Below are positions 1 to 64,000 of a stretch of 64,000 nucleotides of DNA, in pieces; positions within the stretch are counted from its first letter, which is position 1, and each line of letters opens with the position of its first letter. The translations under genes were made by a program, and so were the position numbers. The stretch lies in the IMG/VR virus record IMGVR_UViG_3300017963_000188, positions 62,001 to 126,000 of that record; one strand, 5' to 3'. A model generated the notes under the pieces. The model ran no database searches. It was not told the DNA's origin and saw only the letters and a list, made by a program, of their open reading frames with translations.

Positions 1-9
1 TTGGTTCTG

Positions 10-324
10 TCATAACACACAGTCTCCACAGTTGCCTTTACGTTCACAGCTTTCGCAGATCATCCGTCTCACAACCGGAATCTCATGAAGAACCCCTGAT
101 AAAAGCTCTCTACCACGTTCCAAGTTACGAAACTCCAAAGCATACTTTGTGACCATGCTCATTGCTAGATCAAAAGCTTTTTTCAGCTCTTCATTTTCTT
201 CATTGACTCGATCTACCTCTCGAAATGCAATGGCCATTTCGTTATGAGTATAAACTCGTTGCACCTTTTGCTTGCAAGCTTTTATGTGGGCTCTCTTGAG
301 AGTTTCATACTGGTTCATTATCAA
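10..324 (-). CDS. hypothetical protein
   Basis: 104-aa ORF downstream of 328..1581; C-terminal CxxC cluster. Confidence 0.6.
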   Translation of the reverse strand: MIMNQYETLKRAHIKACKQKVQRVYTHNEMAIAFREVDRVNEENEELKKAFDLAMSMVTKYALEFRNLERGRELLSGVLHEIPVVRRMICESCERKGNCGDCVL

Positions 325-327
325 TCC

Positions 328-1581
328 TTACTTGAGTACATGTTTCTTTGTTGAGAACACACCGTCTTCTGGACCTTTCCAATAGGGCTGTATCCACTTC
401 CATTTACGAAGAGAAGATTGAGGTCCATAAGCAACCCTTCTCCAGTGACCAGCTACTTTTACTCGTACCATCAAGCTGTTCCCAACACCCGATTCGTCTC
501 TTTGTTCATCTTCACTACGGTCTACAACAATTCTTTCTCCAAGCAAAAATCTCTTACGGAGATCCATGCCTCGGAGTCTATTTTGAAGGTTCTTACGTTT
601 CTTGTTGTTCCTGCCTTTTATCTTGTCAATACGCTTCATGAGATTAGCCGCTTCACGATTCATTATGATTTCACGACCTTTTTCTACATTGGTAGCGTAC
701 AGTATAGCATTCATAGCCCAACGGAATGGGACAGTCCAATACTCAGCCATTTCCCCAAAAGCATTGAAGTTCTTGTTGTCAAGTTTCATCTCAGAATTCA
801 AAGTCTCAATGATGTCATCAAGACTTTGGCCTGGTACAAGAGAGAGCCTGAAGAATGATAAGGCATCATCTTCTACTTCACCATCACCAATTTTTATTGC
901 TCCTTTTTTTGAACCTACAAGCATGAACCTCCAGGTACGGCAAGTAGGTAAATCAGGTTCATCAAGACGTTCTATAGGATCATTGTGTCGAAGCGTGTAA
1001 TGATATTTTGGGTCTTCTACAATATAGAACCCTTCAAGGTCATGCCAACCAGATTCTTGATTCCATACCTTGAGGTCTGCATTTTTTGGTACTTCTATAT
1101 ATACAGCAGGGTATGGGAGATGGAGGTCATCTGAAGTAAGACCTCTCAGCTCGGTATCTTTAAGGGACTGAGCTAGACCAGGGCTGACTTGGTAGACACG
1201 TTTACCTGCCATGCCATGGCAGGCAAGGTGGTAAATGAGATTGCTTCTAAAATAAGTCTCCAGCATGGGTGTCTCTGGAATCCCAATAGTTGCAGTGAAG
1301 AGTCTGATGTAAGTCTCTACCCCAGCTTTTTTGGCAGCATCTGAAAAGCAGAATGGGTTAGGCTCCATCATTTCTTTTGCTACCAATGTACCCATGTAAT
1401 GTAAGGTTTTGTTGAAGATACCCAAATCATAAGGCTTTACTTCAAGCATAGCAGCCGCAGCAGCTTGGCTAGAAGCATACTCTCGACCCTCAAACTCTTT
1501 TTTCCATTTCTTGTAGGAGTTCAAGAGACGGCTCTTAACAGAGCTTGGGATAGAGCCCATGATTTTTTCGGGGTGGATCAT
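328..1581 (-). CDS. hypothetical phage protein (417 aa)
   Basis: long ORF, AGGAGG SD and promoter cassette upstream; C-terminal VAGHWR...WIQPYWKGP motif. Confidence 0.8.
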   Translation of the reverse strand: MIHPEKIMGSIPSSVKSRLLNSYKKWKKEFEGREYASSQAAAAAMLEVKPYDLGIFNKTLHYMGTLVAKEMMEPNPFCFSDAAKKAGVETYIRLFTATIGIPETPMLETYFRSNLIYHLACHGMAGKRVYQVSPGLAQSLKDTELRGLTSDDLHLPYPAVYIEVPKNADLKVWNQESGWHDLEGFYIVEDPKYHYTLRHNDPIERLDEPDLPTCRTWRFMLVGSKKGAIKIGDGEVEDDALSFFRLSLVPGQSLDDIIETLNSEMKLDNKNFNAFGEMAEYWTVPFRWAMNAILYATNVEKGREIIMNREAANLMKRIDKIKGRNNKKRKNLQNRLRGMDLRKRFLLGERIVVDRSEDEQRDESGVGNSLMVRVKVAGHWRRVAYGPQSSLRKWKWIQPYWKGPEDGVFSTKKHVLK

Positions 1582-1595
1582 TCGTACCTCCTACA

Positions 1596-1623
1596 ATTCT
1601 ATACCGAGAAATTTGATTTTTTT
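1596..1623 (-). promoter_or_regulatory. class A promoter cassette (A-tract-N11-CGGTATAGAAT-AGGAGG)
   Basis: same layout as copies at 18609, 39604, 40248, 41672, 42389. Confidence 0.65.
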
Positions 1624-1660
1624 GTAGAAAAAATATATAAATCTGTAATGTCAGTAGGAG

Positions 1661-1912
1661 GTGACTATGTGGGGCAAGCCAGTAGTGAAACAAATAAAGA
1701 CTGAAGGTTGTGAAATTTCAGTCACTTTCATGATCCAACCACATGACCATGACATTGTGATACCAAAAGGTACTGAGCTACAATCCACCCAATATGACAT
1801 GGCCTATGTACTACCTGAAGATATCGTGATACGATGTGAGCCAGAAACTTTACCTTGGTACAAACGTATTTGGTATCACCTCAAAAAGATATGGAGCTGG
1901 ATATGGGACTAG
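1661..1912 (+). CDS. hypothetical protein
   Basis: 83 aa, GGAGG SD; DIVIPKGT resembles a baseplate-J-type motif (weak). Confidence 0.6.
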   Translation: MTMWGKPVVKQIKTEGCEISVTFMIQPHDHDIVIPKGTELQSTQYDMAYVLPEDIVIRCEPETLPWYKRIWYHLKKIWSWIWD

Positions 1913-2274
1913 AGCCTGGTAAAGAACTCAACATAATGATCGCAAAAGAAGTGCTAAAACAAACTCCATGTGATCAATGGTATGTCCAGCATCATTACCC
2001 AGCCGTGTATATGTCAGACTGTGGTCATAACGGTACTTGTTACCCAGCCAAATATGGCCCTCCAGAATATTCTACCAATCACAATGCTGCTTTCTATATC
2101 TTGGAGCACCTGAATAAACAGGGTATCTTTGTCAACATTAGGCAAGAATTTGAAGATGGTTCTTTTAAGGAATGGGTCATCACCAGACTTGGAGAACCAA
2201 AGATCGACATCACAGTGACAGCATCTTCTCTTCCATATGCAATTTGTCTTTTTGCTCTAGAGATGTGCCTGTAA
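1903..2274 (+). CDS. phage ABA-sandwich-like small protein
   Basis: LNIMIAKEV...PPEYSTNHNAA...LPYAICLFAL pattern; start moved to ATG 1903. Confidence 0.55.
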   Translation: MGLEPGKELNIMIAKEVLKQTPCDQWYVQHHYPAVYMSDCGHNGTCYPAKYGPPEYSTNHNAAFYILEHLNKQGIFVNIRQEFEDGSFKEWVITRLGEPKIDITVTASSLPYAICLFALEMCL

Positions 2275-2295
2275 TCTATTTATATTCCATCTAGA
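2273..2295 (+). promoter_or_regulatory. class B upstream motif (AATCTATTTATATT...CTAGA)
   Basis: 14-mer identical to minus-strand 13611..13624. Confidence 0.5.
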
Positions 2296-2324
2296 TTAGT
2301 GAACTTTAATTCTGAGGTGGAATC

Positions 2325-3200
2325 ATGCCTAGTCCTGAAATAGCAGAACAAAATAAAGAAATAGCAGAACTTTCAAAACTCACTGGTATCAAACATAATA
2401 CAGGTACTGGTCAGGGAAATGAAGTTCTCTATGTTGATTTTGAAAAACCAGAAAGGATCGGATTCATTGAATTTGGTTTTGATCTCAAAACAGGAGCTTT
2501 TGGTGGTGCCGTGATCTACTACTCAGAAGACAAAGCCTTAGTGATTGAAGACATGCCAGAAGGTGCTTCAACTAAAGAAAAGGCTAGGTGGATTAAGGAT
2601 AAAGTCAACGAATGGACTAGTCAATATTTCGAAGGTTTAAAGTCTTCTTCACAGCTCAGGAAACTGGCTAGAAGCATTATTGGATATCGTATCAAAGACC
2701 TCCCTGACAATGCTTTTGAAGGTCATTACATTGGTTACAAGGGTGAAGATTTCATCAATTTTGATGACACATACCAGTTAGGTCTTGGTCATCCAGCTTT
2801 TGGTGGAGAGCATGAAGAGGATTGGACTGTCAGTGAAGAACTTGAAGAGATTGGAGCTGACACCACTAAACTAAATGCTATCTGGGAAAAACATCTCGGT
2901 AAACTCCATGATGCTTTTATTAAAGATTCTCTATACGATGGGACTACATATCAGGTTGTTCCAAATTTTGATGTATCAGGTTTTGACTATGCTTCACAGG
3001 ATGGTGGGTATTGGGTAGCAAACATTTCTGTTGATTTTGATGCAAAACCAAATCTTGAATCTACTGACATTGACCAAATCACACATCATCTAGATGATGT
3101 GGGATCAAGACTTGTGAGCAGAATGAAAGATTTGGCTACGGAACTTAATAGAGAATTTGACAGGCTTGGTGTGGAATTCAGATCTGAGGTTTGGTCTTAA
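2325..3200 (+). CDS. two-domain hypothetical protein with internal SSQLRKLARSI motif
   Basis: 291-aa ORF, GAGG SD. Confidence 0.8.
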   Translation: MPSPEIAEQNKEIAELSKLTGIKHNTGTGQGNEVLYVDFEKPERIGFIEFGFDLKTGAFGGAVIYYSEDKALVIEDMPEGASTKEKARWIKDKVNEWTSQYFEGLKSSSQLRKLARSIIGYRIKDLPDNAFEGHYIGYKGEDFINFDDTYQLGLGHPAFGGEHEEDWTVSEELEEIGADTTKLNAIWEKHLGKLHDAFIKDSLYDGTTYQVVPNFDVSGFDYASQDGGYWVANISVDFDAKPNLESTDIDQITHHLDDVGSRLVSRMKDLATELNREFDRLGVEFRSEVWS

Positions 3201-3607
3201 TGTATCGTTACGCTGATGAACATGACGATTTCGAGAAGATTTGGGGAGATTGGGATCGTGAACTAAAATCAAGAGGTTTTAGTCTAGCTAAACCCTGGAG
3301 TGGCGAGTGGGAGGTCGAAGGTAGACCTTGGGTGAAGGAACGTGGGAACATCCAGATTTGGGTCTATGTTGTGCCTCAGTGGGATCAGCAAGAAGTCATG
3401 GGTCGTGTGAAGAAACATCATTCAATCTATGGTCACATACAACTAAGACGAGTTCTAGATAGATTTGAACTCAAACCTAGATCACTTAGCAGTCTTCGTA
3501 ATATGAAAAGTAAGGGTCTTGAAAAGGTAGATTACTATCTAGAACAAATGGAAACAGGACTCCCCGATCTTAAAAAGTCCTCTCAGTCTTTTTCTTGGTA
3601 TTTCTGA
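3200..3607 (+). CDS. hypothetical protein with MYRY N-terminus
   Basis: TAATG coupling to upstream gene gives start 3200. Confidence 0.75.
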   Translation: MYRYADEHDDFEKIWGDWDRELKSRGFSLAKPWSGEWEVEGRPWVKERGNIQIWVYVVPQWDQQEVMGRVKKHHSIYGHIQLRRVLDRFELKPRSLSSLRNMKSKGLEKVDYYLEQMETGLPDLKKSSQSFSWYF

Positions 3608-3780
3608 AACACTGTTCTAATATCATTCCCTATAGCTTCCCAGTCACTATGCAGAGCCTCAGCATCTTTCTCCCACCACGGTCTGTTATCTATATTATGG
3701 GAACTGAGGGTGCTACCAAGATCAAGAGTGTGTGCCATTCCTTGCAGAAAGCTTTTCAACATGTTCTTTATATAACGCAT
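3583..3780 (-). CDS. small hypothetical protein
   Basis: 65-aa ORF at end of minus-strand run. Confidence 0.55.
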   Translation of the reverse strand: MRYIKNMLKSFLQGMAHTLDLGSTLSSHNIDNRPWWEKDAEALHSDWEAIGNDIRTVFQKYQEKD

Positions 3781-4057
3781 CTAATCTCTCATTTGCTTTT
3801 CGCATCATTTGGTCTCGTTCATGAGTAGCATCTTCTCTGTAATAGTTTACATCCCATCCACGACTAGTGCAAATCCAGAACTTACCTCCAAATCCAAGTA
3901 GTCCCTGAAATCTCCATTCTGAAACCCCACCCCACAGACAATCATCTTTGATATGATGACTTACAAACATGTCTCTCCACATGTCAGAATCATTTGCACC
4001 ACATTCCTCCACCAACACATCATAAACCTTGTTGGCCATTTCCTTGGTCATTGTCAT
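3722..4057 (-). CDS. hypothetical protein
   Basis: 111 aa, ATGA-coupled; EWRFQGLLGFGGKFW motif. Confidence 0.7.
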   Translation of the reverse strand: MTMTKEMANKVYDVLVEECGANDSDMWRDMFVSHHIKDDCLWGGVSEWRFQGLLGFGGKFWICTSRGWDVNYYREDATHERDQMMRKANERLDALYKEHVEKLSARNGTHS

Positions 4058-4353
4058 GTCACATTCCTTAGTATTTTAACAGGAGTCTTAGAACATATTG
4101 TCCAACCTGGAAGACCTGATTCTACGATCTCTTTTATCGTAGCAAATCTATTATTGGTGTCTACAGGCCAAGGGATGATACCTTCTCTATTTGAATTCTC
4201 ATCCCAAGAGTCTAGATATTCTACTGCTTCTTTCTCTGAAGGGAATGTGCAAGCAGCCGGTTGGCCTACAGAATCAAGTAGTGACCAAAACCCCAATCCC
4301 AAAGCCCCTCCAAGATATACTCCCATCTCTTTATGGTAGAGTACATATCTCAT
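4054..4353 (-). CDS. hypothetical protein
   Basis: 99 aa, coupled to both neighbours. Confidence 0.7.
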   Translation of the reverse strand: MRYVLYHKEMGVYLGGALGLGFWSLLDSVGQPAACTFPSEKEAVEYLDSWDENSNREGIIPWPVDTNNRFATIKEIVESGLPGWTICSKTPVKILRNVT

Positions 4354-4790
4354 GATTCGAGTTCGTTCCTATCCAGTTTGGACATCACTTTGAGGGATGA
4401 TATTATGAAGTTTGTTTCCTCATCTTCTGTTTCTGGCTCAATGATATGACATACTGCTTTTGTATTCTTGATTCTGGTTTGGATGTGTTTTGGAAGTTCT
4501 TTCCATTTCTGACCTTCAAGAGTTGTGAGAAGTTTCAATCCAGTAAGTGGGTATTCTCCTGCAACAAAATCCTTTACGGCACACAAACGTTCAGTCCCCA
4601 TAAGCATTACCATGGGTTCACTCTGACTCATCCTTCTGGCATAAAATGGTGGGAGGGGAATTCTGAGTAAAATGCATTCGATGACTCTGGATCGAATTTG
4701 ATCCAACATGGGAGTCTCATCTGGCAATTTGACATTCTTAATCACAGACCAAACTGTGGTATCTTTACTGGGCATCTTTATATATGGCAT
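4350..4790 (-). CDS. degenerate DUF262 (GmrSD/ParB-like) domain protein
   Basis: SRVIECILLRIPLPPFY and YPLTGLKLL...GQKWKELP; DGxQR replaced by MGTER. Confidence 0.6.
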   Translation of the reverse strand: MPYIKMPSKDTTVWSVIKNVKLPDETPMLDQIRSRVIECILLRIPLPPFYARRMSQSEPMVMLMGTERLCAVKDFVAGEYPLTGLKLLTTLEGQKWKELPKHIQTRIKNTKAVCHIIEPETEDEETNFIISSLKVMSKLDRNELES

Positions 4791-4800
4791 ACATAACTCC

Positions 4801-5073
4801 TTACTTTAGTTTCTTCTTGATCTTACCAAGGTGAGAAACTTTTATGACACTCAACACATAAATTCCATGAGCAAGAACTACTGCTAACCCCTCAAGCTCT
4901 TGGATATCAACCCCTTTCTCTTCTGCTTTCTTCACTGATTTCTTTCCGACATGGTATACAACTTTACCCCCTCGTTGTCGATATGCTTTTCCCCAATCCA
5001 TTGCAAGGAAGATACTCTTAGGATCAACCCCTCGTTGCTGGCACCTCCTTAACGCATGATTTGTCCAAATCAT
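4801..5073 (-). CDS. DUF4258-like protein
   Basis: N-terminal TNHALRRCQQRGV motif. Confidence 0.55.
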   Translation of the reverse strand: MIWTNHALRRCQQRGVDPKSIFLAMDWGKAYRQRGGKVVYHVGKKSVKKAEEKGVDIQELEGLAVVLAHGIYVLSVIKVSHLGKIKKKLK

Positions 5074-5539
5074 TTTTCACCTCCAGGTTCATTTTTAGAC
5101 TTCTCCTCCAAAGTTTACGATCATGTTGGGTCTTGAATATCACGAAATGATTTTCAATATCCCACCATCCAATTATCTCACCATCCCATTCATGTTGAGG
5201 ATGGTAAGAAGACCTAATTTCAGTTCTGTCCTTTGTATGACATTCTTGTGTGTTACCACTATAATGAGATTTAAAGAGATGCTCTGCCACAGAAAACATC
5301 TTTTCAGGACCAAAGAAATAAGCCTTGGCTCCATCATCAGTTGTGATAGGAAGGCTAATTCCTTCTAGATTTTTCATTGCTTTCAGAGCTTTGGGTAGTG
5401 CTCCCCATTCAAATTCAGCACTGCCCATATAATCAAATTCAAAGTATTGATCTACACCCTTTTTACCCTTCTTTGATGACCTTTTTTTGATTCGTTGGAC
5501 AAGAAATGATTTCATTTGACCCTCAATTCTGAACATCAA
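5024..5539 (-). CDS. hypothetical protein
   Basis: 171 aa; FDYMGSAEFEWGALP motif. Confidence 0.7.
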   Translation of the reverse strand: MMFRIEGQMKSFLVQRIKKRSSKKGKKGVDQYFEFDYMGSAEFEWGALPKALKAMKNLEGISLPITTDDGAKAYFFGPEKMFSVAEHLFKSHYSGNTQECHTKDRTEIRSSYHPQHEWDGEIIGWWDIENHFVIFKTQHDRKLWRRSLKMNLEVKNDLDKSCVKEVPATRG

Positions 5540-5981
5540 TTACTTCTGGTTCAACATCAAAAACATCCCTGACGTACTGGATACCTTTTCCTTTCTGCAC
5601 CTCAAATTTCATAGTCATAGGATCTTCAGAAACCGAGGGAGGGAATGGACATGGGCAAGTAGTGTGGATAAAGACTGTATCAGTACCATGACTAATGAGA
5701 ACTGAAATCTTCCTGACTCCAATCAGAAGTTTGAAGCCACGTTTCTCTTTCACCTTCTCATAGACCTTATCCTGAATGTCATGAGGCCACAGATTCTCAG
5801 GCCAACCTGCATCTTCAGGGAAGTCAACAGTGCTGCTATGCATGAAGGTTTCGATGTTGTGCTTACAGATATAGTCAGCCATACCCTCAACATCATTGGC
5901 ATGGAAGGTTGTAGTAGCATCACCATTTTTGAAGAGAAAGACAGGTTCACCATCTTGTAGGTCTATGGTCATAAAGTACAT
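5523..5981 (-). CDS. hypothetical protein
   Basis: 152 aa, GAGGAGG SD. Confidence 0.7.
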   Translation of the reverse strand: MYFMTIDLQDGEPVFLFKNGDATTTFHANDVEGMADYICKHNIETFMHSSTVDFPEDAGWPENLWPHDIQDKVYEKVKEKRGFKLLIGVRKISVLISHGTDTVFIHTTCPCPFPPSVSEDPMTMKFEVQKGKGIQYVRDVFDVEPEVIDVQN

Positions 5982-6016
5982 GAATCCTCCTCAACCTTCA
6001 CAAAAAGGTTCTATTT

Positions 6017-6043
6017 ACTTATACCGAGAGAATCTGTGTTTTT
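6017..6043 (-). promoter_or_regulatory. class A promoter
   Basis: AAAAAC-N11-CGGTATAAGT upstream of 5981. Confidence 0.55.
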
Positions 6044-6231
6044 AAAGTAAAGATTTTTTAAAATGGGTGAGGACCATTTCTAGTTTTTTTCCATCTATAT
6101 CCCGACATAGATTTCCCATATTTAGCATAATAGGTTCGGTCTATTAGATACAGAATGGTATAGGCTTCCTGATCGGAAATGGAGTGTGGTGAAAAGTAAT
6201 GTATAAGGTCAAGGATGGTTTTGATAGATAG

Positions 6232-6510
6232 TCAGCTCAACTTGTCCTTCAAAGTATTGCTGGCCTTGAATGCGATACTCTTACTGGCTTTCACCTTGAT
6301 AGTTTCACCAGTCTTGGGGTTACGAGCCTTACGAGCATTACGTTGTCGAAGTCTGAATGTTCCGAACCCACTTACAGTGAACTTACCATCTTTCACTGTC
6401 TGCTCTGTCAGCAGCTCAAAAGTCTTGTTGAAGATTTCCTCCATGTCTTTCTTGGTCACTTCCAGCCCGGTCTTCTCCAGTAGCTGCTCGACGAATTCCT
6501 TTTTGGTCAT
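6232..6510 (-). CDS. hup: HU family DNA-binding protein
   Basis: MTKKEFVE...GFGTF...RKARNPKTGETIKV...AFKAS; SD GAGG before ATG 6510. Confidence 0.92.
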   Translation of the reverse strand: MTKKEFVEQLLEKTGLEVTKKDMEEIFNKTFELLTEQTVKDGKFTVSGFGTFRLRQRNARKARNPKTGETIKVKASKSIAFKASNTLKDKLS

Positions 6511-6621
6511 TTCTTTCCTCCTTTGTGGTTTCGTCACATCACATAGCTACAACACATAACCATACTACTCTACAAAATGTTTAGAAAAAGTAAAGATATT
6601 TTTTTAATACTGTGAGTAGAT

Positions 6622-6807
6622 ATGAAAGTTCTAGAACACATAGCTATGCTACCCCATCAATGTGATACCTGTGAAGACTCAATCAAAATATTTTCTAAAT
6701 ACTATAAAGTTATCAGTGAGATACGTAATGGTGTGTTCTTTATCTTATGCCCTAAATGTTGGGAAAAGGCTTTAGAAAGTCTATATAAACGTCATCAGAA
6801 GTCTTAA
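6622..6807 (+). CDS. small Cys-rich protein
   Basis: 61 aa, two CxxC. Confidence 0.5.
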   Translation: MKVLEHIAMLPHQCDTCEDSIKIFSKYYKVISEIRNGVFFILCPKCWEKALESLYKRHQKS

Positions 6808-7040
6808 CTTTTTGCCCATGTTTCTGCAAAATGTTGAGCATGGTCATGCAACCCATTCCTCAGATATTCAGAGATTTGACGAGCATCTTTCAATCTCCAT
6901 CGGTTCACTTTTTGATAGCTGATGATCTCTACAGGTTGATCACTGCACTTTGGGCATTTGATTTTATGCCCCCACCATTTGGACAGGAAATAGTGATTGC
7001 AAGAAGAGCAATAGAGTACATGACGTGTATTATCACTCAT
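6804..7040 (-). CDS. zinc-ribbon hypothetical protein
   Basis: 78 aa, two CxxC, GGAG SD. Confidence 0.6.
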   Translation of the reverse strand: MSDNTRHVLYCSSCNHYFLSKWWGHKIKCPKCSDQPVEIISYQKVNRWRLKDARQISEYLRNGLHDHAQHFAETWAKS

Positions 7041-7160
7041 ACCCTCTCCATCGTCTATATTTTATCACTAGCCATTGTAATCCCAAACAAACAGCTAACC
7101 AGATAATCATAATCCAAAAAGGGACTATGATGTAATTGAATAACCATTTTAATGTTTCCA

Positions 7161-7385
7161 TCACTTCTCCAATCGTTCAAACATCTTTTTATATTCTTCC
7201 CTTACCTCCTTTGTGTAAGGCCAACAAGGACCATCTTCTGGGTGGTCTTTTTCCCAGGCACGAGCACATACGGGACATGGTATTTCCCAGTACCCATAAT
7301 CATCAAGCTCACCTCTACCAAAGGTAAGACTATCATCCATAGCTGAAGAGATTCTGCAATCATGATGTCCGCATTTGCTCATCAT
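7161..7385 (-). CDS. small hypothetical protein
   Basis: 74 aa, Cys/His-rich. Confidence 0.6.
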   Translation of the reverse strand: MMSKCGHHDCRISSAMDDSLTFGRGELDDYGYWEIPCPVCARAWEKDHPEDGPCWPYTKEVREEYKKMFERLEK

Positions 7386-7440
7386 ATATCTCCTTACACT
7401 TGGGACAGCAATGACTCAAATGATCGTGGGCAACGATACA

Positions 7441-7755
7441 TTATTCCTCCCACTCTAGAAGAACCCAAACCGCACCATCTACAACTCGACTGGAATAGTC
7501 AAAAAACTGCTCTGAACCTCTTTCTCTGATTATCCAGTCATGCATCCGATCTTCCATGAACGCATTGCGAAGATGCATGGGATTATATGGGAGTATTGGT
7601 GGTGTATCTGGATCAGTCTCTGTATAAAGTGTCCATATCCGAAGAGGCCATGTCTCAAATGGGTAAGGCACTAGTGGAACTTTGTTCACCATCCCACCTT
7701 GATCTTCACCAGGGGGCATCCACATCAGTTCTTGTCGCATCACAACCTCCTCCAT
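7441..7755 (-). CDS. hypothetical protein
   Basis: 104-aa ORF. Confidence 0.55.
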   Translation of the reverse strand: MEEVVMRQELMWMPPGEDQGGMVNKVPLVPYPFETWPLRIWTLYTETDPDTPPILPYNPMHLRNAFMEDRMHDWIIRERGSEQFFDYSSRVVDGAVWVLLEWEE

Positions 7756-7766
7756 GATCTATACCG

Positions 7767-8213
7767 ATGATTTCCAATTTTTTAAACAAGATTATTTCCT
7801 GGTACAATTTAAAGAGGAGGTTAGTCATGAGAGGATTAGAATTTTGCAAAGAAGGTGGGAGTTACCAAGTCTATCTTGATGGGGACCTATTTTATGAAGC
7901 TGATGAAATAGCCATAGCTGTTGATTTTGACCCAGAGTACAAGACAAGTGTAGCTCATAAGCATGGGTCTGAAAAAGACGTTTCCCAATGGATCAGCAAG
8001 ACCAGAGAAGCATTTAGGTCAAAAGGATTCAATGATTATGCAGATCGTCTCATCATGATCAGTAGTGACAATTGGGATCTGGAAACATTGAATAGAATAT
8101 GGAATTGTACCGGATCTATCAACCAGTTCTTGAAGGAAAGTGGGATTACAACCGAGGACCTAAACCATTGTGGAGAGGCTGTGCCTGGATTTCAGGGTGT
8201 TCCTCTAATTTAG
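7767..8213 (+). CDS. hypothetical protein
   Basis: 148-aa ORF; probable start at internal MRGLEF after GAGGAGG. Confidence 0.6.
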   Translation: MISNFLNKIISWYNLKRRLVMRGLEFCKEGGSYQVYLDGDLFYEADEIAIAVDFDPEYKTSVAHKHGSEKDVSQWISKTREAFRSKGFNDYADRLIMISSDNWDLETLNRIWNCTGSINQFLKESGITTEDLNHCGEAVPGFQGVPLI

Positions 8214-8376
8214 TATAGATCCTATCAGCAGCACTTTGAATCTGGTCGAATGGACCAGCATAGCCTTTCCTCACCAGCTCTTGCATCAAGAACTGGCTAT
8301 CAACCAGAAAGTCCTGCCGACGTTCAGCCATCCCAATGAACATTCTATATATTTCCGTCTCTATGTCTTTAACCAT
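8146..8376 (-). CDS. hypothetical protein
   Basis: 76 aa, GGAGG SD. Confidence 0.5.
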   Translation of the reverse strand: MVKDIETEIYRMFIGMAERRQDFLVDSQFLMQELVRKGYAGPFDQIQSAADRIYTKLEEHPEIQAQPLHNGLGPRL

Positions 8377-8477
8377 GGCAAACCTCCATAGTTCTATACT
8401 CTAAGTATACACTATACTTATCATCTAATCTAGAACTTTGGTTAAGATTTGCAATAATTTTTTTTAATTAGCTGAGA

Positions 8478-8765
8478 TTATTCAGAAATCTGTACCCAAC
8501 TTTCCCCCTTTTCAAGCCTCCATTTCTCACCATCTTTCTCCAAAGTGACGGTATCAGGACTCAAAAGGTTAGGTGGTTCAAGACCATTACAGAATTCTAG
8601 AAATACTCCTGGGACAATTTCTTGAGTTCCTTCTGGACAGGTGACAAGTTCTCCCAGCATCTTTTCTGCTGTTTCCATTGCCTCTTCCACCCCAAGGGAC
8701 TCTTTGATCTTCACCGACTCTGTTATCTTAGCAGCCAGTTTCCTTAAATGCTCTGATGGTTTCAT
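8478..8765 (-). CDS. hypothetical protein with SEHLRKLAAKI leader
   Basis: 95 aa, GAGGTG SD. Confidence 0.7.
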   Translation of the reverse strand: MKPSEHLRKLAAKITESVKIKESLGVEEAMETAEKMLGELVTCPEGTQEIVPGVFLEFCNGLEPPNLLSPDTVTLEKDGEKWRLEKGESWVQISE

Positions 8766-8859
8766 TAGTCACCTCTCATTTCTATTATACTCAAGATACA
8801 AAATTTTTATCTACAAATTTCTGGTTTTGTCCGGTATATATGGTTTGAGGAGGTGTGAC

Positions 8860-10293
8860 ATGTGGTTTGACGTAGATAAAGATGGGCTGTCAAAGTTGCT
8901 TGCCAAACGGGGTAAAGAGTTCGTCCTGTTTGAACTGATCCAAAATGCCTGGGATACTGACACCAAAGAAGTATACATTTATCTCAAGAAGCTTACAGGT
9001 AGACCTCTAGCAGAACTTGAGGTTGAAGATGAAGACCCTGAAGGTTTTGCAGACTTGGCTCACAGCTACACCTTATTTGCTGAGAGTCTGAAGAAAGGAG
9101 ACCCTTCTAAAAGAGGTCGATTCAATCTGGGTGAGAAGCTCGTTTTGGCTCTCTGCAAATCAGCAGAAGTGTCAAGCACCAAAGGGACAGTCATCTTTCT
9201 AGAAGACGGAACTCGGAAACGATCTCGTCGTAAGTTGGAAGCTGGTAGTATTTTCAAAGCCCAAATCAAAATGACTCAAGAGGAGTATGAGAAGGTCTGT
9301 GAAGAGGTCCAGAAGCTCATCCCTCCCCCAGGTATCAAGACTCATTTTAATGGTCATATGTTGGAACGTCGTAAGCCTGTGACCACTTTCCAAGCCCCTC
9401 TACAGACCGTGAAATCAGATGATGAAGGGAACCTGACCAGGACGGTCAGGAAATGTGATGTATCTGTCTATGAACCAAAGGAAGGTGAGGTAGCCCATAT
9501 ATACGAAATGGGCATTCCTGTAGTTGAAACGGGAGACTTCTATCATATCGATGTTGGACAGAAAGTCCCATTAAACATGGACCGTGATAATGTGCCCCCT
9601 TCATTCCGTAAAACCCTCAGAACTTTGGTGCTGAATGAGACCTACAATCTTGTTCCTGAAGAAGAGGCTTCCAAGCCTTGGGTCAATGAAGCTTTAGAAC
9701 ATGAACAAGTGAGTAAGGAAGCTGTAAACACCACTCTCACCAAACGGTTTGGAGAGAAACGAGCCATTTACGACATGAAAGACAAGGAGGCTAATAACCG
9801 TCTCACTTCTGAAGGTTACCAGGTTATGTATGGTGGTTCCTTCTCTAAACCAGCATGGGAAAATATCAAGAAGCATGAAGCTGCTCTTCCATCTGGTGTG
9901 ATTCGGCCCACTCCCAAACCTTACGGTGATGGTCCCGATACAGTAGAGATTATCCCAGAGCACAAATGGACTCCAGGGATGAAACGAGTTGTGAAGCTGG
10001 CAAAAGAACTAGCCATGTCTCTAATGGAAGTTGAGCTAACAGTCAGGATCGTTAGAGCTAAGAATAGTTTTGGAGCCTGTTACGGTGATGACCGTCTTGA
10101 TCTAAATCTTGATGCTCTGGGGCATCGTTGGTTTAACAGCTATAATCTAGAGGAAATTCTAGATTTATTGATCCATGAATTTGGGCATCATTACGAAAGT
10201 AATCATCTGAGTGATAGATATTACAATGCCTTATCCAGCCTTGCTGCTCAGCTAGCCGTCCTGGCTCTAGAATGCCCAGATCTCTTTGATTGA
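8860..10293 (+). CDS. GHKL (HSP90-like) ATPase with C-terminal HExxH motif
   Basis: ELIQNAWD (N box), EDEDPEG, RGRFNLGEK; LLIHEFGHH; start at ATG 8860 after GAGGAGG. Confidence 0.75.
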   Translation: MWFDVDKDGLSKLLAKRGKEFVLFELIQNAWDTDTKEVYIYLKKLTGRPLAELEVEDEDPEGFADLAHSYTLFAESLKKGDPSKRGRFNLGEKLVLALCKSAEVSSTKGTVIFLEDGTRKRSRRKLEAGSIFKAQIKMTQEEYEKVCEEVQKLIPPPGIKTHFNGHMLERRKPVTTFQAPLQTVKSDDEGNLTRTVRKCDVSVYEPKEGEVAHIYEMGIPVVETGDFYHIDVGQKVPLNMDRDNVPPSFRKTLRTLVLNETYNLVPEEEASKPWVNEALEHEQVSKEAVNTTLTKRFGEKRAIYDMKDKEANNRLTSEGYQVMYGGSFSKPAWENIKKHEAALPSGVIRPTPKPYGDGPDTVEIIPEHKWTPGMKRVVKLAKELAMSLMEVELTVRIVRAKNSFGACYGDDRLDLNLDALGHRWFNSYNLEEILDLLIHEFGHHYESNHLSDRYYNALSSLAAQLAVLALECPDLFD

Positions 10294-10352
10294 TTTTTTA
10301 TTTATATAGAACTAAAGTAGCATTGAAACCAAGCTCTTTGTAGGAGATAGGA

Positions 10353-10766
10353 ATGTTAAGTAAAGAACTGAAAAAGATTGCAAAGAACATTAATAACCCC
10401 CCGAAGACTTCTGCCTTCATGGAGCCTGAAATCATCTTGGATGATTGGGTTTCTGTCGATGGTCCTATGGGTGGGGAGTCTACCCCTGCTGAATATATAG
10501 ATCTTGATGAAGTAGCTGAACTTCAGAAAGAGATTGATGAAAAGGGTGAAGTCTCTCTGGAAGGAACTTCATTGAATGACTACTTCGAGAACCGTTCAGC
10601 CTATGAGATTGAAGTCTCCAAGGGATATGGTGCTCGTCTTTCAGCTCCTGGATATATGGATGCCACAGGTTGGTCTGTTTTTGACACTGAGGCAGAGGCC
10701 CGAGAATATCTGATGGAGACATATGACCTAGATGAAAATCTTGAAGAGATTGAAGAAGATTGGTAG
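10353..10766 (+). CDS. acidic hypothetical protein with SKELKKIAKNI leader
   Basis: 137 aa; GARLSAPGYMDATGW motif. Confidence 0.75.
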   Translation: MLSKELKKIAKNINNPPKTSAFMEPEIILDDWVSVDGPMGGESTPAEYIDLDEVAELQKEIDEKGEVSLEGTSLNDYFENRSAYEIEVSKGYGARLSAPGYMDATGWSVFDTEAEAREYLMETYDLDENLEEIEEDW

Positions 10767-11027
10767 TTAATCTATAGTCGCACCACTCGTAGCATGTGTT
10801 GACCAATAGATACCCCCATCTACAACTATTGTTCTACAATTGCATTGCTTGATTTCTGGACTCCAGATGGTTTTACATCTAGGACATTCCCATCCCTGAT
10901 TTATTTGCACAGATTCAAATGTGACCTTAATCTTGTTTGGATTGTTGGGACAGTTCCAAGCATGATTACCTGCCGTATCCATTTCACAACATGGACACCC
11001 ACCTGGTCTGTTTGCATAATCATCCAT
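10767..11027 (-). CDS. Cys-rich hypothetical protein
   Basis: 86 aa; GWECPRCKTIWSP. Confidence 0.6.
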   Translation of the reverse strand: MDDYANRPGGCPCCEMDTAGNHAWNCPNNPNKIKVTFESVQINQGWECPRCKTIWSPEIKQCNCRTIVVDGGIYWSTHATSGATID

Positions 11028-11073
11028 TTTACACCTCCAAAATAATTATTCTCTGGTAATATATTAAAAGGAG

Positions 11074-11268
11074 GTGATTATTATGTCCACAATTTTAATT
11101 GAATACGATGAAGAAATAGTGGTTGAGGATCGGGATGCTAAACTCTTTGTGATCCAAGGTGAAGAGATGTGGGTTCCAGAGTCTTTGATTGACCATCAAG
11201 ATGAAGATGACCAAACTATAGAAATTCCTCGATGGAAAGCAAAAGACCTGGGACTCATAGAAGATTGA
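11074..11268 (+). CDS. small beta-rich hypothetical protein
   Basis: AGGAGG SD; EEMWVPESLI motif. Confidence 0.65.
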   Translation: MIIMSTILIEYDEEIVVEDRDAKLFVIQGEEMWVPESLIDHQDEDDQTIEIPRWKAKDLGLIED

Positions 11269-11326
11269 TATCCTTTTTATATTCTCTAGAAATGAGTTAG
11301 ATTTCTACTTTCAAGGAGATATAAAA

Positions 11327-12004
11327 ATGAAAACAGCAACCATGGAAGAACTTGTTGAAGAATATAGTCTTGATGATTCCCAATCCAAAATCATCAATGA
11401 ATTCCTCGAAGAGCTAGACTTTGAACCTGATGATGTAGATGCTATCGAGGAAGGAGAAGGATATACCAGAGCCGGTATGAGAGTGGAGATTGGGAGTCAA
11501 GAATTCCTGATCTTTGAAGACTATGATGATGCTGAAGAAGAGGCCAAACAAGATGTCCTCAATCTGATTGAAGAGATTGGTCTTGGGGACATGAACTACT
11601 GGCAGCAATTTGTTGATGAAGACAAAGCAGAAAGTTTCTTCCGTGACGTATATATGGAATGGAATTATGGCTATGCTAATGACATCGAGAGTGAGTCTGC
11701 TAGTGATAGTGACTATGACAACCGTCTCGAAGAGGAAATGGCTGAACGTGGTGCCGATGACATGGATGAGTTTGTCGAGATGATGACTGATGAACAAATC
11801 GATGAAGGTGATGGTGGATTTGAATATTACAAAAACAATTTTGGTGAAGAAGAAGCTCAAAAACTTCTCATTGACCAAAACTTGGTTGATATCGATGCCT
11901 ATGCAGAATACTGTGTCAACACCGATGGTGTAGCTCACTTCCTGGGTCGTTACGATGGTAATGAATACGGTGGGTACAGTTGGTATGCTTATCGGCAGAA
12001 CTAG
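11327..12004 (+). CDS. highly acidic hypothetical protein
   Basis: 225 aa, D/E-rich, AGGAG SD, begins MKTA. Confidence 0.8.
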   Translation: MKTATMEELVEEYSLDDSQSKIINEFLEELDFEPDDVDAIEEGEGYTRAGMRVEIGSQEFLIFEDYDDAEEEAKQDVLNLIEEIGLGDMNYWQQFVDEDKAESFFRDVYMEWNYGYANDIESESASDSDYDNRLEEEMAERGADDMDEFVEMMTDEQIDEGDGGFEYYKNNFGEEEAQKLLIDQNLVDIDAYAEYCVNTDGVAHFLGRYDGNEYGGYSWYAYRQN

Positions 12005-12228
12005 AGAACCCCAGCTTTAACATCCTCACGTCTCTTTTTGGTACGTTTCAATAATTCATTAGGTTCCCAAGTACGTCCCGTTTTAAATGTGCTGCATGGG
12101 AAAGGTCTATCATACACAAGGTTGTAGTCTACAGATAACTGCCCTGTATGCCTAGCCTCTTGGTCATAAGGAAAGCATGGGAAATGTTTGCAGGTAATGC
12201 AAATTATTTCTTCTTTTCTGAATTCCAT
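12001..12228 (-). CDS. hypothetical protein
   Basis: 75-aa ORF following phosphoesterase. Confidence 0.5.
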   Translation of the reverse strand: MEFRKEEIICITCKHFPCFPYDQEARHTGQLSVDYNLVYDRPFPCSTFKTGRTWEPNELLKRTKKRREDVKAGVL

Positions 12229-12231
12229 AAT

Positions 12232-12954
12232 TCATATAGTGACTATTAATTGATCATTGAAACCTTGGTTCTCATCCATCTTGACATATCCAAACGGATT
12301 ACAAATAACCCTGGTTTCATCTATCATGTAATCCTTTGAATCGTGCATATGACCATGAATCCAAATTTTTGGTTTTTGTTTCATAATCATCTTCTCTACA
12401 TCACATACAAAAAATGGATTCAATGTGGATGCTTTATATTCATCTCCCACACTTTGATAACTAGGGGCATGATGAGTGATCACTACATCTCCTGGTCTCA
12501 TATTGTTACGTAGAAATTCAAGACCTTTGCTATTTTTACGATACACATGTTTCCTGAAATCTTTAATTTGATTGAAATCATTAAGGTTATGTTCATACCC
12601 CACGGCTCGATAATCAAATGGAAACCACATGGTAGTGCCAAGAAATCTCTGACCTCCACACACCACCAGACCAGGGTTGAGCACCTTGAATTTATCAGTG
12701 GAACATGATTCTAATATAGCATCAACAACTTCAAATGATGTGGTGTAATACTCATGGTTACCTGGTACATACAAGATGTCCACAGGATATTTATCACATA
12801 ACAGTTCTATGACCTTGACCAAACGACCTCCCACAGAGAGATCCCCAGCAATGATCAGCAAGTCAACTCCTTCAGGATTCAGTGAATCAATGAAAGACCG
12901 TCCTTGATCCTGATGGAATTCAAGATGTAGATCTGACAAAATTTGTATATTCAT
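12232..12954 (-). CDS. calcineurin-like metallophosphoesterase
   Basis: SDLH, AGD, GNHE, THH, GHMH motifs. Confidence 0.92.
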   Translation of the reverse strand: MNIQILSDLHLEFHQDQGRSFIDSLNPEGVDLLIIAGDLSVGGRLVKVIELLCDKYPVDILYVPGNHEYYTTSFEVVDAILESCSTDKFKVLNPGLVVCGGQRFLGTTMWFPFDYRAVGYEHNLNDFNQIKDFRKHVYRKNSKGLEFLRNNMRPGDVVITHHAPSYQSVGDEYKASTLNPFFVCDVEKMIMKQKPKIWIHGHMHDSKDYMIDETRVICNPFGYVKMDENQGFNDQLIVTI

Positions 12955-13018
12955 ATCCCTCTCCTACACAGAGCCTCAAATATAGAATACCAATGATGTT
13001 TGATTTTACAGCAGATGC

Positions 13019-13585
13019 TTATTTGATCAAAGACCAAAATTCTTCTGGGTCTTTAAGGGATTTAGATTCTAGAATCATCACTGATTTTAGTAGATTAACA
13101 GCTTTCTTTTTACCATCCCATTTAAGTGTGATGAGATTAGTATCTGTGAATTCATAATCTATCGGGTCATCTACATCTAGATTTATAGTGTCTAGGGCAT
13201 CATCAAACCGTAGTTCTAGATCAGTCAGTAACTTCTCCAACTGTTTTCGTGGTACTCCCCAGACAGGATCAGAACCCCAATTTTGTTCTGTAGAAGAAGC
13301 CGATTCAAGCTCTTCCATTGCAGTGTTGAGGTCATCTTTCTTGAGAGCCTTGATTGCAGCATCACCATATTTGGATGCTGATTTAGCATCTTCCTGAACT
13401 CTTCTTGAATACAGCTCAGCTTCTTCTTGCACTTCTTGTGGCATCTCTTCAGTGGCACTTCCTGACCCCTCAAGAAAATATGTCTCTCCATCATGGTCTT
13501 GAAAAGCATTAGCCCAATCCCAATCGGTCCAATCATTTTGTGCTTTTTCTATAGCTGAAATTATTCTATCTACTTCTGGTAGCAT
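13019..13585 (-). CDS. hypothetical protein with EVDRIISAIEKAQ leader
   Basis: 188 aa, AAGGAG SD. Confidence 0.75.
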   Translation of the reverse strand: MLPEVDRIISAIEKAQNDWTDWDWANAFQDHDGETYFLEGSGSATEEMPQEVQEEAELYSRRVQEDAKSASKYGDAAIKALKKDDLNTAMEELESASSTEQNWGSDPVWGVPRKQLEKLLTDLELRFDDALDTINLDVDDPIDYEFTDTNLITLKWDGKKKAVNLLKSVMILESKSLKDPEEFWSLIK

Positions 13586-13612
13586 GGCTCACTCCTTTAT
13601 AGATAATACCAA

Positions 13613-13628
13613 TATAAATAGATTTATA
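13613..13628. promoter_or_regulatory. palindromic class B site between divergent genes
   Basis: TATAAAT-AG-ATTTATA; analogous site at 35610..35626. Confidence 0.5.
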
Positions 13629-13669
13629 ATCCTTCTTTATGATTCAATATATAGAACTGGAGGTACAAT

Positions 13670-14680
13670 ATGGGTAATGAAAAATACCAGGATGGAAGCA
13701 GCATCTGTGTTGTGGCAAAAGTACCTGAACATATCGCTTGTCAATTCCCAAAAGATGCTGATGAAGATGCTGATGATCCACATATCACAGTGCTTTATAT
13801 TGGTGATATGCCTAGAGAGAAGACAGGCACATTAATCAATACCTGCAAAAACATTTTTGGTCAGATACCATTTTTACGAGCAAGGTTAGATTCGAAGGTC
13901 TCATACTTTGACCCCTCAGATAGCTCAGAGGGTCGTAGAGTAGCTAAACTAGATGTTAAATGCCCTGACCTTCATTATTTCCACAAGCGTCTCTGGGACG
14001 AATTAGAAGGTGCTGGTGTGGATGTAGCTCATTCATTCCCTGAATACCATCCTCATGTCACTTTGGATTACATAGAACCAGACACTGAATATGAAGGTCC
14101 AGTACCTAATGGTGAATGGGATATTGATGGTATTGAGATTTGGGGGTGGGAAGATCATATCAGAATCCCGTTTATCAGCATTGAAATCATAGCTGATAAT
14201 GTTGTAGCTAGGGTCTTAGCAAACCGTGTAGTTTCTAGAGTTATGCAAGCACAATGGTCACGTCTAAAAAATCACTTCAATGTCAGAAACCCTCTGTTCC
14301 ATGCCACTACTGGACCCCGTGCTATGAAAGTCATTGAAGAAGGATTCAAATCAGATAGTGGATATTCTGATTACGGGATGGGAAATGTTTTGGGAGTCTC
14401 TTTCTCAAGAAGCCTCGAATATCTATTAGGAGGTCACTTCGGGAATGCTATCTTTGTGGTAGATAAAGATGAACTTGGGAGCAAGTTCAAAGTAGATCAT
14501 GTAGAGTCTTATCCAGAAGAACGAGAAGAGAGGGTAGTCACCAAACACCTTCCACCCAAATACATCAAGGGATTAATCTTCAATGGTAAGCTATTGAAAG
14601 GAGACTTCCCATACTTTTCATCACTACCTTTTCCAGTTGTGCATCGACCAAAAAGTGACTGGGTATTGATTGGAGAATGA
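13670..14680 (+). CDS. 2H phosphoesterase (Acb1-like) fused to ADP-ribosyltransferase-like domain
   Basis: HITV and HVTL motifs; C-terminal LFHAT...GVSFSRS...EREERV. Confidence 0.75.
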   Translation: MGNEKYQDGSSICVVAKVPEHIACQFPKDADEDADDPHITVLYIGDMPREKTGTLINTCKNIFGQIPFLRARLDSKVSYFDPSDSSEGRRVAKLDVKCPDLHYFHKRLWDELEGAGVDVAHSFPEYHPHVTLDYIEPDTEYEGPVPNGEWDIDGIEIWGWEDHIRIPFISIEIIADNVVARVLANRVVSRVMQAQWSRLKNHFNVRNPLFHATTGPRAMKVIEEGFKSDSGYSDYGMGNVLGVSFSRSLEYLLGGHFGNAIFVVDKDELGSKFKVDHVESYPEEREERVVTKHLPPKYIKGLIFNGKLLKGDFPYFSSLPFPVVHRPKSDWVLIGE

Positions 14681-15164
14681 CATGAAATATGTATTACACA
14701 TCTGGGGTACTATCATTTGGTTACCAATTTCACTTCTCTTCTATCTGTTCTATATTGGCCCCTGCCTTATATTCAAGCAACTATATTGGGATGGCTGGGC
14801 AGATTTCTTAATACCCAAGTTTGTGGTTAAAGAAGATACAGCAGCAGCCTGGTTTCTTTCTCTATGGGGTGGTTGGTGGGGTCATGCATTACCAACATTT
14901 ATTGTGACAAGACATGATACAGATGATGAAAGACAGAAAAAAACTTTAGTCCATGAATGCCGTCATGTTTGGCAACTCTTTGTATTCTGGATCTTCCAAC
15001 CAATTATCTATGCTTGCCATACCCTATACCTATACATCTTCACAAAACGACATGCTTACTACGATAATTGGTTTGAACGGGATGCTCGTAGAGCTGCGGG
15101 TCAACTTGTAGACATCCCCCCTGAGATGTGGCGTGATCCTAACGATAGGTGGCCTTGGTGGTAG
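14670..15164 (+). CDS. membrane protein with HExxH motif
   Basis: hydrophobic segments; LVHECRHVWQ...YYDNWFERDA. Confidence 0.7.
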   Translation: MENDMKYVLHIWGTIIWLPISLLFYLFYIGPCLIFKQLYWDGWADFLIPKFVVKEDTAAAWFLSLWGGWWGHALPTFIVTRHDTDDERQKKTLVHECRHVWQLFVFWIFQPIIYACHTLYLYIFTKRHAYYDNWFERDARRAAGQLVDIPPEMWRDPNDRWPWW

Positions 15165-15461
15165 GTGAAGCGTAGCCCACTCAAATATGGCATACTCGTC
15201 AAGATCAAACAAGCCAAACCATGGTTCTGGAAAACGTGTGATAAATGTGGGGATCAGTACAAGAAAGAACAGATTTGGAAACTAATAATTGAATGGGAGG
15301 GGCCGATAGTTCCTCTACCTAACCCACATACCACATATCTTTGTTCACATTGCTGCCCTTCAAAAGATGTTGTGATATCTTTTCTAAAAACACAAATTCA
15401 AATACTGTATCGTTGGACAGAAGAGCGTTGGGGGAAAGAACCGAAGCTGATTATTCTCTAG
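15165..15461 (+). CDS. Cys-rich hypothetical protein
   Basis: 98 aa, CxxC pairs, GTG start abutting upstream stop. Confidence 0.55.
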   Translation: MKRSPLKYGILVKIKQAKPWFWKTCDKCGDQYKKEQIWKLIIEWEGPIVPLPNPHTTYLCSHCCPSKDVVISFLKTQIQILYRWTEERWGKEPKLIIL

Positions 15462-15701
15462 TTATTTCCCTTGAAATATAGGTTTTGAATCTGTAAATTC
15501 TTGGTCATAGAGAGCTAGTTCAGGTACATAATCTTTTCGTTCTCTAGTTAAATCTGCTACTCGATGGAACCTATCGATATGGAATTTGAGATGCTCTTTG
15601 CACAACGTAAATCCAAAAGCTGAATTGAAGGTTCCTAGCTTGCCACATTTAATCTTTGTTCCATTCTCCTTATAACCAATCGTTTGGTCACATCTTGTCA
15701 T
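15462..15701 (-). CDS. hypothetical protein
   Basis: 79 aa, overlaps phosphatase stop. Confidence 0.55.
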   Translation of the reverse strand: MTRCDQTIGYKENGTKIKCGKLGTFNSAFGFTLCKEHLKFHIDRFHRVADLTRERKDYVPELALYDQEFTDSKPIFQGK

Positions 15702-16209
15702 CCTCAGATCCTTTAGCTATATCTTCGTAACCCCAATAGTTACTGACCTCTCTTAAAGATCTGAGTACAAAAGAGTTAGGGCGTATCTGTGGGTTGTCCC
15801 TTTTAAACCTTGAATAGTCTAGGTTTAATATATCGTTTATGAATGTGGCAACCGCTCCAGACCTAGCAATTCCAGCCATACAATGAACAACTAGCACTTC
15901 TCTAGAATCTCGTTTTTGTAGAGTATTGACAAACTCAATAATTTGTTTTGCCTGTTCTTTATTGAATAAAAAATCCTTAGATATAGAGCTGTCTTTTGAA
16001 ATTTCTTCAGGAGTGAGATCTCCAAATTGAAGTTGCAAAATATCTTTGCAACCGAGCATTGTTTTGAGACGTAGCTTTTCACTATTGGTGAGAGATTCTT
16101 CTATAGTGGTGGTGATGGAAATGAGATTCCAAGAATAGAAAGGTTCAATGCTCTTCGAAATCCAATGATAGATTTCTTGAATCGGGTATACTTTGATTTT
16201 CTGAATCAT
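15688..16209 (-). CDS. protein tyrosine/dual-specificity phosphatase-like protein
   Basis: VVHCMAGIARS (CX5R). Confidence 0.85.
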   Translation of the reverse strand: MIQKIKVYPIQEIYHWISKSIEPFYSWNLISITTTIEESLTNSEKLRLKTMLGCKDILQLQFGDLTPEEISKDSSISKDFLFNKEQAKQIIEFVNTLQKRDSREVLVVHCMAGIARSGAVATFINDILNLDYSRFKRDNPQIRPNSFVLRSLREVSNYWGYEDIAKGSEDDKM

Positions 16210-16468
16210 CTTCTTTCTCTATTACAAAATCAGGATTATATCCTTCGTTGTAGTCATGTTGAGATGTACCTTCAACTTCCCAACATAATTCACTGTCATC
16301 AATATCAGATCTATCAACATCTAATTGACCTCTAGATTCTCGAAGTTCATTCCTTACTTTTTCATAAGCTATCTTACGAGCTTCTTTCACATCCATATCA
16401 CCTTCAATCTTCACTACAGCATCGTAAAATACCCTAGCACTGCATTCAATCCCAATGTAATGTGTCAT
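16145..16468 (-). CDS. acidic hypothetical protein
   Basis: 107 aa in operon. Confidence 0.6.
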   Translation of the reverse strand: MTHYIGIECSARVFYDAVVKIEGDMDVKEARKIAYEKVRNELRESRGQLDVDRSDIDDSELCWEVEGTSQHDYNEGYNPDFVIEKEDDSENQSIPDSRNLSLDFEEH

Positions 16469-17140
16469 CTACCATCTCCAAGAATAGCGTTTATGGTCAC
16501 GATCTTCTTTTTTCTTTTTACTACGAAGCATGTTCTCTACCCAAGCCCCCCTCCATGAATCGTAGTTATCTCGATTTAAGCACCGAGCAAATTTCCTATT
16601 GAGCTTTGAGATGCTCTTTAGATTATCGGTACACATATTGTACCAGATGTCAAAATAAATGGTGTCATATTTCACACCTTTATCAGGTTTCCATTCAAAG
16701 ATATCAGCCTGGACTATCTTCAACTTGTGGGGGTCCCACATAGCATTTCTGAGATGTGGTTCCACCAACTCAATGACTTCAGATGATTTTTCAATCACAG
16801 TGATAGAACTCACTTCTTCTTTCTCGGCAATGGGGAGTATGATCATTCCAATACCAAGACCTGCAATTAGAACATTACCATTAGATTTCCACACTACATC
16901 AAGATTGGATCTGCGTTCATGACCAGTATCAGACATGATAATGTCCCAACCATTATTGAGCTGGCAATATTTACCAGGAGATACGAAGGAATTACCACCT
17001 CGAAGTGCTGTGAACATACTGTCTTCTTCTGAAACAGTAATGTGTTCGATTTTATAATTCCCCACCTTCCCTTCGGGAATTACATGTATCATCTGGTAAT
17101 AGGTCCTGTCGTGCTTGGGAATCTCCATCTGTCTCCTCAT
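16469..17140 (-). CDS. spermidine-synthase-like SAM methyltransferase
   Basis: VLIAGLGIG, TVIEKS, ADIFEW, YDTIYFDIW. Confidence 0.8.
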   Translation of the reverse strand: MRRQMEIPKHDRTYYQMIHVIPEGKVGNYKIEHITVSEEDSMFTALRGGNSFVSPGKYCQLNNGWDIIMSDTGHERRSNLDVVWKSNGNVLIAGLGIGMIILPIAEKEEVSSITVIEKSSEVIELVEPHLRNAMWDPHKLKIVQADIFEWKPDKGVKYDTIYFDIWYNMCTDNLKSISKLNRKFARCLNRDNYDSWRGAWVENMLRSKKKKEDRDHKRYSWRW

Positions 17141-17270
17141 CTTCCTCAGACATAGCTACAGTTTTGCCTGTTTTCAAATTTACATAATGAGAACCTATTA
17201 CGGACCATCCATCATCATCTATTTTATATTCTCCTTCAAGCATCTTGTTCTTTCCGATGTTGAAACACAA
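17052..17270 (-). CDS. small hypothetical protein
   Basis: 72-aa ORF between cca and methyltransferase; start uncertain. Confidence 0.4.
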   Translation of the reverse strand: MCFNIGKNKMLEGEYKIDDDGWSVIGSHYVNLKTGKTVAMSEEDEETDGDSQARQDLLPDDTCNSRREGGEL

Positions 17271-18594
17271 TCTGCATCAGAGCTTCCATGTTGTTGTCTT
17301 CTGGCACATCCAGGACATGCTCCATCAAAGCATTCAACACTACACCCACTTGAGGACCAGGCTTGACACCCAGAGCCTGCATCACATCATGCCCATCCAC
17401 AGCCAAGTTACGTGGACTATTGGGGGTGAAGTCTTTTTGCTCATCACATCGTTTCTTGAAGGTCACGAAATCTTCGTGGTCCTTCTCAGACATCCCAGCA
17501 GAACGACTCCCAGCTTTGTCTGCAAAGCTCAAGATGAAAAAGTCTTTCAGACGTTCTTTCCCAATCTTGTTGATAAACCTTCTCACACCAGGATCTTTCA
17601 TCCTCCTGTTGCTTTGATCTGCCATATGGTGAAACACCAAATGCTTTACGAATTCTCGTTCTTCATTGGAGAACTTCATTCGACGCATGAAGTCTTCAGT
17701 GATACGAGCTGATTCTTTTTGATGATCTATGAATGCAAATTCACCTCGACGTTCGTCAAATTCCCTGACCACAGGCTTTCCAATATCATGTAGGAAAGCA
17801 GCCAGACGGATCAAGGGCCTATCAGCAGGGACATTCTTGATCACTGCTACGGTATGTCCCCACACATCAAAGTCATGGTAATGGTTCTGCTTGCAATCAA
17901 ACATAGCCTCTGCTTCTGGGCAGAAGTGTTCAAACAGACCACAGATTCTCAACTGTCTTAGGCCAGTTTCCACATGTTCTGAAGACAGAATCTTCATGAA
18001 CTCATCCCTGATTCGTTCTGGTGATACCTTAGTCAAGACCTTTGAACAGTCCTTCATTGCTTGCAAAGTAAATGGTTCGATCTGAAATCCTAACCGAGAT
18101 GCAAATCTGATTGCTCTCATCACTCTCAGACCGTCTTCCAAAAACCGATCCTTAGCTTTCCCTACTGCTTGGATCAACCCTGCCTTCAGGTCTTTCTCTC
18201 CACCAAAAGGATCTACCAAGACATCATCAATAGGATCAAAAGCCATTGCATTGATAGTGAAGTCACGACGGCTCAGGTCCTCATTAATGTCACTGATAAA
18301 ATCCACAGAATCAGGACGACGACCATCACTGTAGTTTCCATCACCCCTTAGGGTAGTGGCTTCAAAACCCTCACCATCAATCATGACTGTAACGGTACCA
18401 TACTCGATTCCCGTGGGTACAACTTTGGGGAACATGGCTACTACTTGATCTGGAAGAGCAGAAGTACAGATGTCCCAGTCTTTTGGATCTAGACCTAGAA
18501 TTGCATCTCGAACAGACCCACCTACGATGTGGGCAGAGAAGCCTTTTTCCTTCAGGCTCTTGATGATTTCTACAACTGGCTCTGGAACTCTCAT
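17236..18594 (-). CDS. cca: CCA tRNA nucleotidyltransferase with HD domain
   Basis: VGGSVRD, DWD, DLSRRDFTINAMA, EDGLRVMRAIRF, FLHDIGK. Confidence 0.93.
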   Translation of the reverse strand: MRVPEPVVEIIKSLKEKGFSAHIVGGSVRDAILGLDPKDWDICTSALPDQVVAMFPKVVPTGIEYGTVTVMIDGEGFEATTLRGDGNYSDGRRPDSVDFISDINEDLSRRDFTINAMAFDPIDDVLVDPFGGEKDLKAGLIQAVGKAKDRFLEDGLRVMRAIRFASRLGFQIEPFTLQAMKDCSKVLTKVSPERIRDEFMKILSSEHVETGLRQLRICGLFEHFCPEAEAMFDCKQNHYHDFDVWGHTVAVIKNVPADRPLIRLAAFLHDIGKPVVREFDERRGEFAFIDHQKESARITEDFMRRMKFSNEEREFVKHLVFHHMADQSNRRMKDPGVRRFINKIGKERLKDFFILSFADKAGSRSAGMSEKDHEDFVTFKKRCDEQKDFTPNSPRNLAVDGHDVMQALGVKPGPQVGVVLNALMEHVLDVPEDNNMEALMQIVFQHRKEQDA

Positions 18595-18608
18595 ACCATA
18601 CCTCCTAT

Positions 18609-18636
18609 ATTCTATACCGACCTGAACTCTTTTTTT
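18609..18636 (-). promoter_or_regulatory. class A promoter cassette
   Basis: A-tract-N11-CGGTATAGAAT then AGGAGGT before cca. Confidence 0.65.
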
Positions 18637-18727
18637 AAAGAGAATTCTAGACCTAAAATAAATAGAAAAACAATTGGTATAATAATCTGTTTTTGTTAGT
18701 CTAATTCAAACTAGGGTGGAGACAAGT

Positions 18728-19078
18728 ATGGACACACAAAGATTTTTCGATGTAGCTTTACCCACAATGATCCTAAAACAGTGGGATCTTTTCAGAACTT
18801 TGAAAGGTTCTATCTCAGTTCAAATAGATGGGGTTGGTTCTTGGACCGTACAACTGGGTAACATACAAGAGCCCATAGGACCTCCTAAGGAAGGTTCTGA
18901 CCTGAGGCTATGGTTTACCCCTAATGCCTTCCAAGAATTCATTGACGGGCAGCTAGACGTTGTTTCAGCGGCACGTTTGGGTTCTGTCAAAGGTGATGGG
19001 AATTTTGGCCTGTTGGAGAGGCTGGCAGGTCTTTTACAACCCCCAACTTCAGCGTTGGGGCTAATGCTAACACGATAG
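18728..19078 (+). CDS. SCP2 sterol-binding-like protein
   Basis: GVGSWTVQL...F..GQLDVVSAARLGSVKGDGNFGLLERL; GGAG SD before ATG 18728. Confidence 0.7.
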   Translation: MDTQRFFDVALPTMILKQWDLFRTLKGSISVQIDGVGSWTVQLGNIQEPIGPPKEGSDLRLWFTPNAFQEFIDGQLDVVSAARLGSVKGDGNFGLLERLAGLLQPPTSALGLMLTR

Positions 19079-19087
19079 GAGAAAGAC

Positions 19088-19507
19088 ATGGCACGAGTCG
19101 CAAAGGGAGATGTTCACCGAGTATTGGAAAACATGGGCCAGACGTTGATCGATGCAGGTGGTAAAGATGGTAGAGTTAGCAGAGCTGATGTTGATGAGAA
19201 GGTGAAGGGCCTGAAAGGAGCAGAGAAAGGTCTAGCAGCAACCTTCTTCAGTTTTGTAGATCATCGTGATCATGCTCCAGGAGCTACAGTCACAGCAAAG
19301 GATATCAACAAGGCTGTGGAATATGCAAAGACTCACCTGGTAGATAAGTATGATCTCAATCAGAATGGGCTGTCTCAGGATGAGATTTCTAAGATGAGCA
19401 AAATTGGTAAGCTGGCAGTGCATCTTGCAAAGGAACTCAAGGCAGCTACTTTTGAGAGTGTTGAATCAGCTTCTCAGATGGTGCAGTCAGCTCAGCAATC
19501 AGAATAA
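19088..19507 (+). CDS. myxobacterial-type helical protein with EF-hand-like loops
   Basis: DAGGKDGRVSRAD and KYDLNQNGLSQDEI; similarity recalled, not searched. Confidence 0.6.
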   Translation: MARVAKGDVHRVLENMGQTLIDAGGKDGRVSRADVDEKVKGLKGAEKGLAATFFSFVDHRDHAPGATVTAKDINKAVEYAKTHLVDKYDLNQNGLSQDEISKMSKIGKLAVHLAKELKAATFESVESASQMVQSAQQSE

Positions 19508-20212
19508 TCATTTCACTCTAAGATTCTTCAAATCATTGTACCGCTTCATTATGTTTTCAGCATAATTGTTGGCTGTGACTGGATCTTTCTTTTTGATGAT
19601 GTCCCAATCAACCATACCAGGACCTCTATTATAGACAGCTAAAGCAAGTTCAAGGTCAGGATAAAGGTCTTGATAGGCTTTAAGTATTTGGATTCCATAT
19701 CTGATACTCACGTCAGGATCAAACAATGAACCTTTGATATTCCAAATCTTAGCCCAATGGTCCATAATCTGCATAAGTCCCTTAGCTCCCACTTTTGACT
19801 CAGCTTTTGGATCAAACCCTGATTCTACAGATATCATGGCTAGGATAAGATCAGAATCCATTCTATATTCTTTACTGTACCGATACACCTTGACAGCTAT
19901 ATCACGAGCCAGTTCACGATTCACCTCAGGTTTTAGATAAATAATTTTGAGAAAGATAACATTTTCATGGTGACTGGACATTATTGTGGTACGGAGTTTT
20001 ACCAGCTCTTCGTCTACAGATTTGGATTTATGGTCAAGAACTTTATTCTGTTCTGAAATGGTTTCTAATTCAAACCGAGATGTTATCATCTCCATAATAT
20101 TGAAACCACATACTGCTATATTTAGGATGCAAATGGCGATAGTTAAATAATGCATCTTTGTTGGTTTCTGTGGTGGTGGTGCAGGAGGTAATGGTGTTTG
20201 TATATCAGTCAC
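19508..20212 (-). CDS. membrane-anchored lytic transglycosylase (SLT)
   Basis: N-terminal TM; AMISVESGFD, GAKGLMQI, AVYNRG. Confidence 0.9.
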   Translation of the reverse strand: MTDIQTPLPPAPPPQKPTKMHYLTIAICILNIAVCGFNIMEMITSRFELETISEQNKVLDHKSKSVDEELVKLRTTIMSSHHENVIFLKIIYLKPEVNRELARDIAVKVYRYSKEYRMDSDLILAMISVESGFDPKAESKVGAKGLMQIMDHWAKIWNIKGSLFDPDVSIRYGIQILKAYQDLYPDLELALAVYNRGPGMVDWDIIKKKDPVTANNYAENIMKRYNDLKNLRVK

Positions 20213-20224
20213 GGTTAAAACCTT

Positions 20225-21127
20225 TCACTTCCAGATTCTGTTCCAAATAAATTTCAACCTTTGACCAATTCTTTTGAGCAATGATGCTCTTTTCAGGAAT
20301 GGTAAATCACCATATATCTGAAATCCTGCTGCCCCTTTGTGACCTCCACCATCATAACGTATTGCTATGGCACTCACATCAACATCTTCCTTGGTGCTAT
20401 ACAACGAGACTTTCCAGAAACCTTTTTTTGACCAATGGAAAACAATCATCAAATCATAGATTTCAGGGTCCCATTTAGAGTCAAAAATTTTTGAACTGGC
20501 AAAGCCCTTATTGAGAGCTATAGCTTTCTTACCATCAATTTCGGTTTCAAAGCTGTACCCTCTGCAATATTTTGTCTCTTGTACCTTTTCATACTCAATA
20601 ATGAATTCCCCATCCTTCAAGGTTTTGTTAAGGAATTCTTTGTCATCACTAAGCATCTTTTCCCAGATATCAGATTGAGGGAATGTGTTAGGATAGATTC
20701 TCATACCATATTGAAACACCAAAGTATCAGGATCTTCATGATCCCATACATCATATCGTCCCAATAGATACACAGCTCTTGGCATCTCAACGTCAGGATA
20801 GATATACTCCCAAGTCAACTCACACCCAGCAGTACCATTTCTACTATTACCTTCAGCAGAGAAATCATTTTTCTCAGCATTATCTAGAGCCGATTTATGA
20901 TGATCAATCCAGATCAGGTTACAAGATTCTTTGAGACGAATCATATCACTGAACGGTTGCAGAGAGAAATCTACCATGTAAACGGTATCATCCTTTCCAA
21001 TCTCATCCCATGGGAATGGGTCTCCATAATTAATCCCATGTAGTTTGCAATCTGGGTGTTTCCGATGCACGATTGCGCCAGAGCAATGACCATCAAGGTC
21101 TACGGAATGAAAGAAACAGTGAATCAT
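20225..21127 (-). CDS. DHH/DHHA1 phosphoesterase
   Basis: DLDG, MVDF, WIDHH, GGGHKGAAG. Confidence 0.9.
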   Translation of the reverse strand: MIHCFFHSVDLDGHCSGAIVHRKHPDCKLHGINYGDPFPWDEIGKDDTVYMVDFSLQPFSDMIRLKESCNLIWIDHHKSALDNAEKNDFSAEGNSRNGTAGCELTWEYIYPDVEMPRAVYLLGRYDVWDHEDPDTLVFQYGMRIYPNTFPQSDIWEKMLSDDKEFLNKTLKDGEFIIEYEKVQETKYCRGYSFETEIDGKKAIALNKGFASSKIFDSKWDPEIYDLMIVFHWSKKGFWKVSLYSTKEDVDVSAIAIRYDGGGHKGAAGFQIYGDLPFLKRASLLKRIGQRLKFIWNRIWK

Positions 21128-21129
21128 AT

Positions 21130-21369
21130 CTACTCCTCAGTATCTATTTTCTTGATTAGTTCATCAATCTGAATGCAGAGTTTCATCTGATCAGTATCTA
21201 AAGCTTTTATTTCAGGTCCACCAAGTTTAGGACGACCAAGCAAATTTTTCTGAGAACCCATCCTTTTCACGTCTTGAGCTGAGACGTTTGGATCTCCAGT
21301 TTGAATGATATTGGATCTCATTTGAAGTCCATAAATGATGAGATTTCGTTCTTCTCTAGTCAATTCCAT
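21130..21369 (-). CDS. hypothetical protein
   Basis: 79 aa in operon. Confidence 0.6.
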   Translation of the reverse strand: MELTREERNLIIYGLQMRSNIIQTGDPNVSAQDVKRMGSQKNLLGRPKLGGPEIKALDTDQMKLCIQIDELIKKIDTEE

Positions 21370-21372
21370 GTT

Positions 21373-21720
21373 TTACTCAAAAATGTCTTGGACAAGTTCT
21401 TCTACCACAATATCTAGATATTCAGGACTCTTGTCATCAAGAACTCCATTGAGTCCTGCTTTCAATTTCTCTGTCAGCCATTCCCTAGACATAATTTCAA
21501 TGGGAGCTTCTTTGAAATCTCGATCATTGAATTTTAGGTCTGGGACAACATCAACACAAAACATCTCCTGGTCTTCAGTGTTGAGTTGTGAAATCACTAC
21601 TCCTTTGGGGACTTCTTCACAATATCGGCACCCATTGATTACTTCGAGGGTATAGACAGTATCACCAGGACCTTCAAATTTATACTGGGGTACAAAATCC
21701 CCACATCCACAAGCACCCAT
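21373..21720 (-). CDS. hypothetical protein
   Basis: 115 aa, begins MGACGC. Confidence 0.65.
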   Translation of the reverse strand: MGACGCGDFVPQYKFEGPGDTVYTLEVINGCRYCEEVPKGVVISQLNTEDQEMFCVDVVPDLKFNDRDFKEAPIEIMSREWLTEKLKAGLNGVLDDKSPEYLDIVVEELVQDIFE

Positions 21721-21722
21721 AT

Positions 21723-21971
21723 CTACTCCTCATATTCAATTATTGGGAATTGTTTACCTGATATGGTTTCTTCTCTCCCACATTCTTCACATCTATGGGG
21801 GTATTTTATTGGGTAGGTAGGGTAATACGTGTCCATTGGTACCATCTCTCCACCACAGTCACAAAACAGTTTAGTCTCGAAAACTTTAACTTCTCTTTTG
21901 ACTTTTTTCATGGCTCCATCCGAATGACAAGATTTGAGGTAATACTCATCAATATTTCTATCATACCTCAT
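21723..21971 (-). CDS. zinc-ribbon hypothetical protein
   Basis: CDCGGEM...YPHRCEECG. Confidence 0.65.
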   Translation of the reverse strand: MRYDRNIDEYYLKSCHSDGAMKKVKREVKVFETKLFCDCGGEMVPMDTYYPTYPIKYPHRCEECGREETISGKQFPIIEYEE

Positions 21972-23049
21972 CCCACTTAATGGCCTGAATCACTACGTCA
22001 GGATAAAGTTCTCGACTCATGATTTCAATGCACATCTCATTGATTCGTTTTCTATTTGGCTCACGAGGCAATGAGGTTGTCTTCTTCAACTCCAAGAATA
22101 GACGTTCTTTTTCAAGAGCCCATTCTTCTAGCTGTTCAAATGACCAGGCCCCTTGACCAATAGTCATGAGTTCTTTTGCGTCAGGACGACGTACAATGAC
22201 CCCTTTACCAGTAAGGATTTCTTCACCCATCCTGATGAGCCTTACTAGATTTGTAGCGTGTTTACAATCATATCCAAACTTAGCTTCTAGTTCAGCTCGT
22301 TTTGGGTTCCTATTTTTCTTCCAGTTCTGGTAGCTATTCCACTCATTAATAGCATTCTGATATTGACGTTCCCTGGACATGGCCTCAATGAAGTTGTCAG
22401 AACAACCTGTTAGCTTCTGAATCTCAGCCCAGTTTTGTTCGTCCCCAGGATCAAAACTCTGCAAAAGACCAACTGTATTTACTTCTCGAAGTTCCTCCAG
22501 AGTCTCATCACTGAGTCTAGCTTCCTCAATAGATCCTTTCAGAATGTGGTTCAGCACATAGAAGAAAGCTCCCATATGGTCACGGCTCACAAGCTTGTGA
22601 GTCTCAGGAAGACCATAGGTTCCACGTTCTGGCTTTGTCTTTGGTGGGTTCAAAAGCCAGTTTCGGTGCCTTCTGATACGTTTAAGCTGTGAGAAGGCAT
22701 AGCCCAAATAGCTGCTACCCATCTTTGAGGAAAGGAACAAATCCCTGTGGTCTCTGATCAGCTTTCCTGTGTCTGTCATGGTCACGACATCAGAGTCTTC
22801 ACAGTACAGAATCTCAAAGCTAGAGGGGTTAGCTGCAAGAGCCATGTTACAGAATTTCTTCAGATCCCACAACACTCGGTCAGGTTCCTTGATTTCTTTC
22901 TGCTCAAATCTCTGGAGACATCCAAGATAATATTGAATTGGAGCCAGAGCAATACCCCTGAAATCCTCATCAGAGTCTGGTCTGCTGGTCCCATAAGCAT
23001 GGGACCCAAACCATGTTTCGTATATAATTTTCAAGTCTTTTAGATCCAT
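21961..23049 (-). CDS. Pol-beta superfamily nucleotidyltransferase (RlaP/YcgL-like)
   Basis: GSHAYGTSRPDSDEDFRG, YDCKHATNLVRL. Confidence 0.88.
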   Translation of the reverse strand: MDLKDLKIIYETWFGSHAYGTSRPDSDEDFRGIALAPIQYYLGCLQRFEQKEIKEPDRVLWDLKKFCNMALAANPSSFEILYCEDSDVVTMTDTGKLIRDHRDLFLSSKMGSSYLGYAFSQLKRIRRHRNWLLNPPKTKPERGTYGLPETHKLVSRDHMGAFFYVLNHILKGSIEEARLSDETLEELREVNTVGLLQSFDPGDEQNWAEIQKLTGCSDNFIEAMSRERQYQNAINEWNSYQNWKKNRNPKRAELEAKFGYDCKHATNLVRLIRMGEEILTGKGVIVRRPDAKELMTIGQGAWSFEQLEEWALEKERLFLELKKTTSLPREPNRKRINEMCIEIMSRELYPDVVIQAIKWDEV

Positions 23050-23142
23050 TTTTCAATTCCTCCATATAGAGTACACATAAATAATTTTTTTGTACTCTCT
23101 AGCTATATACTGATCTTCAGTAGAAATTTAAAGGAGAAATCC

Positions 23143-23628
23143 ATGGCTGAAAATGCACGAGACGAAATCCAAAGATACATTGGAGACCTAGAGGACAGAA
23201 CCTCAAACATCAAGAAATTGATTGATAAGTTCACAGAACATCAATCTGATATAGAACATTATTCTAGCAGTGTTGATGAATTGATCTCAGGTGAATTCTC
23301 CTCTTCTCTAGAAGTACCTCCTGTGGTTGACAAGCAACTTCAAGATCTCATCAATGAACATGGAGATCTTCTCTTGGCTATTGATACAGAATCAGATTCT
23401 GAGCATTCAGAAATGACCTGGGGTGTTTTGGATGCTGTCAATGATTATCTCTCACATTATGACGACATCGAAGCTGACCTAGAGACTCTCAATGCTGGGC
23501 TGAAAGAAGTGGTATCCAACATAGAAGACGTATTACATGCTTGGAACAGGAAAGATGTTCAGAAACTAGACAAGCTAAGTGACCAACTTACTGATGCAAT
23601 CACTGGTTTGAAAAGACTCCTTAAGTAA
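23143..23628 (+). CDS. acidic helical-bundle hypothetical protein
   Basis: 161 aa, AAGGAG SD, against local strand. Confidence 0.75.
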   Translation: MAENARDEIQRYIGDLEDRTSNIKKLIDKFTEHQSDIEHYSSSVDELISGEFSSSLEVPPVVDKQLQDLINEHGDLLLAIDTESDSEHSEMTWGVLDAVNDYLSHYDDIEADLETLNAGLKEVVSNIEDVLHAWNRKDVQKLDKLSDQLTDAITGLKRLLK

Positions 23629-24213
23629 CTCTATACAATCTTCAAAAACCTTTTCTTTACTTTGTTCTCCATTTACAAATTTGACATTTGGGAGACGTTT
23701 ATAGAGTAGATTGTATTCTTGGGCTATTTTATCCAGGAAGTCATTGTTTTCAAACCTATCAGCATATTGACCAGTCTCAGCCCACCTCTTTTCCAATCTA
23801 TTAAGAGCTGTATTTGTAGCTATCTTAATGACGATAGTGAGGTCAGGGGTTTTTGCTTTTTGATTGACACTCTGAGTGAAATCCATGCCGCATGTGATAC
23901 TCTGATAGACTAGGGAAGAACCTAACCCACGATCTCCTATTACCCATTTCCCAGACCTCAGCCAACCATTAACTTCTCGATCATGCACTAAACGGTCTGC
24001 TGCAAATAATAAAGCATGTACCTCTTCTATTGGATCTGATTCCTTCAGATATTTGCGAGCTATCTTTCCTATCTCACCGTCTGTTGGTTCTTTAGTAGAT
24101 ACAATATCAATATCATGGTTGTTAAAAGAACTCTCAATTAATTCACATTGAGTAGTAGAACCACATCCATCAATACCTTCTAGAACTACATATTTTGGTT
24201 CATCAATAACCAT
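23575..24213 (-). CDS. tmk: thymidylate kinase
   Basis: LEGIDGCGSTT, KEPT, LLFAADR, DRG..S.LVYQ, PDL. Confidence 0.92.
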   Translation of the reverse strand: MVIDEPKYVVLEGIDGCGSTTQCELIESSFNNHDIDIVSTKEPTDGEIGKIARKYLKESDPIEEVHALLFAADRLVHDREVNGWLRSGKWVIGDRGLGSSLVYQSITCGMDFTQSVNQKAKTPDLTIVIKIATNTALNRLEKRWAETGQYADRFENNDFLDKIAQEYNLLYKRLPNVKFVNGEQSKEKVFEDCIELLKESFQTSDCISKLVT

Positions 24214-24430
24214 ATTTCAACCTTCTACTTTCAAAATAGGCTCGTGCTCTATCTGGTTTAGGTAAGCACTTAGCACAAGCTGTTTCAATTATTGTAAGAT
24301 CACCGTTAGATTTTCTGATAGGTCCTAGAGTCATCTGCCAACACCATTGTAACCGAATCGATGTTTGACATTCCATACACCATTCAGTCTTTATGATAGG
24401 GAAAATCTTTTTTATTGTAAACATTACCAT
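24203..24430 (-). CDS. Cys-rich hypothetical protein
   Basis: 75 aa. Confidence 0.55.
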   Translation of the reverse strand: MVMFTIKKIFPIIKTEWCMECQTSIRLQWCWQMTLGPIRKSNGDLTIIETACAKCLPKPDRARAYFESRRLKYGY

Positions 24431-24584
24431 TGCAAGCCAATAGTTCCGTAAGAGTGACCCATTTTTTGCAGTATGGACACATATCTTTTGGTAACCTTAC
24501 CTTATAACTGAAATGCTTACCACAATCGCAAAGAACTATGAATAAAGCACCTCTTGATGTTTCTCTTGTCTCTTTAATTTCCAT
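24384..24584 (-). CDS. zinc-ribbon hypothetical protein
   Basis: 66 aa; CDCG...CPYC. Confidence 0.55.
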   Translation of the reverse strand: MEIKETRETSRGALFIVLCDCGKHFSYKVRLPKDMCPYCKKWVTLTELLACNGNVYNKKDFPYHKD

Positions 24585-24591
24585 ATTTATT

Positions 24592-24687
24592 GAGGGGGGT
24601 CATATCCATGAGTGAATCAGGAGGTGACATACCCAAACAGACATGACCCCCCTCCTCAAGCAGGTTATGGCTAACCAACAACCCGCA
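24592..24687 (-). other. GC-rich structured 5' region (two hairpins)
   Basis: 12-bp perfect stem 24592..24603/24643..24654 plus upstream GCGGGTT/AACCTGC stem. Confidence 0.45.
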
Positions 24688-24734
24688 TAATCATTATACC
24701 AATTATGTGGATTATTAAAAGATCAACATATATC

Positions 24735-25250
24735 TTAGGATTTTCCAGTAAATAATGATTTATATACATCAAGGATTGATATTCTATAAGTTTTATTTTC
24801 TAACATGTCTCTAAACACATCATCTAACCAGATACCTAAAGGACACAATAAAGCCCACACAGGTAGATAAATTAATGTGATCTGACCCATAATGTTGAGA
24901 GGCCATGTGCTGTAATCCCACAGATGAAGACCTAACCAGACATTAAAGAAGAGTCCTGTCACAAACTCTATACTGAATACGGTAAGAGTCCCCAATATAA
25001 CCTGAGACCATATAGGTAGTTTCTTCTTTTCATTTAGGTATCCAATAATAAAGATACAACTCCCTCCAATCGGGAACATCCATATTGAAGTCCATCCAGC
25101 AAATGAAGGATAAGTTAACCCATGTATCCCTACCATTTCTCCTCGAAACATCCGCATAAACACTTCCAGGACAATATAGATACATCCGAACATTATAAAT
25201 AAGATTATGTTTTTCTTCACTCTGCTCATACCAACCTCCAAGCATTTCAA
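24735..25250 (-). CDS. multi-pass membrane protein (DUF1113/CmpB-like)
   Basis: GCIYIVLEV, IEFVTG, WDYS..PLNIMGQI. Confidence 0.8.
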   Translation of the reverse strand: MKCLEVGMSRVKKNIILFIMFGCIYIVLEVFMRMFRGEMVGIHGLTYPSFAGWTSIWMFPIGGSCIFIIGYLNEKKKLPIWSQVILGTLTVFSIEFVTGLFFNVWLGLHLWDYSTWPLNIMGQITLIYLPVWALLCPLGIWLDDVFRDMLENKTYRISILDVYKSLFTGKS

Positions 25251-25297
25251 TATATGTAACCTATTAAAGGATTGTAATTTTTTTATATATTTCTATA

Positions 25298-25588
25298 TTG
25301 AATATTTTGGAGATCAAAATGCCTAATTGCATGGGTATTATGTACGACAATGATGTGCCTGATGGTGATTCATGCTGGGTAGTTGTTCAAGGCATTGCTG
25401 AAGTTCTATTGCAAGATTGGGCTAAGGTATCGGACACACAAAATGGTAGAGCCGATATCACGAATCTATTACCTCCAGGGGGTACTATTGTAGCTTTAGA
25501 AGATCATCTATCTGAGATAGGGCATTGTCTTGAATCAAAAACGGCAGGGGTCGATGTTTTGGCTAAATGTATGATTCACTTCCTCTAG
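25298..25588 (+). CDS. hypothetical protein, possibly truncated structural-protein fragment
   Basis: CWVVVQGIAEVLL...EIGHCLES motif; start uncertain. Confidence 0.45.
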   Translation: MNILEIKMPNCMGIMYDNDVPDGDSCWVVVQGIAEVLLQDWAKVSDTQNGRADITNLLPPGGTIVALEDHLSEIGHCLESKTAGVDVLAKCMIHFL

Positions 25589-27780
25589 AGATTGACAGTT
25601 TCTTCACCTAGATCGAATGTGAATGATATACCATCAACTTCTAGAGTAGTTTCATCTCTGGACTCAAATTCATCAAACCATTTTTTGCCCAAGATAACAG
25701 CAAACTTTGTCTCCTGGATCTGTGACCTGATCCCCAACATGGTCTTCTGTAGACCCTTAATGGTTTCATCAAACCATTTAGTCTTAGTTTCAGTGGAGCT
25801 GAGCTTGCTCTTTGAAGCATCGTACAGATTGATACCCTCTTCAACTAGGTACTCTACTGGAGTTCGGCTCTTCCCTACTGCAATCTTGTCCATCACCTTT
25901 TTCACAGTGGGGAGGCTCGACATCTTGGCAATCTTGATCTTGAATGCCTTGGCAATATATTGGTCAGATGCTTCAGCAGTCTCCATAGGAGGTTGATACA
26001 ATCCACCCTTCTTGAGATTGATACCATTTGCTTCCAGAAAAGCAATCTGGTCATCATTGTACTCTGTAGTTTCAACCTTCTGTTCTCCGATCTCTTCATT
26101 CTTAAGCCATTTCAGAGCCTTGATCTGACCTTTCAATTTCTGCTCTTCCATAGACAACTTGCAAAGATCTGTTGCTGAGGTTCGACCAGTAGCAATCTTT
26201 CTGTTAATTGCTGGGAGACCAGAGACATCAATAGCGTAAACTCCAGAGTTCTTGAAATCATCATCAGTTACGATACCTTTGTTCTTTAGCTCTAGATAGG
26301 TCTTCTCAGAAGTCTTTACATAGAACTTCTTGATGTGAACCCTCCCATCTTTGATGAAGGTGTAATTTCTGAACACAAAAGTATTGAAGTATTCTGGAAG
26401 TTCAAGATCAGAACCTGTCTTTCCCTCTACTTCTTTGAGATGTACCACACCCTTGATACGTGTCTGGACATTGAGATTCAATCGACTTGAATGCCATACC
26501 AATTGGTTGAATGGACATTGAATATCCTTGTCAGCCATGAACTTGGGATAATCACCCTTGGTCTTAGTAGGAACTCCAATCTTCTCATAATGGAAATTCT
26601 CATGGTATGGATAGAATGAAGCCTCATCATCATTGACTAGGATACCAAGAAGATCAAAAGCACAAAAAGCATCATCAGGGGGTAGATAATTGGCATCTCG
26701 ACCTTCAATGAATCTTTCACTGATATCCTGAAGTCCTTTATTGATGACATCTTCAGCTTGACCATACTCTTCAATTGTGAAAGCATTGGTCAAAGAATCT
26801 ACTACCTTCTTATCTCCAACCTTACCAATAAACTCAAGAGCAAGGTCAGTCTTTGCTTGTTGAGTCAGAACGAGAGCAGCAGCATAAAGTCCTTTACCAT
26901 ACTTGTTGCCAGTATCTGCAAAGTCGATATCATCAATGTTGACACGCTTCCAGCTCTTCTTGTTGGGCTTCTCATTTGACACATAAAATACAGAAGTGCC
27001 TCGACCTTTTTGTGGACTAATATACAACTTACCATCATCATCTAGTCCATAGAGCATCACACCTTGATCTGAAACAGTGAATACTGCCAGTGGATTTTCT
27101 ACCAAAGATTCCACTTCCTGTTTCGGTTCCTGTATTTCAGAGAGCTTCACAAGTCGTGTAATACTATCTGAGTATTCATTGACCATTGTGCTATGGATAA
27201 GAAGAGCACCAAGTTTCTCAGCCATTTGAGCCATGAGTTCCTTGTTGTAGTAGTACCCATAACCGATGAACATAGCACTGTGAATCTTGCCCTTGATCTT
27301 ATTGATAGCTTCAAAGATACTCTCAATCTCTCTTCTATAATTCCTGACAACTGGATATCCATCTGTAAAAAAATGAAGAGAAAAAGTATCAGACATGATT
27401 GAGAGATCTTCAATGACAGTGCTACTATTGTGAAGAATCTCTGAAAAACAGGTTGTATTCCTAACTGAACTATTCTTTCTGATAGCCCGTTCCAAGGTAT
27501 CGTAATCAGCTTCATCACTGATTTTGAATCCCTTGATGATGAAATTGAAATCCCCCTCCCCACTAAACCACCCAAGACTGAGAGTATCCCCCTTTGGCAG
27601 TTTCTTGGAAAGAATCATAAGTTGTTCACATAGGCCAGAAAGAGTGTAATACATGGAACCTGACCTGTCATAGATCCAAATATGATTGACAGGCTCTCTC
27701 TTTTCAACTGTTGTGACCTTGGACTTTACTTCTTGATGGACTAAACACATCTCGTCTGTGATTGGTACATAACTCGGCAT
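25585..27780 (-). CDS. vWA domain protein
   Basis: YDRSGSM MIDAS, FFTDG; 731 aa. Confidence 0.85.
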   Translation of the reverse strand: MPSYVPITDEMCLVHQEVKSKVTTVEKREPVNHIWIYDRSGSMYYTLSGLCEQLMILSKKLPKGDTLSLGWFSGEGDFNFIIKGFKISDEADYDTLERAIRKNSSVRNTTCFSEILHNSSTVIEDLSIMSDTFSLHFFTDGYPVVRNYRREIESIFEAINKIKGKIHSAMFIGYGYYYNKELMAQMAEKLGALLIHSTMVNEYSDSITRLVKLSEIQEPKQEVESLVENPLAVFTVSDQGVMLYGLDDDGKLYISPQKGRGTSVFYVSNEKPNKKSWKRVNIDDIDFADTGNKYGKGLYAAALVLTQQAKTDLALEFIGKVGDKKVVDSLTNAFTIEEYGQAEDVINKGLQDISERFIEGRDANYLPPDDAFCAFDLLGILVNDDEASFYPYHENFHYEKIGVPTKTKGDYPKFMADKDIQCPFNQLVWHSSRLNLNVQTRIKGVVHLKEVEGKTGSDLELPEYFNTFVFRNYTFIKDGRVHIKKFYVKTSEKTYLELKNKGIVTDDDFKNSGVYAIDVSGLPAINRKIATGRTSATDLCKLSMEEQKLKGQIKALKWLKNEEIGEQKVETTEYNDDQIAFLEANGINLKKGGLYQPPMETAEASDQYIAKAFKIKIAKMSSLPTVKKVMDKIAVGKSRTPVEYLVEEGINLYDASKSKLSSTETKTKWFDETIKGLQKTMLGIRSQIQETKFAVILGKKWFDEFESRDETTLEVDGISFTFDLGEETVNL

Positions 27781-27801
27781 TGGTTTCTCCTTTAGCTACA
27801 T

Positions 27802-28011
27802 TTATGCTTGACAAGCAATGGCTGCATTTGCAGTCATCACCGCTTCTCGAATCTTGCGGATCGCTACATCCTGATCCTCACCTGGAGGGGTGAGCCGATG
27901 AACAGTTAGGGCAAATGTCTTGGCTGCTTCTCTCAGTTCGTTGTATTTTGGGATTTGGTCTTTGCTCGGTGGGTGATAGGTGAATAGATGTTCTACAGTC
28001 TTCTCGTCCAT
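27802..28011 (-). CDS. Acb2/Tad1-like hairpin (nucleotide-signal sponge) protein
   Basis: FTYHPP...Y..LRE.A...AIRKIREAVMTANAAIA; AGGAG SD before ATG 28011. Confidence 0.75.
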   Translation of the reverse strand: MDEKTVEHLFTYHPPSKDQIPKYNELREAAKTFALTVHRLTPPGEDQDVAIRKIREAVMTANAAIACQA

Positions 28012-28206
28012 GTGTTTCTCCTTGTTCCCAATCTTGTATCCATTTATCAAAGAATCTATCTTCTGGAAAGATATGATTCAAAAAATATGGTTCTTGTTCC
28101 CTCAGTTCTCGTTCATTATGTGTAGTCATATGTGATCCCTCCAGGCAGACTATACCAGTTTTAATTTTTTTACCAAAAATCTTGACTTGAGTATAGAAAT
28201 ATAGTT

Positions 28207-28881
28207 ATGATTCTGAACATGGAATTGTCAAAAGAACATATGCTAGCTACATTTGGTCGAAATGATTCAAAGCTATTTTTTGAATCTGGTCAGAAATCTC
28301 TAGATCAAATCAAATCACTAGTTAAAGATAAAGAGATAAAGGATGTTCTAGATTGGGGCTGTGGCTTGGGGAGAGTTCTGAAATTTTGGGGTCCTGAAGT
28401 ACATAGACATGGTTGTGATATAAACAAAGAGTATCTGAAACTGGCTCGTAAGAATTGTGATAACAGAGGTGATTTCTACGCTTGCAATTCCATGCCCCCC
28501 ACGAAGTACGATGATAAATCGTTTGACCTTATTTATGGATGCTCTGTGCTGACACATCTCGACTTTGAATCTCAGAAAATTTGGTCTAAAGAACTCAAGA
28601 GAATATTGAAGCCAGATGGTATGGCTATACTCACGTTTGATTCAAGGAATTTTAATCGTGCTATGTTCCGTGGAAAAGAAGACCTGATCAAAGACAGATA
28701 CCAGACAGTACACTTATTTGAAGATGACTTTTTCTTATCCCATAAACGAGATGGTATATTATGGGTGATCCAGTCCCCAGGTACTATTGTATTAAACTTC
28801 CCACAATTTAAAATTGAATTCCATCATGGTTTGAAGATTTTCCACGGTCAGCAAACAGCAGTATTCACACTACCTAAATGA
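28207..28881 (+). CDS. class I SAM-dependent methyltransferase
   Basis: VLDWGCGLGR, GCDIN, FDLIYGCSVLTHL. Confidence 0.88.
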   Translation: MILNMELSKEHMLATFGRNDSKLFFESGQKSLDQIKSLVKDKEIKDVLDWGCGLGRVLKFWGPEVHRHGCDINKEYLKLARKNCDNRGDFYACNSMPPTKYDDKSFDLIYGCSVLTHLDFESQKIWSKELKRILKPDGMAILTFDSRNFNRAMFRGKEDLIKDRYQTVHLFEDDFFLSHKRDGILWVIQSPGTIVLNFPQFKIEFHHGLKIFHGQQTAVFTLPK

Positions 28882-29083
28882 TGTCTAAGCCTATAGCTTC
28901 TAGAACTTTCTGATCTGCATCAACAGGCTTAGCTATTAATTCTCCAGGCTCCAACCCATCAGCTTTGGAGATCATCTCAATCCTTTCATAGGCCACTTTT
29001 TCTTCTAGATAAGCAGCCATTCCTTTTCCAGTTCCTATGCTATATCTAGAACCATTACGATACACAATCACATATACTTTCAT
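28874..29083 (-). CDS. small hypothetical protein
   Basis: 69 aa, ATGA-coupled. Confidence 0.55.
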   Translation of the reverse strand: MKVYVIVYRNGSRYSIGTGKGMAAYLEEKVAYERIEMISKADGLEPGELIAKPVDADQKVLEAIGLDII

Positions 29084-29793
29084 TTCTTGACAGCTTTCTT
29101 AGCAGCAGGCTTTGCCCGTGCCCTTTTTTTACGTTTCGTTTTTGGTTCTTGCTTTCTATTTTCATCTAGGGATGACATTGGACCTGGTTGTCTCATTTCT
29201 TCTATGAATGCATTAGCTTCTACATATTCTTTCTTTTTGAGATCATACACTGTACCAATCTCCTGCATGATGAAAGGATGATGGACAGAGGCTATGATCT
29301 GGATATTTTTCTCAAAAGGATACAGCAAGAAAAGTCTTGATAAAGCCATTGCAACTCGTATAGAAGCTGCCTGATCAGGTTCGTCGAGAAGATACACATC
29401 ATACTCTTTTGACATGATTGCATCGATAGCATAGATAGCTGATTCACCATGAGACATCCACATAGAGTGCATATGGTGGCCAACATCCATGTCTTTGTCA
29501 TCCCAATCAAAATAGTTCAGTGTTCTTTTGTTATCTTTTTCAAAATCATAATGCTTGATTTTACAACCTTCATCCATATCAATATTGATGATATCTTTGG
29601 CTTTTTTATGATCATGGCTTTTCCAGACATTGGTAGAAGTGTAATCTCCAATTAACTGTAGGAGTGTCGATTTACCAGATCCATTGAGACCAACTATGAG
29701 ATTTGTGCGACCTCGAAACTCGATAACATCACCAGATTTAAAGCATCTGTGGTCTTGTTTGAAAGTAACTTTTCTGAATTTTGGTTCAAACAT
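29080..29793 (-). CDS. ABC/AAA_21-type ATPase
   Basis: GLNGSGKST, SHGES, YLLDEPD, H-loop SVHH; start uncertain (track 29865). Confidence 0.85.
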   Translation of the reverse strand: MFEPKFRKVTFKQDHRCFKSGDVIEFRGRTNLIVGLNGSGKSTLLQLIGDYTSTNVWKSHDHKKAKDIINIDMDEGCKIKHYDFEKDNKRTLNYFDWDDKDMDVGHHMHSMWMSHGESAIYAIDAIMSKEYDVYLLDEPDQAASIRVAMALSRLFLLYPFEKNIQIIASVHHPFIMQEIGTVYDLKKKEYVEANAFIEEMRQPGPMSSLDENRKQEPKTKRKKRARAKPAAKKAVKK

Positions 29794-29795
29794 TT

Positions 29796-30224
29796 TCAGT
29801 GTCCAATATAACTCAGTCGGGGTATCTGAGAGTATTTCTTCCTCCAATCTTTGGTGTATTTCCATTGGAGGTCATCAAGTTGTGGGAAGAACCCTTCATC
29901 ATCCATACTGTCTGGAGAGAAAGCATCTTCAGCATCATGAACCCATGCCATGACTATCTTCTTGTTCTTATCACTAGGATCTACCAACTCTATGAATCTA
30001 TTTTCTTGTGGTGGGCATGTGGGAAGAATTCCTAGCATGAATCTGATGACACCCCCCATACCAAGAGCAAGGTGAGGTTTGTCATCACAGGAACCAGCAC
30101 TTGTATCATATGTGATGCCATTCTCATACATAGCATCTACACATTCTCGTATCGAGAGCTTTCCTTTAGCATAGAGCCGACGCATAAAGAATTCACATAT
30201 TGGTCTGAGATGTGCCACTCCCAT
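29796..30224 (-). CDS. hypothetical protein
   Basis: 142 aa, AAGGAG SD. Confidence 0.65.
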   Translation of the reverse strand: MGVAHLRPICEFFMRRLYAKGKLSIRECVDAMYENGITYDTSAGSCDDKPHLALGMGGVIRFMLGILPTCPPQENRFIELVDPSDKNKKIVMAWVHDAEDAFSPDSMDDEGFFPQLDDLQWKYTKDWRKKYSQIPRLSYIGH

Positions 30225-30240
30225 AATAGCTCCTTTATGT

Positions 30241-30326
30241 TGGTGGGTGAGGAGGGACTCGAACCCTCAAGCCCGAAGGCACAGGAACCTAAATCCTGCG
30301 TGTCTACCAAGTTCCACCACTCACCC
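30241..30326 (-). tRNA. trnL: tRNA-Leu(UAG)
   Basis: cloverleaf, loop TTTAGGT, long variable arm, CCA. Confidence 0.95.
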
Positions 30327-30373
30327 AGCTTGCATCTCACCCAGCTTGCATCTCATCCAGCTTGCATCTCACC
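30320..30373. repeat. 16-bp tandem repeat (3.4 copies) overlapping tRNA-Leu 5' end
   Basis: CTCACCCAGCTTGCAT at 30320, 30336, 30352 (1 mismatch), partial 30368. Confidence 0.9.
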
Positions 30374-30531
30374 ACATCTGCCCGTTTCTTTGCAGCCTCT
30401 CTTTTTGCTTTTTCCTCTGCTTCTTTTTTCCTAACCATCTCCTTATGAGCATCACTTTCAAGATGGTCCTTAAGAGCTGATTCTCTCTTGAAACGTCTCA
30501 TACAAAGACTGCAAACAAACTTTGGAGGCAT
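30337..30531 (-). CDS. C2H2 zinc-finger small protein
   Basis: FVCSLCMRRF...LKDHLESDAH. Confidence 0.7.
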   Translation of the reverse strand: MPPKFVCSLCMRRFKRESALKDHLESDAHKEMVRKKEAEEKAKREAAKKRADVVRCKLDEMQAG

Positions 30532-30556
30532 CTTATCTCCTTCCTATGTTCTAAGG

Positions 30557-30583
30557 TTGTATACTGGACAGATTTGAATTTTT
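30557..30583 (-). promoter_or_regulatory. class A promoter
   Basis: AAAAAT-N11-CAGTATACAA. Confidence 0.55.
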
Positions 30584-30605
30584 GAAGGGATTTTTTGAAA
30601 GGTCA

Positions 30606-31433
30606 TTAGTCGATCCAGCTAACACCTTCCATTCGACCTTGATTGGATTCAGTGTTAGCAATGACTTTACGCCATTGTCTGATCTTAAGGGTTTTATGGT
30701 CCACATGCCTGATATTGCCCCTGACAAACACTTCTGGACGCTGACGCATGGGAAAGCCGTGACTCAAGGGGGTCCCTCCAAGCACTACCAGTTCCTCAGC
30801 AATGTGAGGGTTTCCACCAGCACGACCCGCATGGGCTCCAATGCTTTCCTTACGTTTCATCAGACCCATTTCCACAGCCTTTTCGATTTCTTTCTTCTCA
30901 GTATCTGTGGTGTTGAGGAAGAACCACTCCCCTTGCCTGAAGGTCCTCCCTTTTTGCTTCCCTTCTGCTGTCCATACAGTGGGGGCTTTGAGGCAGTTGT
31001 GTGCATCCCTGACCGTACTCACAGCTTTGGGGAGCTGAGCAATGAAGAGCTGTCGTTCATCCACTCCCATCAAGAAATGACGTTTGTTTTCTGGGGTGTA
31101 TTCCCGAACAACCCAATGCTTTTTGGTTTCCCGGATCGTATTCTTGGGTCTATCAGGGATACGAGACTTGTAGATCAGAGTCTCAAAGGGCCTACGTTTT
31201 TCATGGACCATCAACACAAGTTGACCCTTCTCTGCATCAGTACCCTGGACCAAGACCCGATTGGAATCATGGCCAGGATAAATCCTGAAGATTTCGGTAC
31301 GACGATTGCCCTTGATACGACGGTCAATATCCATACCGAAAACATCCTCTCCACCCGTACCACGAGTGAAAGGAGTGTTGGTAACTTCCACTTTGAGTCC
31401 TGCTCTCTCGAAACCTTTGACCAAATTTTCCAT
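30606..31433 (-). CDS. hypothetical protein (RQGEWFF motif)
   Basis: 275 aa; visibly higher GC than flanks. Confidence 0.8.
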   Translation of the reverse strand: MENLVKGFERAGLKVEVTNTPFTRGTGGEDVFGMDIDRRIKGNRRTEIFRIYPGHDSNRVLVQGTDAEKGQLVLMVHEKRRPFETLIYKSRIPDRPKNTIRETKKHWVVREYTPENKRHFLMGVDERQLFIAQLPKAVSTVRDAHNCLKAPTVWTAEGKQKGRTFRQGEWFFLNTTDTEKKEIEKAVEMGLMKRKESIGAHAGRAGGNPHIAEELVVLGGTPLSHGFPMRQRPEVFVRGNIRHVDHKTLKIRQWRKVIANTESNQGRMEGVSWID

Positions 31434-31494
31434 GGTACCATCTCCATTCTAGAAGTAACCACTCTAGAATTATACCAAGGGGTTATTTTTTTGG

Positions 31495-33450
31495 TTATTG
31501 ATCTAGAACAGACCTGATCTTTTTTGAGATTTCACTGAGACTGAAAGGCTTTTGAATAAATCCATCACAACCTTTTTCCAACACATATGAAGCTTTCCCA
31601 TTGATGTTGTATCCACTCATCAAGACAACTTTCACTTTTGGGTTTATCTTCTTCAGAGTGTCATATATCTCTGGACCCCCAATTCCTGGCAGCACCATAT
31701 CTAACAATATCAAGTCGATACTGTCTTGATGGTTCTTATAGAAATCAATAGCTTTTAAACCATCTTTTTCAGGATAAACCGTATATCCTATAGTACTGAG
31801 AAGTCTAGTAGCTGTTTTTATGATAATATCTTCATCATCTATCAACAATATACATTCTGATCCTATCTCTAACTGATCATCCTCTATTTTATTTTCAAAT
31901 AAGATCTCTTCAGCTCTGGGGAGATACACATTTACGGTAGTCCCTTCTCCTTCAACACTATGTAGAGAAATATCCCCCTCATGATTTTTGATGATACCAT
32001 ATGCTGAAGATAAGCCAAGACCAGAACCACGTCCTACTTCTTTGGTTGTGTAGAACGGATCAAAGGCTCGTTCTATTGTTTTATTACTCATCCCACACCC
32101 AGTATCTGTCACAGATAACTTGATATAATCACCAGGTTTTAAATGAAGAGATCCTATTTCAGATACTGATATATTTGAAGTAGTAATATAAAGATCACCT
32201 CCTGTTGGCATAGCTTGACTAGCATTGACAAACAGGTTCATAAGAACTTGTTCTATCTGGCCGGGATCTGCACTGACACTCCAAATATCACTCTTCAGAC
32301 TTTTATGCACAACAATATCTTTCCTAGTTCTGCTAAATATACCAATGCTATTGTTGACTAATACATTTATGTTTGAGGTTATGATATTTGAGGTGTCTAT
32401 GCCACGACGGGCAAAGCTAAGAAGTTGTGCAGTCAGATCAGCAGCTCTCTTACCACAAATCTCTATATCTATAAGTTCTTGGCTAGTCTTCCCTTCTTTC
32501 AAACGAAGTAAAGTAGCATTTGATAGTATACCCATCAAAAGGTTGTTGAAATCATGTGCTATTCCACCAGCCAAGGTTCCAATAGCTTCCATTTTCTGAG
32601 CATGGTAAAATTGAGTTTCAAGAGCTTTTCGATCTGTGATGTCCTCTCCATAACCAATACTATATTTTATATTACCCTCGTGATCATACAACACTGAATT
32701 GTGCCAAGCTATGAGTCTTTCTTCTCCAGTCTTTGTCAGTACAGGATTTTCATAGTATTCAGATAATTGTATTTCACCATTTATCAGATTATTAAAGACT
32801 TGTTTTACTTGAGGCACATATCTTTTTGGTAAGAAGTTTTCAAACCAGTTTTTACCAATTATATGCCTACAATCATCAGAATTATAACCTAATATCTGAC
32901 ATCCTTTCTTGTTTATAAGAGCAACATTTTGATTAGAATCAATTGTTACAAAAATCACATTAGCTACATTAAGGAACTCTTTCACTGTATTTTTTTCCAT
33001 CTTTAATTCTTTTTCTACTTCATATTGTTTAGTCACATCTACGATCTGTATTATTAGACCACCTTTAAAAAATGATGTGTGAAAAGAAGCTACTTTCTCA
33101 GCACCATCTTTACACGTTATTCTGAATACAGTGCAATCCTGTCCCTCACCCTTAAGAGCTTGTGTCACATTTTTCCAAACAAAATCTCTATATTCTCCAT
33201 CAGGATATAACCTTTCTACCCATTCTCCTACATTTTTGATTTCATCAGTAGTGTACCCAATGAATTTCTCTAGAGCTTTATTGAAAAGTACAATAGAACC
33301 ATCCGACCGTCCTATAGCCGTTGGTATTGGACTTTGAAGCACAATTAACGGAAAGCATAATTCAGAGTCTAGGATATCAACATCATATTCTGGAGATCCC
33401 CTAATATCTGCTAGAGCTTTCGCTTCTTTGTCCGACATTCCTTTGATCAT
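31495..33450 (-). CDS. PAS-PAS hybrid sensor histidine kinase/response regulator
   Basis: two PAS; AHDFNN H box, N/G1/F/G2 boxes; receiver LLIDDE...LLDMVLP...KPF. Confidence 0.95.
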   Translation of the reverse strand: MIKGMSDKEAKALADIRGSPEYDVDILDSELCFPLIVLQSPIPTAIGRSDGSIVLFNKALEKFIGYTTDEIKNVGEWVERLYPDGEYRDFVWKNVTQALKGEGQDCTVFRITCKDGAEKVASFHTSFFKGGLIIQIVDVTKQYEVEKELKMEKNTVKEFLNVANVIFVTIDSNQNVALINKKGCQILGYNSDDCRHIIGKNWFENFLPKRYVPQVKQVFNNLINGEIQLSEYYENPVLTKTGEERLIAWHNSVLYDHEGNIKYSIGYGEDITDRKALETQFYHAQKMEAIGTLAGGIAHDFNNLLMGILSNATLLRLKEGKTSQELIDIEICGKRAADLTAQLLSFARRGIDTSNIITSNINVLVNNSIGIFSRTRKDIVVHKSLKSDIWSVSADPGQIEQVLMNLFVNASQAMPTGGDLYITTSNISVSEIGSLHLKPGDYIKLSVTDTGCGMSNKTIERAFDPFYTTKEVGRGSGLGLSSAYGIIKNHEGDISLHSVEGEGTTVNVYLPRAEEILFENKIEDDQLEIGSECILLIDDEDIIIKTATRLLSTIGYTVYPEKDGLKAIDFYKNHQDSIDLILLDMVLPGIGGPEIYDTLKKINPKVKVVLMSGYNINGKASYVLEKGCDGFIQKPFSLSEISKKIRSVLDQ

Positions 33451-33514
33451 AAGAGCCCCTGATCTTTTTCGTACTATACAACTTATTTTTAGATTATATA
33501 ATAAAATAATTGAT

Positions 33515-33602
33515 TGGTGCCGGGGGAGGGAATCGAACCCTCACGAGATTTCTCTCATCGGATTTTGAATCCGACGTGTCTACCTAGTTCCACCACCCCG
33601 GC
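33515..33602 (-). tRNA. trnL: tRNA-Leu(CAA)
   Basis: stem TCGGA/TCCGA, loop TTCAAAA, CCA. Confidence 0.95.
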
Positions 33603-33606
33603 TATA

Positions 33607-33692
33607 TGGTGCTGGAGGAGGGATTTGAACCCTCAATCCCTTACGGGCATAGCGTCCTGAACGCTACGTGTATACCGTTCCACCACTCCAGC
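33607..33692 (-). tRNA. trnL: tRNA-Leu(CAG)
   Basis: loop TTCAGGA, CCA. Confidence 0.95.
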
Positions 33693-33700
33693 AAATTGTT

Positions 33701-33788
33701 TGGTGCCGGAAGAGGGAATCGAACCCCCACGGGACAAGTCCCACTAGGACCTAAACCTAGCGTGTCTGCCTAGTTCCACCATTCCGGC
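33701..33788 (-). tRNA. trnL: tRNA-Leu(UAG)
   Basis: loop TTTAGGT, CCA. Confidence 0.95.
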
Positions 33789-33789
33789 C

Positions 33790-33875
33790 TGGTGTCTGGG
33801 GAGGGGATCGAACCCTCAAGCCTTTCGGCACAGCGACCTCAACGCTGCGTGTCTACCTAATTTCACCACCCAGAC
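33790..33875 (-). tRNA. trnL: tRNA-Leu(GAG)
   Basis: loop TTGAGGT, CCA. Confidence 0.95.
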
Positions 33876-33877
33876 TT

Positions 33878-33962
33878 TGGTGCTCAGGGAGGGATTCGAA
33901 CCCTCAAGCCTTTCGGCACAGGATTCTTAGTCCTGCGTGTATACCAGTTCCACCACCCGAGC
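33878..33962 (-). tRNA. trnL: tRNA-Leu(AAG)
   Basis: stem CAGGA/TCCTG, loop CTAAGAA, CCA. Confidence 0.93.
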
Positions 33963-33969
33963 ATATTTT

Positions 33970-34056
33970 TGGTGCTGGGGGAGGGAATCGAACCCTCACG
34001 ACACAAGGCCAGGGGATTTTAAGTCCCCAGTGTCTACCTAATTCCACCACCCCAGC
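33970..34056 (-). tRNA. trnL: tRNA-Leu(UAA)
   Basis: loop CTTAAAA, CCA. Confidence 0.95.
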
Positions 34057-34076
34057 ACAACACCTAAAATTTCAAA

Positions 34077-34244
34077 GATCAAACCTATCCCCTGCACACA
34101 GTACAGTAGTCTAGATCTGTACTGTGAGGATTATTAAATTACAAGAGTAACAGGGAAAGGGATAGATCGGTGGAAACGATTTCGGTTTTGGCAACGATGT
34201 CAATTCCCGTTTTCATCTCTCACCTCACCGTGTCGATTCACGGT
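34077..34244 (-). ncRNA. candidate structured leader/ncRNA upstream of Leu array
   Basis: nested stems 34085-91/34159-65 and 34097-106/34117-126; hairpin 34227-44; class-A-like promoter near 34250. Confidence 0.4.
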
Positions 34245-34297
34245 ACACTTAATATACAGTAGAGAAATCTTTTTGGCTAGTCTTTTTTTGATCTAGG

Positions 34298-35224
34298 CTA
34301 AAAAATACTTCCGTCTTCATTAAATTCATATTCATTGACCATGATATTTTCATCTACATTCTCATCAGCCATCAACCAATCATATTCTTTTTCAAGAGCT
34401 TGGTAGTAATCTTGAGCATAGTATCGAGCTTGTTCAAGACCCCATTCATTGAGTTCTTCTACTTCTCTTTCAAGAGCCTCATCAAACTTGTCTACTTCAT
34501 CTTCTGACCAGTCATCAGCATCTTCATAATTATCTACAGATGGAGCACGGATGTCGTCACCGTGCATTGTATTTGAATGATAGTAATGCCCAGAATGAGT
34601 GATGTTGAGGTGATAATCCTCATAGTCTTCACCACCCATTTCTTCCATGAGCTTTACAAAAGAAGGGAATTGCTTTTCAGCACCTTCACTATGAATGAGC
34701 TTGAGAAGGTCTACAGAACCTTCCCAGCTTGCACCGTCACCCTGACTAGCAAAACCAGAAAAGTACATCTTGTCAATGTCAAAACCCTTTTTCTCACCAT
34801 CTTCCTTGAACTGCTCTTCAAGAAAATCCCACCACTCGTAATCAAGGGCTCCATCACGCCACCATTCACGAGCCTTATCTTTAGCTTGATCGTCAAGTTC
34901 GTCAAACTTGTAGACCTCTTTTTCAACGGTTCTTGGGAGAGCTACTTTTCTTTGTGACTGATATCTATACATGTTCGACCTCTTTGCTGCCTTGTTGAAA
35001 TACTTTACTGCCTCATCTTCTTTCTTGAAGTAATGACCCCAATAGAAACCATTGCCTTTAGACCATCTCCAGACACCCCAAGGTGATGCTGAAGAGTCAG
35101 AAAAACCTAAGGCATACCATTCCTGACCATCCTTACGTTTCACATTCCTGATATCGTATGCTCCAGCACTGGTTTCCATTCCTGGGGGTAACTGCACTCC
35201 TGCTGCTTTTTTATATCTATACAT
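34298..35224 (-). CDS. two-module hypothetical protein, each module beginning MYRY
   Basis: 308 aa; second module VYKFDELDDQAKDKAREW...NEYEFNEDG; internal SD+ATG at 34972. Confidence 0.85.
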   Translation of the reverse strand: MYRYKKAAGVQLPPGMETSAGAYDIRNVKRKDGQEWYALGFSDSSASPWGVWRWSKGNGFYWGHYFKKEDEAVKYFNKAAKRSNMYRYQSQRKVALPRTVEKEVYKFDELDDQAKDKAREWWRDGALDYEWWDFLEEQFKEDGEKKGFDIDKMYFSGFASQGDGASWEGSVDLLKLIHSEGAEKQFPSFVKLMEEMGGEDYEDYHLNITHSGHYYHSNTMHGDDIRAPSVDNYEDADDWSEDEVDKFDEALEREVEELNEWGLEQARYYAQDYYQALEKEYDWLMADENVDENIMVNEYEFNEDGSIF

Positions 35225-35233
35225 TTCAATCTC

Positions 35234-35590
35234 CTAGAAAGCACCTGGTTGAAACCAATTTCCAAAATCATGCTTATCAGTGACTTTAAGATGATCTCCC
35301 TCACTTACCTTAGGGAGCTTTTTACGAAGCCTGATACTCTTCATCTCTGACCTTTTACGAGCATTCTGCATCACAATATCAGCTTCTTCTTGATTATCCA
35401 CAGCAATAGCTATATAGCTTCGACCAGGAGCTTTACCCCACCCACTCATAAAGCTGTCGATCATGATGACGTAATTCCAAGGTTGGGTCTTTTTCTTACG
35501 AACATCTTCAATTTCCTGTCCTCTGATTGATCTCCAGGCAACATTCTCTGCTATTTTACTGAAATCCATGATATGTCTCCTATGTACCAA
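35234..35590 (-). CDS. hypothetical protein (FSKIAENVAWRSI leader)
   Basis: 118 aa; MIDSFMSGWG motif. Confidence 0.75.
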   Translation of the reverse strand: MVHRRHIMDFSKIAENVAWRSIRGQEIEDVRKKKTQPWNYVIMIDSFMSGWGKAPGRSYIAIAVDNQEEADIVMQNARKRSEMKSIRLRKKLPKVSEGDHLKVTDKHDFGNWFQPGAF

Positions 35591-35609
35591 ACAATCTACT
35601 CTAGATAGA

Positions 35610-35626
35610 TTATAAATGATTTATAA
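35610..35626. promoter_or_regulatory. palindromic class B site between divergent genes
   Basis: TTATAAAT-G-ATTTATAA. Confidence 0.5.
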
Positions 35627-35650
35627 TTATATCAAATAAGGAGATATGTC

Positions 35651-35941
35651 ATGCAAATCAGTGCTCAATTAAGAAGACTAGCCAAAGAAATATATCAAGT
35701 GCGGTTAAGCCAAGATCTGATAGATCGTTTAGAAGATTGGGTTTTTGGAACCACAGGTTATGTATCTATAATTTTCAATAATTCTAGAAATTACAAAGAC
35801 GTACCTCTGCAATTAGTTCTAGATACAATATCTGAACTTGAGGGGCCTCTTTATCTAAAGAGCCCCACCCTATCTCTATACGAAAAAGATGAGATAAAAG
35901 ATTTGATCCGTCGATTGAAGAGCTATGTACCTATGCAGTAG
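35651..35941 (+). CDS. hypothetical protein with SAQLRRLAKEI leader
   Basis: 96 aa, AAGGAG SD. Confidence 0.7.
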   Translation: MQISAQLRRLAKEIYQVRLSQDLIDRLEDWVFGTTGYVSIIFNNSRNYKDVPLQLVLDTISELEGPLYLKSPTLSLYEKDEIKDLIRRLKSYVPMQ

Positions 35942-36113
35942 GTTGTGATTTCCTTTTATCCACCACAATCTCTTCTTGACCTTCTTTGACATCCCAGTTA
36001 GCTTGCTTAGCCAAGTTCATCAAAGTTTCTTTTGAGATCCGAATCCCATTACCAAGCTGACCTTCTTTCCAGGTAGTTTGAGATTCTCTTCTTTTCTTTT
36101 TGTCCTTACCCAT
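35931..36113 (-). CDS. small basic protein
   Basis: 60 aa, AAGGAG SD. Confidence 0.55.
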   Translation of the reverse strand: MGKDKKKRRESQTTWKEGQLGNGIRISKETLMNLAKQANWDVKEGQEEIVVDKRKSQPTA

Positions 36114-36353
36114 CTATATCTCCTTAATAGCTTTAACTCCTGGGAAAAGTCGGACATTGCTAGACCCAAGAATCCTTGCAGAACCGAGAAGGACCCATTC
36201 CCTTCTCAAATCGTGGCATTTCTTAATCAACGGTCTGAATCGATAGAATTTGGGGGATCGATAATAACACATTTCATGGGACAATTCTTGAACCAGATAT
36301 TCATATTGTTCCACGAGAGTCTCAAGGGAAGTGATGCACTCAGCATCTTTCAT
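36114..36353 (-). CDS. hypothetical protein
   Basis: 79 aa, TAATG-coupled. Confidence 0.55.
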   Translation of the reverse strand: MKDAECITSLETLVEQYEYLVQELSHEMCYYRSPKFYRFRPLIKKCHDLRREWVLLGSARILGSSNVRLFPGVKAIKEI

Positions 36354-36931
36354 TAGATACTTTTCCCACCGTGACGATATGACCGACCTTTGTTGTATTC
36401 TTTTTTAGCTTCGAGAGCTTCTGCGATACGTAAACCTTTGGCAAGAGCCATATCCATCATTCTAATGATAGTATCGGCAAACTCTACTTCCTGGTAACTA
36501 AATTTTGGAAGTTGATCATTGGGAGGGTCACCCTTCCTAAGACCTTCAAGAGCTTCTGACAATTCACTATGCATCAGAGCAATCATCTCAGCATCATTCC
36601 TAGTTGTAGCTACATTCCAGAGTGTGTGGATGATTTCTTTCTGGTTGTCAATGGTATGACCACATTTTCTGCATTTGAGTTGTAAAAAATCTTCAAGGTA
36701 AGTCCCATCTGGATTTTGTTCTAGAACATATTCATGTGGTTTTCCATCTTTTTCACACCTACCAAACCGAATAGTCTTTTCCCACCAGCCTTTTTCCACT
36801 GCGGTATCATGTACTTCTTTAGCCGTTTCATTCCATGCATCTACAAAACTCATATCTATTCCTTTCTCTAGGGTTGATTTTTTAAGTCCATGTGGATTGT
36901 AAAAAGCAATCCCTATCTCAGGATGTGCCAT
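36353..36931 (-). CDS. MazG-like NTP pyrophosphatase with Cys/His insertion
   Basis: ALMHSELSEALE, EFADTIIRMMD, YNKGRSYRHGGK; start may be MSF at 36853. Confidence 0.8.
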   Translation of the reverse strand: MAHPEIGIAFYNPHGLKKSTLEKGIDMSFVDAWNETAKEVHDTAVEKGWWEKTIRFGRCEKDGKPHEYVLEQNPDGTYLEDFLQLKCRKCGHTIDNQKEIIHTLWNVATTRNDAEMIALMHSELSEALEGLRKGDPPNDQLPKFSYQEVEFADTIIRMMDMALAKGLRIAEALEAKKEYNKGRSYRHGGKSI

Positions 36932-37277
36932 ATTTCTTATCCAGGAATTTGTTGATATTTTCAGCAGAATACCCTAACAATAGACCCATCAAGGCATCAC
37001 CTTCTAAATCCCCTATTGCCACAGTCTCTTCAAATAGATTTTTCACCCATGGGTATCTAGCCACATAAACTCCTGCTGCGGTACCAAAATCATCAGTTAT
37101 GAATTTGTCACGGAATATTTGGACCTCATGTGTGGATTCAAGATTATTTTTGGATTGCTCTATTTGAGCCCATCCTTCAGGACTTACTTCACTTGGATTT
37201 GATAGTAGGGATACACCTCTAGAGACTCGGTAACAGGCTTCTTCTAACCACCACATCCATTCATCTTCGTAACTCAT
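36918..37277 (-). CDS. hypothetical protein
   Basis: 119 aa; GLLLGYS motif. Confidence 0.65.
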   Translation of the reverse strand: MSYEDEWMWWLEEACYRVSRGVSLLSNPSEVSPEGWAQIEQSKNNLESTHEVQIFRDKFITDDFGTAAGVYVARYPWVKNLFEETVAIGDLEGDALMGLLLGYSAENINKFLDKKYGTS

Positions 37278-37552
37278 ATGTCTACTGCCTCAAACTCGAT
37301 ATGGTACGTCTCACTAACCTTGAAATGAGGACATCGTTTACACCCTATATGATATTCTTGTCTGTGCCCATCTGGACCTATCCCACCCCATCGTTGTCTC
37401 ACCATATCATGCCCAATGAAAAAACATCTGACCCTTCTGAAGAAATCTCCTAGTCTTCTTTTCAATGGGAATTTCCCATGCTGGATCGCATACATAAGTG
37501 TTTCAACATCTTCAGACATGGATCGTTTTGCAAAATATGTTTTTGCTTTCAT
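37274..37552 (-). CDS. hypothetical protein
   Basis: 92 aa; CFFIGHD...CKRC. Confidence 0.6.
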   Translation of the reverse strand: MKAKTYFAKRSMSEDVETLMYAIQHGKFPLKRRLGDFFRRVRCFFIGHDMVRQRWGGIGPDGHRQEYHIGCKRCPHFKVSETYHIEFEAVDI

Positions 37553-37568
37553 ATCTTCATGTCTCCCA

Positions 37569-37805
37569 TCAAATATTTACATCTTCTCGACGATGAACCT
37601 CAACAAGTTCAGCTTCGAGTTTACCACCATAAAATGACATGTTAGATCCTACAGAGGAATTCTTATTGGCTTCAGCTACGTTACCCCATTCTTTCATAGC
37701 TTTTTTCCATGCAGCTTTGGGTGATTTCGCCTCGAATTCTTGACCATTCCAAATGGTCTTGATGCTTTCCCCACCACTCGTAAACTTGATTCGATACATA
37801 CCCAT
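37569..37805 (-). CDS. hypothetical protein
   Basis: 78 aa, GGAGG SD. Confidence 0.6.
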   Translation of the reverse strand: MGMYRIKFTSGGESIKTIWNGQEFEAKSPKAAWKKAMKEWGNVAEANKNSSVGSNMSFYGGKLEAELVEVHRREDVNI

Positions 37806-37815
37806 TGGAGTCCTC

Positions 37816-38538
37816 CTAAAATAGTTCCAGTTGCACTGGTATTCTAGGTTCCTTTCCTTTGATATATAATCTCTTATATCGACCAGAAGGAACCATCACA
37901 ATGTTGTCGATCACAATACCCTCTTGGATATATTTTGACAAACATAGACGTGCCGTACTGGTCGTTCTATAATGATGCTTGATATTATCTATAGCCTCTT
38001 TGAGATGGCAGCCTGGATGTAGGCTTACAAATCTAACAAGGTCTGAAACAGTTAATTGGAAGGGAGTAAAATACTTGTTCTGGTCATTACCTGCTTCTGC
38101 CCATGTCTTATGTTCTTCTCGTAAATTTTTCTTGAGCAACCAATGGACCTTTCTACGAAACTTTGGTTCCATAGATTCTATAACTTGATTATTTTTTCTA
38201 ACGTTTATTTCTATAAGTCCAATTCCAAAATGTTTACATAACGATGCTTCAAAGTCTCTTCGACCTGAGCTGTAAGACCTCCATTGGCCTTTTTTCTTTG
38301 GGACTGCTATTGAAACTCTATGGGCATATCTTGTCCAGAACATGGCTTGCTCAAGCACTTTGAGACTGAAACTGGTCTTCACCTCAATGACCCATAATAC
38401 AGGGTTCATCTTGGCTACAATGTCAGCTCTTGAACTGGTTCTGCTAGGATCAATCTCTACTTCTTGGTAAACTTCCCAATGGTGGTCCTGAAGCCAGTCC
38501 ACAACTGACTTTGCAATGTCAGATTCTTTTATTTTCAT
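37816..38538 (-). CDS. PD-(D/E)xK nuclease-like (MmcB-like) protein
   Basis: VYQEV...RADIVA...VIEVKTS. Confidence 0.7.
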   Translation of the reverse strand: MKIKESDIAKSVVDWLQDHHWEVYQEVEIDPSRTSSRADIVAKMNPVLWVIEVKTSFSLKVLEQAMFWTRYAHRVSIAVPKKKGQWRSYSSGRRDFEASLCKHFGIGLIEINVRKNNQVIESMEPKFRRKVHWLLKKNLREEHKTWAEAGNDQNKYFTPFQLTVSDLVRFVSLHPGCHLKEAIDNIKHHYRTTSTARLCLSKYIQEGIVIDNIVMVPSGRYKRLYIKGKEPRIPVQLELF

Positions 38539-39551
38539 TACTTGAGTTTGTTAGGAACGATCTGGGAATGCATCCAATGAGTAGAGGTTTGCACATGACC
38601 TTTTCTTACATATTTGGCAGTTGATTTTCTGAAATCCCGGTATCGAAATTCATCAACCACTCTGATTACATATCCTTCACATTCATCGTTGTCATAAGTT
38701 TCCTGGTACAAATTCTTAATGGTCTCTTCATCCCATATCCCTCTATAAAGAACCGGTACTGTTTCAAGACCTAAGAGTTGACACCATTCTACTGTGTCAT
38801 CCCAGGATAGGCAACGATTATTTTCATCCCAGATCGAGAATGTCATGAAATAACTGGGAAGATTCTCGTAGCTTATGGAATGAGCTGCATATAAATTCTC
38901 TCCACAAATTCTCCAATCTCTGGGGATCTCATAAGCCACTGAAGCATGGAGTGACTTCACCCAATGCCTCGATTCATGGTCCTTCGAGGTGATAGAACGA
39001 GCATGGATGTGACCTTGGTACATGGTAGTATTCTCACCATCCATCTTAATGGTCACTACAACTTCTTTACCTTCAAATTGGGAAGTATCCTGAAGGATCT
39101 TATCATCATCAGAAGCTCCAGGACTCCATGGTAAATGATAGGTCCTTGGATATTTATAGAACCCTATGAACGTGATCAGAGGATTTGCAGATCGAATCAT
39201 TTTCTCAGATTCAGAATATAATTCACCATGAAACCTGACCTTATGAGTCTTATCAGTACAGGGATTACCCCACTTGTCATACTCACCTTTTTTAAGATGA
39301 GGGGGTAGTAAGATAGTCTCGATACCAGCAGCTTCCCTAACCTCATTGGTGCTGACCGAAGTATCCTCAGCTTTGATGTGACAATCAGAACAAAGGGCAG
39401 CACCATTATCTAGATAGTATCCACCATCATCCCAAAGTTTACGTTCCATGATGTGGTGAGCATCTGAGGCAGGAGCCTGACAGATCACGCACTTGTGACC
39501 ATCTCGGTCCATTACGTTCTGTCTGAACTGGTCTCTAGTAAGCAGCATCAC
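38538..39551 (-). CDS. HNH domain fused to RNA ligase family domain
   Basis: RDGHKCVIC..DAHH..LCSDCH; KYPRTYHL, KMDGEN, GENL, EGYVIR, AKYVR. Confidence 0.85.
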   Translation of the reverse strand: MMLLTRDQFRQNVMDRDGHKCVICQAPASDAHHIMERKLWDDGGYYLDNGAALCSDCHIKAEDTSVSTNEVREAAGIETILLPPHLKKGEYDKWGNPCTDKTHKVRFHGELYSESEKMIRSANPLITFIGFYKYPRTYHLPWSPGASDDDKILQDTSQFEGKEVVVTIKMDGENTTMYQGHIHARSITSKDHESRHWVKSLHASVAYEIPRDWRICGENLYAAHSISYENLPSYFMTFSIWDENNRCLSWDDTVEWCQLLGLETVPVLYRGIWDEETIKNLYQETYDNDECEGYVIRVVDEFRYRDFRKSTAKYVRKGHVQTSTHWMHSQIVPNKLK

Positions 39552-39603
39552 ATCCTCCTGTACCTATATACTGAAAAAGTTTGATTCTCTAAAGTATATA
39601 TTT

Positions 39604-39631
39604 AAAAATCTGTTTTGTTTCGGTATATGAT
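39604..39631 (+). promoter_or_regulatory. class A promoter cassette
   Basis: AAAAATCTG-N8-CGGTATA-N7-AGGAGGTG. Confidence 0.7.
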
Positions 39632-39646
39632 AGTAGGAGGTGAGAT

Positions 39647-39811
39647 ATGAAAGCATGGGGAATTGAACATCTAGAAGAATTGAAGCAGGCCCAACAGGTC
39701 CAACCACAGCAACTCCAATTGGAACTTGATGTGCCTACCTATCCTGAGTACGATAATTCTGAAGAGAAATTTGATTCAGAAGTGAGTTTTGAGGTTGATT
39801 TCTCGATCTAA
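39647..39811 (+). CDS. 54-aa acidic protein (below ORF-track cutoff)
   Basis: MKAWGIEHLEELKQ...; cassette and AGGAGG SD. Confidence 0.6.
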   Translation: MKAWGIEHLEELKQAQQVQPQQLQLELDVPTYPEYDNSEEKFDSEVSFEVDFSI

Positions 39812-40143
39812 CGTCTACGAGTCCTACGAACCCTATTTTGCCTAGCCTTACGAGCCTTACGTTTTTTAGCACCCATGATAGCTCTTTGAGCTTCTTGGAC
39901 AGCTTTAGATAGATCTTCAACCTTTCTCAGTTCCTGATCGCTAAGGTCTTGAATCTTGACATCACCCCAACCTTTGAATAGCTCTTCTAGATCTTCACCA
40001 AGATCCTTGAACATTTCAACGTCTTGAGCTTTCTTATTTCTAGCAGTCCTAACTACTTCTGTTGGGATCACCCATTCATTGTCGTGGGACTTGTGAATTT
40101 TACGAGCCCTACGGGGGCTTCGATTATCATTGTAACGGTACAT
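39808..40143 (-). CDS. basic protein with MYRY N-terminus and Arg/Lys tail
   Basis: 111 aa, AAGGAG SD; RNKKAQ; ends RRTRRR. Confidence 0.75.
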   Translation of the reverse strand: MYRYNDNRSPRRARKIHKSHDNEWVIPTEVVRTARNKKAQDVEMFKDLGEDLEELFKGWGDVKIQDLSDQELRKVEDLSKAVQEAQRAIMGAKKRKARKARQNRVRRTRRR

Positions 40144-40247
40144 TTGTATCTCCTTATTCAGGTTTGGTCCTCTCTAGACAAAAGTTAAAAAAAGATAACA
40201 AATCTAGATCTTCTATGAAAAAGTCACTTTTCTAGATTTTTTAATTC

Positions 40248-40276
40248 AAAAATCTGGATCATTTCAGTATAGAACT
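40248..40276 (+). promoter_or_regulatory. class A promoter cassette
   Basis: AAAAATCTG-N8-CAGTATA-N7-AGGAGGTG. Confidence 0.7.
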
Positions 40277-40291
40277 ATAGGAGGTGACGAG

Positions 40292-40816
40292 ATGTCATAC
40301 CAAGATTCCAAAGCATGTGAGATGGTCGCAACCCACTGCTGCTGCTGCTCCCGTCCATTGGTCGATGCCAAGTCGGTTGAGATCGGTATTGGCCCTATCT
40401 GTCGTAGCAAGTACGGCTTCGATATCGATGTGGATGAAGAGAGTCGTGAGAAAGCTAACAAGCTGGTCTACAAGGTTGCCTGTGATCCTTCTCATCCCGA
40501 AGCTGTTGACCATTGCAAGGAACTCCATGACCTGGGATTCCATGTTCTGGCCAGCAAGGTCATGTCTGCTGTGGCTGCCATCCAGATTACCATGACCGAT
40601 GCAGAGCATCCTCACGGTCCTGGTCGTCTCTCGGTCAAGACCCCCTACAGCCCCGATGTGGTCGAAGCGATGCGTTGCATCCGTGGTCGTAGGTGGGACA
40701 AGGAAGGGAAGGTCAACACTTTCCCGATCAGCTCCAAGGCTGACCTGTGGAAGATGATGCAGACTTTTTACAAGGGTCGTGTTGTTGTGGGTCCGAAAGG
40801 CCCCTTCACTATCTGA
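40292..40816 (+). CDS. DUF6011-like zinc-binding protein with HARP-like C-terminus
   Basis: CCCSRPLVD.KS...GIGPIC; PYSPDVVEAMRCIRGRRWD. Confidence 0.65.
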   Translation: MSYQDSKACEMVATHCCCCSRPLVDAKSVEIGIGPICRSKYGFDIDVDEESREKANKLVYKVACDPSHPEAVDHCKELHDLGFHVLASKVMSAVAAIQITMTDAEHPHGPGRLSVKTPYSPDVVEAMRCIRGRRWDKEGKVNTFPISSKADLWKMMQTFYKGRVVVGPKGPFTI

Positions 40817-40858
40817 GTAGTATAACTGTAGGAGTGGTAACAACCATAGGAGAACGTT

Positions 40859-41665
40859 ATGGCTACCAATCACGAGGCAATCGTCAAGCGGACCAACCTG
40901 TACTACATTGATCCCCAACAGATCAAGGTGATTGAGGGGTGGAACAAGCGAAAGGACTTTGGAGATCTGGAGGCTCTCTGTCAGTCCATCATCAATCACC
41001 CTGGGGTCAAGGTCCCTCTCCGAGTCAAGAAGGATTCCGAGGGGAACATCACCCTGATCGATGGTGAGCGTAGGCTCAAAGCCACCATGATGGCTATTGA
41101 GCGTGGTCACGATATCAAGGCTGTTCCTGCCATCATTGAGGATCGGAAGATGTCTCAGGTCGAGATGATGTACCTCCAGATCCTGGCCAATGACGGTAAG
41201 AATTTCGATCCGGTGGAAGAGGCTCATGCCTTCAATCAGCTCCTTCAGTGGGGCTCCACCATCGACGAGATTGCCACGAAGCTGGGCAAATCTTCGGTCC
41301 ATGTCAGGGAACGTCTGGTCCTGATCAATGCTGTCCCTGAGGTTCAGAAGGCTGTTGCTGATCAGACCATTCCCATCGGTGAGGGTAAGCGAATCGTGAA
41401 GGAATCCGATGGTGATGTGGAGAAGCAGCGTCAGGCTCTCAAGGCTGAGGTGAGCAAGCGAGCTACCAAGAAGGCCAACAAGGAAGCTGGGGTGAAGACG
41501 GAAAAGACCCCAGACTTGGAGCGTGTCCTGAAGGTCTTGAAGATTGAGATGAAGAAGGGCACTCCCAAGGAAGATCAGATGGTCTTTGCCTCTGAGATTC
41601 GTGGTATCGTTTCCATGGTCATGGAAAACATCGAGACTATGGGAAATCTCAAGCCCACCAAGTAG
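40859..41665 (+). CDS. ParB/Spo0J-like protein
   Basis: PLRV...LIDGERRLKA; FDPVEEAHAF..L; EIATKLGKS HTH. Confidence 0.88.
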   Translation: MATNHEAIVKRTNLYYIDPQQIKVIEGWNKRKDFGDLEALCQSIINHPGVKVPLRVKKDSEGNITLIDGERRLKATMMAIERGHDIKAVPAIIEDRKMSQVEMMYLQILANDGKNFDPVEEAHAFNQLLQWGSTIDEIATKLGKSSVHVRERLVLINAVPEVQKAVADQTIPIGEGKRIVKESDGDVEKQRQALKAEVSKRATKKANKEAGVKTEKTPDLERVLKVLKIEMKKGTPKEDQMVFASEIRGIVSMVMENIETMGNLKPTK

Positions 41666-41671
41666 TTCTTC

Positions 41672-41699
41672 AAAAATCTGAAAACCCTCAGTATATAAT
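41672..41699 (+). promoter_or_regulatory. class A promoter cassette
   Basis: AAAAATCTG-N8-CAGTATATAAT-AGGAGGTG. Confidence 0.7.
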
Positions 41700-41714
41700 C
41701 TTAGGAGGTGCTCC

Positions 41715-42017
41715 ATGAAAGTCACCACTGAGAAAGGTCATCCAGCTCTTATCGATGGAGCTGTCAGAATCACTTTCAAAGACCATACCGGCAAGACCAT
41801 GACCTGGCTTGCCAAAAAGATTGGTACATGCACCTGGAAGAGACTTGATCTAGAAGGTGGTTGGTGGCAAAAAAGCACCACCGAGAATGGCACTGAAATT
41901 GTAAAGGAAGAGGTGCTTGTAGCCAATCCTGACGAATTTCTCAAACACATCTTGATGCGAATGAATCTTCATTATGGTAAATATGAACCCATCACAGGCG
42001 AAGAAAAGGAGCGTTAA
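41715..42017 (+). CDS. hypothetical protein
   Basis: 100 aa, cassette upstream. Confidence 0.7.
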   Translation: MKVTTEKGHPALIDGAVRITFKDHTGKTMTWLAKKIGTCTWKRLDLEGGWWQKSTTENGTEIVKEEVLVANPDEFLKHILMRMNLHYGKYEPITGEEKER

Positions 42018-42021
42018 ATGT

Positions 42022-42099
42022 GGCAAAGAATCCGGCAAAGAATCCGGCAACCATTGCCGGATTCTGGGGATAAGTAAAATATTGAAATGTATCCGGCAA
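42022..42099. repeat. ATCCGGCAA direct and inverted repeat cluster
   Basis: copies at 42030, 42042, 42091 (+) and 42054..42062 (reverse complement). Confidence 0.85.
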
Positions 42100-42109
42100 G
42101 GAGATTAAG

Positions 42110-42349
42110 ATGAAATGTAAATTTTGTGGTGGCACTGCTGGGTCATTGATTGATGGGGCTCATGCTTTGTGTGCGGCTCGTAAGGAACGTAACCTTCCAA
42201 CACCATGTCTAGGATATCGATGTCAGACCTGTAATGGGCATGGTCGAATCCCCAAGACCAAATATGGACCAATAAATCCAAACCAAGCAGCTATTGATGC
42301 CTGGGCTCCACCATGTCCTGATTGTGATGGGAAGGGACATACTTTCTGA
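42110..42349 (+). CDS. Cys-rich small protein
   Basis: 79 aa; DnaJ-like CxxCxGxG repeats. Confidence 0.65.
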   Translation: MKCKFCGGTAGSLIDGAHALCAARKERNLPTPCLGYRCQTCNGHGRIPKTKYGPINPNQAAIDAWAPPCPDCDGKGHTF

Positions 42350-42388
42350 ACCTTTAAATATTTCCTGCATTTTTTCATTTTTTAATTT

Positions 42389-42416
42389 AAAAATCTGAAA
42401 AGTATCAGTATAGAAT
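42389..42416 (+). promoter_or_regulatory. class A promoter cassette
   Basis: AAAAATCTG-N8-CAGTATAGAAT-AGGAGGTG. Confidence 0.7.
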
Positions 42417-42432
42417 AGTAGGAGGTGACGAT

Positions 42433-43005
42433 ATGATGAAAGGCTGCCGACCACTCAATGAGCAAGAAGTAGAAAAAATCATCAGTTTCTTCAGCAAGAA
42501 CCGCTATGGGCTTCGTGACATTGCCTTGGTTCTGTTGGGACTTTACACTGGTCGTCGTATCAGCCAACTTCTGTCCGTCAAGGTTGAGGATGTCTACAAC
42601 TCCAAGACCGATAAGGTAAACGACCGTCTCTGGTTTGCTCGTCAACATGTCAAGGGTAAACGTGAAGGTGAGGTCGTGATACTTCATCCCAAAGTCAAGA
42701 CTGCCATCAAGACTTGGGTGGAGGCTATGCCTACTTCTGACTTCTTGTTCTGTTCCCAGAAAGGTGGGGCTATCTCTCGGATGCAAGCTCATCGAATCCT
42801 CAAAGAGGCTGTAGAAGTCTTAAACCTAGAAGGCAAGGTTGCCACTCATAGCATGAGGAAAACCTTTGCCAAGAAGATGTACGGTGCCCTGGACAATGAT
42901 ATCTATCGTCTCCAAAGGGCTATGGGTCACACTGATATCAAGACCACTGTGAAGTACCTGAGCTTCCAGCAGGAAGATATCGATGATGCTATCCTGGGGA
43001 TGTAA
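42433..43005 (+). CDS. tyrosine recombinase, catalytic domain only
   Basis: GRRISQLL (R), HSMRKTF (HxxR), MGH, TVKYL (Y); 190 aa. Confidence 0.92.
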   Translation: MMKGCRPLNEQEVEKIISFFSKNRYGLRDIALVLLGLYTGRRISQLLSVKVEDVYNSKTDKVNDRLWFARQHVKGKREGEVVILHPKVKTAIKTWVEAMPTSDFLFCSQKGGAISRMQAHRILKEAVEVLNLEGKVATHSMRKTFAKKMYGALDNDIYRLQRAMGHTDIKTTVKYLSFQQEDIDDAILGM

Positions 43006-43006
43006 G

Positions 43007-43381
43007 ATGAAGATTGGAATACAGCAAGCCTCAAAGCTCCAACAGAACATGTCAGCTACACACCATCTTGATCGTTGTATTCACTGCGGTAAGCCAGAAG
43101 GTGATATACGATATCACCAAGATGGAGAATGTGGTAGTTACCAAAGAATATTTATAAAAACCGGAACCACTTTTGAAAACGCTACCTCTCTACAGAGATT
43201 GAAAGAGATAGAACATACTATCCCTTACATGGAGCATGAACTAACCTATGGGTGGGGCTCTCAAGAAGAGCTTGATGAGGCTCGTAAAGAAGCTGCTGAG
43301 TTGAGAAAAAAATTAGGTTTGGGATGGTATGGCTATGAACCTATTGATCAATCCGAGCCAGAATCCGATCCACAACATTAG
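43007..43381 (+). CDS. hypothetical protein
   Basis: ATG right after recombinase stop. Confidence 0.6.
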   Translation: MKIGIQQASKLQQNMSATHHLDRCIHCGKPEGDIRYHQDGECGSYQRIFIKTGTTFENATSLQRLKEIEHTIPYMEHELTYGWGSQEELDEARKEAAELRKKLGLGWYGYEPIDQSEPESDPQH

Positions 43382-43604
43382 CCTCTCTGAATAATTCTAC
43401 CCCAGCTCGTTCCTTCAAAGCATCTCCCAACATTATCATTGTTGAGGTAGCTTCTGAAAGATGATCTGAAACATCCTGAAGAGCATCATCAATATCGATG
43501 CGTTTAAATTCTCGTGGTAGAGGTACAGAGTCTATAAACTCTTTGGTCTTACGTAACTCTTCAAAGACCTCTTCCAACTTATCATAGACTTCTGAAGGTC
43601 TCAT
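43341..43604 (-). CDS. helical hypothetical protein with C-terminal NVVDRILAR motif
   Basis: ATGA coupling at 43601-04. Confidence 0.7.
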   Translation of the reverse strand: MRPSEVYDKLEEVFEELRKTKEFIDSVPLPREFKRIDIDDALQDVSDHLSEATSTMIMLGDALKERAGVELFREANVVDRILARIDQ

Positions 43605-43887
43605 TTCCACCAGTAGTTCCATCTATTTTTGGTTGTGCCCATACCATCGACAACCTGAGTGAGTTTACTTGTCCATGAGAAAAACTCATTCAGTGTATCT
43701 TCAATCTCACCTTCTAGTCCCTGACGACCAGCTTCAGAAAGTTCTTCTAAAAGTTCCTCAAGTGTGTCTTGAGATTCTTCTAGCTGCCCAATTCCTTCTC
43801 TAGCTTTAGTGATAGCATCATTGAGTTTATTGACATATCCAGACATCTCTGGAAGAGCAGCAGATTTTTTGTTCGATACCGGTACAT
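43601..43887 (-). CDS. helical protein; MYRY start (43887) joins body only via -1 frameshift
   Basis: AGGAGG SD before 43887; A AAA AAT run; track ORF 43601..43846 has no SD. Confidence 0.6.
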
Positions 43888-43930
43888 GGTAAGCCTCCTT
43901 TATATCTATAAAAGCAAACTTATAAAATGA

Positions 43931-44584
43931 TTATGATTTCAATTCACAGTGATGTTGGATCATCTCGATGATTTTTTGGGGGTCTTGATTGTCGATGTTC
44001 CATGGGATATCTATGATGTGCATACCTCTTGACCAAGGATGCATTCCTGATCTCATTTCCACCAGTAGGTCTAAATATCCCTTTTGAAGGTCCTTTAGAT
44101 AATCAAGAGTGATGTCTTTTTCCGCTTCACGTCCACGCTTCCCTATTCGTTCTAGAGCAACTTTTGGATCTGTATCAAGCCAAATCATTAGTGAAGGTGG
44201 AATAAGGCTACAAGCCATAATCTCGTAACACTGAGAGTATGTTTCCCACTCTAGCTGAGCTATGTTTTCATACAGCATATGGAGATGGCAGAATACTCTA
44301 TCTCCTGGCATTGAACGGTCAATTACAGCTCCAGACCAAGCACTATCAGGACTCACAACATCATAGGCAGCAGCTTTTTGCATAGCATACCTTCTATATA
44401 GAAGATCAATCTGCATGGGAAAAGCCCAACGCTTTGGCTCCTGATAAAATAGTTCAAGATAAGGATTTGACTTCACAGGTTCCTGAAGGACCCGGAATCC
44501 AAGAACCTCACCAATTTTCTTAGCTAGGGTGCTCTTGCCACATCCAATGATACCTTCAAGAACAACCAATGGTTTTTTCTTCAT
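43931..44584 (-). CDS. deoxynucleoside kinase
   Basis: LEGIIGCGKST, QEPV, IDRSMPGDRVF, RIGKRGREAE. Confidence 0.92.
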   Translation of the reverse strand: MKKKPLVVLEGIIGCGKSTLAKKIGEVLGFRVLQEPVKSNPYLELFYQEPKRWAFPMQIDLLYRRYAMQKAAAYDVVSPDSAWSGAVIDRSMPGDRVFCHLHMLYENIAQLEWETYSQCYEIMACSLIPPSLMIWLDTDPKVALERIGKRGREAEKDITLDYLKDLQKGYLDLLVEMRSGMHPWSRGMHIIDIPWNIDNQDPQKIIEMIQHHCELKS

Positions 44585-45504
44585 GACTCCTCCTTCTTTT
44601 TCTTGGGTGGTTTACTATTTGGGTTGTTGTTCCAATACTCCAAACCTCTAAATTCTCCCCTGTATTCAAAATCATCAAATACAGCAGGCCAACGCTGGAT
44701 ACATTCTTTCAGTAGATTCACCATGGTACGACGGATCTCCCAGTGTGCAGGCCAATCACATCGCATCTTGAAGACATGTCTCCACTCCCTGAAATTAGCT
44801 GACATGACTATTTTTGAAGTTATACCAATTGGGAGGAACTGTCTAGCATTCTCAGGTTTGTGTTTATTTTTTCTGAGATTTCGATAGACTTGTTCATTCA
44901 AAGCTATCCAATCTTCTATAGATATTTGAATCTTGTTTCTATCTAACAAAGGTTCTAAAGATTTTGTGATGTCAGATAGTAAACCCAATTGAATACCGAG
45001 CTGACCGGATATAAAATTATCATCTATCTGAATATTTGAGAGTTTATAAGATACAGATTCAATTGATTTCTTCAACGTCAACAAATCACTGTGAACCAAT
45101 GATATTACCTGGTTAGTTGCAGCTTTACCCATCTTCTTTTGATACTCGTTAATATCCAGTTCTAAGACGATTTCCATACGATCCATTGTAGGTGGAAGTA
45201 CAAATTGAAAATCGGATTCATCTACATATCGAGTTGATTCTTGACCAAATGCGGCAAGTCTATGTCTAACCAACTCATGGGTGAAACCTCTAGAATGATC
45301 ATTAAATTCCACTGTCATGAAACTATGTTCAATCATAGCTTCATGCCCACGTCTACGAAGCATTCTCACAAATGTATCTGCTGATTCTTCTGTGATTTTC
45401 TCTTCAGATCTATAACAAGTTCTTCCCGCATCTTCAATAGTTCTAAGAGGTGTGTCATAGACCGCTATGATTCGATAATTACCAGCGTCTTGAAAGATTT
45501 CCAT
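44581..45504 (-). CDS. thyX: FAD-dependent thymidylate synthase with internal insertion
   Basis: GHEAMIEH, SRGFTHELVRHR...QESTRY, ARQFLP, AHWEIR. Confidence 0.93.
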   Translation of the reverse strand: MEIFQDAGNYRIIAVYDTPLRTIEDAGRTCYRSEEKITEESADTFVRMLRRRGHEAMIEHSFMTVEFNDHSRGFTHELVRHRLAAFGQESTRYVDESDFQFVLPPTMDRMEIVLELDINEYQKKMGKAATNQVISLVHSDLLTLKKSIESVSYKLSNIQIDDNFISGQLGIQLGLLSDITKSLEPLLDRNKIQISIEDWIALNEQVYRNLRKNKHKPENARQFLPIGITSKIVMSANFREWRHVFKMRCDWPAHWEIRRTMVNLLKECIQRWPAVFDDFEYRGEFRGLEYWNNNPNSKPPKKKKEES

Positions 45505-45559
45505 GATGTGTCCTTTGTTAGGGGGTCCAGATTTTTGATATTATACTAGCAGAAAAAAT

Positions 45560-45597
45560 TAATGGGAGAGCATCGAAGGGGGGATGCTCTCCCATTA
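45560..45597 (-). terminator. rho-independent terminator
   Basis: 15-bp perfect stem 45560-74/45583-97 then T-run on minus strand. Confidence 0.75.
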
Positions 45598-45672
45598 GAG
45601 AGTTTTGCAAAGAGCCTCCTCTAAAGGGAGTTCCCAGGATTGGGACTAGAGGTGAAGACCCCTTGCGGTCTA
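45560..45672 (-). ncRNA. candidate ~115-nt small RNA
   Basis: stems 45656-60/45667-71, 45618-23/45647-52, 45632-36/45641-45 plus terminator; no ORF. Confidence 0.45.
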
Positions 45673-45693
45673 CTACTATACTATAGAACTATA

Positions 45694-46101
45694 TTAATAG
45701 GTTTTGCGTACAGCAAGACCTTCATTTACAAGGATGTCATTGAGGCAGAACAGGTTTCCTTCGGCATCTATTTTGTAGATCTCTGCTAAGTATCTGCCGT
45801 ATTTTCCTGTTTTATCTTCTATGGTTTTGATCCAAAGGTCAGCATTATAGATATATTCTGAAACTCTAGCAGCAGCTTTCTTCCCTGCTTCATATTCTTC
45901 TGAGCCCTTTTTGACTCCATATGTTTCAGGGGTATCTATCCCATAGAGACGAACTCTTTGTCTAGAAAAAATATTGAGCCCAAGGTCTATCTCTAGATCT
46001 AAGGTGTCTCCATCAACGACACGTACACAGGTAGCTTTGTACCAATAGAGTTTATCTTCATGATTTTCCATAATCATTACTCTTCCATGTATTCTACCCA
46101 C
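45694..46101 (-). CDS. thermonuclease (SNase-like)
   Basis: VVDGDTL, RVRLYGIDTPE, GKYGRYLA, LVNEGLA. Confidence 0.92.
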   Translation of the reverse strand: MGRIHGRVMIMENHEDKLYWYKATCVRVVDGDTLDLEIDLGLNIFSRQRVRLYGIDTPETYGVKKGSEEYEAGKKAAARVSEYIYNADLWIKTIEDKTGKYGRYLAEIYKIDAEGNLFCLNDILVNEGLAVRKTY

Positions 46102-46715
46102 TTCTCTACATCACGCTCCATATCATTGATCTCATGGAGTTCAGCATACTCAAAGACTTGAGCAGCCCTATCTTCAAGATAGGCTTCTTCCCATGCCTGA
46201 TCATAGAATGGGGAGTCATACTGACCAAGCCAGGCAGCCCAGTTCCATTCCTTAGCATCTTCATGCATAGGTGAGTCTGAGAATTGGTAGAAAAGACCTG
46301 AAGGCTCATAGTCTTCAGATTCATCCCCAAGAGATACTGTGACTGTCATTCCCACATAGCCAAGACCAGAATTTACATCCCAAGTCACTTGTACTTCAAC
46401 ATCAGGATGAATGTCTTTAAGGGCATTGAGAACTTCTTCTTTCACTGCTTCAGCAGTCTGGTCAAACTTTTCACTGGTATCCAATTCATAGAAAGTTTCC
46501 ATGCTGCGAGCAAGTTCTTTTTGAACTTCAGGCTTTATGGTGACGAAATCAACCTCATCCTCATCGGTTCTGGTGACTTCAACATCATCCCAAAGGTTGT
46601 ATTCATCCAAGAAAGAGCTATATTCTTCAGTGTCAATCTCTTCACCAAAATCAGGCAAATAGGACTGTGCCTTCTTTGATCGTTCAATAACTCGTGATAT
46701 GAGATCCATTTCCAT
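46077..46715 (-). CDS. acidic hypothetical protein with DLISRVIERSKKAQ leader
   Basis: 212 aa, GAGGAGG SD. Confidence 0.8.
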   Translation of the reverse strand: MEMDLISRVIERSKKAQSYLPDFGEEIDTEEYSSFLDEYNLWDDVEVTRTDEDEVDFVTIKPEVQKELARSMETFYELDTSEKFDQTAEAVKEEVLNALKDIHPDVEVQVTWDVNSGLGYVGMTVTVSLGDESEDYEPSGLFYQFSDSPMHEDAKEWNWAAWLGQYDSPFYDQAWEEAYLEDRAAQVFEYAELHEINDMERDVEKWVEYMEE

Positions 46716-46776
46716 ACCTCCTCAAGGTTTATCTATAGAGGTATAGAAATTAAAGAACTATTATAGAATGTGACTT

Positions 46777-47346
46777 TTAATCATCTAGATCAGGAGGGTC
46801 TTGCAGACCGGTTCTACCTTGATTAAGGTCTAGGCTGTAGAAATATTTGAAGATACTATCCAAATCCTCTACCTTGGCATACCCAGCCAACTTATCCTTA
46901 CGTACCCAGATAGTCCCATAATTCTTGGAGTGATCCGGCTTTGGTGTTACTTCTTTGAAGATGTTAGCCTTGGGTTTGATAGCTCCTTCAGCCCAGGTGT
47001 TGATCTTTCTCTGAACCTCCCAAGCTCGTCCAGCCGCTGTCTCACGTCCAACTTCTTTCTTAGGGTTGTCCATAATGATATTACAACGACCAATACCCCA
47101 ATAGGCCATAGTTTCATTTAGGAAAACTACCAGGGTCTTTACAGGCTCACCCTTTCGTGGGGGGAACTTATCTTTCAGGCTGGTAGCACCTATCTCTTGG
47201 AGCTTATCTTCATCAAGACCCAATTCTTGGAGCTTCTCAACCATCTGATTCAGCTCTTCTCCAAGACTATGGAGTTGTACTTCAGCTTCTGGGATTTTTG
47301 CTCGTGCATACCTGATAATCGTCTTCATGGCATTCTCCTTTACCAA
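46777..47346 (-). CDS. hypothetical protein
   Basis: 189 aa; GIGRC...D...GRETAAGRA motif. Confidence 0.7.
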   Translation of the reverse strand: MVKENAMKTIIRYARAKIPEAEVQLHSLGEELNQMVEKLQELGLDEDKLQEIGATSLKDKFPPRKGEPVKTLVVFLNETMAYWGIGRCNIIMDNPKKEVGRETAAGRAWEVQRKINTWAEGAIKPKANIFKEVTPKPDHSKNYGTIWVRKDKLAGYAKVEDLDSIFKYFYSLDLNQGRTGLQDPPDLDD

Positions 47347-47373
47347 TGTGCCATGTTAGGATACAAGACATCT

Positions 47374-48003
47374 TTATGAATTTATATTTATAGAACTTTC
47401 ACTGACACTGAAACCAAAGCTACAATCAGGGCATAGATAGGTGAAATATTCCTCATCATATTCGTACCGAGATTCACCTGTCTTAGCAGCATGTGGATGC
47501 CGATACATTAAGGCATGACGTATTAATTTCTCTACTTCATCCTGATGTCTATTGTAACCTTCACTATTATACCCATCATTTTGGGAAATTTTTAGTTTTT
47601 CACTAGCAACCGTTAGCCAAGAGTAGTAGTCTCGAACATCTGAATGGGTACATACCTTTCTAGATTCTTTAACTATCCCCATTCCCTTGTTTACATATTT
47701 TATTTGATCAGGACATTGACCCACAAATCCATCTAGATCTATAAGACCTGAAGGATGGACACTGGCTAAAAGACTTCCATCAGGAGTATAAGCCCATACC
47801 GTGACATCATCCAAAAGATGAGGTCGGTCAATTTTCACTGTGATAGTTCTCATGAGGTCAGGATGTTGGGCTACAACCACACCACTGAGACTATTCAAAT
47901 CAGACCACACACCACCGAGTTGAGCAAAGATAACTTTTGTGCCTACAGGGAATTGCTCTTTCCCCTCAGCAGCCGATTCTTTGAGTTCTTGAAGTGTGAT
48001 CAT
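47374..48003 (-). CDS. hypothetical protein
   Basis: 209 aa, ATGA-coupled. Confidence 0.7.
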   Translation of the reverse strand: MITLQELKESAAEGKEQFPVGTKVIFAQLGGVWSDLNSLSGVVVAQHPDLMRTITVKIDRPHLLDDVTVWAYTPDGSLLASVHPSGLIDLDGFVGQCPDQIKYVNKGMGIVKESRKVCTHSDVRDYYSWLTVASEKLKISQNDGYNSEGYNRHQDEVEKLIRHALMYRHPHAAKTGESRYEYDEEYFTYLCPDCSFGFSVSESSININS

Positions 48004-48251
48004 AATTGAATCAGGAAGTCTTGTTGTTGTTTTAAGATACCTCTGAGTTCATCATCGGTACGATGTTGTTGGCTGCTGAGGATTTGTTTGAGTAAGATCC
48101 ATATTCCTTCTTTTTGAATTTCAGACATTCGCATCCCCTGGTCATCATAACCCCATTGGACCTTTACATCTACAGTACCATCTTCTTCCCAAACCATTGA
48201 GATACGTCTCTTTGATTTAGACATAACCTCTCTCCCTGACTCTGTTGGCAA
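48000..48251 (-). CDS. hypothetical protein
   Basis: 83 aa in operon. Confidence 0.55.
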   Translation of the reverse strand: MPTESGREVMSKSKRRISMVWEEDGTVDVKVQWGYDDQGMRMSEIQKEGIWILLKQILSSQQHRTDDELRGILKQQQDFLIQL

Positions 48252-48492
48252 TGGTGTCTATACGCTCAATATCAGATCGATAAGCTGCAATTCTAAGAGA
48301 TATTACAATAGCCATAGGTAAAAGAACACCTATGATAGATGAGATAACAGATTCTTGATGTGGGTAAGCCAGAGCTGTAATAGCACTACAAACGATGAGT
48401 ACAAAAAAGATCGTACCAAAACATTGACGATACGCTTTCTTTTTTGATTCTCTAATGATAGATTCAAACTTCTCCACTTCTATACGATGCAT
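48217..48492 (-). CDS. two-TM membrane protein
   Basis: two hydrophobic helices. Confidence 0.65.
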   Translation of the reverse strand: MHRIEVEKFESIIRESKKKAYRQCFGTIFFVLIVCSAITALAYPHQESVISSIIGVLLPMAIVISLRIAAYRSDIERIDTIANRVRERGYV

Positions 48493-48658
48493 CTGTTTTC
48501 CAATGTCCTGGGTCTTCTAGTTTATGTTCCTTCAACCATTTAAGAGAAACCTCTGTATACCCCATACCTACTGGAGCGTTGCAAGGATATTCTCCTTGCC
48601 AGCACTTTGCTTTGAAACAGGATGCACAAACTTTGACCATAATTTTACTTTCGTCCAT
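48464..48658 (-). CDS. small Cys-rich protein
   Basis: VCASCFKAKCWQGEYPC. Confidence 0.6.
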   Translation of the reverse strand: MDESKIMVKVCASCFKAKCWQGEYPCNAPVGMGYTEVSLKWLKEHKLEDPGHWKTDASYRSGEV

Positions 48659-48710
48659 ATCCTAGCTCCTATGAAAAGTTCATAGGGAACAGGTATAAAA
48701 GAAACATTGG

Positions 48711-48974
48711 TCATATATCACTTGCTTCCCTTTGATGTTTGTAGTCTTGGGAACGTTCTCTTACCTCATCCTCAAGAACTCTTCTAGATCCTACCTGATC
48801 TACTTTCCACCCATTATCCCACACTCCATCATTTTTTAGTTTCAAAACTTTGCCTTGTTTAGCAAACTTTTCAGGAAGCCATGATGTAGTTGTGACGCTC
48901 TGTTTCTTCAAAACACATTGTCGATAATATATCTGTTTCTTCATTATCTCATCTTCTGGATAGTAAAGTGTCAT
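48711..48974 (-). CDS. hypothetical protein
   Basis: TSWLPEKFAKQGKVLKLK motif. Confidence 0.65.
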   Translation of the reverse strand: MTLYYPEDEIMKKQIYYRQCVLKKQSVTTTSWLPEKFAKQGKVLKLKNDGVWDNGWKVDQVGSRRVLEDEVRERSQDYKHQREASDI

Positions 48975-48979
48975 TGTTT

Positions 48980-49067
48980 TGGCAGAGGGTGAGGGAGTCG
49001 AACCCCCGCTAGTGTTACCTAGACCTTGGCTTTCGAAACCAGTGCCTTACCACTCGGCCAACCCTCT
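48980..49067 (-). tRNA. trnS: tRNA-Ser(CGA)
   Basis: loop TTCGAAA, long variable arm, A1:U72, G73, CCA. Confidence 0.9.
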
Positions 49068-49306
49068 AGTTCCTTCCCACATTGTTCACATGTATCAACC
49101 ACTTCATGTTGAGGTAGTTTACATCTTGAACACAACATCAAGATGGGCCTAATTTCAGTGGTGATCAGTTCATCCTTTTCATCCTTTACCATAGCTATAT
49201 CTTTAAATCCTATTACAGGATGTTTTTTCAAAGTCTCTGCTATACTTTTTGGTTCAGTGCCATACATATATGCAAAGGCAACTATTGACCAATTTTCCCT
49301 ACCCAT
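49019..49306 (-). CDS. zinc-ribbon hypothetical protein ending inside tRNA-Ser
   Basis: 95 aa, coupled start; stop in tRNA variable arm. Confidence 0.55.
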   Translation of the reverse strand: MGRENWSIVAFAYMYGTEPKSIAETLKKHPVIGFKDIAMVKDEKDELITTEIRPILMLCSRCKLPQHEVVDTCEQCGKELEGWPSGKALVSKAKV

Positions 49307-49532
49307 CTAAATTACCTTCAATTTCATTAGCATGTTTAATGAGCATCATACCCAGGTCTTTTGCTTCCTTTGGTGGGAGCCCAAGCCATGCTACTGGAGT
49401 ACCAAAATCCAAAATCACATTACCATCCTTATGACCAATAGCTAATTGAAGCTCTCCTTCGTCATGAGCATTCAGTTTACCACGAGGATATTTTCCCGTT
49501 TTCCCAGTCTTTGGTTTGATCTTGGTAACCAT
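49299..49532 (-). CDS. small conserved-looking phage protein
   Basis: GKLNAHDEGELQLAIG...DFGTPVAWLGL. Confidence 0.7.
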   Translation of the reverse strand: MVTKIKPKTGKTGKYPRGKLNAHDEGELQLAIGHKDGNVILDFGTPVAWLGLPPKEAKDLGMMLIKHANEIEGNLDG

Positions 49533-49710
49533 GTTGTGCCTTTCTATATTCTATATATTCAGGTCTTTCTAGGTGACCTTCTTTACATTTGCAGTCTGTT
49601 ATATGCAAACCACATCTATAACAACAACGATGCTTCTCACAGTATCCATGTGTTACGGTCATAACACCATGAAAGGTAACAGCATCTTTGTCACATTTTT
49701 CACATTTCAT
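49477..49710 (-). CDS. Cys-rich small protein
   Basis: 77 aa, ATGA-coupled. Confidence 0.55.
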   Translation of the reverse strand: MKCEKCDKDAVTFHGVMTVTHGYCEKHRCCYRCGLHITDCKCKEGHLERPEYIEYRKAQHGYQDQTKDWENGKISSW

Positions 49711-50318
49711 TTCAAAGCCTCGAACATTTTCTGATCATCTCCACAATGCTCTTTGAGCCGTTGCATCCAAGCATCAGTCTTGATTTTGAACATATGGGGA
49801 GGATAACCTTTCTTTAGAGGGGCTCCTTTACATACCACTCCTTCAGCACTTATTCCTTCGAGAGTCCCATCTCTTACCATTTGTATGAAGATGTCATTGA
49901 TGTTACCTCGATACAGCAACGGTGCTATCTCTACTCCTTCTGTAAGGTCAAGAAAATCTCGTGGTCCAAGAATACCTTTGCGATGCACATTGATGTCAAA
50001 CAAAAGAACATCATGACATTCTTCTTGGTGGAAACCAGCAAAAGAATTAGGACCAAAGAATTCAAAAAAACAAATGACACGTTCTAACCGTTTCTTCTTG
50101 AACCGATCTGTAATGGGACCTTCATATTTGGATTTCACAAGATCTTCAGCCTCAGCTAAAACTCCTTGATCAGTTCCGAGGAGTCGTTTACGAGAACCAA
50201 ATTTATAGAAACCACGCTTACGATTCCATTCAGCTCTGATATTAGACCCATCAATCTTATTGAAGGCATAATAAGAACCATTAAGAATGTCTCGTGATAT
50301 GGTAGGATACTGTTTCAT
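49707..50318 (-). CDS. RNA ligase-like (Rnl2-type nucleotidyltransferase domain)
   Basis: KIDGSN, FEFFG, LFDI, EGVVCK, FKIKT. Confidence 0.78.
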   Translation of the reverse strand: MKQYPTISRDILNGSYYAFNKIDGSNIRAEWNRKRGFYKFGSRKRLLGTDQGVLAEAEDLVKSKYEGPITDRFKKKRLERVICFFEFFGPNSFAGFHQEECHDVLLFDINVHRKGILGPRDFLDLTEGVEIAPLLYRGNINDIFIQMVRDGTLEGISAEGVVCKGAPLKKGYPPHMFKIKTDAWMQRLKEHCGDDQKMFEALK

Positions 50319-50569
50319 TGTTTTTCTTTCAAATGACCTTGAAGTAAATGTTTTTCTTGACCTGTAACTCTTTTACAGGGTGGTTCTTTGTTTCTACCTA
50401 TTAATCTACCTCCAGAATCAATATCCATTTCTCCAGGCATCATATATTCAATATCATCTATCTCATAGATAACTTTGAGAACACCACAGATACAACACCA
50501 TTCGTAAGTCATATCTGAAGGGGGTCCTCCTGGGAATGTTTGCCAGTTATGTTTCATCGTAATATCCAA
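50315..50569 (-). CDS. hypothetical protein
   Basis: 84 aa in operon. Confidence 0.55.
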   Translation of the reverse strand: MDITMKHNWQTFPGGPPSDMTYEWCCICGVLKVIYEIDDIEYMMPGEMDIDSGGRLIGRNKEPPCKRVTGQEKHLLQGHLKEKQ

Positions 50570-50867
50570 AAAGAGTTTCCCTCAACCCCCTTCCAATTAG
50601 AAGAGGGCCTCCTTCCCAACTACCTTTAAATTCATTATTCCATTTCACTCTTTGTTCTTCTCTATCATATTCAACAACTCCGATTATCACAAGGTCACTG
50701 AGTAACATGTCGTAGAGTTTTCTCCCAACTAAATTCTCAGAAGCAAAGATATGTTTAGCATCTGTAGCAAAACTGGTTTCTGTATTCATTAGACCTAGAC
50801 ACTGTGCTAATTTAAAAGCAGCGAAATCAATATCTACCCAGTCTTGCAACTCATCTTTAAGGGTCAT
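50547..50867 (-). CDS. hypothetical protein
   Basis: 106 aa; DWVDIDFAAFKLAQCLGL. Confidence 0.65.
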   Translation of the reverse strand: MTLKDELQDWVDIDFAAFKLAQCLGLMNTETSFATDAKHIFASENLVGRKLYDMLLSDLVIIGVVEYDREEQRVKWNNEFKGSWEGGPLLIGRGLRETLFGYYDET

Positions 50868-51064
50868 TTCTTTACACCTATATATGTCAACTCTACCCCA
50901 GTTTTTTCTTTAATGTATTTTATGAAATAGTCCACACTTTCACCATAAGGACTGTTTTTAAGAGCTGAAACAATGTAAGCTGCTGCTACTTGTTCTGCAA
51001 ATTTGATAGCAGCAGCTTCTCCATCCCTAGCCTCAATAAAGGCTATCCGATCTTCTTCCTTCAT
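50864..51064 (-). CDS. hypothetical protein
   Basis: EDRIAFIEARDG motif, ATGA-coupled. Confidence 0.65.
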   Translation of the reverse strand: MKEEDRIAFIEARDGEAAAIKFAEQVAAAYIVSALKNSPYGESVDYFIKYIKEKTGVELTYIGVKK

Positions 51065-51300
51065 TTCTCGGCCTTATTTTTCTGGACGCACTTTGGACAC
51101 ATATACCCACAATGTTCCCCACTTTTGGAATCTTTGAGTTGTATCCAGCCTTCATTTCTCACTGAGATTGCAGCAACCATTGGTGAAGTCCCAAGAGGAA
51201 ATGTGTATTCAATTTCTTTTTCACATGTACGGCATTTCATCTTGAGTTTATGTGTGTCCATCTTAACCTTCTTTGGATTGGAATATTTTTTGTGGTCCAA
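51061..51300 (-). CDS. zinc-ribbon protein
   Basis: CRTC...MCPKC. Confidence 0.6.
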   Translation of the reverse strand: MDHKKYSNPKKVKMDTHKLKMKCRTCEKEIEYTFPLGTSPMVAAISVRNEGWIQLKDSKSGEHCGYMCPKCVQKNKAEK

Positions 51301-51523
51301 ATTCTTTTATTGCCCCTTCTTCTGCCACGAACTTTTTAAATTTTTCTGGTCTATTTTCAGATAACCAAAGAGCATATTGAGCAGCCATTCCCAAACAGAT
51401 GTTACCCTTCAGCTCATCGATAGTGAGATCACCATCTAACACATCTTCAAACATGTCAATGGCATCTCGAAGAGCTTCTTCTGCAATCTGTTTCCTTTTC
51501 TCAAGGTCTTCAATATCATCCAT
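51263..51523 (-). CDS. hypothetical protein
   Basis: 86 aa. Confidence 0.6.
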   Translation of the reverse strand: MDDIEDLEKRKQIAEEALRDAIDMFEDVLDGDLTIDELKGNICLGMAAQYALWLSENRPEKFKKFVAEEGAIKEFGPQKIFQSKEG

Positions 51524-51540
51524 AAGGTTCTCTTTGAATT

Positions 51541-51625
51541 TGGCAGAGGGGAGGGGACTCGAACCCCTAAGGCTTTTACACCCACGACGTTCCAGGCCGT
51601 TGCCTTACCATTAGGCTACCCCTCT
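51541..51625 (-). tRNA. trnS: tRNA-Ser(GGA)
   Basis: loop CTGGAAC, A1:U72, G73, CCA. Confidence 0.93.
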
Positions 51626-51933
51626 GTATAGTTTATATATTCCTCCCTGTTCCCATCACAGAAAAATACATCTGGATTATAATAGAACAAGTCTTTTCGT
51701 CTAAAACTTTTGGTTCCCTCATTGGCATATTCTACACTGTGGATACCATCCTCTTCAGAAGGCACAAACTCTAGAAGAGGGACTATGTTATTATGTTTCA
51801 TGTCATTTTCAGCACACCATATCACAAGATCAACAATCAGCTCTGATGCTGAACAGAATCCTTGTTCTCTGATTATTTCACGAGCTTTCTCTATGATCTT
51901 GTCTTCTGCATCCATGATCCTCTCCAAAGTCAT
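51616..51933 (-). CDS. hypothetical protein ending inside tRNA-Ser
   Basis: 105 aa; stop is tRNA nt 8-10. Confidence 0.6.
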   Translation of the reverse strand: MTLERIMDAEDKIIEKAREIIREQGFCSASELIVDLVIWCAENDMKHNNIVPLLEFVPSEEDGIHSVEYANEGTKSFRRKDLFYYNPDVFFCDGNREEYINYTEG

Positions 51934-52223
51934 TTTTTTGACTTAGCCATCAAACCCATTATCTTCTGAGCTTCTTGTGTGATTTGGCACATTGTTTCTT
52001 CGCACACATCACAATCAAAGTTTTCATCAATATCTATCATGTCCTTTTTCAACTGGCACGTCTCAGGATCTCCATCCCATTCTCGTGTCATCTCATGGTA
52101 AAAGAAGCACATCTTTTCATATGCTTGGTCATAGAGAGCTGGTTCATTTGGGTCACGTTTCTTCAACTCATCTATAAGTTCTTTTACTGTCATATACTTG
52201 TCATACTCACCAATAGGCATCAA
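51930..52223 (-). CDS. hypothetical protein
   Basis: 97 aa, AGGAG SD. Confidence 0.6.
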   Translation of the reverse strand: MMPIGEYDKYMTVKELIDELKKRDPNEPALYDQAYEKMCFFYHEMTREWDGDPETCQLKKDMIDIDENFDCDVCEETMCQITQEAQKIMGLMAKSKK

Positions 52224-52300
52224 AATCTCCTGGTTCCTAGTTTGGCATAGACATCCTCATGGTACTCCTGTTCCCAATAAGGAATCTTTTCTAACCATAG

Positions 52301-52327
52301 ACTATACCGGAGAAATCTCTTTATTTT
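52301..52327 (-). promoter_or_regulatory. class A promoter
   Basis: A-rich-N11-CGGTATAGT. Confidence 0.5.
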
Positions 52328-52346
52328 CCAAGTCAACTTTTTCATT

Positions 52347-52841
52347 TTAAACTCCTAAAATTTCAATAGCTTTATCAGCTTGTTGTTCCGTCAGGCCAGT
52401 AGCCATCCCATTTTCTATATGCACTAGATGATTTTTCAAATGAGACATGTCGGAATCATCATCTAGAATCACAAATGATTCAATTTGATCTCCATGCAAA
52501 AAATGATACTGCTCTAACCATTTTTGTATTTCATCACCTCTGGTTTTTGCTAACCAGATACCATTTACACATTTATTGAGATCTGGGGTGACTCCAATAA
52601 CTTTTGCCTTCACTCCCTCTTTTTGTAAATGCTGAAATAGATCCTCATTGTCGATTCGAGACACAGATCTCCAAGAGCTAGAGATTACAATTTCAGCCCC
52701 TGTCTTAGTAGTGATTCTATTTAGGTTCTCTACAGCTTCAGGTTTGAATTTTTGAAACCTACTCTTCCTGATACGTACCCATGTCTTGGCCTGATCCCAA
52801 GTCATGAGCACACCATCTATGTCCAAAAAAACAACTTTCAT
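52347..52841 (-). CDS. HAD domain protein (Swiss-army-knife RNA repair type)
   Basis: VFLDIDGVL, VISSSWR, RGDEI..WL, FVILDD. Confidence 0.88.
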   Translation of the reverse strand: MKVVFLDIDGVLMTWDQAKTWVRIRKSRFQKFKPEAVENLNRITTKTGAEIVISSSWRSVSRIDNEDLFQHLQKEGVKAKVIGVTPDLNKCVNGIWLAKTRGDEIQKWLEQYHFLHGDQIESFVILDDDSDMSHLKNHLVHIENGMATGLTEQQADKAIEILGV

Positions 52842-53464
52842 GTCCCACCATTAGGGGGATCAAACCCCACTCCTAGTATTTCAGCAACACGTCTGTCTTC
52901 AGCATCACCCAGATCCTTCAGAGCTTTTGCTTTAGCTTCATTGAGTTTATCAACAGGTAGATCTTTTCGTACAGGAATTTTTCCCACTTCTTCTGGTTCA
53001 TCCATAAAGAAAACAAGAGCATCATCCTTAGGTACAGGAATTTCTTGTATCGGAAACAGCAAATTCATCCGATGAGAACTGGGATGAGCTTTGTAACCAC
53101 ATTCACATTTATATGCAGAATCTACCATTGAATACTGTTCGAACTTCAATGTTTTTTTACATTCTGGGCAAGGACCACCATCACGAGATACTGCTGCTAC
53201 CTTAGGCTCCTGAAGGAGTTTTACAGTTTTCTCAATCAGATGTGCTTTCTGTGATATTGATAAAGATTTTTGAACATCTCTGATGTCTCGAATGATTTGT
53301 CTAGCTTCACAACAACCAGTAATTCCACCTTTGTTACAAGGGTTAATGGTTTTACAATCACAAACCTTACCATCTCCTTCTTCAGTACCATAACCACAAA
53401 GATGTACTTGAAGTTCACGAGCTGTATGTTCTATCCTGCTTAGAATTTCTCCTATATTTTTCAT
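52838..53464 (-). CDS. Cys-rich hypothetical protein
   Basis: 208 aa. Confidence 0.65.
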   Translation of the reverse strand: MKNIGEILSRIEHTARELQVHLCGYGTEEGDGKVCDCKTINPCNKGGITGCCEARQIIRDIRDVQKSLSISQKAHLIEKTVKLLQEPKVAAVSRDGGPCPECKKTLKFEQYSMVDSAYKCECGYKAHPSSHRMNLLFPIQEIPVPKDDALVFFMDEPEEVGKIPVRKDLPVDKLNEAKAKALKDLGDAEDRRVAEILGVGFDPPNGGT

Positions 53465-53482
53465 GTAGGGTCTCCAAAGTTA

Positions 53483-53569
53483 TGGCAGAGGGGAGGGGAC
53501 TCGAACCCCTAAGGCTTTTACACCCACCCGATTAGCAGTCGGGCCTCTTACCAATTAGAGTACCCCTCT
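53483..53569 (-). tRNA. trnS: tRNA-Ser(GCU)
   Basis: loop CTGCTAA, A1:U72, CCA. Confidence 0.95.
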
Positions 53570-53580
53570 GTAAAAATTAT

Positions 53581-53671
53581 TGGCAGAGGGGGTGGGATTC
53601 GAACCCACGGGGGCTTTGACACCCCACCGGTTTTCAAGACCGGCACCATAGACCAGCTCGGACACCCCTCT
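53581..53671 (-). tRNA. trnS: tRNA-Ser(UGA)
   Basis: loop CTTGAAA, A1:U72, CCA. Confidence 0.95.
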
Positions 53672-53691
53672 GTATTTAACAACCTCCTTAT

Positions 53692-53766
53692 TGGCAGGGG
53701 TGCTGGGATTCGAACCCAGAGTCCAGGTTTTGGAGACCTGTGGTTTAGCCATTAACCGACACCCCT
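53692..53766 (-). tRNA. trnW: tRNA-Trp(CCA)
   Basis: loop CTCCAAA, CCA end. Confidence 0.95.
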
Positions 53767-53772
53767 GTATTT

Positions 53773-53848
53773 TGGTGGGTCCAGAGGGATTTGAACCCCC
53801 GACCTTCTGATTAAGAATCAGCAGCTCTACCAACTGAGCTATGGACCC
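53773..53848 (-). tRNA. trnK: tRNA-Lys(CUU)
   Basis: loop TTCTTAA, CCA. Confidence 0.93.
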
Positions 53849-53860
53849 TTCATTGCTCCT

Positions 53861-53937
53861 TGGTGGGATGGGAGGGACTTGAACCCCCGACGCTTGGAAC
53901 TTCAACCCAACGCTCTACCAATCTGAGCTACCATCCC
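53861..53937 (-). tRNA. trnF: tRNA-Phe(GAA)
   Basis: loop TTGAAGT, CCA. Confidence 0.93.
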
Positions 53938-53942
53938 ACAAA

Positions 53943-54029
53943 TGGTGGGCCGGGGAGGATTTGAACCTCCGTAGCCTTGCAGCGGCAGATTTACAGTCTG
54001 CTCCCTTTGACCAACTCGGGCACCGACCC
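53943..54029 (-). tRNA. trnY: tRNA-Tyr(GUA)
   Basis: loop CTGTAAA, long variable arm, CCA. Confidence 0.95.
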
Positions 54030-54037
54030 ATAATTTT

Positions 54038-54114
54038 TGGCGAGCCAGGTGGGACTCGAACCCACAACACTCGGATTAAAAGTCCGATACGCTACCAAAT
54101 TGCGTCACTGGCTC
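54038..54114 (-). tRNA. trnK: tRNA-Lys(UUU)
   Basis: loop CTTTTAA, G73, CCA. Confidence 0.95.
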
Positions 54115-54146
54115 ACTATTTAATGCCTCCTATCGAGACTTATCAT

Positions 54147-54221
54147 TGGCGGGAACGGAGGGATTCGAACCCCCAACCTAGCGGTTAACAGCCGCTAGCT
54201 CTACCATTGAGCTACGTTCCC
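54147..54221 (-). tRNA. trnN: tRNA-Asn(GUU)
   Basis: loop CTGTTAA, CCA. Confidence 0.95.
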
Positions 54222-54228
54222 AGTTATT

Positions 54229-54316
54229 TGGTGGGCAGGGAAGGATTCGAACCTCCGTACCCCCGAAGGGGATCGGGTCTACAGCCCGACGCCATTAACC
54301 ACTCGGCCACCTGCCC
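54229..54316 (-). tRNA. trnY: tRNA-Tyr(GUA), second copy
   Basis: loop CTGTAGA, long variable arm, CCA. Confidence 0.93.
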
Positions 54317-54317
54317 T

Positions 54318-54902
54318 TTATGTCCAGAGATGCCTCCATTGTCTAGACTCATCTCCAAAACATCTTCGTCCTTTCTCGTATTCTTCAACGACCTGCTTGA
54401 TAGTCAGGATTTCTCCTTCTCGAAAAGCAGGTTTCCCTTCTGCTAAAGCCTTCTCACATGCCTCACATCTATGATGTGTATTCCACACATCAGTTGGTAT
54501 TATCCCATGGACCACTACCACCCAATGATCTCGTGGGAGGTAGTAGCTACAGATGTGATCCATCCGTATCAGACTCACCCTGTGTTTTCTGATGCTGCCC
54601 TGGTAGTGACAACCACATGTGCCTTGACAGACACATTCGTCTGCTTTCCAGGTGGAGCAAAAGTGTTGTTCCCGTGGAAGTTCACCTTTCTCCTTCAGCA
54701 TCCTTCGGTTCCACTCCTTCTCTGTTACCTGTCGTGGTGACAGTTTATCATCCTCTACTTTCCATCCCAGTTCCCAAGCTCTCTTGCTGGGACAATCCTT
54801 TTTGAAAGGACAATTGGTGATGGGTTTCCCATCTTTTCGAGCACACCGTCCGTCCCAGAATTTCCACTTGGTCTTTGGATCGTCCCGGTATCCCATCACC
54901 AA
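54318..54902 (-). CDS. Cys-rich hypothetical protein
   Basis: 194 aa, stop adjacent to tRNA-Tyr. Confidence 0.65.
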   Translation of the reverse strand: MVMGYRDDPKTKWKFWDGRCARKDGKPITNCPFKKDCPSKRAWELGWKVEDDKLSPRQVTEKEWNRRMLKEKGELPREQHFCSTWKADECVCQGTCGCHYQGSIRKHRVSLIRMDHICSYYLPRDHWVVVVHGIIPTDVWNTHHRCEACEKALAEGKPAFREGEILTIKQVVEEYEKGRRCFGDESRQWRHLWT

Positions 54903-55078
54903 TTCTCCTTCTTCATCTCTTGCTTCTCGTTCCGTCGCTTCAAACGACGAGACAGGGCCTTCATGTTACGGGGATAGCAATGATAAGGGTTACAACATTG
55001 ACAACCCAAGCCACCCGGCCCCGTCTTCAGCTTCTTGTGCTTCTGATATTCCTTGCTTCCCATCTCATCACCTCCCAA
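54896..55078 (-). CDS. small basic protein
   Basis: GPGGLGCQCC...RRLKRR; class A promoter at 55081..55107. Confidence 0.6.
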   Translation of the reverse strand: MGGDEMGSKEYQKHKKLKTGPGGLGCQCCNPYHCYPRNMKALSRRLKRRNEKQEMKKENW

Positions 55079-55119
55079 GGTTCTATACTGAAGAGATCCG
55101 AGATTTTAAATTACTATTT

Positions 55120-55195
<76 letters not shown>

Positions 55196-55324
55196 TTTTA
55201 TTTTCTCCCTTCAAATGCACACACACAGAGATCTCTCCTAGACTCTCTTTCAGCACCAAGATGTAAAGGTACTGGTAGAGTCTTAGCTCTTACTAAACCA
55301 ATATGAGGATTTATTCTTGGGGGA

Positions 55325-55398
55325 GGAGGAAACCACACCAGTGCCTGGCTGAATCTCAGTGGCTACGATGGTAATTGTGTGGTCCATAACGGTCCTCC
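55325..55398 (-). ncRNA. candidate structured RNA
   Basis: nested stems 55325-30/55393-98 and 55332-38/55377-83 in GC-rich intergenic patch. Confidence 0.35.
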
Positions 55399-55492
55399 AT
55401 ATGATGACCTACACTTGACTATACACATAAGGATATTTTTTTGCAAGCAGAAAATAGATTATTTATATTTCTATAGTCTAGAGAGGTGATTC

Positions 55493-56356
55493 ATGATAAT
55501 AAGACCGAAAGATTGGGAAGCTACAAGTGATGAAGCTGTAGATTTCTTGAACTCTATACAAAGACCAAAACACTATTATAGAGGTATGACCGATCAAGAA
55601 TATAAAGCTACGGTCGGTAAAGGTGATCCAGTCCAATCCACAGGAGCTTTCTCTCACAGTTCTGAAGGGACAAATTTCTCAGAATATCCTGCTGATGCTG
55701 AGAGCTATGTAAACTTTGGTCGTGATGACCCAAGAAGAACTGGGAAATCAAATTGGCTTGTAGAAGTAGCAGAAACCCCAACCATGTATCGAGACACTGA
55801 TGGGTACTACAAAGATAAAGAACCTGTAGATACCGTGACAAGGATATGGGAATTTTACCCCGAAGATGGAGCTATCAAGACTAGGAAAGTGAAGGGTAGT
55901 GATATGAGACTAGTGAATCGAGTTGCTCTTAGACATTTGTTTGCTAGATATGCTGATGAAGTTAAAAAAGAGCTGAAATACGATGTCAAGAATATGAAAG
56001 GTGTAGAAACAGTCAAAGAGTACCACAAGGAATTCACCCCTGGGTCACAGAAGGGTGGAGCTTTCCCTGATATGGACTTAATAGAAATGGTATGGGTCGT
56101 TGGTGATGGAGAACAAGGGAACTACACAGTGATGTGTGAACTCTATGTAGAAAAGGGTGGGATCTTACTTCGAGATGAAGGGCCTCAAGAAACCTTTGCA
56201 GGTTCAGTTCGAGGTGAAGCTGCTCTTGGACCTAAGGGAGGGCTTCAATCTGTAAGACAGATCCAAGGTGAAAAGTTCACTGGTAAGCTGGATGAAGTGG
56301 TTGGTAAGTTCGACAAAGCCATTGGTAAAATGATTCAACAACTTGAAGCTATGTAA
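55493..56356 (+). CDS. ART-like N-terminal domain, RLVNRVALR linker, C-terminal domain
   Basis: YYRGM...TNFSEYPADAESY; internal ATG at 55904. Confidence 0.65.
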   Translation: MIIRPKDWEATSDEAVDFLNSIQRPKHYYRGMTDQEYKATVGKGDPVQSTGAFSHSSEGTNFSEYPADAESYVNFGRDDPRRTGKSNWLVEVAETPTMYRDTDGYYKDKEPVDTVTRIWEFYPEDGAIKTRKVKGSDMRLVNRVALRHLFARYADEVKKELKYDVKNMKGVETVKEYHKEFTPGSQKGGAFPDMDLIEMVWVVGDGEQGNYTVMCELYVEKGGILLRDEGPQETFAGSVRGEAALGPKGGLQSVRQIQGEKFTGKLDEVVGKFDKAIGKMIQQLEAM

Positions 56357-56601
56357 TCTTTAGCTTTACTTAATTCTTTTTCCACCACAGGAACCCTCTT
56401 TTTCAATTGATCTATGATTTTATCTTCAGCTTCTTCTATAGATCCCACTGTTTGATCAAAACAATGATGTATACTTGGAACTATTTGTCTTAGATTCCAT
56501 AACTTATGTCCCAGGTCATACTCTATACGGTAAGTCAAATCTAGAAGATTGAATTCATAGCATTGATGCTCTACCGAAACATTTTCCCAATCTAACTTCA
56601 T
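56335..56601 (-). CDS. hypothetical protein
   Basis: 88 aa. Confidence 0.55.
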   Translation of the reverse strand: MKLDWENVSVEHQCYEFNLLDLTYRIEYDLGHKLWNLRQIVPSIHHCFDQTVGSIEEAEDKIIDQLKKRVPVVEKELSKAKDYIASSC

Positions 56602-57492
56602 CTATTCCTCCAACATAATTGTCACATTCTTTGGTTTCACATAATATTTAGGGTTGTATTCTTCACAAGCACCATCATCACAGAATCTCAATGTGTTCAC
56701 TTCTTTGAAACCATCGTCTATGACTTTGTAATGCTCCTCTGAAGCCTTAATCCATTTGAAAGCCTCATCAGCAAATTCTTTGTTCTCTACAGCTTCCACA
56801 TCGTTATGGAAATTGGCTCGTCTCTTTAGCTCATCCATCCCAGCATGGTCATAAACACATCCCCGTCCGGTCTGATACATCCAGAACTTCCAAGCCATGA
56901 TATATTTCATGACCCATCCTTTGATACCACGGCTGTAATACTGTGTCTCTTCATCATAAAGACTATCTGCTAGAAGCATGAAGGCACATTTTACAAACTC
57001 TATAGCAGGTCGTAAGCATTGTTCTCTGATATTGGTATCAAATCCCCTTGAGATATTCCATTCCATAAGAGCTGCCTGGCTCATACGTTTAATTTCTCTC
57101 ATATACTCATGGGAAATGATGAACTTGGCTTCTCGTATCTTTTGTTCGTATTCTGGTGGGAGTGCTGGGACCCAAGGTATGGGTTGTTCAGGATGATATT
57201 GTTTTGCCCATGCTTCATGTTTCTCTTTGAGTTTAGCATCAAAGCCATCCCAATGAAGACGATAGGCAGTAACCTTTTTCCTTTTTATTAGTTCTGATTT
57301 GCTTTCAGGGTCTCCATCCATTTCAAAATCATAGACTACTGGTTCTTGGAGTTCTGGATCTTGAGCTTTTGGATACAGATGTTTCACCAAATATACATCT
57401 GATACTCTTAGGATTTGAGGGAAAAATAGAGACTTCTTGAGACTTAACATGACGTTCCTCCGTCGTTTAATTGTTATGCCATGACCCTTCAT
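56602..57492 (-). CDS. hypothetical protein
   Basis: 296 aa. Confidence 0.75.
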   Translation of the reverse strand: MKGHGITIKRRRNVMLSLKKSLFFPQILRVSDVYLVKHLYPKAQDPELQEPVVYDFEMDGDPESKSELIKRKKVTAYRLHWDGFDAKLKEKHEAWAKQYHPEQPIPWVPALPPEYEQKIREAKFIISHEYMREIKRMSQAALMEWNISRGFDTNIREQCLRPAIEFVKCAFMLLADSLYDEETQYYSRGIKGWVMKYIMAWKFWMYQTGRGCVYDHAGMDELKRRANFHNDVEAVENKEFADEAFKWIKASEEHYKVIDDGFKEVNTLRFCDDGACEEYNPKYYVKPKNVTIMLEE

Positions 57493-57511
57493 GGCTTTCC
57501 AATCTCAGATA

Positions 57512-57778
57512 CTAAAGAGGTGTGTCAGTTTTGTCAATATTTTCTTTAAGGTGCTTGATTTCTTTACGTTGCTTATCAATTATGGAAATAAGTTCCATGA
57601 GAATATCTCTCATGTATACTCCACCACGACCTGTTACTAGATATATCTTTGCAACATCCCAGCTACTGGCAAATTCACGTAGCTCTTCGATTCGTTTATT
57701 CCTCTTCCCACTCTTCTTGGGCTTTGCTGAGTAGTTCAACGATCCAGAAGAACCTGTCTCTTCTTTCTTTGCAACCAT
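57512..57778 (-). CDS. hypothetical protein
   Basis: 88 aa, overlaps GH19 end; start uncertain. Confidence 0.45.
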   Translation of the reverse strand: MVAKKEETGSSGSLNYSAKPKKSGKRNKRIEELREFASSWDVAKIYLVTGRGGVYMRDILMELISIIDKQRKEIKHLKENIDKTDTPL

Positions 57779-58352
57779 GCATTTTCCCCAGTGCTACTTG
57801 ACGTTGCTTTTGACTCTGATCATACCCTTCACGCCACGGACCAGCGTTAATTATATAGCTGATTTTATCAAAAGCTAAGTAATCAGCATGGCCATTGAGA
57901 TCATGGTCATCCCAATATAGAAGACTAGCAAAGAACCCATGCTCAGGTTGTTCTAGAAGTTCTGGATTCTTTACATAAGCATCAGGGCTATCTACAATCC
58001 CAGCCTCATATGCAGCTTCACTAGCTCTGGTATAATTCTTCAAGCCAGTTGTTTGGATCGGACCCCTACCACAATATTTAGCCCCCATACCACGGGCATT
58101 GTGGCCAAGATCTCCTCTGAAATCGTATTCTTGATAATTGTCATTTCCTGAGTCCCATTCCTTCCACCACCTCAAATCACCAGATTCAAGAGCAAGCTGA
58201 GCCAGAAGACAAGCCATGCGATTGACTGTATTGACTTCAATCCTGAGCATCCCCTCATGAAGATATTTATGATATTCATAGAGTTTATCATCAGGAAGTT
58301 TAGGCATCATTTTTTTAAGTAATTCACTACTGAAATAGGGTGTTAGTTCCAT
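57696..58352 (-). CDS. glycoside hydrolase family 19 (endolysin candidate)
   Basis: LAQLALESG, KYCGRGPIQTTGLKNY, SYIINAG. Confidence 0.88.
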   Translation of the reverse strand: MELTPYFSSELLKKMMPKLPDDKLYEYHKYLHEGMLRIEVNTVNRMACLLAQLALESGDLRWWKEWDSGNDNYQEYDFRGDLGHNARGMGAKYCGRGPIQTTGLKNYTRASEAAYEAGIVDSPDAYVKNPELLEQPEHGFFASLLYWDDHDLNGHADYLAFDKISYIINAGPWREGYDQSQKQRQVALGKMHGCKERRDRFFWIVELLSKAQEEWEEE

Positions 58353-58390
58353 CTTGGACCTCCATTGGTTATTTGTCCTAGATGGATAGC

Positions 58391-58927
58391 TTACTGTGTA
58401 GTATATAATTTTGCAAGGTCAAATGTGGTTCGAGTCACACCATAAACTTCTATATCTGTCCCCATAACAGCAAAAGGTAGGTCTATAATTTCATTTGATC
58501 TATATATTTTCATAGATACTTTCTCTAGACTCAAAAGTTCTATGTTACCATCAAAAAATTCTTCCTGGAAATCATCAATGAAGTATCGGATCTGGTCTCC
58601 TTTATGAAGGGTACGAAGTCTCATCTTTTTTATCTGCACATCCATCTTCTTCCTGAATGGTTCATAATGATACGTATATGGACTCCAGGGTTCATCTAAC
58701 ATTTGACATTCAGAGACATGACAGAGAGGGAATTGATCCTTATTCTCATTTGGTTCTGTGAAGAGGTTAGGCCATTCGATACATTCAGGATCATCACATA
58801 GGAGGCATTGGGCACGGTCTGATTCTGGGGTTGGTTGTATCTCTGCTCTATACTTATTAGACTCCCCTACAAACCCGCTCATAGGTTTCAACCATACCTT
58901 ATCCCCAGGTTTACGTCTCTTGCTCAT
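58391..58927 (-). CDS. hypothetical protein
   Basis: start placed at MSKRRK downstream of tRNA-Gly. Confidence 0.6.
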   Translation of the reverse strand: MSKRRKPGDKVWLKPMSGFVGESNKYRAEIQPTPESDRAQCLLCDDPECIEWPNLFTEPNENKDQFPLCHVSECQMLDEPWSPYTYHYEPFRKKMDVQIKKMRLRTLHKGDQIRYFIDDFQEEFFDGNIELLSLEKVSMKIYRSNEIIDLPFAVMGTDIEVYGVTRTTFDLAKLYTTQ

Positions 58928-58949
58928 ATTGAATCCAAAATAGATGAGT

Positions 58950-59025
58950 TGGAGCGGGGTAGGGGACTCGAACCCCCAACCTGATGCATGGCAAGCACCT
59001 GCTCTACCAATTGAGCTAACCCCGC
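58950..59025 (-). tRNA. trnG: tRNA-Gly(GCC)
   Basis: loop TTGCCAT, U73, CCA. Confidence 0.93.
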
Positions 59026-59243
59026 TGAAAACATTCCTCACATTTGTAGATATGAGGATGTGCAAATTTATGGTTCACCACAGATTTATATTTCATACAC
59101 CAATGACGACCTTTTCTTTTCAATGTGTCCTGCTCATGTTCTGTGGGTGACAAATGATGACAATTTGGAGGACACAGTTTTTTCAAGATATCTGGGTCCA
59201 TCTTTTCAAGTTCTGTGATTGGTATTGAATACATCAGCACCAC
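59016..59243 (-). CDS. Cys-rich protein ending inside tRNA-Gly
   Basis: 75 aa; stop is tRNA nt 8-10. Confidence 0.55.
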   Translation of the reverse strand: MVLMYSIPITELEKMDPDILKKLCPPNCHHLSPTEHEQDTLKRKGRHWCMKYKSVVNHKFAHPHIYKCEECFQRG

Positions 59244-59246
59244 CTC

Positions 59247-59504
59247 TCATGTCTTTTTCCTGAACATAACAAGGTTCCCTATCTCATCTTTAGGGACTCC
59301 TTCATAGTACCCTTCTACAAATTCTTCTAGATCATGTCCCATCATTTCTGCAACTAAAAGTTGTAGAGAAGCTACTTTTTGTAACAAAAATCCAACAGCA
59401 ATAGAATCTCTATTGGTTGGTCCTACTTGTCTCCACACAGCTTCACAATGGTCATCGAGTTCTTTCACCAAGTTTTCAGATTGTTGTCGTATCAAATCTA
59501 TCAT
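59247..59504 (-). CDS. hypothetical protein
   Basis: 85 aa. Confidence 0.55.
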   Translation of the reverse strand: MIDLIRQQSENLVKELDDHCEAVWRQVGPTNRDSIAVGFLLQKVASLQLLVAEMMGHDLEEFVEGYYEGVPKDEIGNLVMFRKKT

Positions 59505-59522
59505 CTCAACACCTTATGTATT

Positions 59523-59598
59523 TGGAGCGGGTGACGGGACTCGAACCCGTAACAACTAGCTTGGAAGGCTAGCGTCCTACCAATTGGACGACACCCGC
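59523..59598 (-). tRNA. trnG: tRNA-Gly(UCC)
   Basis: loop CTTCCAA, CCA. Confidence 0.95.
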
Positions 59599-59763
59599 TT
59601 ATTTATATATACAAAAACCCAATACTTATGGTTTATCTTCCTTCACTTTTTTATATACCGTTGGCTTCCCACACTTCTCACATCTAAGCAGTTTTCCATA
59701 TTCTACTTCAGTGGTATATCTATGAGTACACCACGGACAAGTGACAGAAACCTTGGTTTTCAT

Positions 59764-60219
59764 TCATCTTCCCTTAATATACTCTTCGAACACAATCAAA
59801 TCAATATCAGTTTTTGATCCTATTCCATCTAGAACTTCTTTCACTTTATCCCAATCCAAACCTCCAAGTCCAGCACCTATTCTTGGAAGACCAATAGTCT
59901 TGAGATTTATTTGCTCAGAAGCTCCTACCATCCGTCTCACAGATGCTCTAATTGCATCAAGACGAGCCTTTGTTCTCCACGATACCTGTGTGCCCAAGTT
60001 GAATATGATCGTCCCTTCAGGACTCCTCCAGGCAAATACAGAGCCTAGTTTAAACTCCCTTGCTTTACATCTTCTCCGATACTCCTGATACATCTCAGGA
60101 TATCGTGATCTGAATTCAAGAGCTATGCCTTTCCCCATAGCACCTTCACAATTACATCCATGAGCAATAGCATCTAGGGAGTGATGGAAAAGATCACCAG
60201 AAATGTATTTGACTGACAT
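59764..60219 (-). CDS. macro domain protein (ADP-ribose hydrolase, DarG-like)
   Basis: GDLF, IAHGCNCEGAMGKGIALEF, LPRIGAGLGGLDW; start moved below tRNA-Thr. Confidence 0.92.
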   Translation of the reverse strand: MSVKYISGDLFHHSLDAIAHGCNCEGAMGKGIALEFRSRYPEMYQEYRRRCKAREFKLGSVFAWRSPEGTIIFNLGTQVSWRTKARLDAIRASVRRMVGASEQINLKTIGLPRIGAGLGGLDWDKVKEVLDGIGSKTDIDLIVFEEYIKGR

Positions 60220-60231
60220 CTGCAATCCATT

Positions 60232-60306
60232 TGGAGCCGGTGAGTGGAATTGAACCACCAACCTACTGTTTACGAGACAGTTGCTCTACCGTTGAGCTAC
60301 ACCGGC
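60232..60306 (-). tRNA. trnT: tRNA-Thr(CGU)
   Basis: loop CTCGTAA, CCA. Confidence 0.95.
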
Positions 60307-60599
60307 TATCGATTCTTTTTACGAGACTTCTTAGCTATCTTGTTTTTAGCCCTTCGTTTACGAATCGAGTTTTGATATTGAAGTTCCTTCTGATCTAATC
60401 TAGAAAGCTTCCTGGCAGGTTTTGCCATAGTATCTAGACCTTCTTGGGCTCTTTTGATTTGATTCTCCAACTCTTTTCTAGCCGTCTCAAATTTGGCTTT
60501 TGCAGTCGGATCTTCCAGCTTCTCAATTTCAGCATCCAAATTTTCAATGGCTGCCATGAGTTCTTTCTTCTTCTTTTCTGCAAATTCTCTTCTGTCCAT
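60306..60599 (-). CDS. coiled-coil protein with basic tail
   Basis: ends RRAKNKIAKKSRKKNR; stop G is tRNA G1. Confidence 0.7.
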   Translation of the reverse strand: MDRREFAEKKKKELMAAIENLDAEIEKLEDPTAKAKFETARKELENQIKRAQEGLDTMAKPARKLSRLDQKELQYQNSIRKRRAKNKIAKKSRKKNR

Positions 60600-60666
60600 G
60601 TGCTACCTCCTAACCTATAGTACCCCAGTTATGTTTTTATATACATCATTTTTGTAAGGAGATCCC

Positions 60667-61194
60667 ATGGATATTGTCAGTAGAGTAATCCAACGCTATC
60701 TCAGAGCGTCTAGATACGATACAGATAGTCTTGAGCCTGGTTACATTGGAAAGTACGTGATACATGACCACAGGGCTCAGAACAGGCATTTTGATTTACG
60801 TTTAGAGTTCCCTACCAGCAAGGGAAAAGTTTTCCGTTCCTGGACCATTCCCAAACACACTATTCCCAAAAGTGTAGGTGATAAAGTCCTTGCCACAGAG
60901 ACAGAAGACCACCCAATGAGTTGGGGTGATGTTGTAGATTTTGATGAGACACATGAAATCCCTGAAGGTGAGTATGGTGCTGGTACTGTCAAACTCTATG
61001 ACAAAGGTAAATTTGCTCTCATAGATATGGACTATGATAGTAAGTATGTCTTCAAAATGATTGGTGAGAAACTTGATGGAGTCTGGTCTTTAGTCAAAAC
61101 TGATGGTAAGAACTTCCTTTTGGTACGTTCAAGTGCTGATCAACCAGAACTTGAAGAACCTGAAGTACAAAAAGCGATCAAAAAGTTGGAATAG
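60667..61194 (+). CDS. stand-alone LigD 3'-phosphoesterase domain with DIVSRVIQRYLRA leader
   Basis: HDHRAQNRHFDLRLE, SWTIPK, TEDHP, GEYGAGTV. Confidence 0.88.
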   Translation: MDIVSRVIQRYLRASRYDTDSLEPGYIGKYVIHDHRAQNRHFDLRLEFPTSKGKVFRSWTIPKHTIPKSVGDKVLATETEDHPMSWGDVVDFDETHEIPEGEYGAGTVKLYDKGKFALIDMDYDSKYVFKMIGEKLDGVWSLVKTDGKNFLLVRSSADQPELEEPEVQKAIKKLE

Positions 61195-61218
61195 TCCCAT
61201 AATCTACATTATAGATTA

Positions 61219-61294
61219 TGGAGCTGGCACCCGGATTCGAACCGGGGACCTCATCCTTACCAAGGATGTGCTCTACCTACTGAGCTATGCCAGC
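61219..61294 (-). tRNA. trnT: tRNA-Thr(GGU)
   Basis: loop TTGGTAA, CCA. Confidence 0.95.
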
Positions 61295-61297
61295 TAA

Positions 61298-61374
61298 TGG
61301 AGCCGGTGAAGGGACTTGAACCCCCAACAACCTGATTACAAATCAGGTGCTCTACCAAATTGAGCTACACCGGC
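61298..61374 (-). tRNA. trnT: tRNA-Thr(UGU)
   Basis: loop TTTGTAA, CCA. Confidence 0.95.
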
Positions 61375-61613
61375 TAATACTCTATATTATAGAGTTCCAT
61401 GAACTCTTTGAATTGCAATCGTCTCCAACCTTCATCAACTATGTCTGGCATCCATCGAGCATTAGCAAACATAGGTCCACAATAGATATTGTCTTCACCA
61501 CCATTAAAAAATGGTTTGTGACATCCTATGAAGATGTTATCACCAGCAGGATCAAATACAGCTAGGAATGGTTTGAGCTTCAAATATATCTCACTAGCTT
61601 TTTCATGATCCAT
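61374..61613 (-). CDS. hypothetical protein
   Basis: 79 aa, GGAGG SD; stop G is tRNA G1. Confidence 0.6.
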   Translation of the reverse strand: MDHEKASEIYLKLKPFLAVFDPAGDNIFIGCHKPFFNGGEDNIYCGPMFANARWMPDIVDEGWRRLQFKEFMELYNIEY

Positions 61614-61666
61614 GGCTTACCTCCAACATAACAATACCAAGATATAAACTTTATCTCAATATAGAA

Positions 61667-61741
61667 TGGCACCCCCAACCGGACTCGAACCGGTATTACT
61701 GGCGTGACAGGCCAGCGTCCTAACCATTGAACGATGAGGGT
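61667..61741 (-). tRNA. trnD: tRNA-Asp(GUC)
   Basis: loop CTGTCAC, A1:U72, G73, CCA. Confidence 0.93.
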
Positions 61742-61744
61742 GTC

Positions 61745-61823
61745 TGGCAGTGGTGACGGGACTTGAACCCGCAACCTCCGACGTGACAGGCCGGTGCTCT
61801 AAACCAAATTGAGCTACACCACT
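61745..61823 (-). tRNA. trnD: tRNA-Asp(GUC), second copy
   Basis: loop CTGTCAC, A1:U72, G73, CCA. Confidence 0.93.
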
Positions 61824-61853
61824 GTACCTATATAGAATACCATAGAAATCAGA

Positions 61854-62147
61854 TTATTGGTTAAACTGATCTGGGAGTTCTTCTTCACTTTGAGTGAAAC
61901 CTCTATTTTCTGGGACGTGTTCCCAGTAAAAAGCGTCTTCTTTCAAACCACCATCTGTACGCATAGGTTCTGAAATGCCAGGCTTGATTCTTGGATGATA
62001 TGTTTTCATTTCACTACGATCCGTATCAATAGCAACCAAGACATTTCCTTCTACAACTCTGGTATCAATTTTTAGAATCCCATTTTGATCGAAATGAAAA
62101 TCAGGATCTTCTCTTAAAAGCACACCATCAAAAAAAAGTAACTTCAT
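61854..62147 (-). CDS. hypothetical protein
   Basis: 97 aa, ATGA-coupled. Confidence 0.55.
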   Translation of the reverse strand: MKLLFFDGVLLREDPDFHFDQNGILKIDTRVVEGNVLVAIDTDRSEMKTYHPRIKPGISEPMRTDGGLKEDAFYWEHVPENRGFTQSEEELPDQFNQ

Positions 62148-62914
62148 GAATCTCTCCCTGTAAGTTCAGCAAATCGTCTCGTGAAAATCTTATATGCTTG
62201 GAGTGGTTCCCAACATACAATTTCTATATTATATGGGTCAAATCTTTTTTCTAGGTCCCATTCATAATAATGATCAAAGAGAACTTTTTTCTCTGTTATC
62301 AATAGCCGTACATCTGCAATTTTCACTTCATCTGGAAGTTCAGAGAGACCATACTTTTCTAGAATTACTTTCAAAATCTTATCTTCTAGAAGTTTGTAAC
62401 CTTGAAGTTCAGGGAGTTCTTTTGCAGGGGCTGGGATATCATTTATGTATGCCTCAGCAGCATCATGGAGAAGACCATATAAAGCATACTGTGGTGGCAC
62501 AAGTTGCGACACCAAAACACTATGTTGAGCTACTGAATAAAACTTGTTGGGATGCCCTGCGTATCGACACGTATTTGATAGGGCATGAGCAATATCAAAT
62601 ATTGAAACCTGATCTGGATGTGGTTCAGAAAATGAAAACTGTAGTCCAGTGAAGGTCTGTATCCAATCAAGTCCTGGAAGGATACTTTCTTTTACAGTGG
62701 GAGTAATCACCTCAATCACTTTTCGTAACATACCATCCATTGCTGGGTAATCACCAACCCCTGTTTTGAGATTCTTACCTCCACATTCTTTACAGATAGT
62801 CTCATTATCTCTCATCTGTTGAAGTTGAGCTTCAGTTTTACCTATCCCAGTTTTATACCCTGCCCATTGATATTTTGCACCACAGTCGGGACAGCTCGAA
62901 CAATATACTTCCAT
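62144..62914 (-). CDS. HD phosphohydrolase (YfbR/5'-deoxynucleotidase-like) with N-terminal zinc ribbon
   Basis: DIAHALSNTCRYAGH, YSVAQHSV, LLHDAAEAY; two CxxC. Confidence 0.88.
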   Translation of the reverse strand: MEVYCSSCPDCGAKYQWAGYKTGIGKTEAQLQQMRDNETICKECGGKNLKTGVGDYPAMDGMLRKVIEVITPTVKESILPGLDWIQTFTGLQFSFSEPHPDQVSIFDIAHALSNTCRYAGHPNKFYSVAQHSVLVSQLVPPQYALYGLLHDAAEAYINDIPAPAKELPELQGYKLLEDKILKVILEKYGLSELPDEVKIADVRLLITEKKVLFDHYYEWDLEKRFDPYNIEIVCWEPLQAYKIFTRRFAELTGRDS

Positions 62915-62929
62915 GCATCACCTTTAGAT

Positions 62930-63004
62930 TGGAGAGCCGGGTGGGAGTCGAACCCACGATCCTGGGGTTGCAGCCCAGAGCTTTAGCCACTTAGCTACCG
63001 GCTC
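62930..63004 (-). tRNA. trnC: tRNA-Cys(GCA)
   Basis: loop CTGCAAC, U73, CCA. Confidence 0.95.
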
Positions 63005-63497
63005 TTATTAACTCTTCTCTCCCAATAGGGGAGATACCTTTCTTTACCAATTTCATAGCAGCTTGGACAGCATAACATTCCTTACTGCTATGTGTAGTTT
63101 CATATAGACTCAAAAGATGTCCTGGTTCAACAACCTTAAATTCATCCAATTGAATCCAAGGAACTTCTTCAACAAAAATATCAAATAGAACTTTGACATG
63201 ATATGGCTTATCTATATCTTGTCTCACAGTTGTTAAACCATATCTATAGAAGTCTTTTGATAGACCGTCATATTTTGTCCAGTATTTTTCAAAACCTCGA
63301 TTCTTCAATGTTTTGATAACAACTGGAAACATTGAAGGAAACACAAACAGGTCTACATCTTTATGGTCATGTGTCAGTTTATGTTCTTCATGGGGTGGAG
63401 ACATGAGATGCCAAGCCAACCCACCACTGATGACCACATGATCTTTAATGGCTTCAACTTCCCTCAGTTGAGCTTTGACTTTCTCTTGCTTCCACAT
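62991..63497 (-). CDS. Pol-beta-fold nucleotidyltransferase-like protein
   Basis: VVISGGLAW...HKDVDLFV; stop in tRNA-Cys D arm. Confidence 0.7.
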   Translation of the reverse strand: MWKQEKVKAQLREVEAIKDHVVISGGLAWHLMSPPHEEHKLTHDHKDVDLFVFPSMFPVVIKTLKNRGFEKYWTKYDGLSKDFYRYGLTTVRQDIDKPYHVKVLFDIFVEEVPWIQLDEFKVVEPGHLLSLYETTHSSKECYAVQAAMKLVKKGISPIGREELIRAGS

Positions 63498-63714
63498 TTT
63501 CTACTCTTTGTGGTTCAATTAGTTCAACTTCTTCTTCAGATGCTAAAGACCATTCATGACAACCAATTTCATAGATGAAATCTGTGTCATCTCTCCTATC
63601 TCTAATGCAAATATAGTCCTCTTTTCTATACATTACTGTAGCTTCATGACCTTGTTTGTTTGTTAACCTGTCTCCAGGAACAAGGTTTCTAAATTCTGGT
63701 ACATTCATAATCAT
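63454..63714 (-). CDS. hypothetical protein
   Basis: 86 aa. Confidence 0.5.
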   Translation of the reverse strand: MIMNVPEFRNLVPGDRLTNKQGHEATVMYRKEDYICIRDRRDDTDFIYEIGCHEWSLASEEEVELIEPQRVENVEARESQSSTEGS

Positions 63715-63726
63715 TACCTTTCAAAT

Positions 63727-63801
63727 TGGTGGGCCTCCCCGGACTCGAACCGGGAACCATTCGGTTATGAGCCGAAAGCTCTACCATTGCGCTAGAGGCC
63801 C
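63727..63801 (-). tRNA. tRNA with CAU anticodon, probably Ile2 (lysidine) rather than Met
   Basis: loop CTCATAA; acceptor GGGCCTC has C4:G69 and C5:G68 (TilS determinants); identity inferred. Confidence 0.85.
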
Positions 63802-64000
63802 ATTAAAGTATTGTACCAGAAATGATTTTTTATGGAACTATATTTACAGCACCGCAACAAATGGCAAGTTCCATTGTCTTACACCATAATTCTGAAGGTA
63901 CTTTAAAACGAAGTGGCTTTTTACCTGTAGGTACAAAAGCAAACTTTCCTTTATGATGAAGTAAACTGAGTTCTAGATCTTGTGCAATAAGATGATCCCA

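Follow-up and report, generated by a model that had tools for sequence, protein, structure and literature searches.

Six intact leucine tRNA genes, one per leucine codon, lie in a row on the minus strand of a 358,038-bp uncultured phage contig (IMG/VR record IMGVR_UViG_3300017963_000188), and 82 nt upstream of the first of them ends a 25-codon ORF that uses each of the six leucine codons exactly once, which may let the phage sense and adjust its own leucine tRNA supply. The window analysed here comprises 64,000 nucleotides (positions 62,001 to 126,000 of that record), and all coordinates refer to it (Table 1). The six genes were found with ARAGORN exactly as described in the first-pass annotation, separated by spacers of 7, 2, 1, 8 and 4 nt, together with a seventh, separate tRNA-Leu gene. 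All seven score well above the gathering score of 29 bits of the Rfam tRNA model (Infernal). They have fully paired acceptor, anticodon and T stems with at most one G-U pair per stem, a variable arm of 13-15 nt, U33, a purine at position 37, discriminator A73 and an encoded CCA, and none looks like a pseudogene. A pattern written for Leu-Leu junctions matched 5 times in the window and 0 times in 100 shuffles. The Ser (UGA, GCU, GGA, CGA) and Thr (UGU, GGU, CGU) sets, also noted in the first-pass annotation, are present as well.

Table 1. Features of the tRNA-Leu locus, in window coordinates.
Feature	Coordinates	Strand	Rfam score (bits)	Remarks
Promoter-like element upstream of the leader (inferred)	34251..34279	-		TAGCCA-17-TATATT, with an A-run and CTGTATATT; resembles the repeated motif AAAAATCTG-N8-CAGTATAGAA found upstream of other genes
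Ribosome-binding site	34217..34229	-		GGTGAGGTGAGAG, immediately before the leader ATG; near-identical to the AGGAGGTGA-N3-4-ATG sites of the phage's other genes
Leader mini-ORF	34139..34216	-		25 codons plus stop, encoding MKTGIDIVAKTEIVSTDLSLSLLLL
Leu-codon tract	34142..34165	-		CTA TCC CTT TCC CTG TTA CTC TTG
Perfect 10-bp hairpin	34097..34126	-		CACAGTACAG / CTGTACTGTG, 10-nt loop; 12 nt after the leader stop codon
Purine-rich segment	34077..34095	-		GCAGGGGATAGGTTTGATC; predicted to pair with the Leu-codon tract and enclose the hairpin
U-rich tract	34066..34076	-		TTTGAAATTTT; between the leader structure and the first tRNA
tRNA-Leu(UAA)	33970..34056	-	56.3	First gene of the array; loop CUUAAAA
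tRNA-Leu(AAG)	33878..33962	-	56.2	Non-standard sixth isoacceptor; loop CUAAGAA
tRNA-Leu(GAG)	33790..33875	-	48.3	Shares its variable arm with Leu-AAG and is 82% identical to it
tRNA-Leu(UAG)	33701..33788	-	50.1	Array copy; resembles the UUR-type paralogues
tRNA-Leu(CAG)	33607..33692	-	57.0	
tRNA-Leu(CAA)	33515..33602	-	58.6	Last gene of the array
tRNA-Leu(UAG), seventh gene	30241..30326	-	53.1	Separate copy 3.2 kb downstream; about 70% identical to the array's UAG copy (69-74% by the two alignments used); same anticodon stem as Leu-AAG
Twenty-one further tRNA genes	48980..63801	-		Ser x4, Trp, Lys x2, Phe x2, Tyr x2, Asn, Gly x2, Thr x3, Asp x2, Cys, Met; twenty more tRNAs and a tmRNA lie beyond the window end

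The array is not a Leu-specific oddity but the leucine part of a set of 48 tRNAs plus a tmRNA, all on one strand and spread over about 57 kb, which can read all 61 codons and in which all tRNAs have an encoded CCA. Genes for a CCA-adding enzyme, two RNA ligases, RlaP, LigT-like, HAD_SAK_2, PTP-SAK-like, LigD_N and Macro proteins are interleaved with the tRNAs. Leu is the commonest amino acid of the phage (8.7%) and all six Leu codons are used (12-27% each), CUU being the most frequent (27%). The description given in the first-pass annotation is right, and so is its idea that translation independence is under selection, whereas its Leu-specific framing is not supported. Of the three causes it suggested, destruction of host tRNA-Leu is supported only in general form; nothing points to leucine in particular. 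Independence from host modification enzymes fits one Watson-Crick anticodon per Leu codon, but the Leu-AAG loop looks built to be a TadA substrate, which points the other way. A codon mismatch with a GC-rich host cannot be judged because the host is unknown. The most unusual feature, the upstream mini-ORF, had been missed.

Five of the six Leu anticodons are the ordinary bacterial complement and only AAG is extra. The Leu-AAG gene has A37, unlike the other CUN readers, which have G37, and its loop is identical to the phage's own Arg-ACG loop (CUACGAA) except at position 35. The loop does not match the E. coli-type motif YUACGAA, and E. coli TadA did not edit a streptococcal Leu-AAG (PMC11472039). 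It does, however, fit the expanded YUAMGRA consensus of Streptococcus pyogenes TadA (PMC11472039), and in a permissive host the anticodon may become IAG; no deaminase gene was seen in the approximately 92 kb of the contig that were read. As in the bacterial tRNA-Leu(AAG) edited by an expanded-specificity TadA (Oenococcus, Streptococcus; PMC11472039, PMC13249217), this is a class II tRNA with A34 that is associated with high CUU use. In the Lactobacillales, the only order compared in PMC13249217, AAG replaces GAG and no family has both, while here the two genes are adjacent, and the loop carries A37, like Arg-ACG, rather than the 37 residue of the streptococcal tRNA. Class II Leu-AAG genes with this exact loop are very rare in 185,579 species genomes, and most real hits are phage-like arrays. 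The origin of the seven Leu genes left no usable signal, since paralogue and foreign best matches are both about 0.8 identity; in-situ duplication holds only for Ser-GGA and Ser-GCU, which share identical 3' halves.

Six of the last eight sense codons of the leader ORF are Leu codons. This is the only 8-, 10- or 12-codon window containing all six Leu codons in 92 kb, counting both strands and all three frames, and only 5 such places occur in 3.37 Mb of other DNA, which gives a chance of about 2e-4 for a 240-nt strand-specific target. It should be noted that the leader was noticed post hoc. Among all tRNA clusters of this phage it is the only upstream small ORF that has an ATG, an SD and enrichment in cognate codons. 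In the MFE fold (-51.8 kcal/mol, z = -2.9 against 200 shuffles) the Leu-codon tract pairs with the downstream purine-rich segment, and this helix is lost when a ribosome footprint is placed on Leu codons 2-5, although these are single-sequence predictions with no covariation, and the CU-rich tract could exist for structure alone. The 10-bp hairpin is present in the MFE structure and is unique in the window, with 0 matches in shuffles. It was rejected as a plain intrinsic terminator because it lacks a U-tail; no terminator was called in 34057-34140, and the U-rich tract before the first tRNA is weak. A Rho-type or processing output remains possible. The promoter-like element was listed by a consensus scan, but such hits are not above chance for the region. 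Rfam has no family for the leader.

Comparative support for the leader is lacking. Searches with the flanking 308-aa ORF in IMG/VR and JGI metagenomes and with the HNH-RNA ligase in IMG/VR returned only the phage itself, or proteins without the array, none closer than 57% identity (RNA ligase) or 29-50% (flanking ORF), and other assemblies of the phage were identical over 6.9 kb and 11 kb. Among GenBank phages there was no near match, and the distant search hit single tRNA-Leu genes only; they give existence and rough rarity, not frequencies. No similar cognate-codon leader precedes any other tRNA cluster of this phage, and none precedes 867 clusters in other loci, or the 67 Leu-first arrays or the arrays for other amino acids in other viral loci.

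We consider the locus to be the leucine module of a near-autonomous decoding set. The six genes are most likely transcribed as a single precursor, which host RNase P and 3' trimming would then cut apart, and together with the 42 other phage tRNAs and the tmRNA they would keep phage translation going when the host tRNA pool is depleted or damaged, the AAG gene giving a direct reader for CUU. We propose that ribosome transit through the leader reports whether every Leu isoacceptor is available. If any one is short, the ribosome would stall and the CU-rich tract could no longer pair with the purine-rich segment (or would be hidden from Rho), so that read-through or maturation of the tRNA-Leu precursor would rise, giving homeostatic feedback. 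The transcription unit, the processing, the A-to-I editing and the whole regulatory logic are inferred, and we regard this explanation as about as likely as not.

The main alternative, which remains possible, is that the six genes are simply the leucine share of a generic huge-phage tRNA set and that the mini-ORF arose by chance or as a by-product of a CU-rich structural or processing element. In its favor, Leu arrays with five anticodons recur in unrelated large viral contigs and one other array has six, none with a Leu-rich leader, huge phages with up to 67 tRNAs are known (PMC7162821), and neither a terminator before the array nor cognate leaders elsewhere were detected. It leaves unexplained, however, that the only all-six-Leu-codon window in 92 kb lies just upstream of the only six-Leu array, in frame with an ATG and a phage-type ribosome-binding site. 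Compensation for Leu codons that the host reads poorly appears doubtful. The phage is CpG-depleted (40% GC), its Leu codon use is flat, and CUU and CUA (16%) are matched by the extra AAG gene and by two UAG genes, respectively, but tRNAs are also kept for its rarest codons (UCG 3%, CCG 4%, ACG 7%) and ANN tRNAs are lacking for GCU and GGU, which are more frequent than CUU. Tuning to codon usage alone thus does not explain the set, and a search for a host or donor through the GMP-reductase-like protein in 185,579 genomes found nothing.

A Leu-specific counter-defence, in which isoacceptors cleaved or inactivated by the host or a competing element are replaced by resistant copies and the leader detects the resulting stalls, is unlikely. 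The repair genes among the tRNAs, the fact that Leu is the only family with seven genes and an A34 member, and the departure of Leu-AAG from the G37 rule would be in line with it, but the repair genes are not specific to Leu, all 20 amino acids are covered, so the pressure looks global, no Leu-targeting nuclease was identified here and the other six Leu anticodon loops are conventional. It is very unlikely that the contig is a cellular, plasmid or chimeric assembly carrying a bacterial tRNA operon. Capsid and terminase genes were not seen in the 92 kb examined and tRNA arrays of this type also turn up in MAG bins, yet the same sequence was assembled independently in several samples (a 358-kb JGI contig, 350-kb and 79-kb ENA contigs, and Logan contigs), there are many PHROG-specific families with hits down to 1e-129, and relatives of the HNH-RNA ligase were found only in jumbo or huge phages. 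The co-occurrence of AAG and GAG, not seen in any family of the Lactobacillales, the only order compared, also speaks against a bacterial operon.

The locus shares with the tRNA complements of huge phages (PMC7162821) a genome over 200 kb, dozens of tRNAs on one strand, a tmRNA, and tRNA repair and ligation genes; in these phages tRNA number scales with genome size. Here, in contrast, every Leu codon has its own Watson-Crick anticodon in one uninterrupted array of canonical class II genes. In a partial sample of about 215 viral loci only one other array had six anticodons, and one of its members is a 76-nt class I tRNA. No leader ORF has been described for such arrays. Like the ribosome-mediated leader-peptide attenuators leuL, hisL and pheL/pheM and the Rho-linked tnaC and mgtL types (PMC1183508, PMC3082878), the mini-ORF is short, has a run of codons cognate to the regulated product, may overlap RNA that can fold in other ways and is placed directly 5' of the genes in question. 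It differs in that the regulated genes would be tRNA genes instead of biosynthetic or synthetase genes, that all six synonymous codons appear once each instead of repeats of one or two, and that a canonical terminator hairpin with a U-tract is missing. Tentatively, shortage or damage of any single Leu isoacceptor could raise the output of the whole array, which would be the first leader-peptide control of tRNA genes and the first leader that samples a whole synonymous codon family.

Large tRNA sets in huge phages are known, but how they are regulated, and why particular isoacceptors are kept, is not. The array and its upstream ORF form a compact, testable unit of about 800 bp. If the ORF is a sensor, it would show that a virus can monitor decoding capacity codon by codon, that leader-peptide control extends to tRNA genes and that a natural design exists for isoacceptor-specific reporters. 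With AAG and GAG side by side and an AAG loop that mimics the TadA substrate, the locus is also a natural case for asking when bacteria-type systems tolerate a second inosine tRNA.

ARAGORN identified 28 tRNA genes in the window, all on the minus strand, among them a block of six tRNA-Leu genes with the anticodons UAA, AAG, GAG, UAG, CAG and CAA in transcription order, separated by spacers of 7, 2, 1, 8 and 4 nt, and a seventh, separate tRNA-Leu(UAG). All 28 genes were confirmed by the tRNA covariance model of Rfam, with the Leu genes scoring 48-59 bits against a threshold of 29. Scripted parsing of each cloverleaf showed that every acceptor, anticodon and T stem is fully paired, that the variable arms are 13-15 nt long and that U33, A73 and an encoded CCA are present in all seven Leu genes; none looks like a pseudogene. 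The genes are 60-82% identical to one another, so they are old paralogues or separate acquisitions rather than recent copies. The description in the first-pass annotation (six tandem genes, one anticodon per Leu codon, plus a seventh copy) is confirmed as written. Three tandem copies of a 16-nt unit (GATGCAAGCTGGGTGA on the transcribed strand) form the 3' end of a 64-codon ORF and run into the first bases of the seventh tRNA-Leu, repeating its 5' acceptor sequence GGGTGAG.

The 308-aa ORF flanking the array matches IMG/VR UViG 3300017963_000188, which is the same as JGI contig Ga0180437_10000024 (358,038 bp), at 100% identity. The same sequence was assembled independently in ENA contigs of 350 kb and 79 kb and in Logan runs, and was identical wherever it was compared. 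Proteins in the window hit phage families strongly (phrog_2426 at 7.5e-129 and an HNH-RNA ligase, phrog_24030, at 2.5e-124). The closest RNA-ligase homologues (about 50-53% identity) are found in uncultured huge phages, Salicola phage SCTP-2, Caulobacter jumbo phages and Ralstonia phage RsoM2USA, while Xanthomonas phage XacN1 and Agrobacterium phage Atu_ph07 match over only about 61% of the query at 49-53% identity. No near DNA match was found in GenBank phages. The element is therefore an uncultured huge phage with no close sequenced relative. The whole window shows a strong CpG depletion (observed/expected 0.43, or 0.41 without the tRNAs) at a GC content of 40%, and NCG and CGN codons are correspondingly rare, which may be a host or restriction-avoidance signature.

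To place the array in its wider context, the sequence was extended beyond the window end by exact-protein look-ups and the pieces (L003, L004 and L006) were joined, yielding a reconstructed region of 92 kb. It holds 48 tRNA genes and one tmRNA (tag ANDNALPMAA, Rfam 166.7 bits), all on the same strand and spread over about 57 kb, and all 48 tRNA genes encode CCA. The 20 tRNA genes beyond the window end are Met x2, Ala x2, Ile x2, Val x2, Gln x2, His, Pro x4, Arg x4 and Glu. The anticodons cover all 20 amino acids and, by standard wobble rules, all 61 sense codons; four-codon boxes carry two or three isoacceptors (GNN, UNN, sometimes CNN), and the only A34 tRNAs are Arg-ACG and Leu-AAG. One of the three CAU tRNAs has a U1-U72 mismatch at the top of the acceptor stem, which is initiator-like; AUA makes up 26% of Ile codons. 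tRNA-Ser(GGA) and tRNA-Ser(GCU) share the same 5' acceptor strand and an identical 45-nt 3' half (3' part of the variable arm, T arm, 3' acceptor strand, discriminator and CCA) but differ in the D and anticodon arms, which is evidence of recombination or gene conversion between isoacceptors within the phage. All four Ser tRNAs share the acceptor stem, with an A1-U72 pair. An Rfam hit to the DUF3800-VI RNA motif (42.5 bits, threshold 35) lies just downstream of tRNA-Glu. Leucine is not singled out by having tRNAs, and five of its six anticodons are the ordinary bacterial set; the singular points are the extra AAG gene next to GAG, the uninterrupted six-gene block and the second UAG copy.

Genes of RNA repair and tRNA maintenance are interleaved with the tRNAs and form a dense set, which includes DHH, Metallophos, LigD_N and Macro genes in addition to those listed individually in the table. 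This fits the view in the huge-phage literature that such phages carry tRNAs together with enzymes that re-ligate tRNAs cleaved by host defences (PMC7162821), and it is evidence for conflict over tRNA integrity in general, not over leucine. The phage also encodes signalling genes of unknown role in infection, namely a hybrid PAS-histidine kinase with a receiver domain directly downstream of the Leu array and a HisKA_7TM-GGDEF protein among the tRNAs.

Coordinates of the features of the tRNA-Leu locus and its surroundings (window positions unless prefixed by the name of a retrieved sequence piece or locus)
Feature	Coordinates	Strand
Six-gene tRNA-Leu array	33515-34056	-
Seventh tRNA-Leu(UAG)	30241-30326	-
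Tandem copies of the 16-nt unit	30320-30373	-
Stop of the ORF upstream of the leader	34298	
Promoter-like element	34279-34251	-
ATG of the leader ORF	34216	-
End of the leader ORF	34139	-
Perfect 10-bp hairpin	34126-34097	-
Purine-rich segment GCAGGGGATAGGTTTGATC	34095-34077	-
Repeated promoter-like motif	39600-39643, 40244-40294, 41668-41711, 42385-42435	+
Repeated promoter-like motif	55061-55113; about 30540-30590	-
RNA-repair and tRNA-maintenance gene set	12232-23049, 38538-39551, 49707-50318, 52347-52841, 60667-61194	
LigT-like 2H phosphoesterase	13670-14680	
PTP-SAK-like phosphatase	15688-16209	
Class II CCA-adding enzyme with an HD domain	17236-18594	
RlaP	21961-23049	
HNH-Rnl RNA ligase	38538-39551	
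Second RNA ligase	49707-50318	
HAD_SAK_2	52347-52841	
Hybrid PAS-histidine kinase with a receiver domain	31495-33450	-
HisKA_7TM-GGDEF protein	L004:2216-3760	
tRNA-Ser(GGA) and tRNA-Ser(GCU)	51541-51625 and 53483-53569	-
DUF3800-VI RNA motif	L006:6797-6845	
CAU tRNA with the U1-U72 mismatch	L006:8446-8521	
tmRNA (about 18.6 kb past window position 64000)	L006:9503-9860	
tRNA with anticodon UUA in another array	L047:4230-4306	

Codon usage was determined in 79 non-overlapping ORFs of the window. Leu is the commonest amino acid (8.7%) and all six codons are well used, with CUU accounting for 27% of Leu codons, CUC for 17%, CUA and UUG for 16% each, and CUG and UUA for 12% each. The extra AAG tRNA matches the top codon and the duplicated UAG matches CUA. 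Codon matching is nevertheless not the whole story, since the phage keeps tRNAs for codons that it nearly avoids (UCG 3%, CCG 4%, ACG 7%) and has no ANN tRNA for GCU or GGU, which are used more often than CUU.

The CUN readers GAG, CAG and both UAG copies have G37, and the UUR readers have A36-A37-A38, as expected. Leu-AAG breaks this pattern with the loop CUAAGAA, which contains A37; the loop of the phage's own Arg-ACG is CUACGAA, so that the two A34 tRNAs have the same loop except at position 35. The motif of E. coli TadA is YUACGAA, and YUAMGRA is the widened motif of Streptococcus pyogenes TadA, which edits tRNA-Leu(AAG), whereas E. coli TadA did not edit that tRNA (PMC11472039). GtRNAdb places almost all bacterial tRNA-Leu(AAG) genes in the class Bacilli, and within the one order compared in that study (Lactobacillales) no family has both AAG and GAG (PMC13249217). 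The AAG-GAG pair of the phage therefore departs from the bacterial pattern, and the loop suggests selection for deamination in a permissive host. A scan of one genome for each of 185,579 species for class II Leu-AAG genes with this exact loop gave only 29 stretches, about what chance predicts, of which thirteen contain a real tRNA-Leu(AAG) gene. Five of these sit in tRNA-gene clusters, four of which are phage-like arrays in MAG bins (one of these is a 425,361-bp contig, equal in length to an IMG/VR huge-phage contig), and the other eight are solitary genes, mostly in Gammaproteobacteria MAGs. The contigs JBBACR010000001.1 (L317, labelled a Pacearchaeota MAG) and IMGVR_UViG_3300035208_004923 (L023) are both 425,361 bp long and both carry the run Leu-UAG, Leu-AAG, Gln-UUG, Leu-UAA, Leu-UAA, Gln-UUG (order on the + strand of each locus); a huge-phage contig appears to be binned as an archaeal genome. 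The MAG contigs L308, L313 and L314 also look like phage tRNA arrays, and other viral or MAG tRNA arrays that carry Leu-AAG (L047 and L313) also contain a tRNA with anticodon UUA, a putative ochre suppressor.

To assess how rare a six-anticodon Leu array is, a junction pattern that captures all five Leu-Leu junctions of the array was run over IMG/VR together with a second, less specific pattern. Among about 215 loci, one other array has six anticodons; it lies on a 252-kb contig (L008) in the order AAG, CAG, GAG, UAG, UAA, CAA, and its UAG member is a 76-nt class I tRNA. Eight loci have five anticodons, several of them as tandem blocks followed by Ser blocks. AAG occurs in about 15 loci, and together with GAG only in L008 and in one further locus (L296). 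Although these are lower-bound, local counts and not frequencies, multi-isoacceptor Leu blocks are thus a recurring feature of large viral contigs, and a fully canonical six-gene block is rare but not unique in kind.

The 241-nt gap between the stop of the upstream ORF and the first tRNA was then read on the minus strand. A promoter-like element is followed by a ribosome-binding site, GGTGAGGTGAGAG, nearly identical to the phage's usual AGGAGGTGA-N3-4-ATG, and by an ATG that opens a 25-codon ORF encoding MKTGIDIVAKTEIVSTDLSLSLLLL. The promoter-like element resembles a motif repeated upstream of other genes in the window, TT(T/C)AAAAATCTG-N8-TCAGTATAGAA, which is followed within a few bases by AGGAGGTGA and ATG and is probably a phage-specific promoter with a very short 5' UTR; the version preceding the Leu leader is looser. 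The last eight sense codons of the ORF are CTA TCC CTT TCC CTG TTA CTC TTG, i.e. they contain the six different Leu codons, once each. In the whole 92 kb, on both strands and in all frames, this is the only stop-free window of 8, 10 or 12 codons that contains all six Leu codons, and in 3.37 Mb of other DNA only five such places exist. This gives an expectation of about 2e-4 for a strand-specific 240-nt target, before an in-frame ATG and ribosome-binding site are asked for; allowing generously for the post hoc choice of window and distance, the coincidence remains near 1e-3.

Twelve nucleotides after the stop codon of this ORF lies a perfect 10-bp hairpin, unique in the window, followed by the purine-rich segment GCAGGGGATAGGTTTGATC and a U-rich tract. 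The 176-nt leader is predicted to fold to -51.8 kcal/mol (z = -2.9, with 2 of 200 shuffles as stable). In the predicted fold the Leu-codon tract pairs with the purine-rich segment and encloses the hairpin, while the ribosome-binding site and AUG pair with codons 13-16. When pairing was forbidden in a 30-nt ribosome footprint centred on Leu codons 2-5, the long-range helix was removed and the hairpin region refolded. No canonical intrinsic terminator is present and Rfam has no matching family. Possible output steps are weak termination at the U-rich tract, occlusion of a C-rich, G-poor Rho loading site as in tnaC-type control, or altered processing of the precursor.

The codon content of the ORF and its position raise the possibility that it acts as a sensor of leucine decoding, but it may instead be a coincidence or a purely structural element. 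No other tRNA cluster of this phage has a cognate-codon leader, and none of 67 Leu-first arrays, and no arrays for other amino acids among 867 clusters in other viral loci, shows enrichment over background. Without relatives in which conservation or covariation could be tested, we consider the sensor reading tentative and at best about as likely as not, and the coincidental or structural alternative only somewhat less likely. A literature search found no report of leader-peptide control of a tRNA operon, nor of a leader using all six Leu codons, although absence from the literature searched is not proof of novelty. The Leu-specific selective explanations offered in the first-pass annotation (destruction of host tRNA-Leu, independence from host modification enzymes or codon mismatch with a GC-rich host) are only partly supported.

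We infer that the array is made as a single precursor from a dedicated promoter and that RNase P cleaves at each 5' end, leaving 1-8 nt trailers to be trimmed back to the encoded CCA. The array would supply Leu decoding when host tRNAs fall or are cleaved, with possible A34-to-I34 editing, and ribosome stalling at any of the six Leu codons would increase array output. The array itself is real, intact and part of the near-complete tRNA sets already known from huge phages. Two features go beyond what is described, namely a canonical one-anticodon-per-codon Leu block that includes an A34 tRNA beside its G34 counterpart, and an upstream mini-ORF that samples all six Leu codons.

What the first reader, a model, noticed from the sequence alone, without database searches (positions are those of the whole stretch)
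33878..33962. tRNA-Leu(AAG): an A34 anticodon that is rare in bacteria
Loop CTAAGAA in an intact cloverleaf. Established: most bacteria have A34 only in tRNA-Arg(ACG), edited to inosine by TadA; Leu(AAG) is known from few lineages. CTT codons look common in this genome by eye. Either A34 is unmodified or a broadened deaminase exists; none is seen in this window.
Basis: partly seen in the sequence, partly recalled or inferred. Interest (0 to 1): 0.7.

Follow-up and report, generated by a model that had tools for sequence, protein, structure and literature searches.

The report
Jumbo-phage tRNA-Leu with AAG anticodon
The A-starting leucine tRNA is real, but it belongs to a 358-kb phage that carries 49 tRNA genes, where it most likely supplies extra decoding of the phage's favourite leucine codon CUU; similar genes occur in at least 117 other viral contigs.

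Summary
An intact class II tRNA-Leu with anticodon AAG and loop CUAAGAA lies at window 33878-33962 on the minus strand. Assembled contigs from two public runs match it with no differences.

The context is not a bacterium. The window is part of a 358,038-bp jumbo phage with 49 tRNA genes and a tmRNA. The gene is second in a tightly packed six-gene Leu array (UAA, AAG, GAG, UAG, CAG, CAA). All six possible Leu anticodons are therefore present.

The phage encodes no TadA. Its only CDA-fold deaminase is a ComEB-like dCMP deaminase. CTT is the top Leu codon, at 24% of Leu and 20 per 1000 codons.

The nearest known phage (TerL 47% identical) has the Leu array without AAG. Pattern scans of IMG/VR found tRNA-Leu(AAG) in at least 117 viral contigs, mostly in tRNA arrays and usually instead of GAG. 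These contigs are low in GC and rich in CTT. None of 50 checked carries a TadA.

Best reading: a phage-supplied CUU decoder charged by host LeuRS. Whether A34 stays unmodified (favoured) or is deaminated by a host TadA is unresolved, because no RNA run was listed. It is a new member of a known kind, of moderate interest.

The parts
33878..33962 (-). tRNA-Leu(AAG), 85 nt. The anticodon is at window 33926-33928 (CTT on the + strand). Loop CUAAGAA, A73, CCA encoded.
   Evidence: ARAGORN; Rfam 56.2 bits; cloverleaf fold; public contigs show no differences
33970..34056 (-). tRNA-Leu(UAA), first gene of the array, 7 nt upstream of the AAG gene
33790..33875 (-). tRNA-Leu(GAG), 2 nt downstream of the AAG gene. 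Its variable arm and T stem are identical to those of AAG. Loop UUGAGGU.
33701..33788 (-). tRNA-Leu(UAG), copy a
33607..33692 (-). tRNA-Leu(CAG)
33515..33602 (-). tRNA-Leu(CAA), last gene of the array
30241..30326 (-). tRNA-Leu(UAG), copy b, solitary. Its anticodon stem (GCAGGA/UCCUGU) is identical to that of the AAG tRNA.
34097..34126 (.). Perfect 10-bp inverted repeat with a 10-nt spacer, 40 nt upstream of the array and unique in the window. It may be a regulatory or processing hairpin; function unknown.
17236..18594 (-). Phage CCA-adding enzyme (PolyA_pol head, RNA-binding, HD and tRNA_NucTran2_2 domains). Part of the tRNA maintenance context.
38538..39551 (-). HNH plus RNA ligase. Part of a tRNA repair context, together with RlaP (21961-23049), a second RNA ligase (49707-50318) and a LigT-like protein (13670-14680).

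Best explanation
This is a functional tRNA-Leu isoacceptor encoded by a jumbo phage. It is co-transcribed with five other Leu tRNAs from a tightly packed array with 1-8 nt spacers. It is matured by host RNase P and 3' trimming. Host LeuRS charges it; LeuRS does not read the anticodon and relies on A73 and the class II tRNA architecture (established knowledge).

Its job is to add decoding capacity for CUU. CUU is the phage's most used Leu codon and is especially favoured over CUC in the tail and baseplate gene block. With AAG added to GAG, UAG, CAG, UAA and CAA, every Leu codon has a Watson-Crick-matched phage tRNA.

The gene most likely arose inside this phage lineage's own Leu-tRNA family. 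Its variable arm and T stem match the neighbouring GAG gene, and its anticodon stem matches the second UAG gene. It then kept evolving under structural constraint.

Because the phage has no TadA, the state of A34 depends on the host. I favour unmodified A34 pairing with U3 (about 0.5) over conversion to I34 by a host TadA that tolerates A35 (about 0.35).

Shown here: the gene, its intactness, the array, the phage context, the lack of a phage TadA, the codon usage, and the recurrence in other phages. Inferred: expression, charging, CUU-decoding benefit, local origin and modification state.
For: - The gene is real and intact and the base is confirmed in public contigs.
- The context is a phage: a 358,038-bp virus record with 49 tRNAs, a tmRNA, a TerL, tail-fibre hits and CheckV 100%.
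- The six-gene array holds all six Leu anticodons, and CCA is encoded in all 49 tRNAs.
- The stems differ from those of GAG only by compensated changes. The acceptor is GCUCGGG/CCUGAGC against GUCUGGG/CCCAGAC, and the anticodon stem is CAGGA/UCCUG against CAGCG/CGCUG. Structure has therefore been preserved through about 20% divergence.
- CTT makes up 24% of Leu codons. CTT/(CTT+CTC) is 0.80 in the 232-310 kb tail and baseplate block, against 0.54-0.60 in three of the other four blocks.
- Across IMG/VR, loci with Leu(AAG) have a median GC of 36.6% and CTT/(CTT+CTC) of 0.80. Loci with Leu(GAG) have 48.1% and 0.54 (Mann-Whitney p 1e-14 and 1e-10). This phage, at 40.6% and 0.66, is intermediate and carries both genes.
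- The phage has no TadA, and none was found in 50 other AAG-bearing viral records.
- E. coli TadA does not deaminate a tRNA-Leu(AAG) (PMC11472039).
- Engineered four-fold-box ANN tRNAs stay unmodified and are neutral or beneficial in E. coli (bioRxiv 10.64898/2026.05.15.725136).
- In 201 genomes sampled from the order that holds the closest homologues of the adjacent kinase, the AAG pattern was found in none, while Leu(GAG) was found in 4 of 5.
- Local origin: among 563 Leu tRNAs, the best match to this phage's GAG tRNA is its own AAG tRNA.
Against: - There are no expression or modification data: no RNA run was listed.
- The host is unknown. The Desulfobacterales hint rests on one kinase at 36-48% identity.
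- The loop CUAAGAA equals the phage's two Arg(ACG) loops (CUACGAA) except at position 35. It fits the S. pyogenes TadA consensus YUAMGRA (PMC11472039). All other CUN-reading Leu tRNAs of this phage have U32 and G37. This argues for I34 rather than unmodified A34.
- U-ending codons are also the top codons in the Ala, Gly, Thr, Ser and Pro boxes, yet none of these has an ANN tRNA. Codon usage alone therefore does not explain why only Leu has one.
- The survey loci are not phylogenetically independent, because several near-identical arrays come from one metagenome.
- The donor paralogue is not resolved: some unrelated phage tRNAs are as similar as the phage's own paralogues.
Confidence: 0.55

Rival explanations
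1. The tRNA is deaminated to tRNA-Leu(IAG) by the host's TadA, as in Streptococcus, Lactococcus and Oenococcus. It then reads CUU, CUC and CUA.
For: - The loop CUAAGAA differs from the phage's own two Arg(ACG) loops (CUACGAA) only at position 35 and fits the relaxed TadA consensus YUAMGRA (PMC11472039).
- It is the only CUN-reading Leu tRNA of this phage with C32, A37 and A38.
- 73 of 107 unique phage Leu(AAG) loops are CUAAGRA, like the phage Arg(ACG) loops. Phage GAG loops are mostly UUGAGGK.
- The phage also carries Arg(ACG), so it already depends on the host TadA.
- In most phages AAG stands in place of GAG, as in Lactobacillales.
Against: - E. coli TadA rejects Leu(AAG), and acceptance needed an adapted enzyme in S. 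pyogenes (PMC11472039).
- Neither this phage nor 50 other AAG-bearing viral records encode a TadA.
- In this phage GAG and two UAG genes are retained next to AAG, which I34 would make largely redundant.
- The candidate host order shows no Leu(AAG) in the 201 genomes searched.
- The C32/A38 loop context is shared by phage Leu(UAG) tRNAs, so it is not specific to A34.
Confidence: 0.35
2. It is a selectively neutral or decaying duplicate: a redundant Leu gene that happened to fix a change to A at position 34 and contributes nothing.
For: - The phage already has GAG, which reads CUU by wobble, plus two UAG genes.
- The nearest relative does without AAG.
- Engineered four-fold-box ANN tRNAs are often neutral in E. 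coli (bioRxiv 10.64898/2026.05.15.725136).
Against: - All four stems are fully paired despite about 20% divergence from the paralogues, with compensatory changes.
- The conserved tertiary positions, A73 and CCA are intact.
- The same anticodon recurs in at least 117 viral contigs and tracks CTT-rich codon usage.
Confidence: 0.08
3. It is an escape variant against a host anticodon nuclease. An A34 and A37 loop would make a Leu tRNA that a nuclease aimed at host Leu tRNAs cannot recognise, which would keep translation running during defence.
For: - The tRNA zone carries a repair suite: a CCA-adding enzyme, two RNA ligases, RlaP and a LigT-like protein. This suggests that tRNA damage is a selective pressure.
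- Phage tRNAs with altered anticodon loops that evade tRNA-targeting defences have been described (own knowledge, not checked here).
Against: - No Leu-specific nuclease or host is known for this phage.
- The association with low GC and CTT-rich usage is what codon supply predicts. Nuclease escape does not predict it.
- The other Leu isoacceptors keep ordinary loops.
Confidence: 0.05
4. It is an assembly or sequencing artefact, and the true base is G.
For: None was found.
Against: - Contigs from two runs match with 0 differences across the gene.
- The gene differs from the GAG neighbour at many positions, not only at position 34.
Confidence: 0.01

Closest known systems
tRNA-Leu(AAG), read as IAG, of Lactobacillales (Streptococcus, Lactococcus, Lactobacillus, Leuconostoc, Oenococcus)
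   Same: It is a class II tRNA-Leu with A34 and anticodon AAG, and is associated with raised CUU usage (PMC13249217). The loop fits YUAMGRA (PMC11472039).
   Different: - In those bacteria AAG replaces GAG, and no family has both (PMC13249217). Here both sit side by side.
- There a cognate relaxed TadA is present and I34 has been demonstrated. Here the carrier is a phage with no TadA, and the modification state is unknown.
- The S. pyogenes tRNA differs from tRNA-Arg(ACG) at positions 35 and 37, whereas this one has A37 like tRNA-Arg(ACG) (PMC11472039).
tRNA arrays of huge phages, for example uncultured phage LR745208.1 (485 kb)
   Same: It is the closest TerL relative, at 47% identity. It has 36 tRNA hits grouped by amino acid, including a five-gene Leu array and a four-gene Ser array.
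   Different: Its Leu array is CAG, GAG, UAG, CAA, UAA, with no AAG. Its Leu tRNAs are much more diverged from those of this phage than this phage's Leu tRNAs are from one another.
Other IMG/VR viral contigs with tRNA-Leu(AAG), at least 117 of them (for example L072, a 395-kb complete phage with GAG and AAG)
   Same: These are phage-array Leu(AAG) genes, often with the CUAAGAA or CUAAGGA loop, in low-GC, CTT-rich genomes with no TadA.
   Different: - 112 of 117 have AAG without GAG in the fetched locus.
- Five of these records were searched, including L072 and those with the most similar AAG tRNAs; none has a TerL relative of this phage.
Streptomyces tRNA-Asp(AUC), and the unmodified A34 tRNA-Thr(AGU) of Mycoplasma
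   Same: These are precedents for an A34 tRNA that reads a U-ending codon by Watson-Crick pairing and so avoids inefficient G:U wobble (PMC9262613 abstract; the Mycoplasma case is cited in bioRxiv 10.64898/2026.05.15.725136).
   Different: They involve other amino acids and are cellular, not viral. Whether A34 is unmodified here was not tested.

Membership tests
Bacterial-type class II tRNA-Leu | Cloverleaf with a 7-bp acceptor stem, a long variable arm, conserved U8, A14, G18G19 and the T-loop GTTCRA, and an NAG or YAA anticodon | tested here: met
   ARAGORN; Rfam 56.2 bits against a gathering score of 29; the fold; invariant columns in the alignment of seven Leu tRNAs
Bacterial-type class II tRNA-Leu | Discriminator A73, the main LeuRS identity element in E. 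coli (established knowledge) | tested here: met
   The 3' end reads ...GAGC-A-CCA
TadA-dependent I34 tRNA (like tRNA-Arg ICG and Lactobacillales tRNA-Leu IAG) | A34 within a loop that fits the TadA consensus (YUACGAA strict; YUAMGRA relaxed) | tested here: inconclusive
   The loop CUAAGAA fits the relaxed consensus but fails the strict one at position 35 (PMC11472039)
TadA-dependent I34 tRNA (like tRNA-Arg ICG and Lactobacillales tRNA-Leu IAG) | A cognate tRNA adenosine deaminase in the same genome | tested here: not met
   The only deaminase-fold ORF is ComEB-like (128.7 bits to TIGR02571; top PDB hits are dCMP deaminases). The TadA model scores 14.7 bits against a cut-off of 150. The host genome is unknown.
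TadA-dependent I34 tRNA (like tRNA-Arg ICG and Lactobacillales tRNA-Leu IAG) | A-to-G signal at position 34 in RNA | not testable with these tools
   No RNA run was listed for the array
TadA-dependent I34 tRNA (like tRNA-Arg ICG and Lactobacillales tRNA-Leu IAG) | AAG replaces GAG in the tRNA set | tested here: not met
   GAG lies 2 nt downstream of AAG
Phage tRNA array that supplements codon supply | Lies in a phage genome among clustered tRNA genes | tested here: met
   Virus record with TerL and tail genes and 49 tRNAs, 48 of them at 92-150 kb on one strand
Phage tRNA array that supplements codon supply | The cognate codon is frequent in phage genes | tested here: met
   CTT is the top Leu codon and is enriched over CTC in the tail and baseplate block. 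Across phages, AAG tracks CTT-rich usage.
Phage tRNA array that supplements codon supply | The codon is used more in the phage than in the host, or the host tRNA is scarce | not testable with these tools
   The host is not identified. There is only a weak Desulfobacterales hint.
Phage tRNA that evades anticodon nucleases | The loop differs from the host target so that it resists a defined host nuclease | not testable with these tools
   No host or nuclease is known. Only the repair-gene context was seen.

The most novel reading that the evidence does not exclude
Phage-borne tRNA-Leu(AAG) genes, including this one, work with an unmodified A34 in hosts whose TadA is Arg-specific. They would then be a widespread natural class of unmodified A34 tRNAs, selected in low-GC phages to read CUU by Watson-Crick pairing. 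This would contradict the view that non-ACG ANN tRNAs are absent from bacteriophages and barely tolerated in nature.
Probability: 0.4. Interest if true: 0.7.

Novelty: new member of a known kind. Interest (0 to 1): 0.42.

Why it matters
A34 tRNAs other than Arg(ACG) are among the rarest tRNA species in bacteria. A 2026 preprint (10.64898/2026.05.15.725136) states that they are absent from bacteriophages.

This phage, and at least 117 other viral contigs, carry tRNA-Leu(AAG) without any deaminase of their own. That gives a natural test of whether an unmodified A34 can serve in translation, or whether many host TadA enzymes are less strict than that of E. coli.

It also shows a phage that encodes a Watson-Crick-matched tRNA for every leucine codon. 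This is relevant to how jumbo phages make translation independent of the host. For annotation, the practical point is that the gene is a real isoacceptor, not an error.

Tried and rejected
- Searching IMG/VR with the ORF upstream of the array gave one distant locus (29% identity) with no tRNAs.
- An exact search for the AAG anticodon arm in IMG/VR gave nothing.
- Two IMG/VR contigs with a 100% identical TerL do not contain the Leu array, so they gave no independent check of the base.
- Megablast of two AAG-bearing arrays against cultured phages gave only stray single-tRNA hits, so no cultured host could be tied to phage Leu(AAG).
- A loop-masked nearest-neighbour analysis did not reveal a distinct AAG lineage and could not decide between GAG and UAG as the donor. 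In other phages that hold both genes, AAG is sometimes closer to UAG or CAG than to GAG.
- My first idea, that the C32/A37/A38 loop marks adaptation to TadA, was weakened because phage Leu(UAG) tRNAs commonly have the same loop context.
The unbiased UAA-anchored sample gave 2 AAG against 1 GAG, which is too few.
- The sequencing-run search was busy twice, and no RNA run was listed.
- Sigma-70 promoter and terminator scans around the array were at chance level.

Full report
**1. The observation**

ARAGORN finds 28 tRNA genes in the window, all on the minus strand. One of them is tRNA-Leu(aag) at 33878-33962. Rfam's tRNA model scores it 56.2 bits, with E 2e-9.

The 85-nt transcript folds into a cloverleaf with a 7-bp acceptor stem, a 3-bp D stem, a long variable arm (GCC-GAAA-GGC) and a T arm. 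The energy is -33.3 kcal/mol and the z-score is -2.75. The anticodon loop is CUAAGAA, the discriminator is A73 and CCA is encoded. A34 is the complement of the T at window 33928.

Logan contigs from two public runs cover 33300-34038 without a single difference. One run is a sediment metagenome of 2018 and the other is a seawater metagenome of 2021. They may be the source samples, and their contig sets look alike, so I do not count them as fully independent. A miscalled base is nevertheless very unlikely. The gene differs from its GAG neighbour at about 20% of positions, not just at position 34.

**2. The context**

The window is bases 62,001-126,000 of a single 358,038-bp IMG/VR virus record. 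CheckV rates it 100% complete, and its GC content is 40.6%. The genome has:
- a large terminase subunit, tail-fibre, baseplate-like and RNR genes;
- 49 tRNA genes and a tmRNA with tag ANDNALPMAA.

All tRNA genes but one lie at 92-150 kb on the minus strand, and all 49 encode CCA.

The AAG gene is the second of six Leu genes. Their transcription order is UAA, AAG, GAG, UAG, CAG, CAA, and the spacers between them are 7, 2, 1, 8 and 4 nt. A further UAG copy lies 3.2 kb downstream. All six possible Leu anticodons are therefore present, one Watson-Crick partner per Leu codon.

Around the arrays lie tRNA maintenance genes: a CCA-adding enzyme, RlaP, two RNA ligases and a LigT-like protein.

**3. Deaminase search**

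Six-frame HMM searches of the whole genome used PF00383, PF14437 and the TadA model NF008113. All three hit the same single ORF, at genome 331,492-331,947.
- It scores 128.7 bits to ComEB, and its best PDB relatives are dCMP deaminases.
- The TadA model gives only 14.7-26 bits, against a cut-off of 150.

The phage therefore has no recognisable tRNA adenosine deaminase. Any I34, including in its two tRNA-Arg(ACG), must come from the host enzyme.

**4. Codon usage**

The count covers about 92,600 codons of ORFs of at least 120 aa. CTT is the most used Leu codon at 24% of Leu, or 20.0 per 1000 codons. CTC, CTA and CTG each make up 12-13%.

CTT/(CTT+CTC) is 0.80 in the 232-310 kb block, which holds tail and baseplate-like genes. 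It is 0.54-0.60 in three of the other four blocks and 0.70 in the 150-232 kb block.

**5. Relatives**

The closest phage by TerL (47% identity) is the 485-kb uncultured phage LR745208.1. It has 36 tRNA hits arranged by amino acid. Its Leu array is CAG, GAG, UAG, CAA, UAA, with no AAG.

This phage's AAG tRNA is closer to its own GAG copy (80%) and second UAG copy (78%) than to any LR745208.1 Leu tRNA. It shares an identical variable arm and T stem with GAG, and an identical anticodon stem with the second UAG copy. Among 563 Leu tRNAs compared with the loop masked, the best match to this phage's GAG tRNA is its own AAG tRNA.

I conclude, with moderate confidence, that AAG arose within this lineage's Leu family. 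Stem differences from the paralogues are compensated, which argues for continued selection on structure.

**6. Rarity in phages**

I ran a pattern for class II Leu tRNAs with anticodon AAG against IMG/VR. ARAGORN confirmed tRNA-Leu(AAG) in 117 of them, and 93 of those lie in arrays of five or more tRNAs.

| Anchor of the scan | AAG only | GAG only | Both |
|---|---|---|---|
| AAG | 112 | 0 | 5 |
| GAG | 0 | 110 | 2 |
| UAA, unbiased sample of 119 loci | 2 | 1 | 0 |

The UAA-anchored sample also held 23 Leu(UAG) genes. Leu(AAG) is thus uncommon per phage, but recurrent and about as frequent as GAG. Holding both genes, as this phage does, is the minority state.

| Loci | Median GC | CTT/(CTT+CTC) |
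|---|---|---|
| AAG-bearing | 36.6% | 0.80 |
| GAG-bearing | 48.1% | 0.54 |
| This phage | 40.6% | 0.66 |

The AAG and GAG sets differ with Mann-Whitney p of 1e-14 for GC content and 1e-10 for the CTT ratio. The loci are not phylogenetically independent, so these p-values overstate the support.

Other non-ACG ANN anticodons are nearly absent from the same arrays. None of 50 AAG-bearing viral records, 19 of them at least 90% complete, has a TadA-grade match; the best score is 30 bits.

**7. A34 or I34?**

From the literature:
- In Lactobacillales, tRNA-Leu(AAG) replaces GAG and is fully converted to I34 by TadA (PMC13249217; PMC11472039).
- S. pyogenes TadA accepts it, but E. coli TadA does not.
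- The mRNA editing motifs are YUAMGRA for S. pyogenes and YUACGAA for E. coli (PMC11472039).
- Engineered four-fold-box ANN tRNAs in E. coli remain unmodified and are neutral or beneficial (bioRxiv 10.64898/2026.05.15.725136).

Evidence for I34 here: the loop CUAAGAA equals the phage's Arg(ACG) loops except at position 35. It is also unlike the loops of the other CUN-reading Leu tRNAs of this phage, which are UUNAGGU or UUNAGGA.

Evidence against I34:
- Strict TadA enzymes require C35.
- The phage retains GAG and two UAG genes beside AAG.
- There is a weak host hint. The adjacent hybrid histidine kinase has its best homologues (36-48% identity) in Desulfobacterales and Syntrophales MAGs. Four of five such genomes have Leu(GAG) and none has AAG. 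None of 201 genomes sampled from that order matches the AAG pattern.
- The C32/A38 context also occurs in phage Leu(UAG) tRNAs, so it is not diagnostic.

No RNA run was listed. I put unmodified A34 at about 0.5 and I34 at about 0.35, with the remainder on a neutral duplicate or another role.

**8. Verdict**

This is a real phage-encoded tRNA-Leu(AAG). It is an extra isoacceptor that completes a full Watson-Crick set for leucine in a jumbo phage with CTT-biased usage.

It is a new member of a known kind, bringing together A34 Leu tRNAs and phage tRNA arrays. One point goes beyond routine: Leu(AAG) genes recur in phages that lack any TadA, contrary to a recent statement that such tRNAs are absent from phages. 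This makes the question of unmodified A34 directly testable.

Noticed in passing
whole genome (G000), including the window: CpG is strongly depleted (observed/expected 0.40). CGCG occurs 0 times and GCGC only 17 times in 358 kb, and the codons CGC, GCG, CCG and TCG are very rare. This looks like avoidance of restriction sites or of CpG-targeting defence.
   Followed up: partly
G000 140146-140222, outside the window; the Arg(ACG) genes are at G000 147686-147761 and 327248-327324: The phage has tRNA-Arg(UCG), which to my own knowledge is rare in bacteria, plus two Arg(ACG) genes and no Arg(CCG). The CGC codon is almost unused, at 0.8 per 1000. The Arg set could therefore work even without I34. 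Arg(UCG) is also common in other phage arrays.
   Followed up: partly
window 31495-33450 (-): A hybrid sensor kinase (two or more PAS domains, HisKA, HATPase and a receiver domain) is encoded directly downstream of the Leu array. This is unusual cargo for a phage. Its best homologues are in Desulfobacterales and Syntrophales MAGs at 36-48% identity, which gives a weak hint to the host.
   Followed up: partly
window 13670-14680 (+), 17236-18594 (-), 21961-23049 (-), 38538-39551 (-), 49707-50318 (-): A set of tRNA maintenance and repair genes is interspersed with the tRNA arrays: a LigT-like 2',5' RNA ligase or phosphoesterase, a CCA-adding enzyme, RlaP, an HNH-RNA ligase fusion and a second RNA ligase.
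   Followed up: no
window about 40292-43381 (+): A block on the opposite strand, with higher GC (45.5% against about 40%), encodes a DUF6011 protein, a ParB-like protein and a short (190-aa) tyrosine recombinase. It may be an inserted mobile element.
   Followed up: no
window 34097-34126: A perfect 10-bp inverted repeat (CACAGTACAG, 10-nt spacer, CTGTACTGTG) lies 40 nt upstream of the first Leu tRNA. It is unique in the window, and none is expected by chance.
   Followed up: partly
L047:369-445, L053:3716-3790, L053:3882-3956, L335:5860-5932 (IMG/VR loci): Some phage arrays hold 73-77-nt tRNAs with Leu anticodons (AAG, UAA, CAA) but no long variable arm. Their amino-acid identity is unclear.
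   Followed up: no
G000 144255-144611 (-), outside the window: A phage-encoded one-piece tmRNA with tag peptide ANDNALPMAA lies among the tRNA genes.
   Followed up: no
window 53483-54316 (-): A second dense array holds Ser, Ser, Trp, Lys, Phe, Tyr, Lys, Asn and Tyr genes. Tyr(GUA) is duplicated within it, and a second Phe(GAA) copy lies just downstream at window 55120-55195. One Phe copy has an unusual loop, UUGAAGU.
   Followed up: no

What the first reader, a model, noticed from the sequence alone, without database searches (positions are those of the whole stretch)
43780..43900. MYRY leader joined to its gene only through a -1 slippery site
A strong AGGAGG SD precedes ATG 43887 (MYRYRT). 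That frame stops at 43780, while the 81-aa body (ATG 43846, no SD) is in the -1 frame. The junction is A AAA AAT (six A, 43865-70), an X XXY YYZ heptamer. Slippage gives MYRYRT-K(K/N)-SAALPEMSG, matching RKVALP in the 34972 module. Possible causes: programmed frameshift controlling leader attachment, a recent inactivating deletion, or a homopolymer sequencing error.
Basis: partly seen in the sequence, partly recalled or inferred. Interest (0 to 1): 0.7.

Follow-up and report, generated by a model that had tools for sequence, protein, structure and literature searches.

The report
Frameshifted MYRY-leader gene in a jumbo phage
One gene of a phage-specific family that shares a short "MYRY" start has been cut from its start codon by a one-base shift in a run of six A's; this is most likely an ordinary mutation, not a programmed recoding signal.

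Summary
On the minus strand, AAGGAGG and ATG 43887 open a 35-codon frame (MYRYRTKN...). The 81-codon body (ATG 43846, no SD) lies in the -1 frame, and the two frames meet at A6 (43870-43865). The window is part of a 358-kb jumbo phage from a sediment metagenome. Thirteen unrelated genes in it start with MYRY plus a basic stretch; only this one is out of frame. Coding signal switches frame exactly at the A run, and the body-frame residues after it (SAALPE) resemble the other leaders. So this was once a single MYRY gene.

Every public assembly found shows A6, and no in-frame allele is on record. An assembly error is therefore unlikely, though raw reads could not be read.

Nothing points to programmed frameshifting:
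- A_AAA_AAT is a poor bacterial motif and occurs in frame 22 times in ordinary genes here.
- No stimulator is significant; there is only a 6-bp hairpin, 10 nt downstream.
- No paralogue is frameshifted.
- No orthologue exists to test conservation; the body is an ORFan.

Best reading: a real one-base indel in a homopolymer that uncouples the body from its ribosome site. Leaky slippage remains possible. The MYRY leader family is the more interesting feature.

The parts
43894..43900 (-). Shine-Dalgarno AAGGAGG, 6 nt before ATG 43887
   Evidence: Read directly. It serves only the leader frame: the body-frame codons at SD spacing are CAT and GTA, which are not starts.
43780..43887 (-). Leader-frame ORF of 35 codons. 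The first 7 codons (MYRYRTK) are the true family leader; the 28 codons after the A run are out-of-frame read-through.
   Evidence: The tail scores -0.36 per codon against this genome's codon usage. It resembles other leaders no better than shuffles do (404 of 500 shuffles reach its score).
43864..43870 (-). A_AAA_AAT heptamer, made of the A6 run 43870-43865 plus T 43864. This is the point where the coding frame changes.
   Evidence: A6 is identical in Logan contigs of runs X1 and X2 and in ENA contig L003. The same in-frame heptamer occurs 22 times in 271 long ORFs of this genome.
43847..43870 (-). Body-frame codons KKSAALPE, the former second half of the leader. They now lie upstream of any start codon in their frame.
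   Evidence: Coding score +1.06 per codon. The continuation RTK-X-SAALPEMSG.. matches the other 11 leaders better than 498 of 500 shuffles.
43601..43846 (-). 81-aa body ORF: an acidic predicted helical hairpin that gene finders call as a gene.
   Evidence: Coding score +0.46 per codon. Only itself found among 5.8 billion proteins (word-index search) and 1.84 billion representatives. Atlas model is a helical hairpin, pLDDT 0.82.
43838..43853 (-). 6-bp hairpin UCCAGA-GAUG-UCUGGA, 10 nt after the heptamer, with AUG 43846 in its loop
   Evidence: -8.1 kcal/mol, z -1.24, and 28 of 200 shuffles fold as well. The 126-nt context has z +0.22. Not significant.
43599..43626 (-). Second copy of a direct repeat (18 nt exact, CTACTGGTGGAAATGAGA). 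It supplies the last 7 codons and stop of the body, and the first 8 codons of the next ORF.
   Evidence: The 18-mer occurs only twice in the genome.
44051..44078 (-). First copy of the direct repeat, inside the dNK gene (codons LDLLVEMR)
   Evidence: The Pfam dNK match spans residues 8-213 of 217, so this copy is the original.
43931..44584 (-). Upstream gene: deoxynucleoside kinase, in the same frame as the body
   Evidence: PF01712, E 6.5e-42
43341..43622 (-). Downstream 93-aa ORF of unknown function, overlapping the end of the body
   Evidence: No Pfam hit.

Best explanation
This is a member of a phage-specific gene family whose proteins begin with MYRY followed by a short basic, Ala-rich stretch. 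The gene has suffered a real one-base length change in a lysine-codon A run. The most economical history is the loss of one A from a run of seven. The only ribosome-binding site and start codon (AAGGAGG, ATG 43887) now lead into a 35-codon nonsense frame. The still-intact 81-codon body lies in the -1 frame without an SD. Most ribosomes therefore make a useless 35-aa peptide. The body can be made only weakly: without its leader from AUG 43846, or with its leader through rare unprogrammed -1 slippage on A_AAA_AAU. The gene is thus a young pseudogene or a strongly down-tuned accessory gene, not a recoding device. Shown: the anatomy, the frame switch of the coding signal at the A run, family membership, and A6 in all available assemblies. 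Inferred: the direction of the indel, its recency, and the low expression.
For: - Family: 13 real MYRY starts against about 1-2 expected by chance. This start has the best SD of all of them.
- Frame switch: the leader-frame tail scores -0.36 per codon, while the body frame over the same bases scores +0.66 and KKSAALPE scores +1.06.
- Leader similarity: the body-frame continuation, with X at the break, resembles the other leaders (sum score 185 against 150.7 +/- 11.2; 2 of 500 shuffles reach it). The leader-frame tail does not.
- Paralogues: the other 12 MYRY genes are in frame. One of them (window 35224) carries an in-frame A6 at the same place, ATG TAT AGA TAT AAA AAA.
- A runs are common: the genome has 318 A6/T6, 85 A7/T7 and 15 A8/T8 runs. 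They are ordinary indel hot spots.
- A6 is reproduced by a Logan contig in each of two runs and by an ENA MEGAHIT contig that is 100% identical over 12,246 bp.
- The 81-aa product is a one-sequence cluster, and 6 contigs that carry it were read. No in-frame variant of about 90 aa is in the 5.8-billion-protein collection.
- No recoding signals: fold z +0.22 and -1.24, and the SD lies 23 nt upstream of the heptamer. In E. coli the efficient motifs are V_VV.A_AA.R. Unstimulated motifs give only 2-10 times a 0.055% background (PMC4066793).
Against: - No raw reads could be read, only contigs, which drop minority variants. Runs X1 and X2 look like one data set, so the assemblies may all rest on one read set.
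- The body ORF is still intact (81 codons; 110 open codons in its frame) with good codon usage. That is expected for a recent event, but it would also fit a gene still in use.
- With no orthologue anywhere, conservation of the broken state cannot be tested either way.
Confidence: 0.65

Rival explanations
1. Programmed or exploited -1 ribosomal frameshifting. A set fraction of ribosomes that start at ATG 43887 slip on A_AAA_AAU and make MYRYRTK(K/N)SAALPE-body. The rest make a short peptide. The site would set how much cargo carries the leader.
For: - Formal X_XXY_YYZ heptamer with a -1 overlap and a strong SD on the upstream frame.
- A small hairpin lies 10 nt downstream.
- The body ORF is intact with good codon usage.
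- AAA-AAA near a 5' end can give detectable -1 products in E. coli (abstract of PMC1851650).
Against: - A_AA.A_AA.U is not among the efficient bacterial motifs, and unstimulated levels are about 0.1-0.5% (PMC4066793).
- The heptamer occurs in frame 22 times in ordinary long ORFs here.
- The hairpin and its context are not better than shuffles.
- There is no SD-like stimulator 10-14 nt upstream.
- None of the 12 paralogues uses such a layout.
- The 28-codon 0-frame tail looks non-coding.
- No conservation data exist.
Confidence: 0.1
2. Sequencing or assembly error: the phage really has seven A and an ordinary in-frame MYRY gene.
For: The break sits in a homopolymer. Word depth is only about 10.
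Against: Four assemblies from three pipelines (IMG scaffold, ENA MEGAHIT k141 contig, and a Logan contig in each of two runs) agree on A6 with no indel. About 220 A6-or-longer runs on the coding strand of the 271 long ORFs (270 kb) do not break their frames, so the assembly is not prone to homopolymer errors. No A7-derived protein is on record.
Confidence: 0.08
3. A working two-ORF arrangement. The 35-codon ORF acts as an upstream leader peptide whose translation opens the hairpin around AUG 43846. The leaderless 81-aa protein is then the intended product.
For: AUG 43846 sits in the loop of the only local hairpin. Gene finders call the 81-aa ORF. Some genes of this phage start without a clear SD.
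Against: The body-frame codons upstream of AUG 43846 (KKSAALPE) carry strong coding signal and match the leader consensus. That is unexpected if they were never translated. The uORF tail has non-coding codon usage. The hairpin is not significant.
Confidence: 0.1
4. A reversible on/off switch. The population flips between A6 and A7 by replication slippage, which toggles expression and leader attachment.
For: Homopolymer location. The genome tolerates many A7 and A8 runs.
Against: Only A6 is seen in every contig and protein record. A run of six is short for an efficient contingency locus. No minority data are available.
Confidence: 0.07

Closest known systems
Homopolymer frameshift pseudogenes or 'savior indel' genes in phage and bacterial genomes
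   Same: A one-base length change in an A run separates start and body. Coding signal continues in the other frame. Paralogues are intact. Low-level slippage could partly compensate.
   Different: No in-frame orthologue is available to prove the ancestral state. The broken piece is only a 7-codon N-terminal leader that carries the gene's sole ribosome site.
dnaX and IS3/IS911-type programmed -1 frameshift sites (A_AAA_AAG with SD-like and stem-loop stimulators)
   Same: An A-rich X_XXY_YYZ heptamer and a -1 overlap of two frames.
   Different: The last base is U instead of G or A. There is no upstream SD-like element at 10-14 nt and no significant downstream structure. The site lies at codons 6-8 of the ORF. 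No conservation is seen, and the 0-frame product is a nonsense peptide.
T4 capsid targeting sequence on internal proteins (IPI-III, Alt): a conserved N-terminal ~10-aa leader on unrelated cargo in a hyperplastic locus
   Same: This analogy concerns the MYRY leader only. A short conserved N-terminal peptide sits on otherwise unrelated, often acidic small proteins. There are signs of recombination at the leader (in-frame tandem MYRY fusions).
   Different: There is no sequence similarity to the T4 leader. No T4-type prohead protease was found by PF03420, although the control genomes were also blank. No consistent LxE or S/A/G-x-E cleavage motif follows the leader. Virion location is unknown. The comparison is drawn from general knowledge of T4, not tested here.

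Membership tests
Programmed -1 ribosomal frameshift site | Slippery heptamer X_XXY_YYZ in the 0 frame at the overlap of two ORFs in a -1 relation | tested here: met
   A_AAA_AAT at 43870-43864; frames are offset by 41 nt. The motif is of the low-efficiency class in E. coli (PMC4066793) and occurs in frame 22 times in ordinary genes here.
Programmed -1 ribosomal frameshift site | Stimulatory element: a stable downstream structure about 5-9 nt away, and/or an upstream SD-like sequence about 10-14 nt away | tested here: not met
   There is only a 6-bp hairpin at 10 nt (-8.1 kcal/mol, z -1.24). The 126-nt context has z +0.22. The only SD-like sequence is the gene's own RBS, 23 nt upstream.
Programmed -1 ribosomal frameshift site | Conservation of the site and of both frames in relatives | tested here: inconclusive
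   No orthologue exists in IMG/VR, JGI metagenome contigs, 5.8 billion proteins or 1.84 billion representatives. All 12 paralogous MYRY genes are in frame.
Programmed -1 ribosomal frameshift site | The trans-frame protein is actually made at a defined ratio | not testable with these tools
   No RNA run was listed. There are no proteomic data.
Frameshift-disrupted gene (homopolymer indel) | Coding signal passes from one frame to the other at the break, and the read-through tail is non-coding | tested here: met
   -0.36 against +0.66 per codon over the same bases; 2 of 500 against 404 of 500 shuffles.
Frameshift-disrupted gene (homopolymer indel) | The break is real in the DNA, not an assembly artefact | tested here: inconclusive
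   A6 appears in four assemblies from three pipelines and no in-frame allele is on record. However, only contigs were available, and X1 and X2 are probably one data set.
Frameshift-disrupted gene (homopolymer indel) | An intact in-frame orthologue exists in relatives | tested here: inconclusive
   No orthologue was found anywhere. Only paralogues are intact.
MYRY-leader gene family of this phage | ATG-Tyr-Arg-Tyr at a true N-terminus with an RBS | tested here: met
   ATG 43887 follows AAGGAGG, with a stop 4 codons upstream in frame.
MYRY-leader gene family of this phage | A basic, Ala-rich stretch after MYRY that continues into a body | tested here: met
   Met only through the -1 frame: RTK-x-SAALPE, compared with KKAAGVQLPP, QSQRKVALPR and RKARRVRAMGILP.
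T4-like capsid targeting sequence (considered for the leader's role) | A prohead-protease cleavage motif closes the leader, and a T4-type protease is present | tested here: inconclusive
   PF03420 and PF04586 gave no hit in the genome, but the PF03420 controls were also blank. One ORF matches a PHROG 'head maturation protease' at E 6e-11. By eye, a Glu lies within 10-25 residues of every leader, but not in one motif.

The most novel reading that the evidence does not exclude
MYRY plus its basic tail is an N-terminal address tag peculiar to this jumbo phage, for example for packaging or targeting of accessory proteins. Under this reading the A run in this gene is used to set what fraction of this cargo carries the tag. 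That could happen through low-level -1 slippage very early in the ORF or through reversible A6/A7 indels. It would be a recoding or contingency switch acting on a targeting leader rather than on a C-terminal extension.
Probability: 0.08. Interest if true: 0.6.

Novelty: new member of a known kind. Interest (0 to 1): 0.25.

Why it matters
As a frameshift the site matters little. It is best annotated as a disrupted or uncoupled MYRY-family gene, not as a recoding site. This is a warning that an X_XXY_YYZ heptamer at a frame break in an A-rich lysine stretch is not evidence of programmed slippage.

The context matters more. An uncultured 358-kb phage puts the same short basic N-terminal peptide on 13 unrelated proteins, and homologues of two of those bodies in other phages lack it. 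Such grafted leaders are how T4 addresses internal proteins to the capsid, so the family gives a testable handle on protein targeting in a jumbo phage.

Tried and rejected
- Relatives of the body. All of the following gave nothing but the gene itself: IMG/VR peptide scan, phage DNA BLAST, 5.8-billion-protein word search, and full HMMER on 1.84 billion representatives. The last also gave two long repetitive coiled-coil proteins, taken as compositional hits.
- Synteny through the neighbour dNK. IMG/VR and JGI metagenome contigs gave only 51-55% relatives in unrelated contexts, with no MYRY gene.
- Synteny through a 472-aa neighbour gave nothing.
- Same-phage fragments G001 and G002, found through the head protease, do not cover the locus. 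More distant relatives' fragments have no MYRY pattern, but they cover only the structural region.
- The longer leader as a DNA pattern in IMG/VR and as a profile in the protein collection matched nothing outside this phage.
- RNA runs: none was listed.
- A second read-laying at 80% likeness, meant to find diverged strains, gave only short chance pieces. It did show that X1 and X2 share contig sets.
- The three other short MYRY ORFs (genome 353723+, 77037-, 9344-) were checked as possible further frameshifted members. They were rejected as chance hits: they have no SD and no continuing frame, and one lies inside another open frame.
- Promoter and terminator scan: nothing above shuffles.
- Literature search for 'MYRY' together with 'phage': no paper.

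Full report
**What the window is.** The window is bases 62001-126000 of a single 358,038-bp IMG/VR virus record. The record has GC 40.6% and CheckV estimates it as complete, so it is a jumbo phage. The same scaffold is Ga0180437_10000024 in the JGI metagenome collection. Runs that hold the sequence are labelled sediment and seawater metagenomes. No deposited phage matches the region at the DNA level. The finding lies in a minus-strand gene block:
- ThyX, 45504-44581
- deoxynucleoside kinase, 44584-43931
- the MYRY gene
- a 93-aa ORF, 43622-43341

A 132-aa ORF and a small tyrosine-recombinase-like gene lie on the opposite strand.

**Check of the observation.**
- AAGGAGG (43900-43894) lies 6 nt before ATG 43887.
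- That frame reads MYRYRTKN... and stops at 43782-43780 after 35 codons.
- The 81-codon ORF (ATG 43846 to 43601) is in the -1 frame. Its frame is open upstream as far as the dNK stop codon, with no ATG, GTG or TTG before 43846 and no SD.
- The two frames meet at a run of exactly six A (43870-43865) followed by T. In the 0 frame this reads A_AAA_AAT.
- A -1 reading gives MYRYRTK(K/N)SAALPEMSG...

**The MYRY family is real.**
- The codon pattern ATG-TAY-(CGN/AGR)-TAY is expected about once or twice in the genome by my own arithmetic. It occurs 16 times.
- Thirteen occurrences open real ORFs of 80-496 aa. A stop codon usually lies a few codons upstream and an SD is usually present. Three are chance hits without SD or continuing frame.
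- All 13 lie between 17.5 and 106 kb of the genome.
- Codon choice varies and the upstream DNA is unrelated, so the conservation is at the peptide level.
- After MYRY comes a basic, Ala-rich stretch, for example RKARRVRAMGILP, KRARKVRAM, KKAAGVQLPP or QSQRKVALPR. Net charge over the first 14 residues is +3 to +6 in ten of the twelve intact genes, against 0.25 +/- 2.0 for the genome.
- The bodies are unrelated to each other. Several are strongly acidic.

**This gene was once a single in-frame member of the family.** Three results show it.
- Coding score. Using a codon-usage score trained on this genome's long ORFs, the leader-frame tail after the A run scores -0.36 per codon. The body frame over the same bases scores +0.66. 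The eight body-frame codons between the A run and ATG 43846 (KKSAALPE) score +1.06. The coding signal therefore changes frame exactly at the A run.
- Leader similarity. With X at the break, the continuation RTK-X-SAALPEMSG... matches the other eleven leaders better than 498 of 500 shuffles. The leader-frame tail does no better than shuffles.
- Start site. The SD can serve only ATG 43887, because the body-frame codons at SD spacing are CAT and GTA.

**Is A6 real?** A Logan contig in each of two runs covers 43300-44300 with no difference or indel. An ENA MEGAHIT contig (L003, ERZ27256798) is identical over 12,246 bp, including the A6. The 81-aa product is a one-sequence cluster, and six contigs that carry it were read. 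No in-frame version of about 90 aa exists in the 5.8-billion-protein collection.

The assembly is not generally prone to homopolymer errors. About 220 A6-or-longer runs lie on the coding strand of the 271 long ORFs without breaking them.

There are caveats. Only contigs could be read, and these drop minority alleles. Assembly error is therefore unlikely but not excluded.

**Is it programmed frameshifting?** I found no positive evidence.
- In E. coli the efficient heptamers are V_VV.A_AA.R. A_AA.A_AA.C is called inefficient. A_AA.A_AA.U is not among the motifs listed as exceeding 0.10% without a stimulator. Unstimulated motifs reach only 2-10 times a background of 0.055% (PMC4066793).
- In this phage the in-frame heptamer A_AAA_AAT occurs 22 times within ordinary long ORFs. 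It is neither avoided nor special.
- The only local structure is a 6-bp hairpin (43853-43838, -8.1 kcal/mol). It lies 10 nt after the heptamer and holds AUG 43846 in its loop. Of 200 shuffles, 28 fold as well, and the 126-nt context has z +0.22.
- The only SD-like element is the gene's own RBS, 23 nt upstream. That is outside the spacing that stimulates -1 shifts in dnaX (general knowledge).
- None of the other 12 family members is split. One of them (window 35224) has an in-frame A6 at the same position in its leader.
- Conservation cannot be tested. The body is an ORFan, and neither dNK-based nor neighbour-based synteny searches found a relative with this locus. No RNA run was listed.

**Most likely mechanism.** Lysine codons in the basic leader create A runs, and one such run changed length by one base. 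Loss of one A from a run of seven is the simplest history, and the genome holds 85 A7/T7 runs.

Ribosomes loading at the strong RBS now translate 7 correct codons and 28 nonsense codons, then stop. The body can be made only in two weak ways. One is SD-less initiation at AUG 43846, which gives a protein without the leader. The other is rare unprogrammed -1 slippage, which gives a leader-bearing protein at well below 1% if the E. coli figures apply.

The body is still intact. Either the event is recent or residual expression is still useful. I cannot tell which.

The 3' end of the gene also shows recent rearrangement. An 18-nt exact direct repeat occurs only twice in the genome. One copy lies inside dNK, where it encodes LDLLVEMR. 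The other supplies the last seven codons and stop of the body in another frame, and the first eight codons (MELLVEMR) of the next ORF in the dNK frame. This fits a fast-evolving accessory locus.

**What the leader might be (inference only).** Homologues of the 34972 body number 437. They are typically about 200 aa and start MPRxxxTxVYxFDEL. None of the 119 listed homologues from other genomes carries MYRY.
- The nearest relative (P0008, 61% identity, from a GC-31% phage contig) reads ..FSNVQSRKLS.. where this phage reads ..MYRYQSQRKVA...
- That contig also holds MYRY-less homologues of the C-terminus of the 496-aa MYRY protein.
- The longer leader is absent from IMG/VR and from the protein collection outside this phage.

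So the leader was grafted onto pre-existing cargo in this lineage. Two in-frame tandem MYRY arrangements (window 35224/34972 and genome 27148/27217) suggest recombination at the leader.

This resembles the T4 capsid-targeting leader on internal proteins (general knowledge, see PMC3012670). I found no consistent cleavage motif and no T4-type protease. There is one ORF with a weak 'head maturation protease' PHROG match.

**Verdict.** The title's implication of a programmed slippery site is not supported. The best reading is an ordinary homopolymer indel, at confidence about 0.65.

| Alternative | Confidence |
|---|---|
| Programmed or exploited slippage | about 0.1 |
| Working uORF plus leaderless body | about 0.1 |
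| Assembly error | about 0.08 |
| Reversible switch | about 0.07 |

Interest in the frameshift itself is low. The leader family is the feature worth following.

Noticed in passing
window 3200(+), 35224(-), 34972(-), 40143(-), 43887(-); genome G000 17549+, 27148+, 27217+, 27669+, 54247-, 44950-, 43293-, 42125-: Thirteen otherwise unrelated ORFs start with MYRY plus a basic, Ala-rich stretch. All lie in the first 106 kb of the 358-kb phage. Codons vary and the upstream DNA is unrelated, so the peptide is what is conserved. Homologues of two of the bodies in other phages lack the leader, and the long form of the leader is found nowhere else in the collections searched.
   Followed up: partly
window 34301-35224 (-); genome G000 27148-27474 (+): There are two in-frame tandem MYRY arrangements. 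In the window, an 84-codon MYRY module runs without a stop into the MYRY start at 34972. In the genome, a 23-codon MYRY remnant resembling the N-terminus of the gene at genome 43293 is fused in frame to the MYRY gene at 27217. These look like recombination at the leader, or internal starts.
   Followed up: partly
window 43599-43626 and 44051-44078: An 18-nt exact direct repeat (28 nt at 86%) is spaced 452 nt apart and is unique in the genome. It brackets the 3' end of dNK and the whole MYRY gene. The downstream copy encodes the body's last 7 codons and stop, and also the first 8 codons of the next ORF in the dNK frame. It is probably a recombination scar.
   Followed up: partly
window 31495-33447 (-): A phage-encoded 650-aa hybrid sensor histidine kinase (two PAS domains, HisKA, HATPase_c and a receiver domain) lies next to the MYRY modules.
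   Followed up: no
window 17236-18591 (-): CCA-adding enzyme or poly(A) polymerase family protein with an HD domain. An orthologue is syntenic in the related GC-31% phage contig L037.
   Followed up: no
window 34301-34972 (-): The body of the '34972 module' belongs to a large family (437 hits) of acidic proteins of about 200 aa with the conserved start ..VYxFDELxxxAKEKAREWYRxGALDYEWWD. It has no Pfam model. One UniRef member is named 'Antitoxin of toxin-antitoxin stability system'.
   Followed up: partly
window 42433-43005 (+): A short (190-aa) tyrosine recombinase (Phage_integrase, E 3.4e-25) lies on the opposite strand just beyond the 93-aa and 132-aa ORFs.
   Followed up: no
runs X1 and X2 laid on window 42400-45600: The two runs that hold the phage are labelled 2018 sediment and 2021 seawater.
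   Followed up: partly
genome G000 211503-213008 (+), outside the window: A 501-aa ORF matches PHROG 'head maturation protease' (E 6e-11). It has identical copies on two other IMG/VR contigs (90 kb and 186 kb) and relatives at 31-58% identity on 14 other contigs. It is a useful marker for this phage group.
   Followed up: partly
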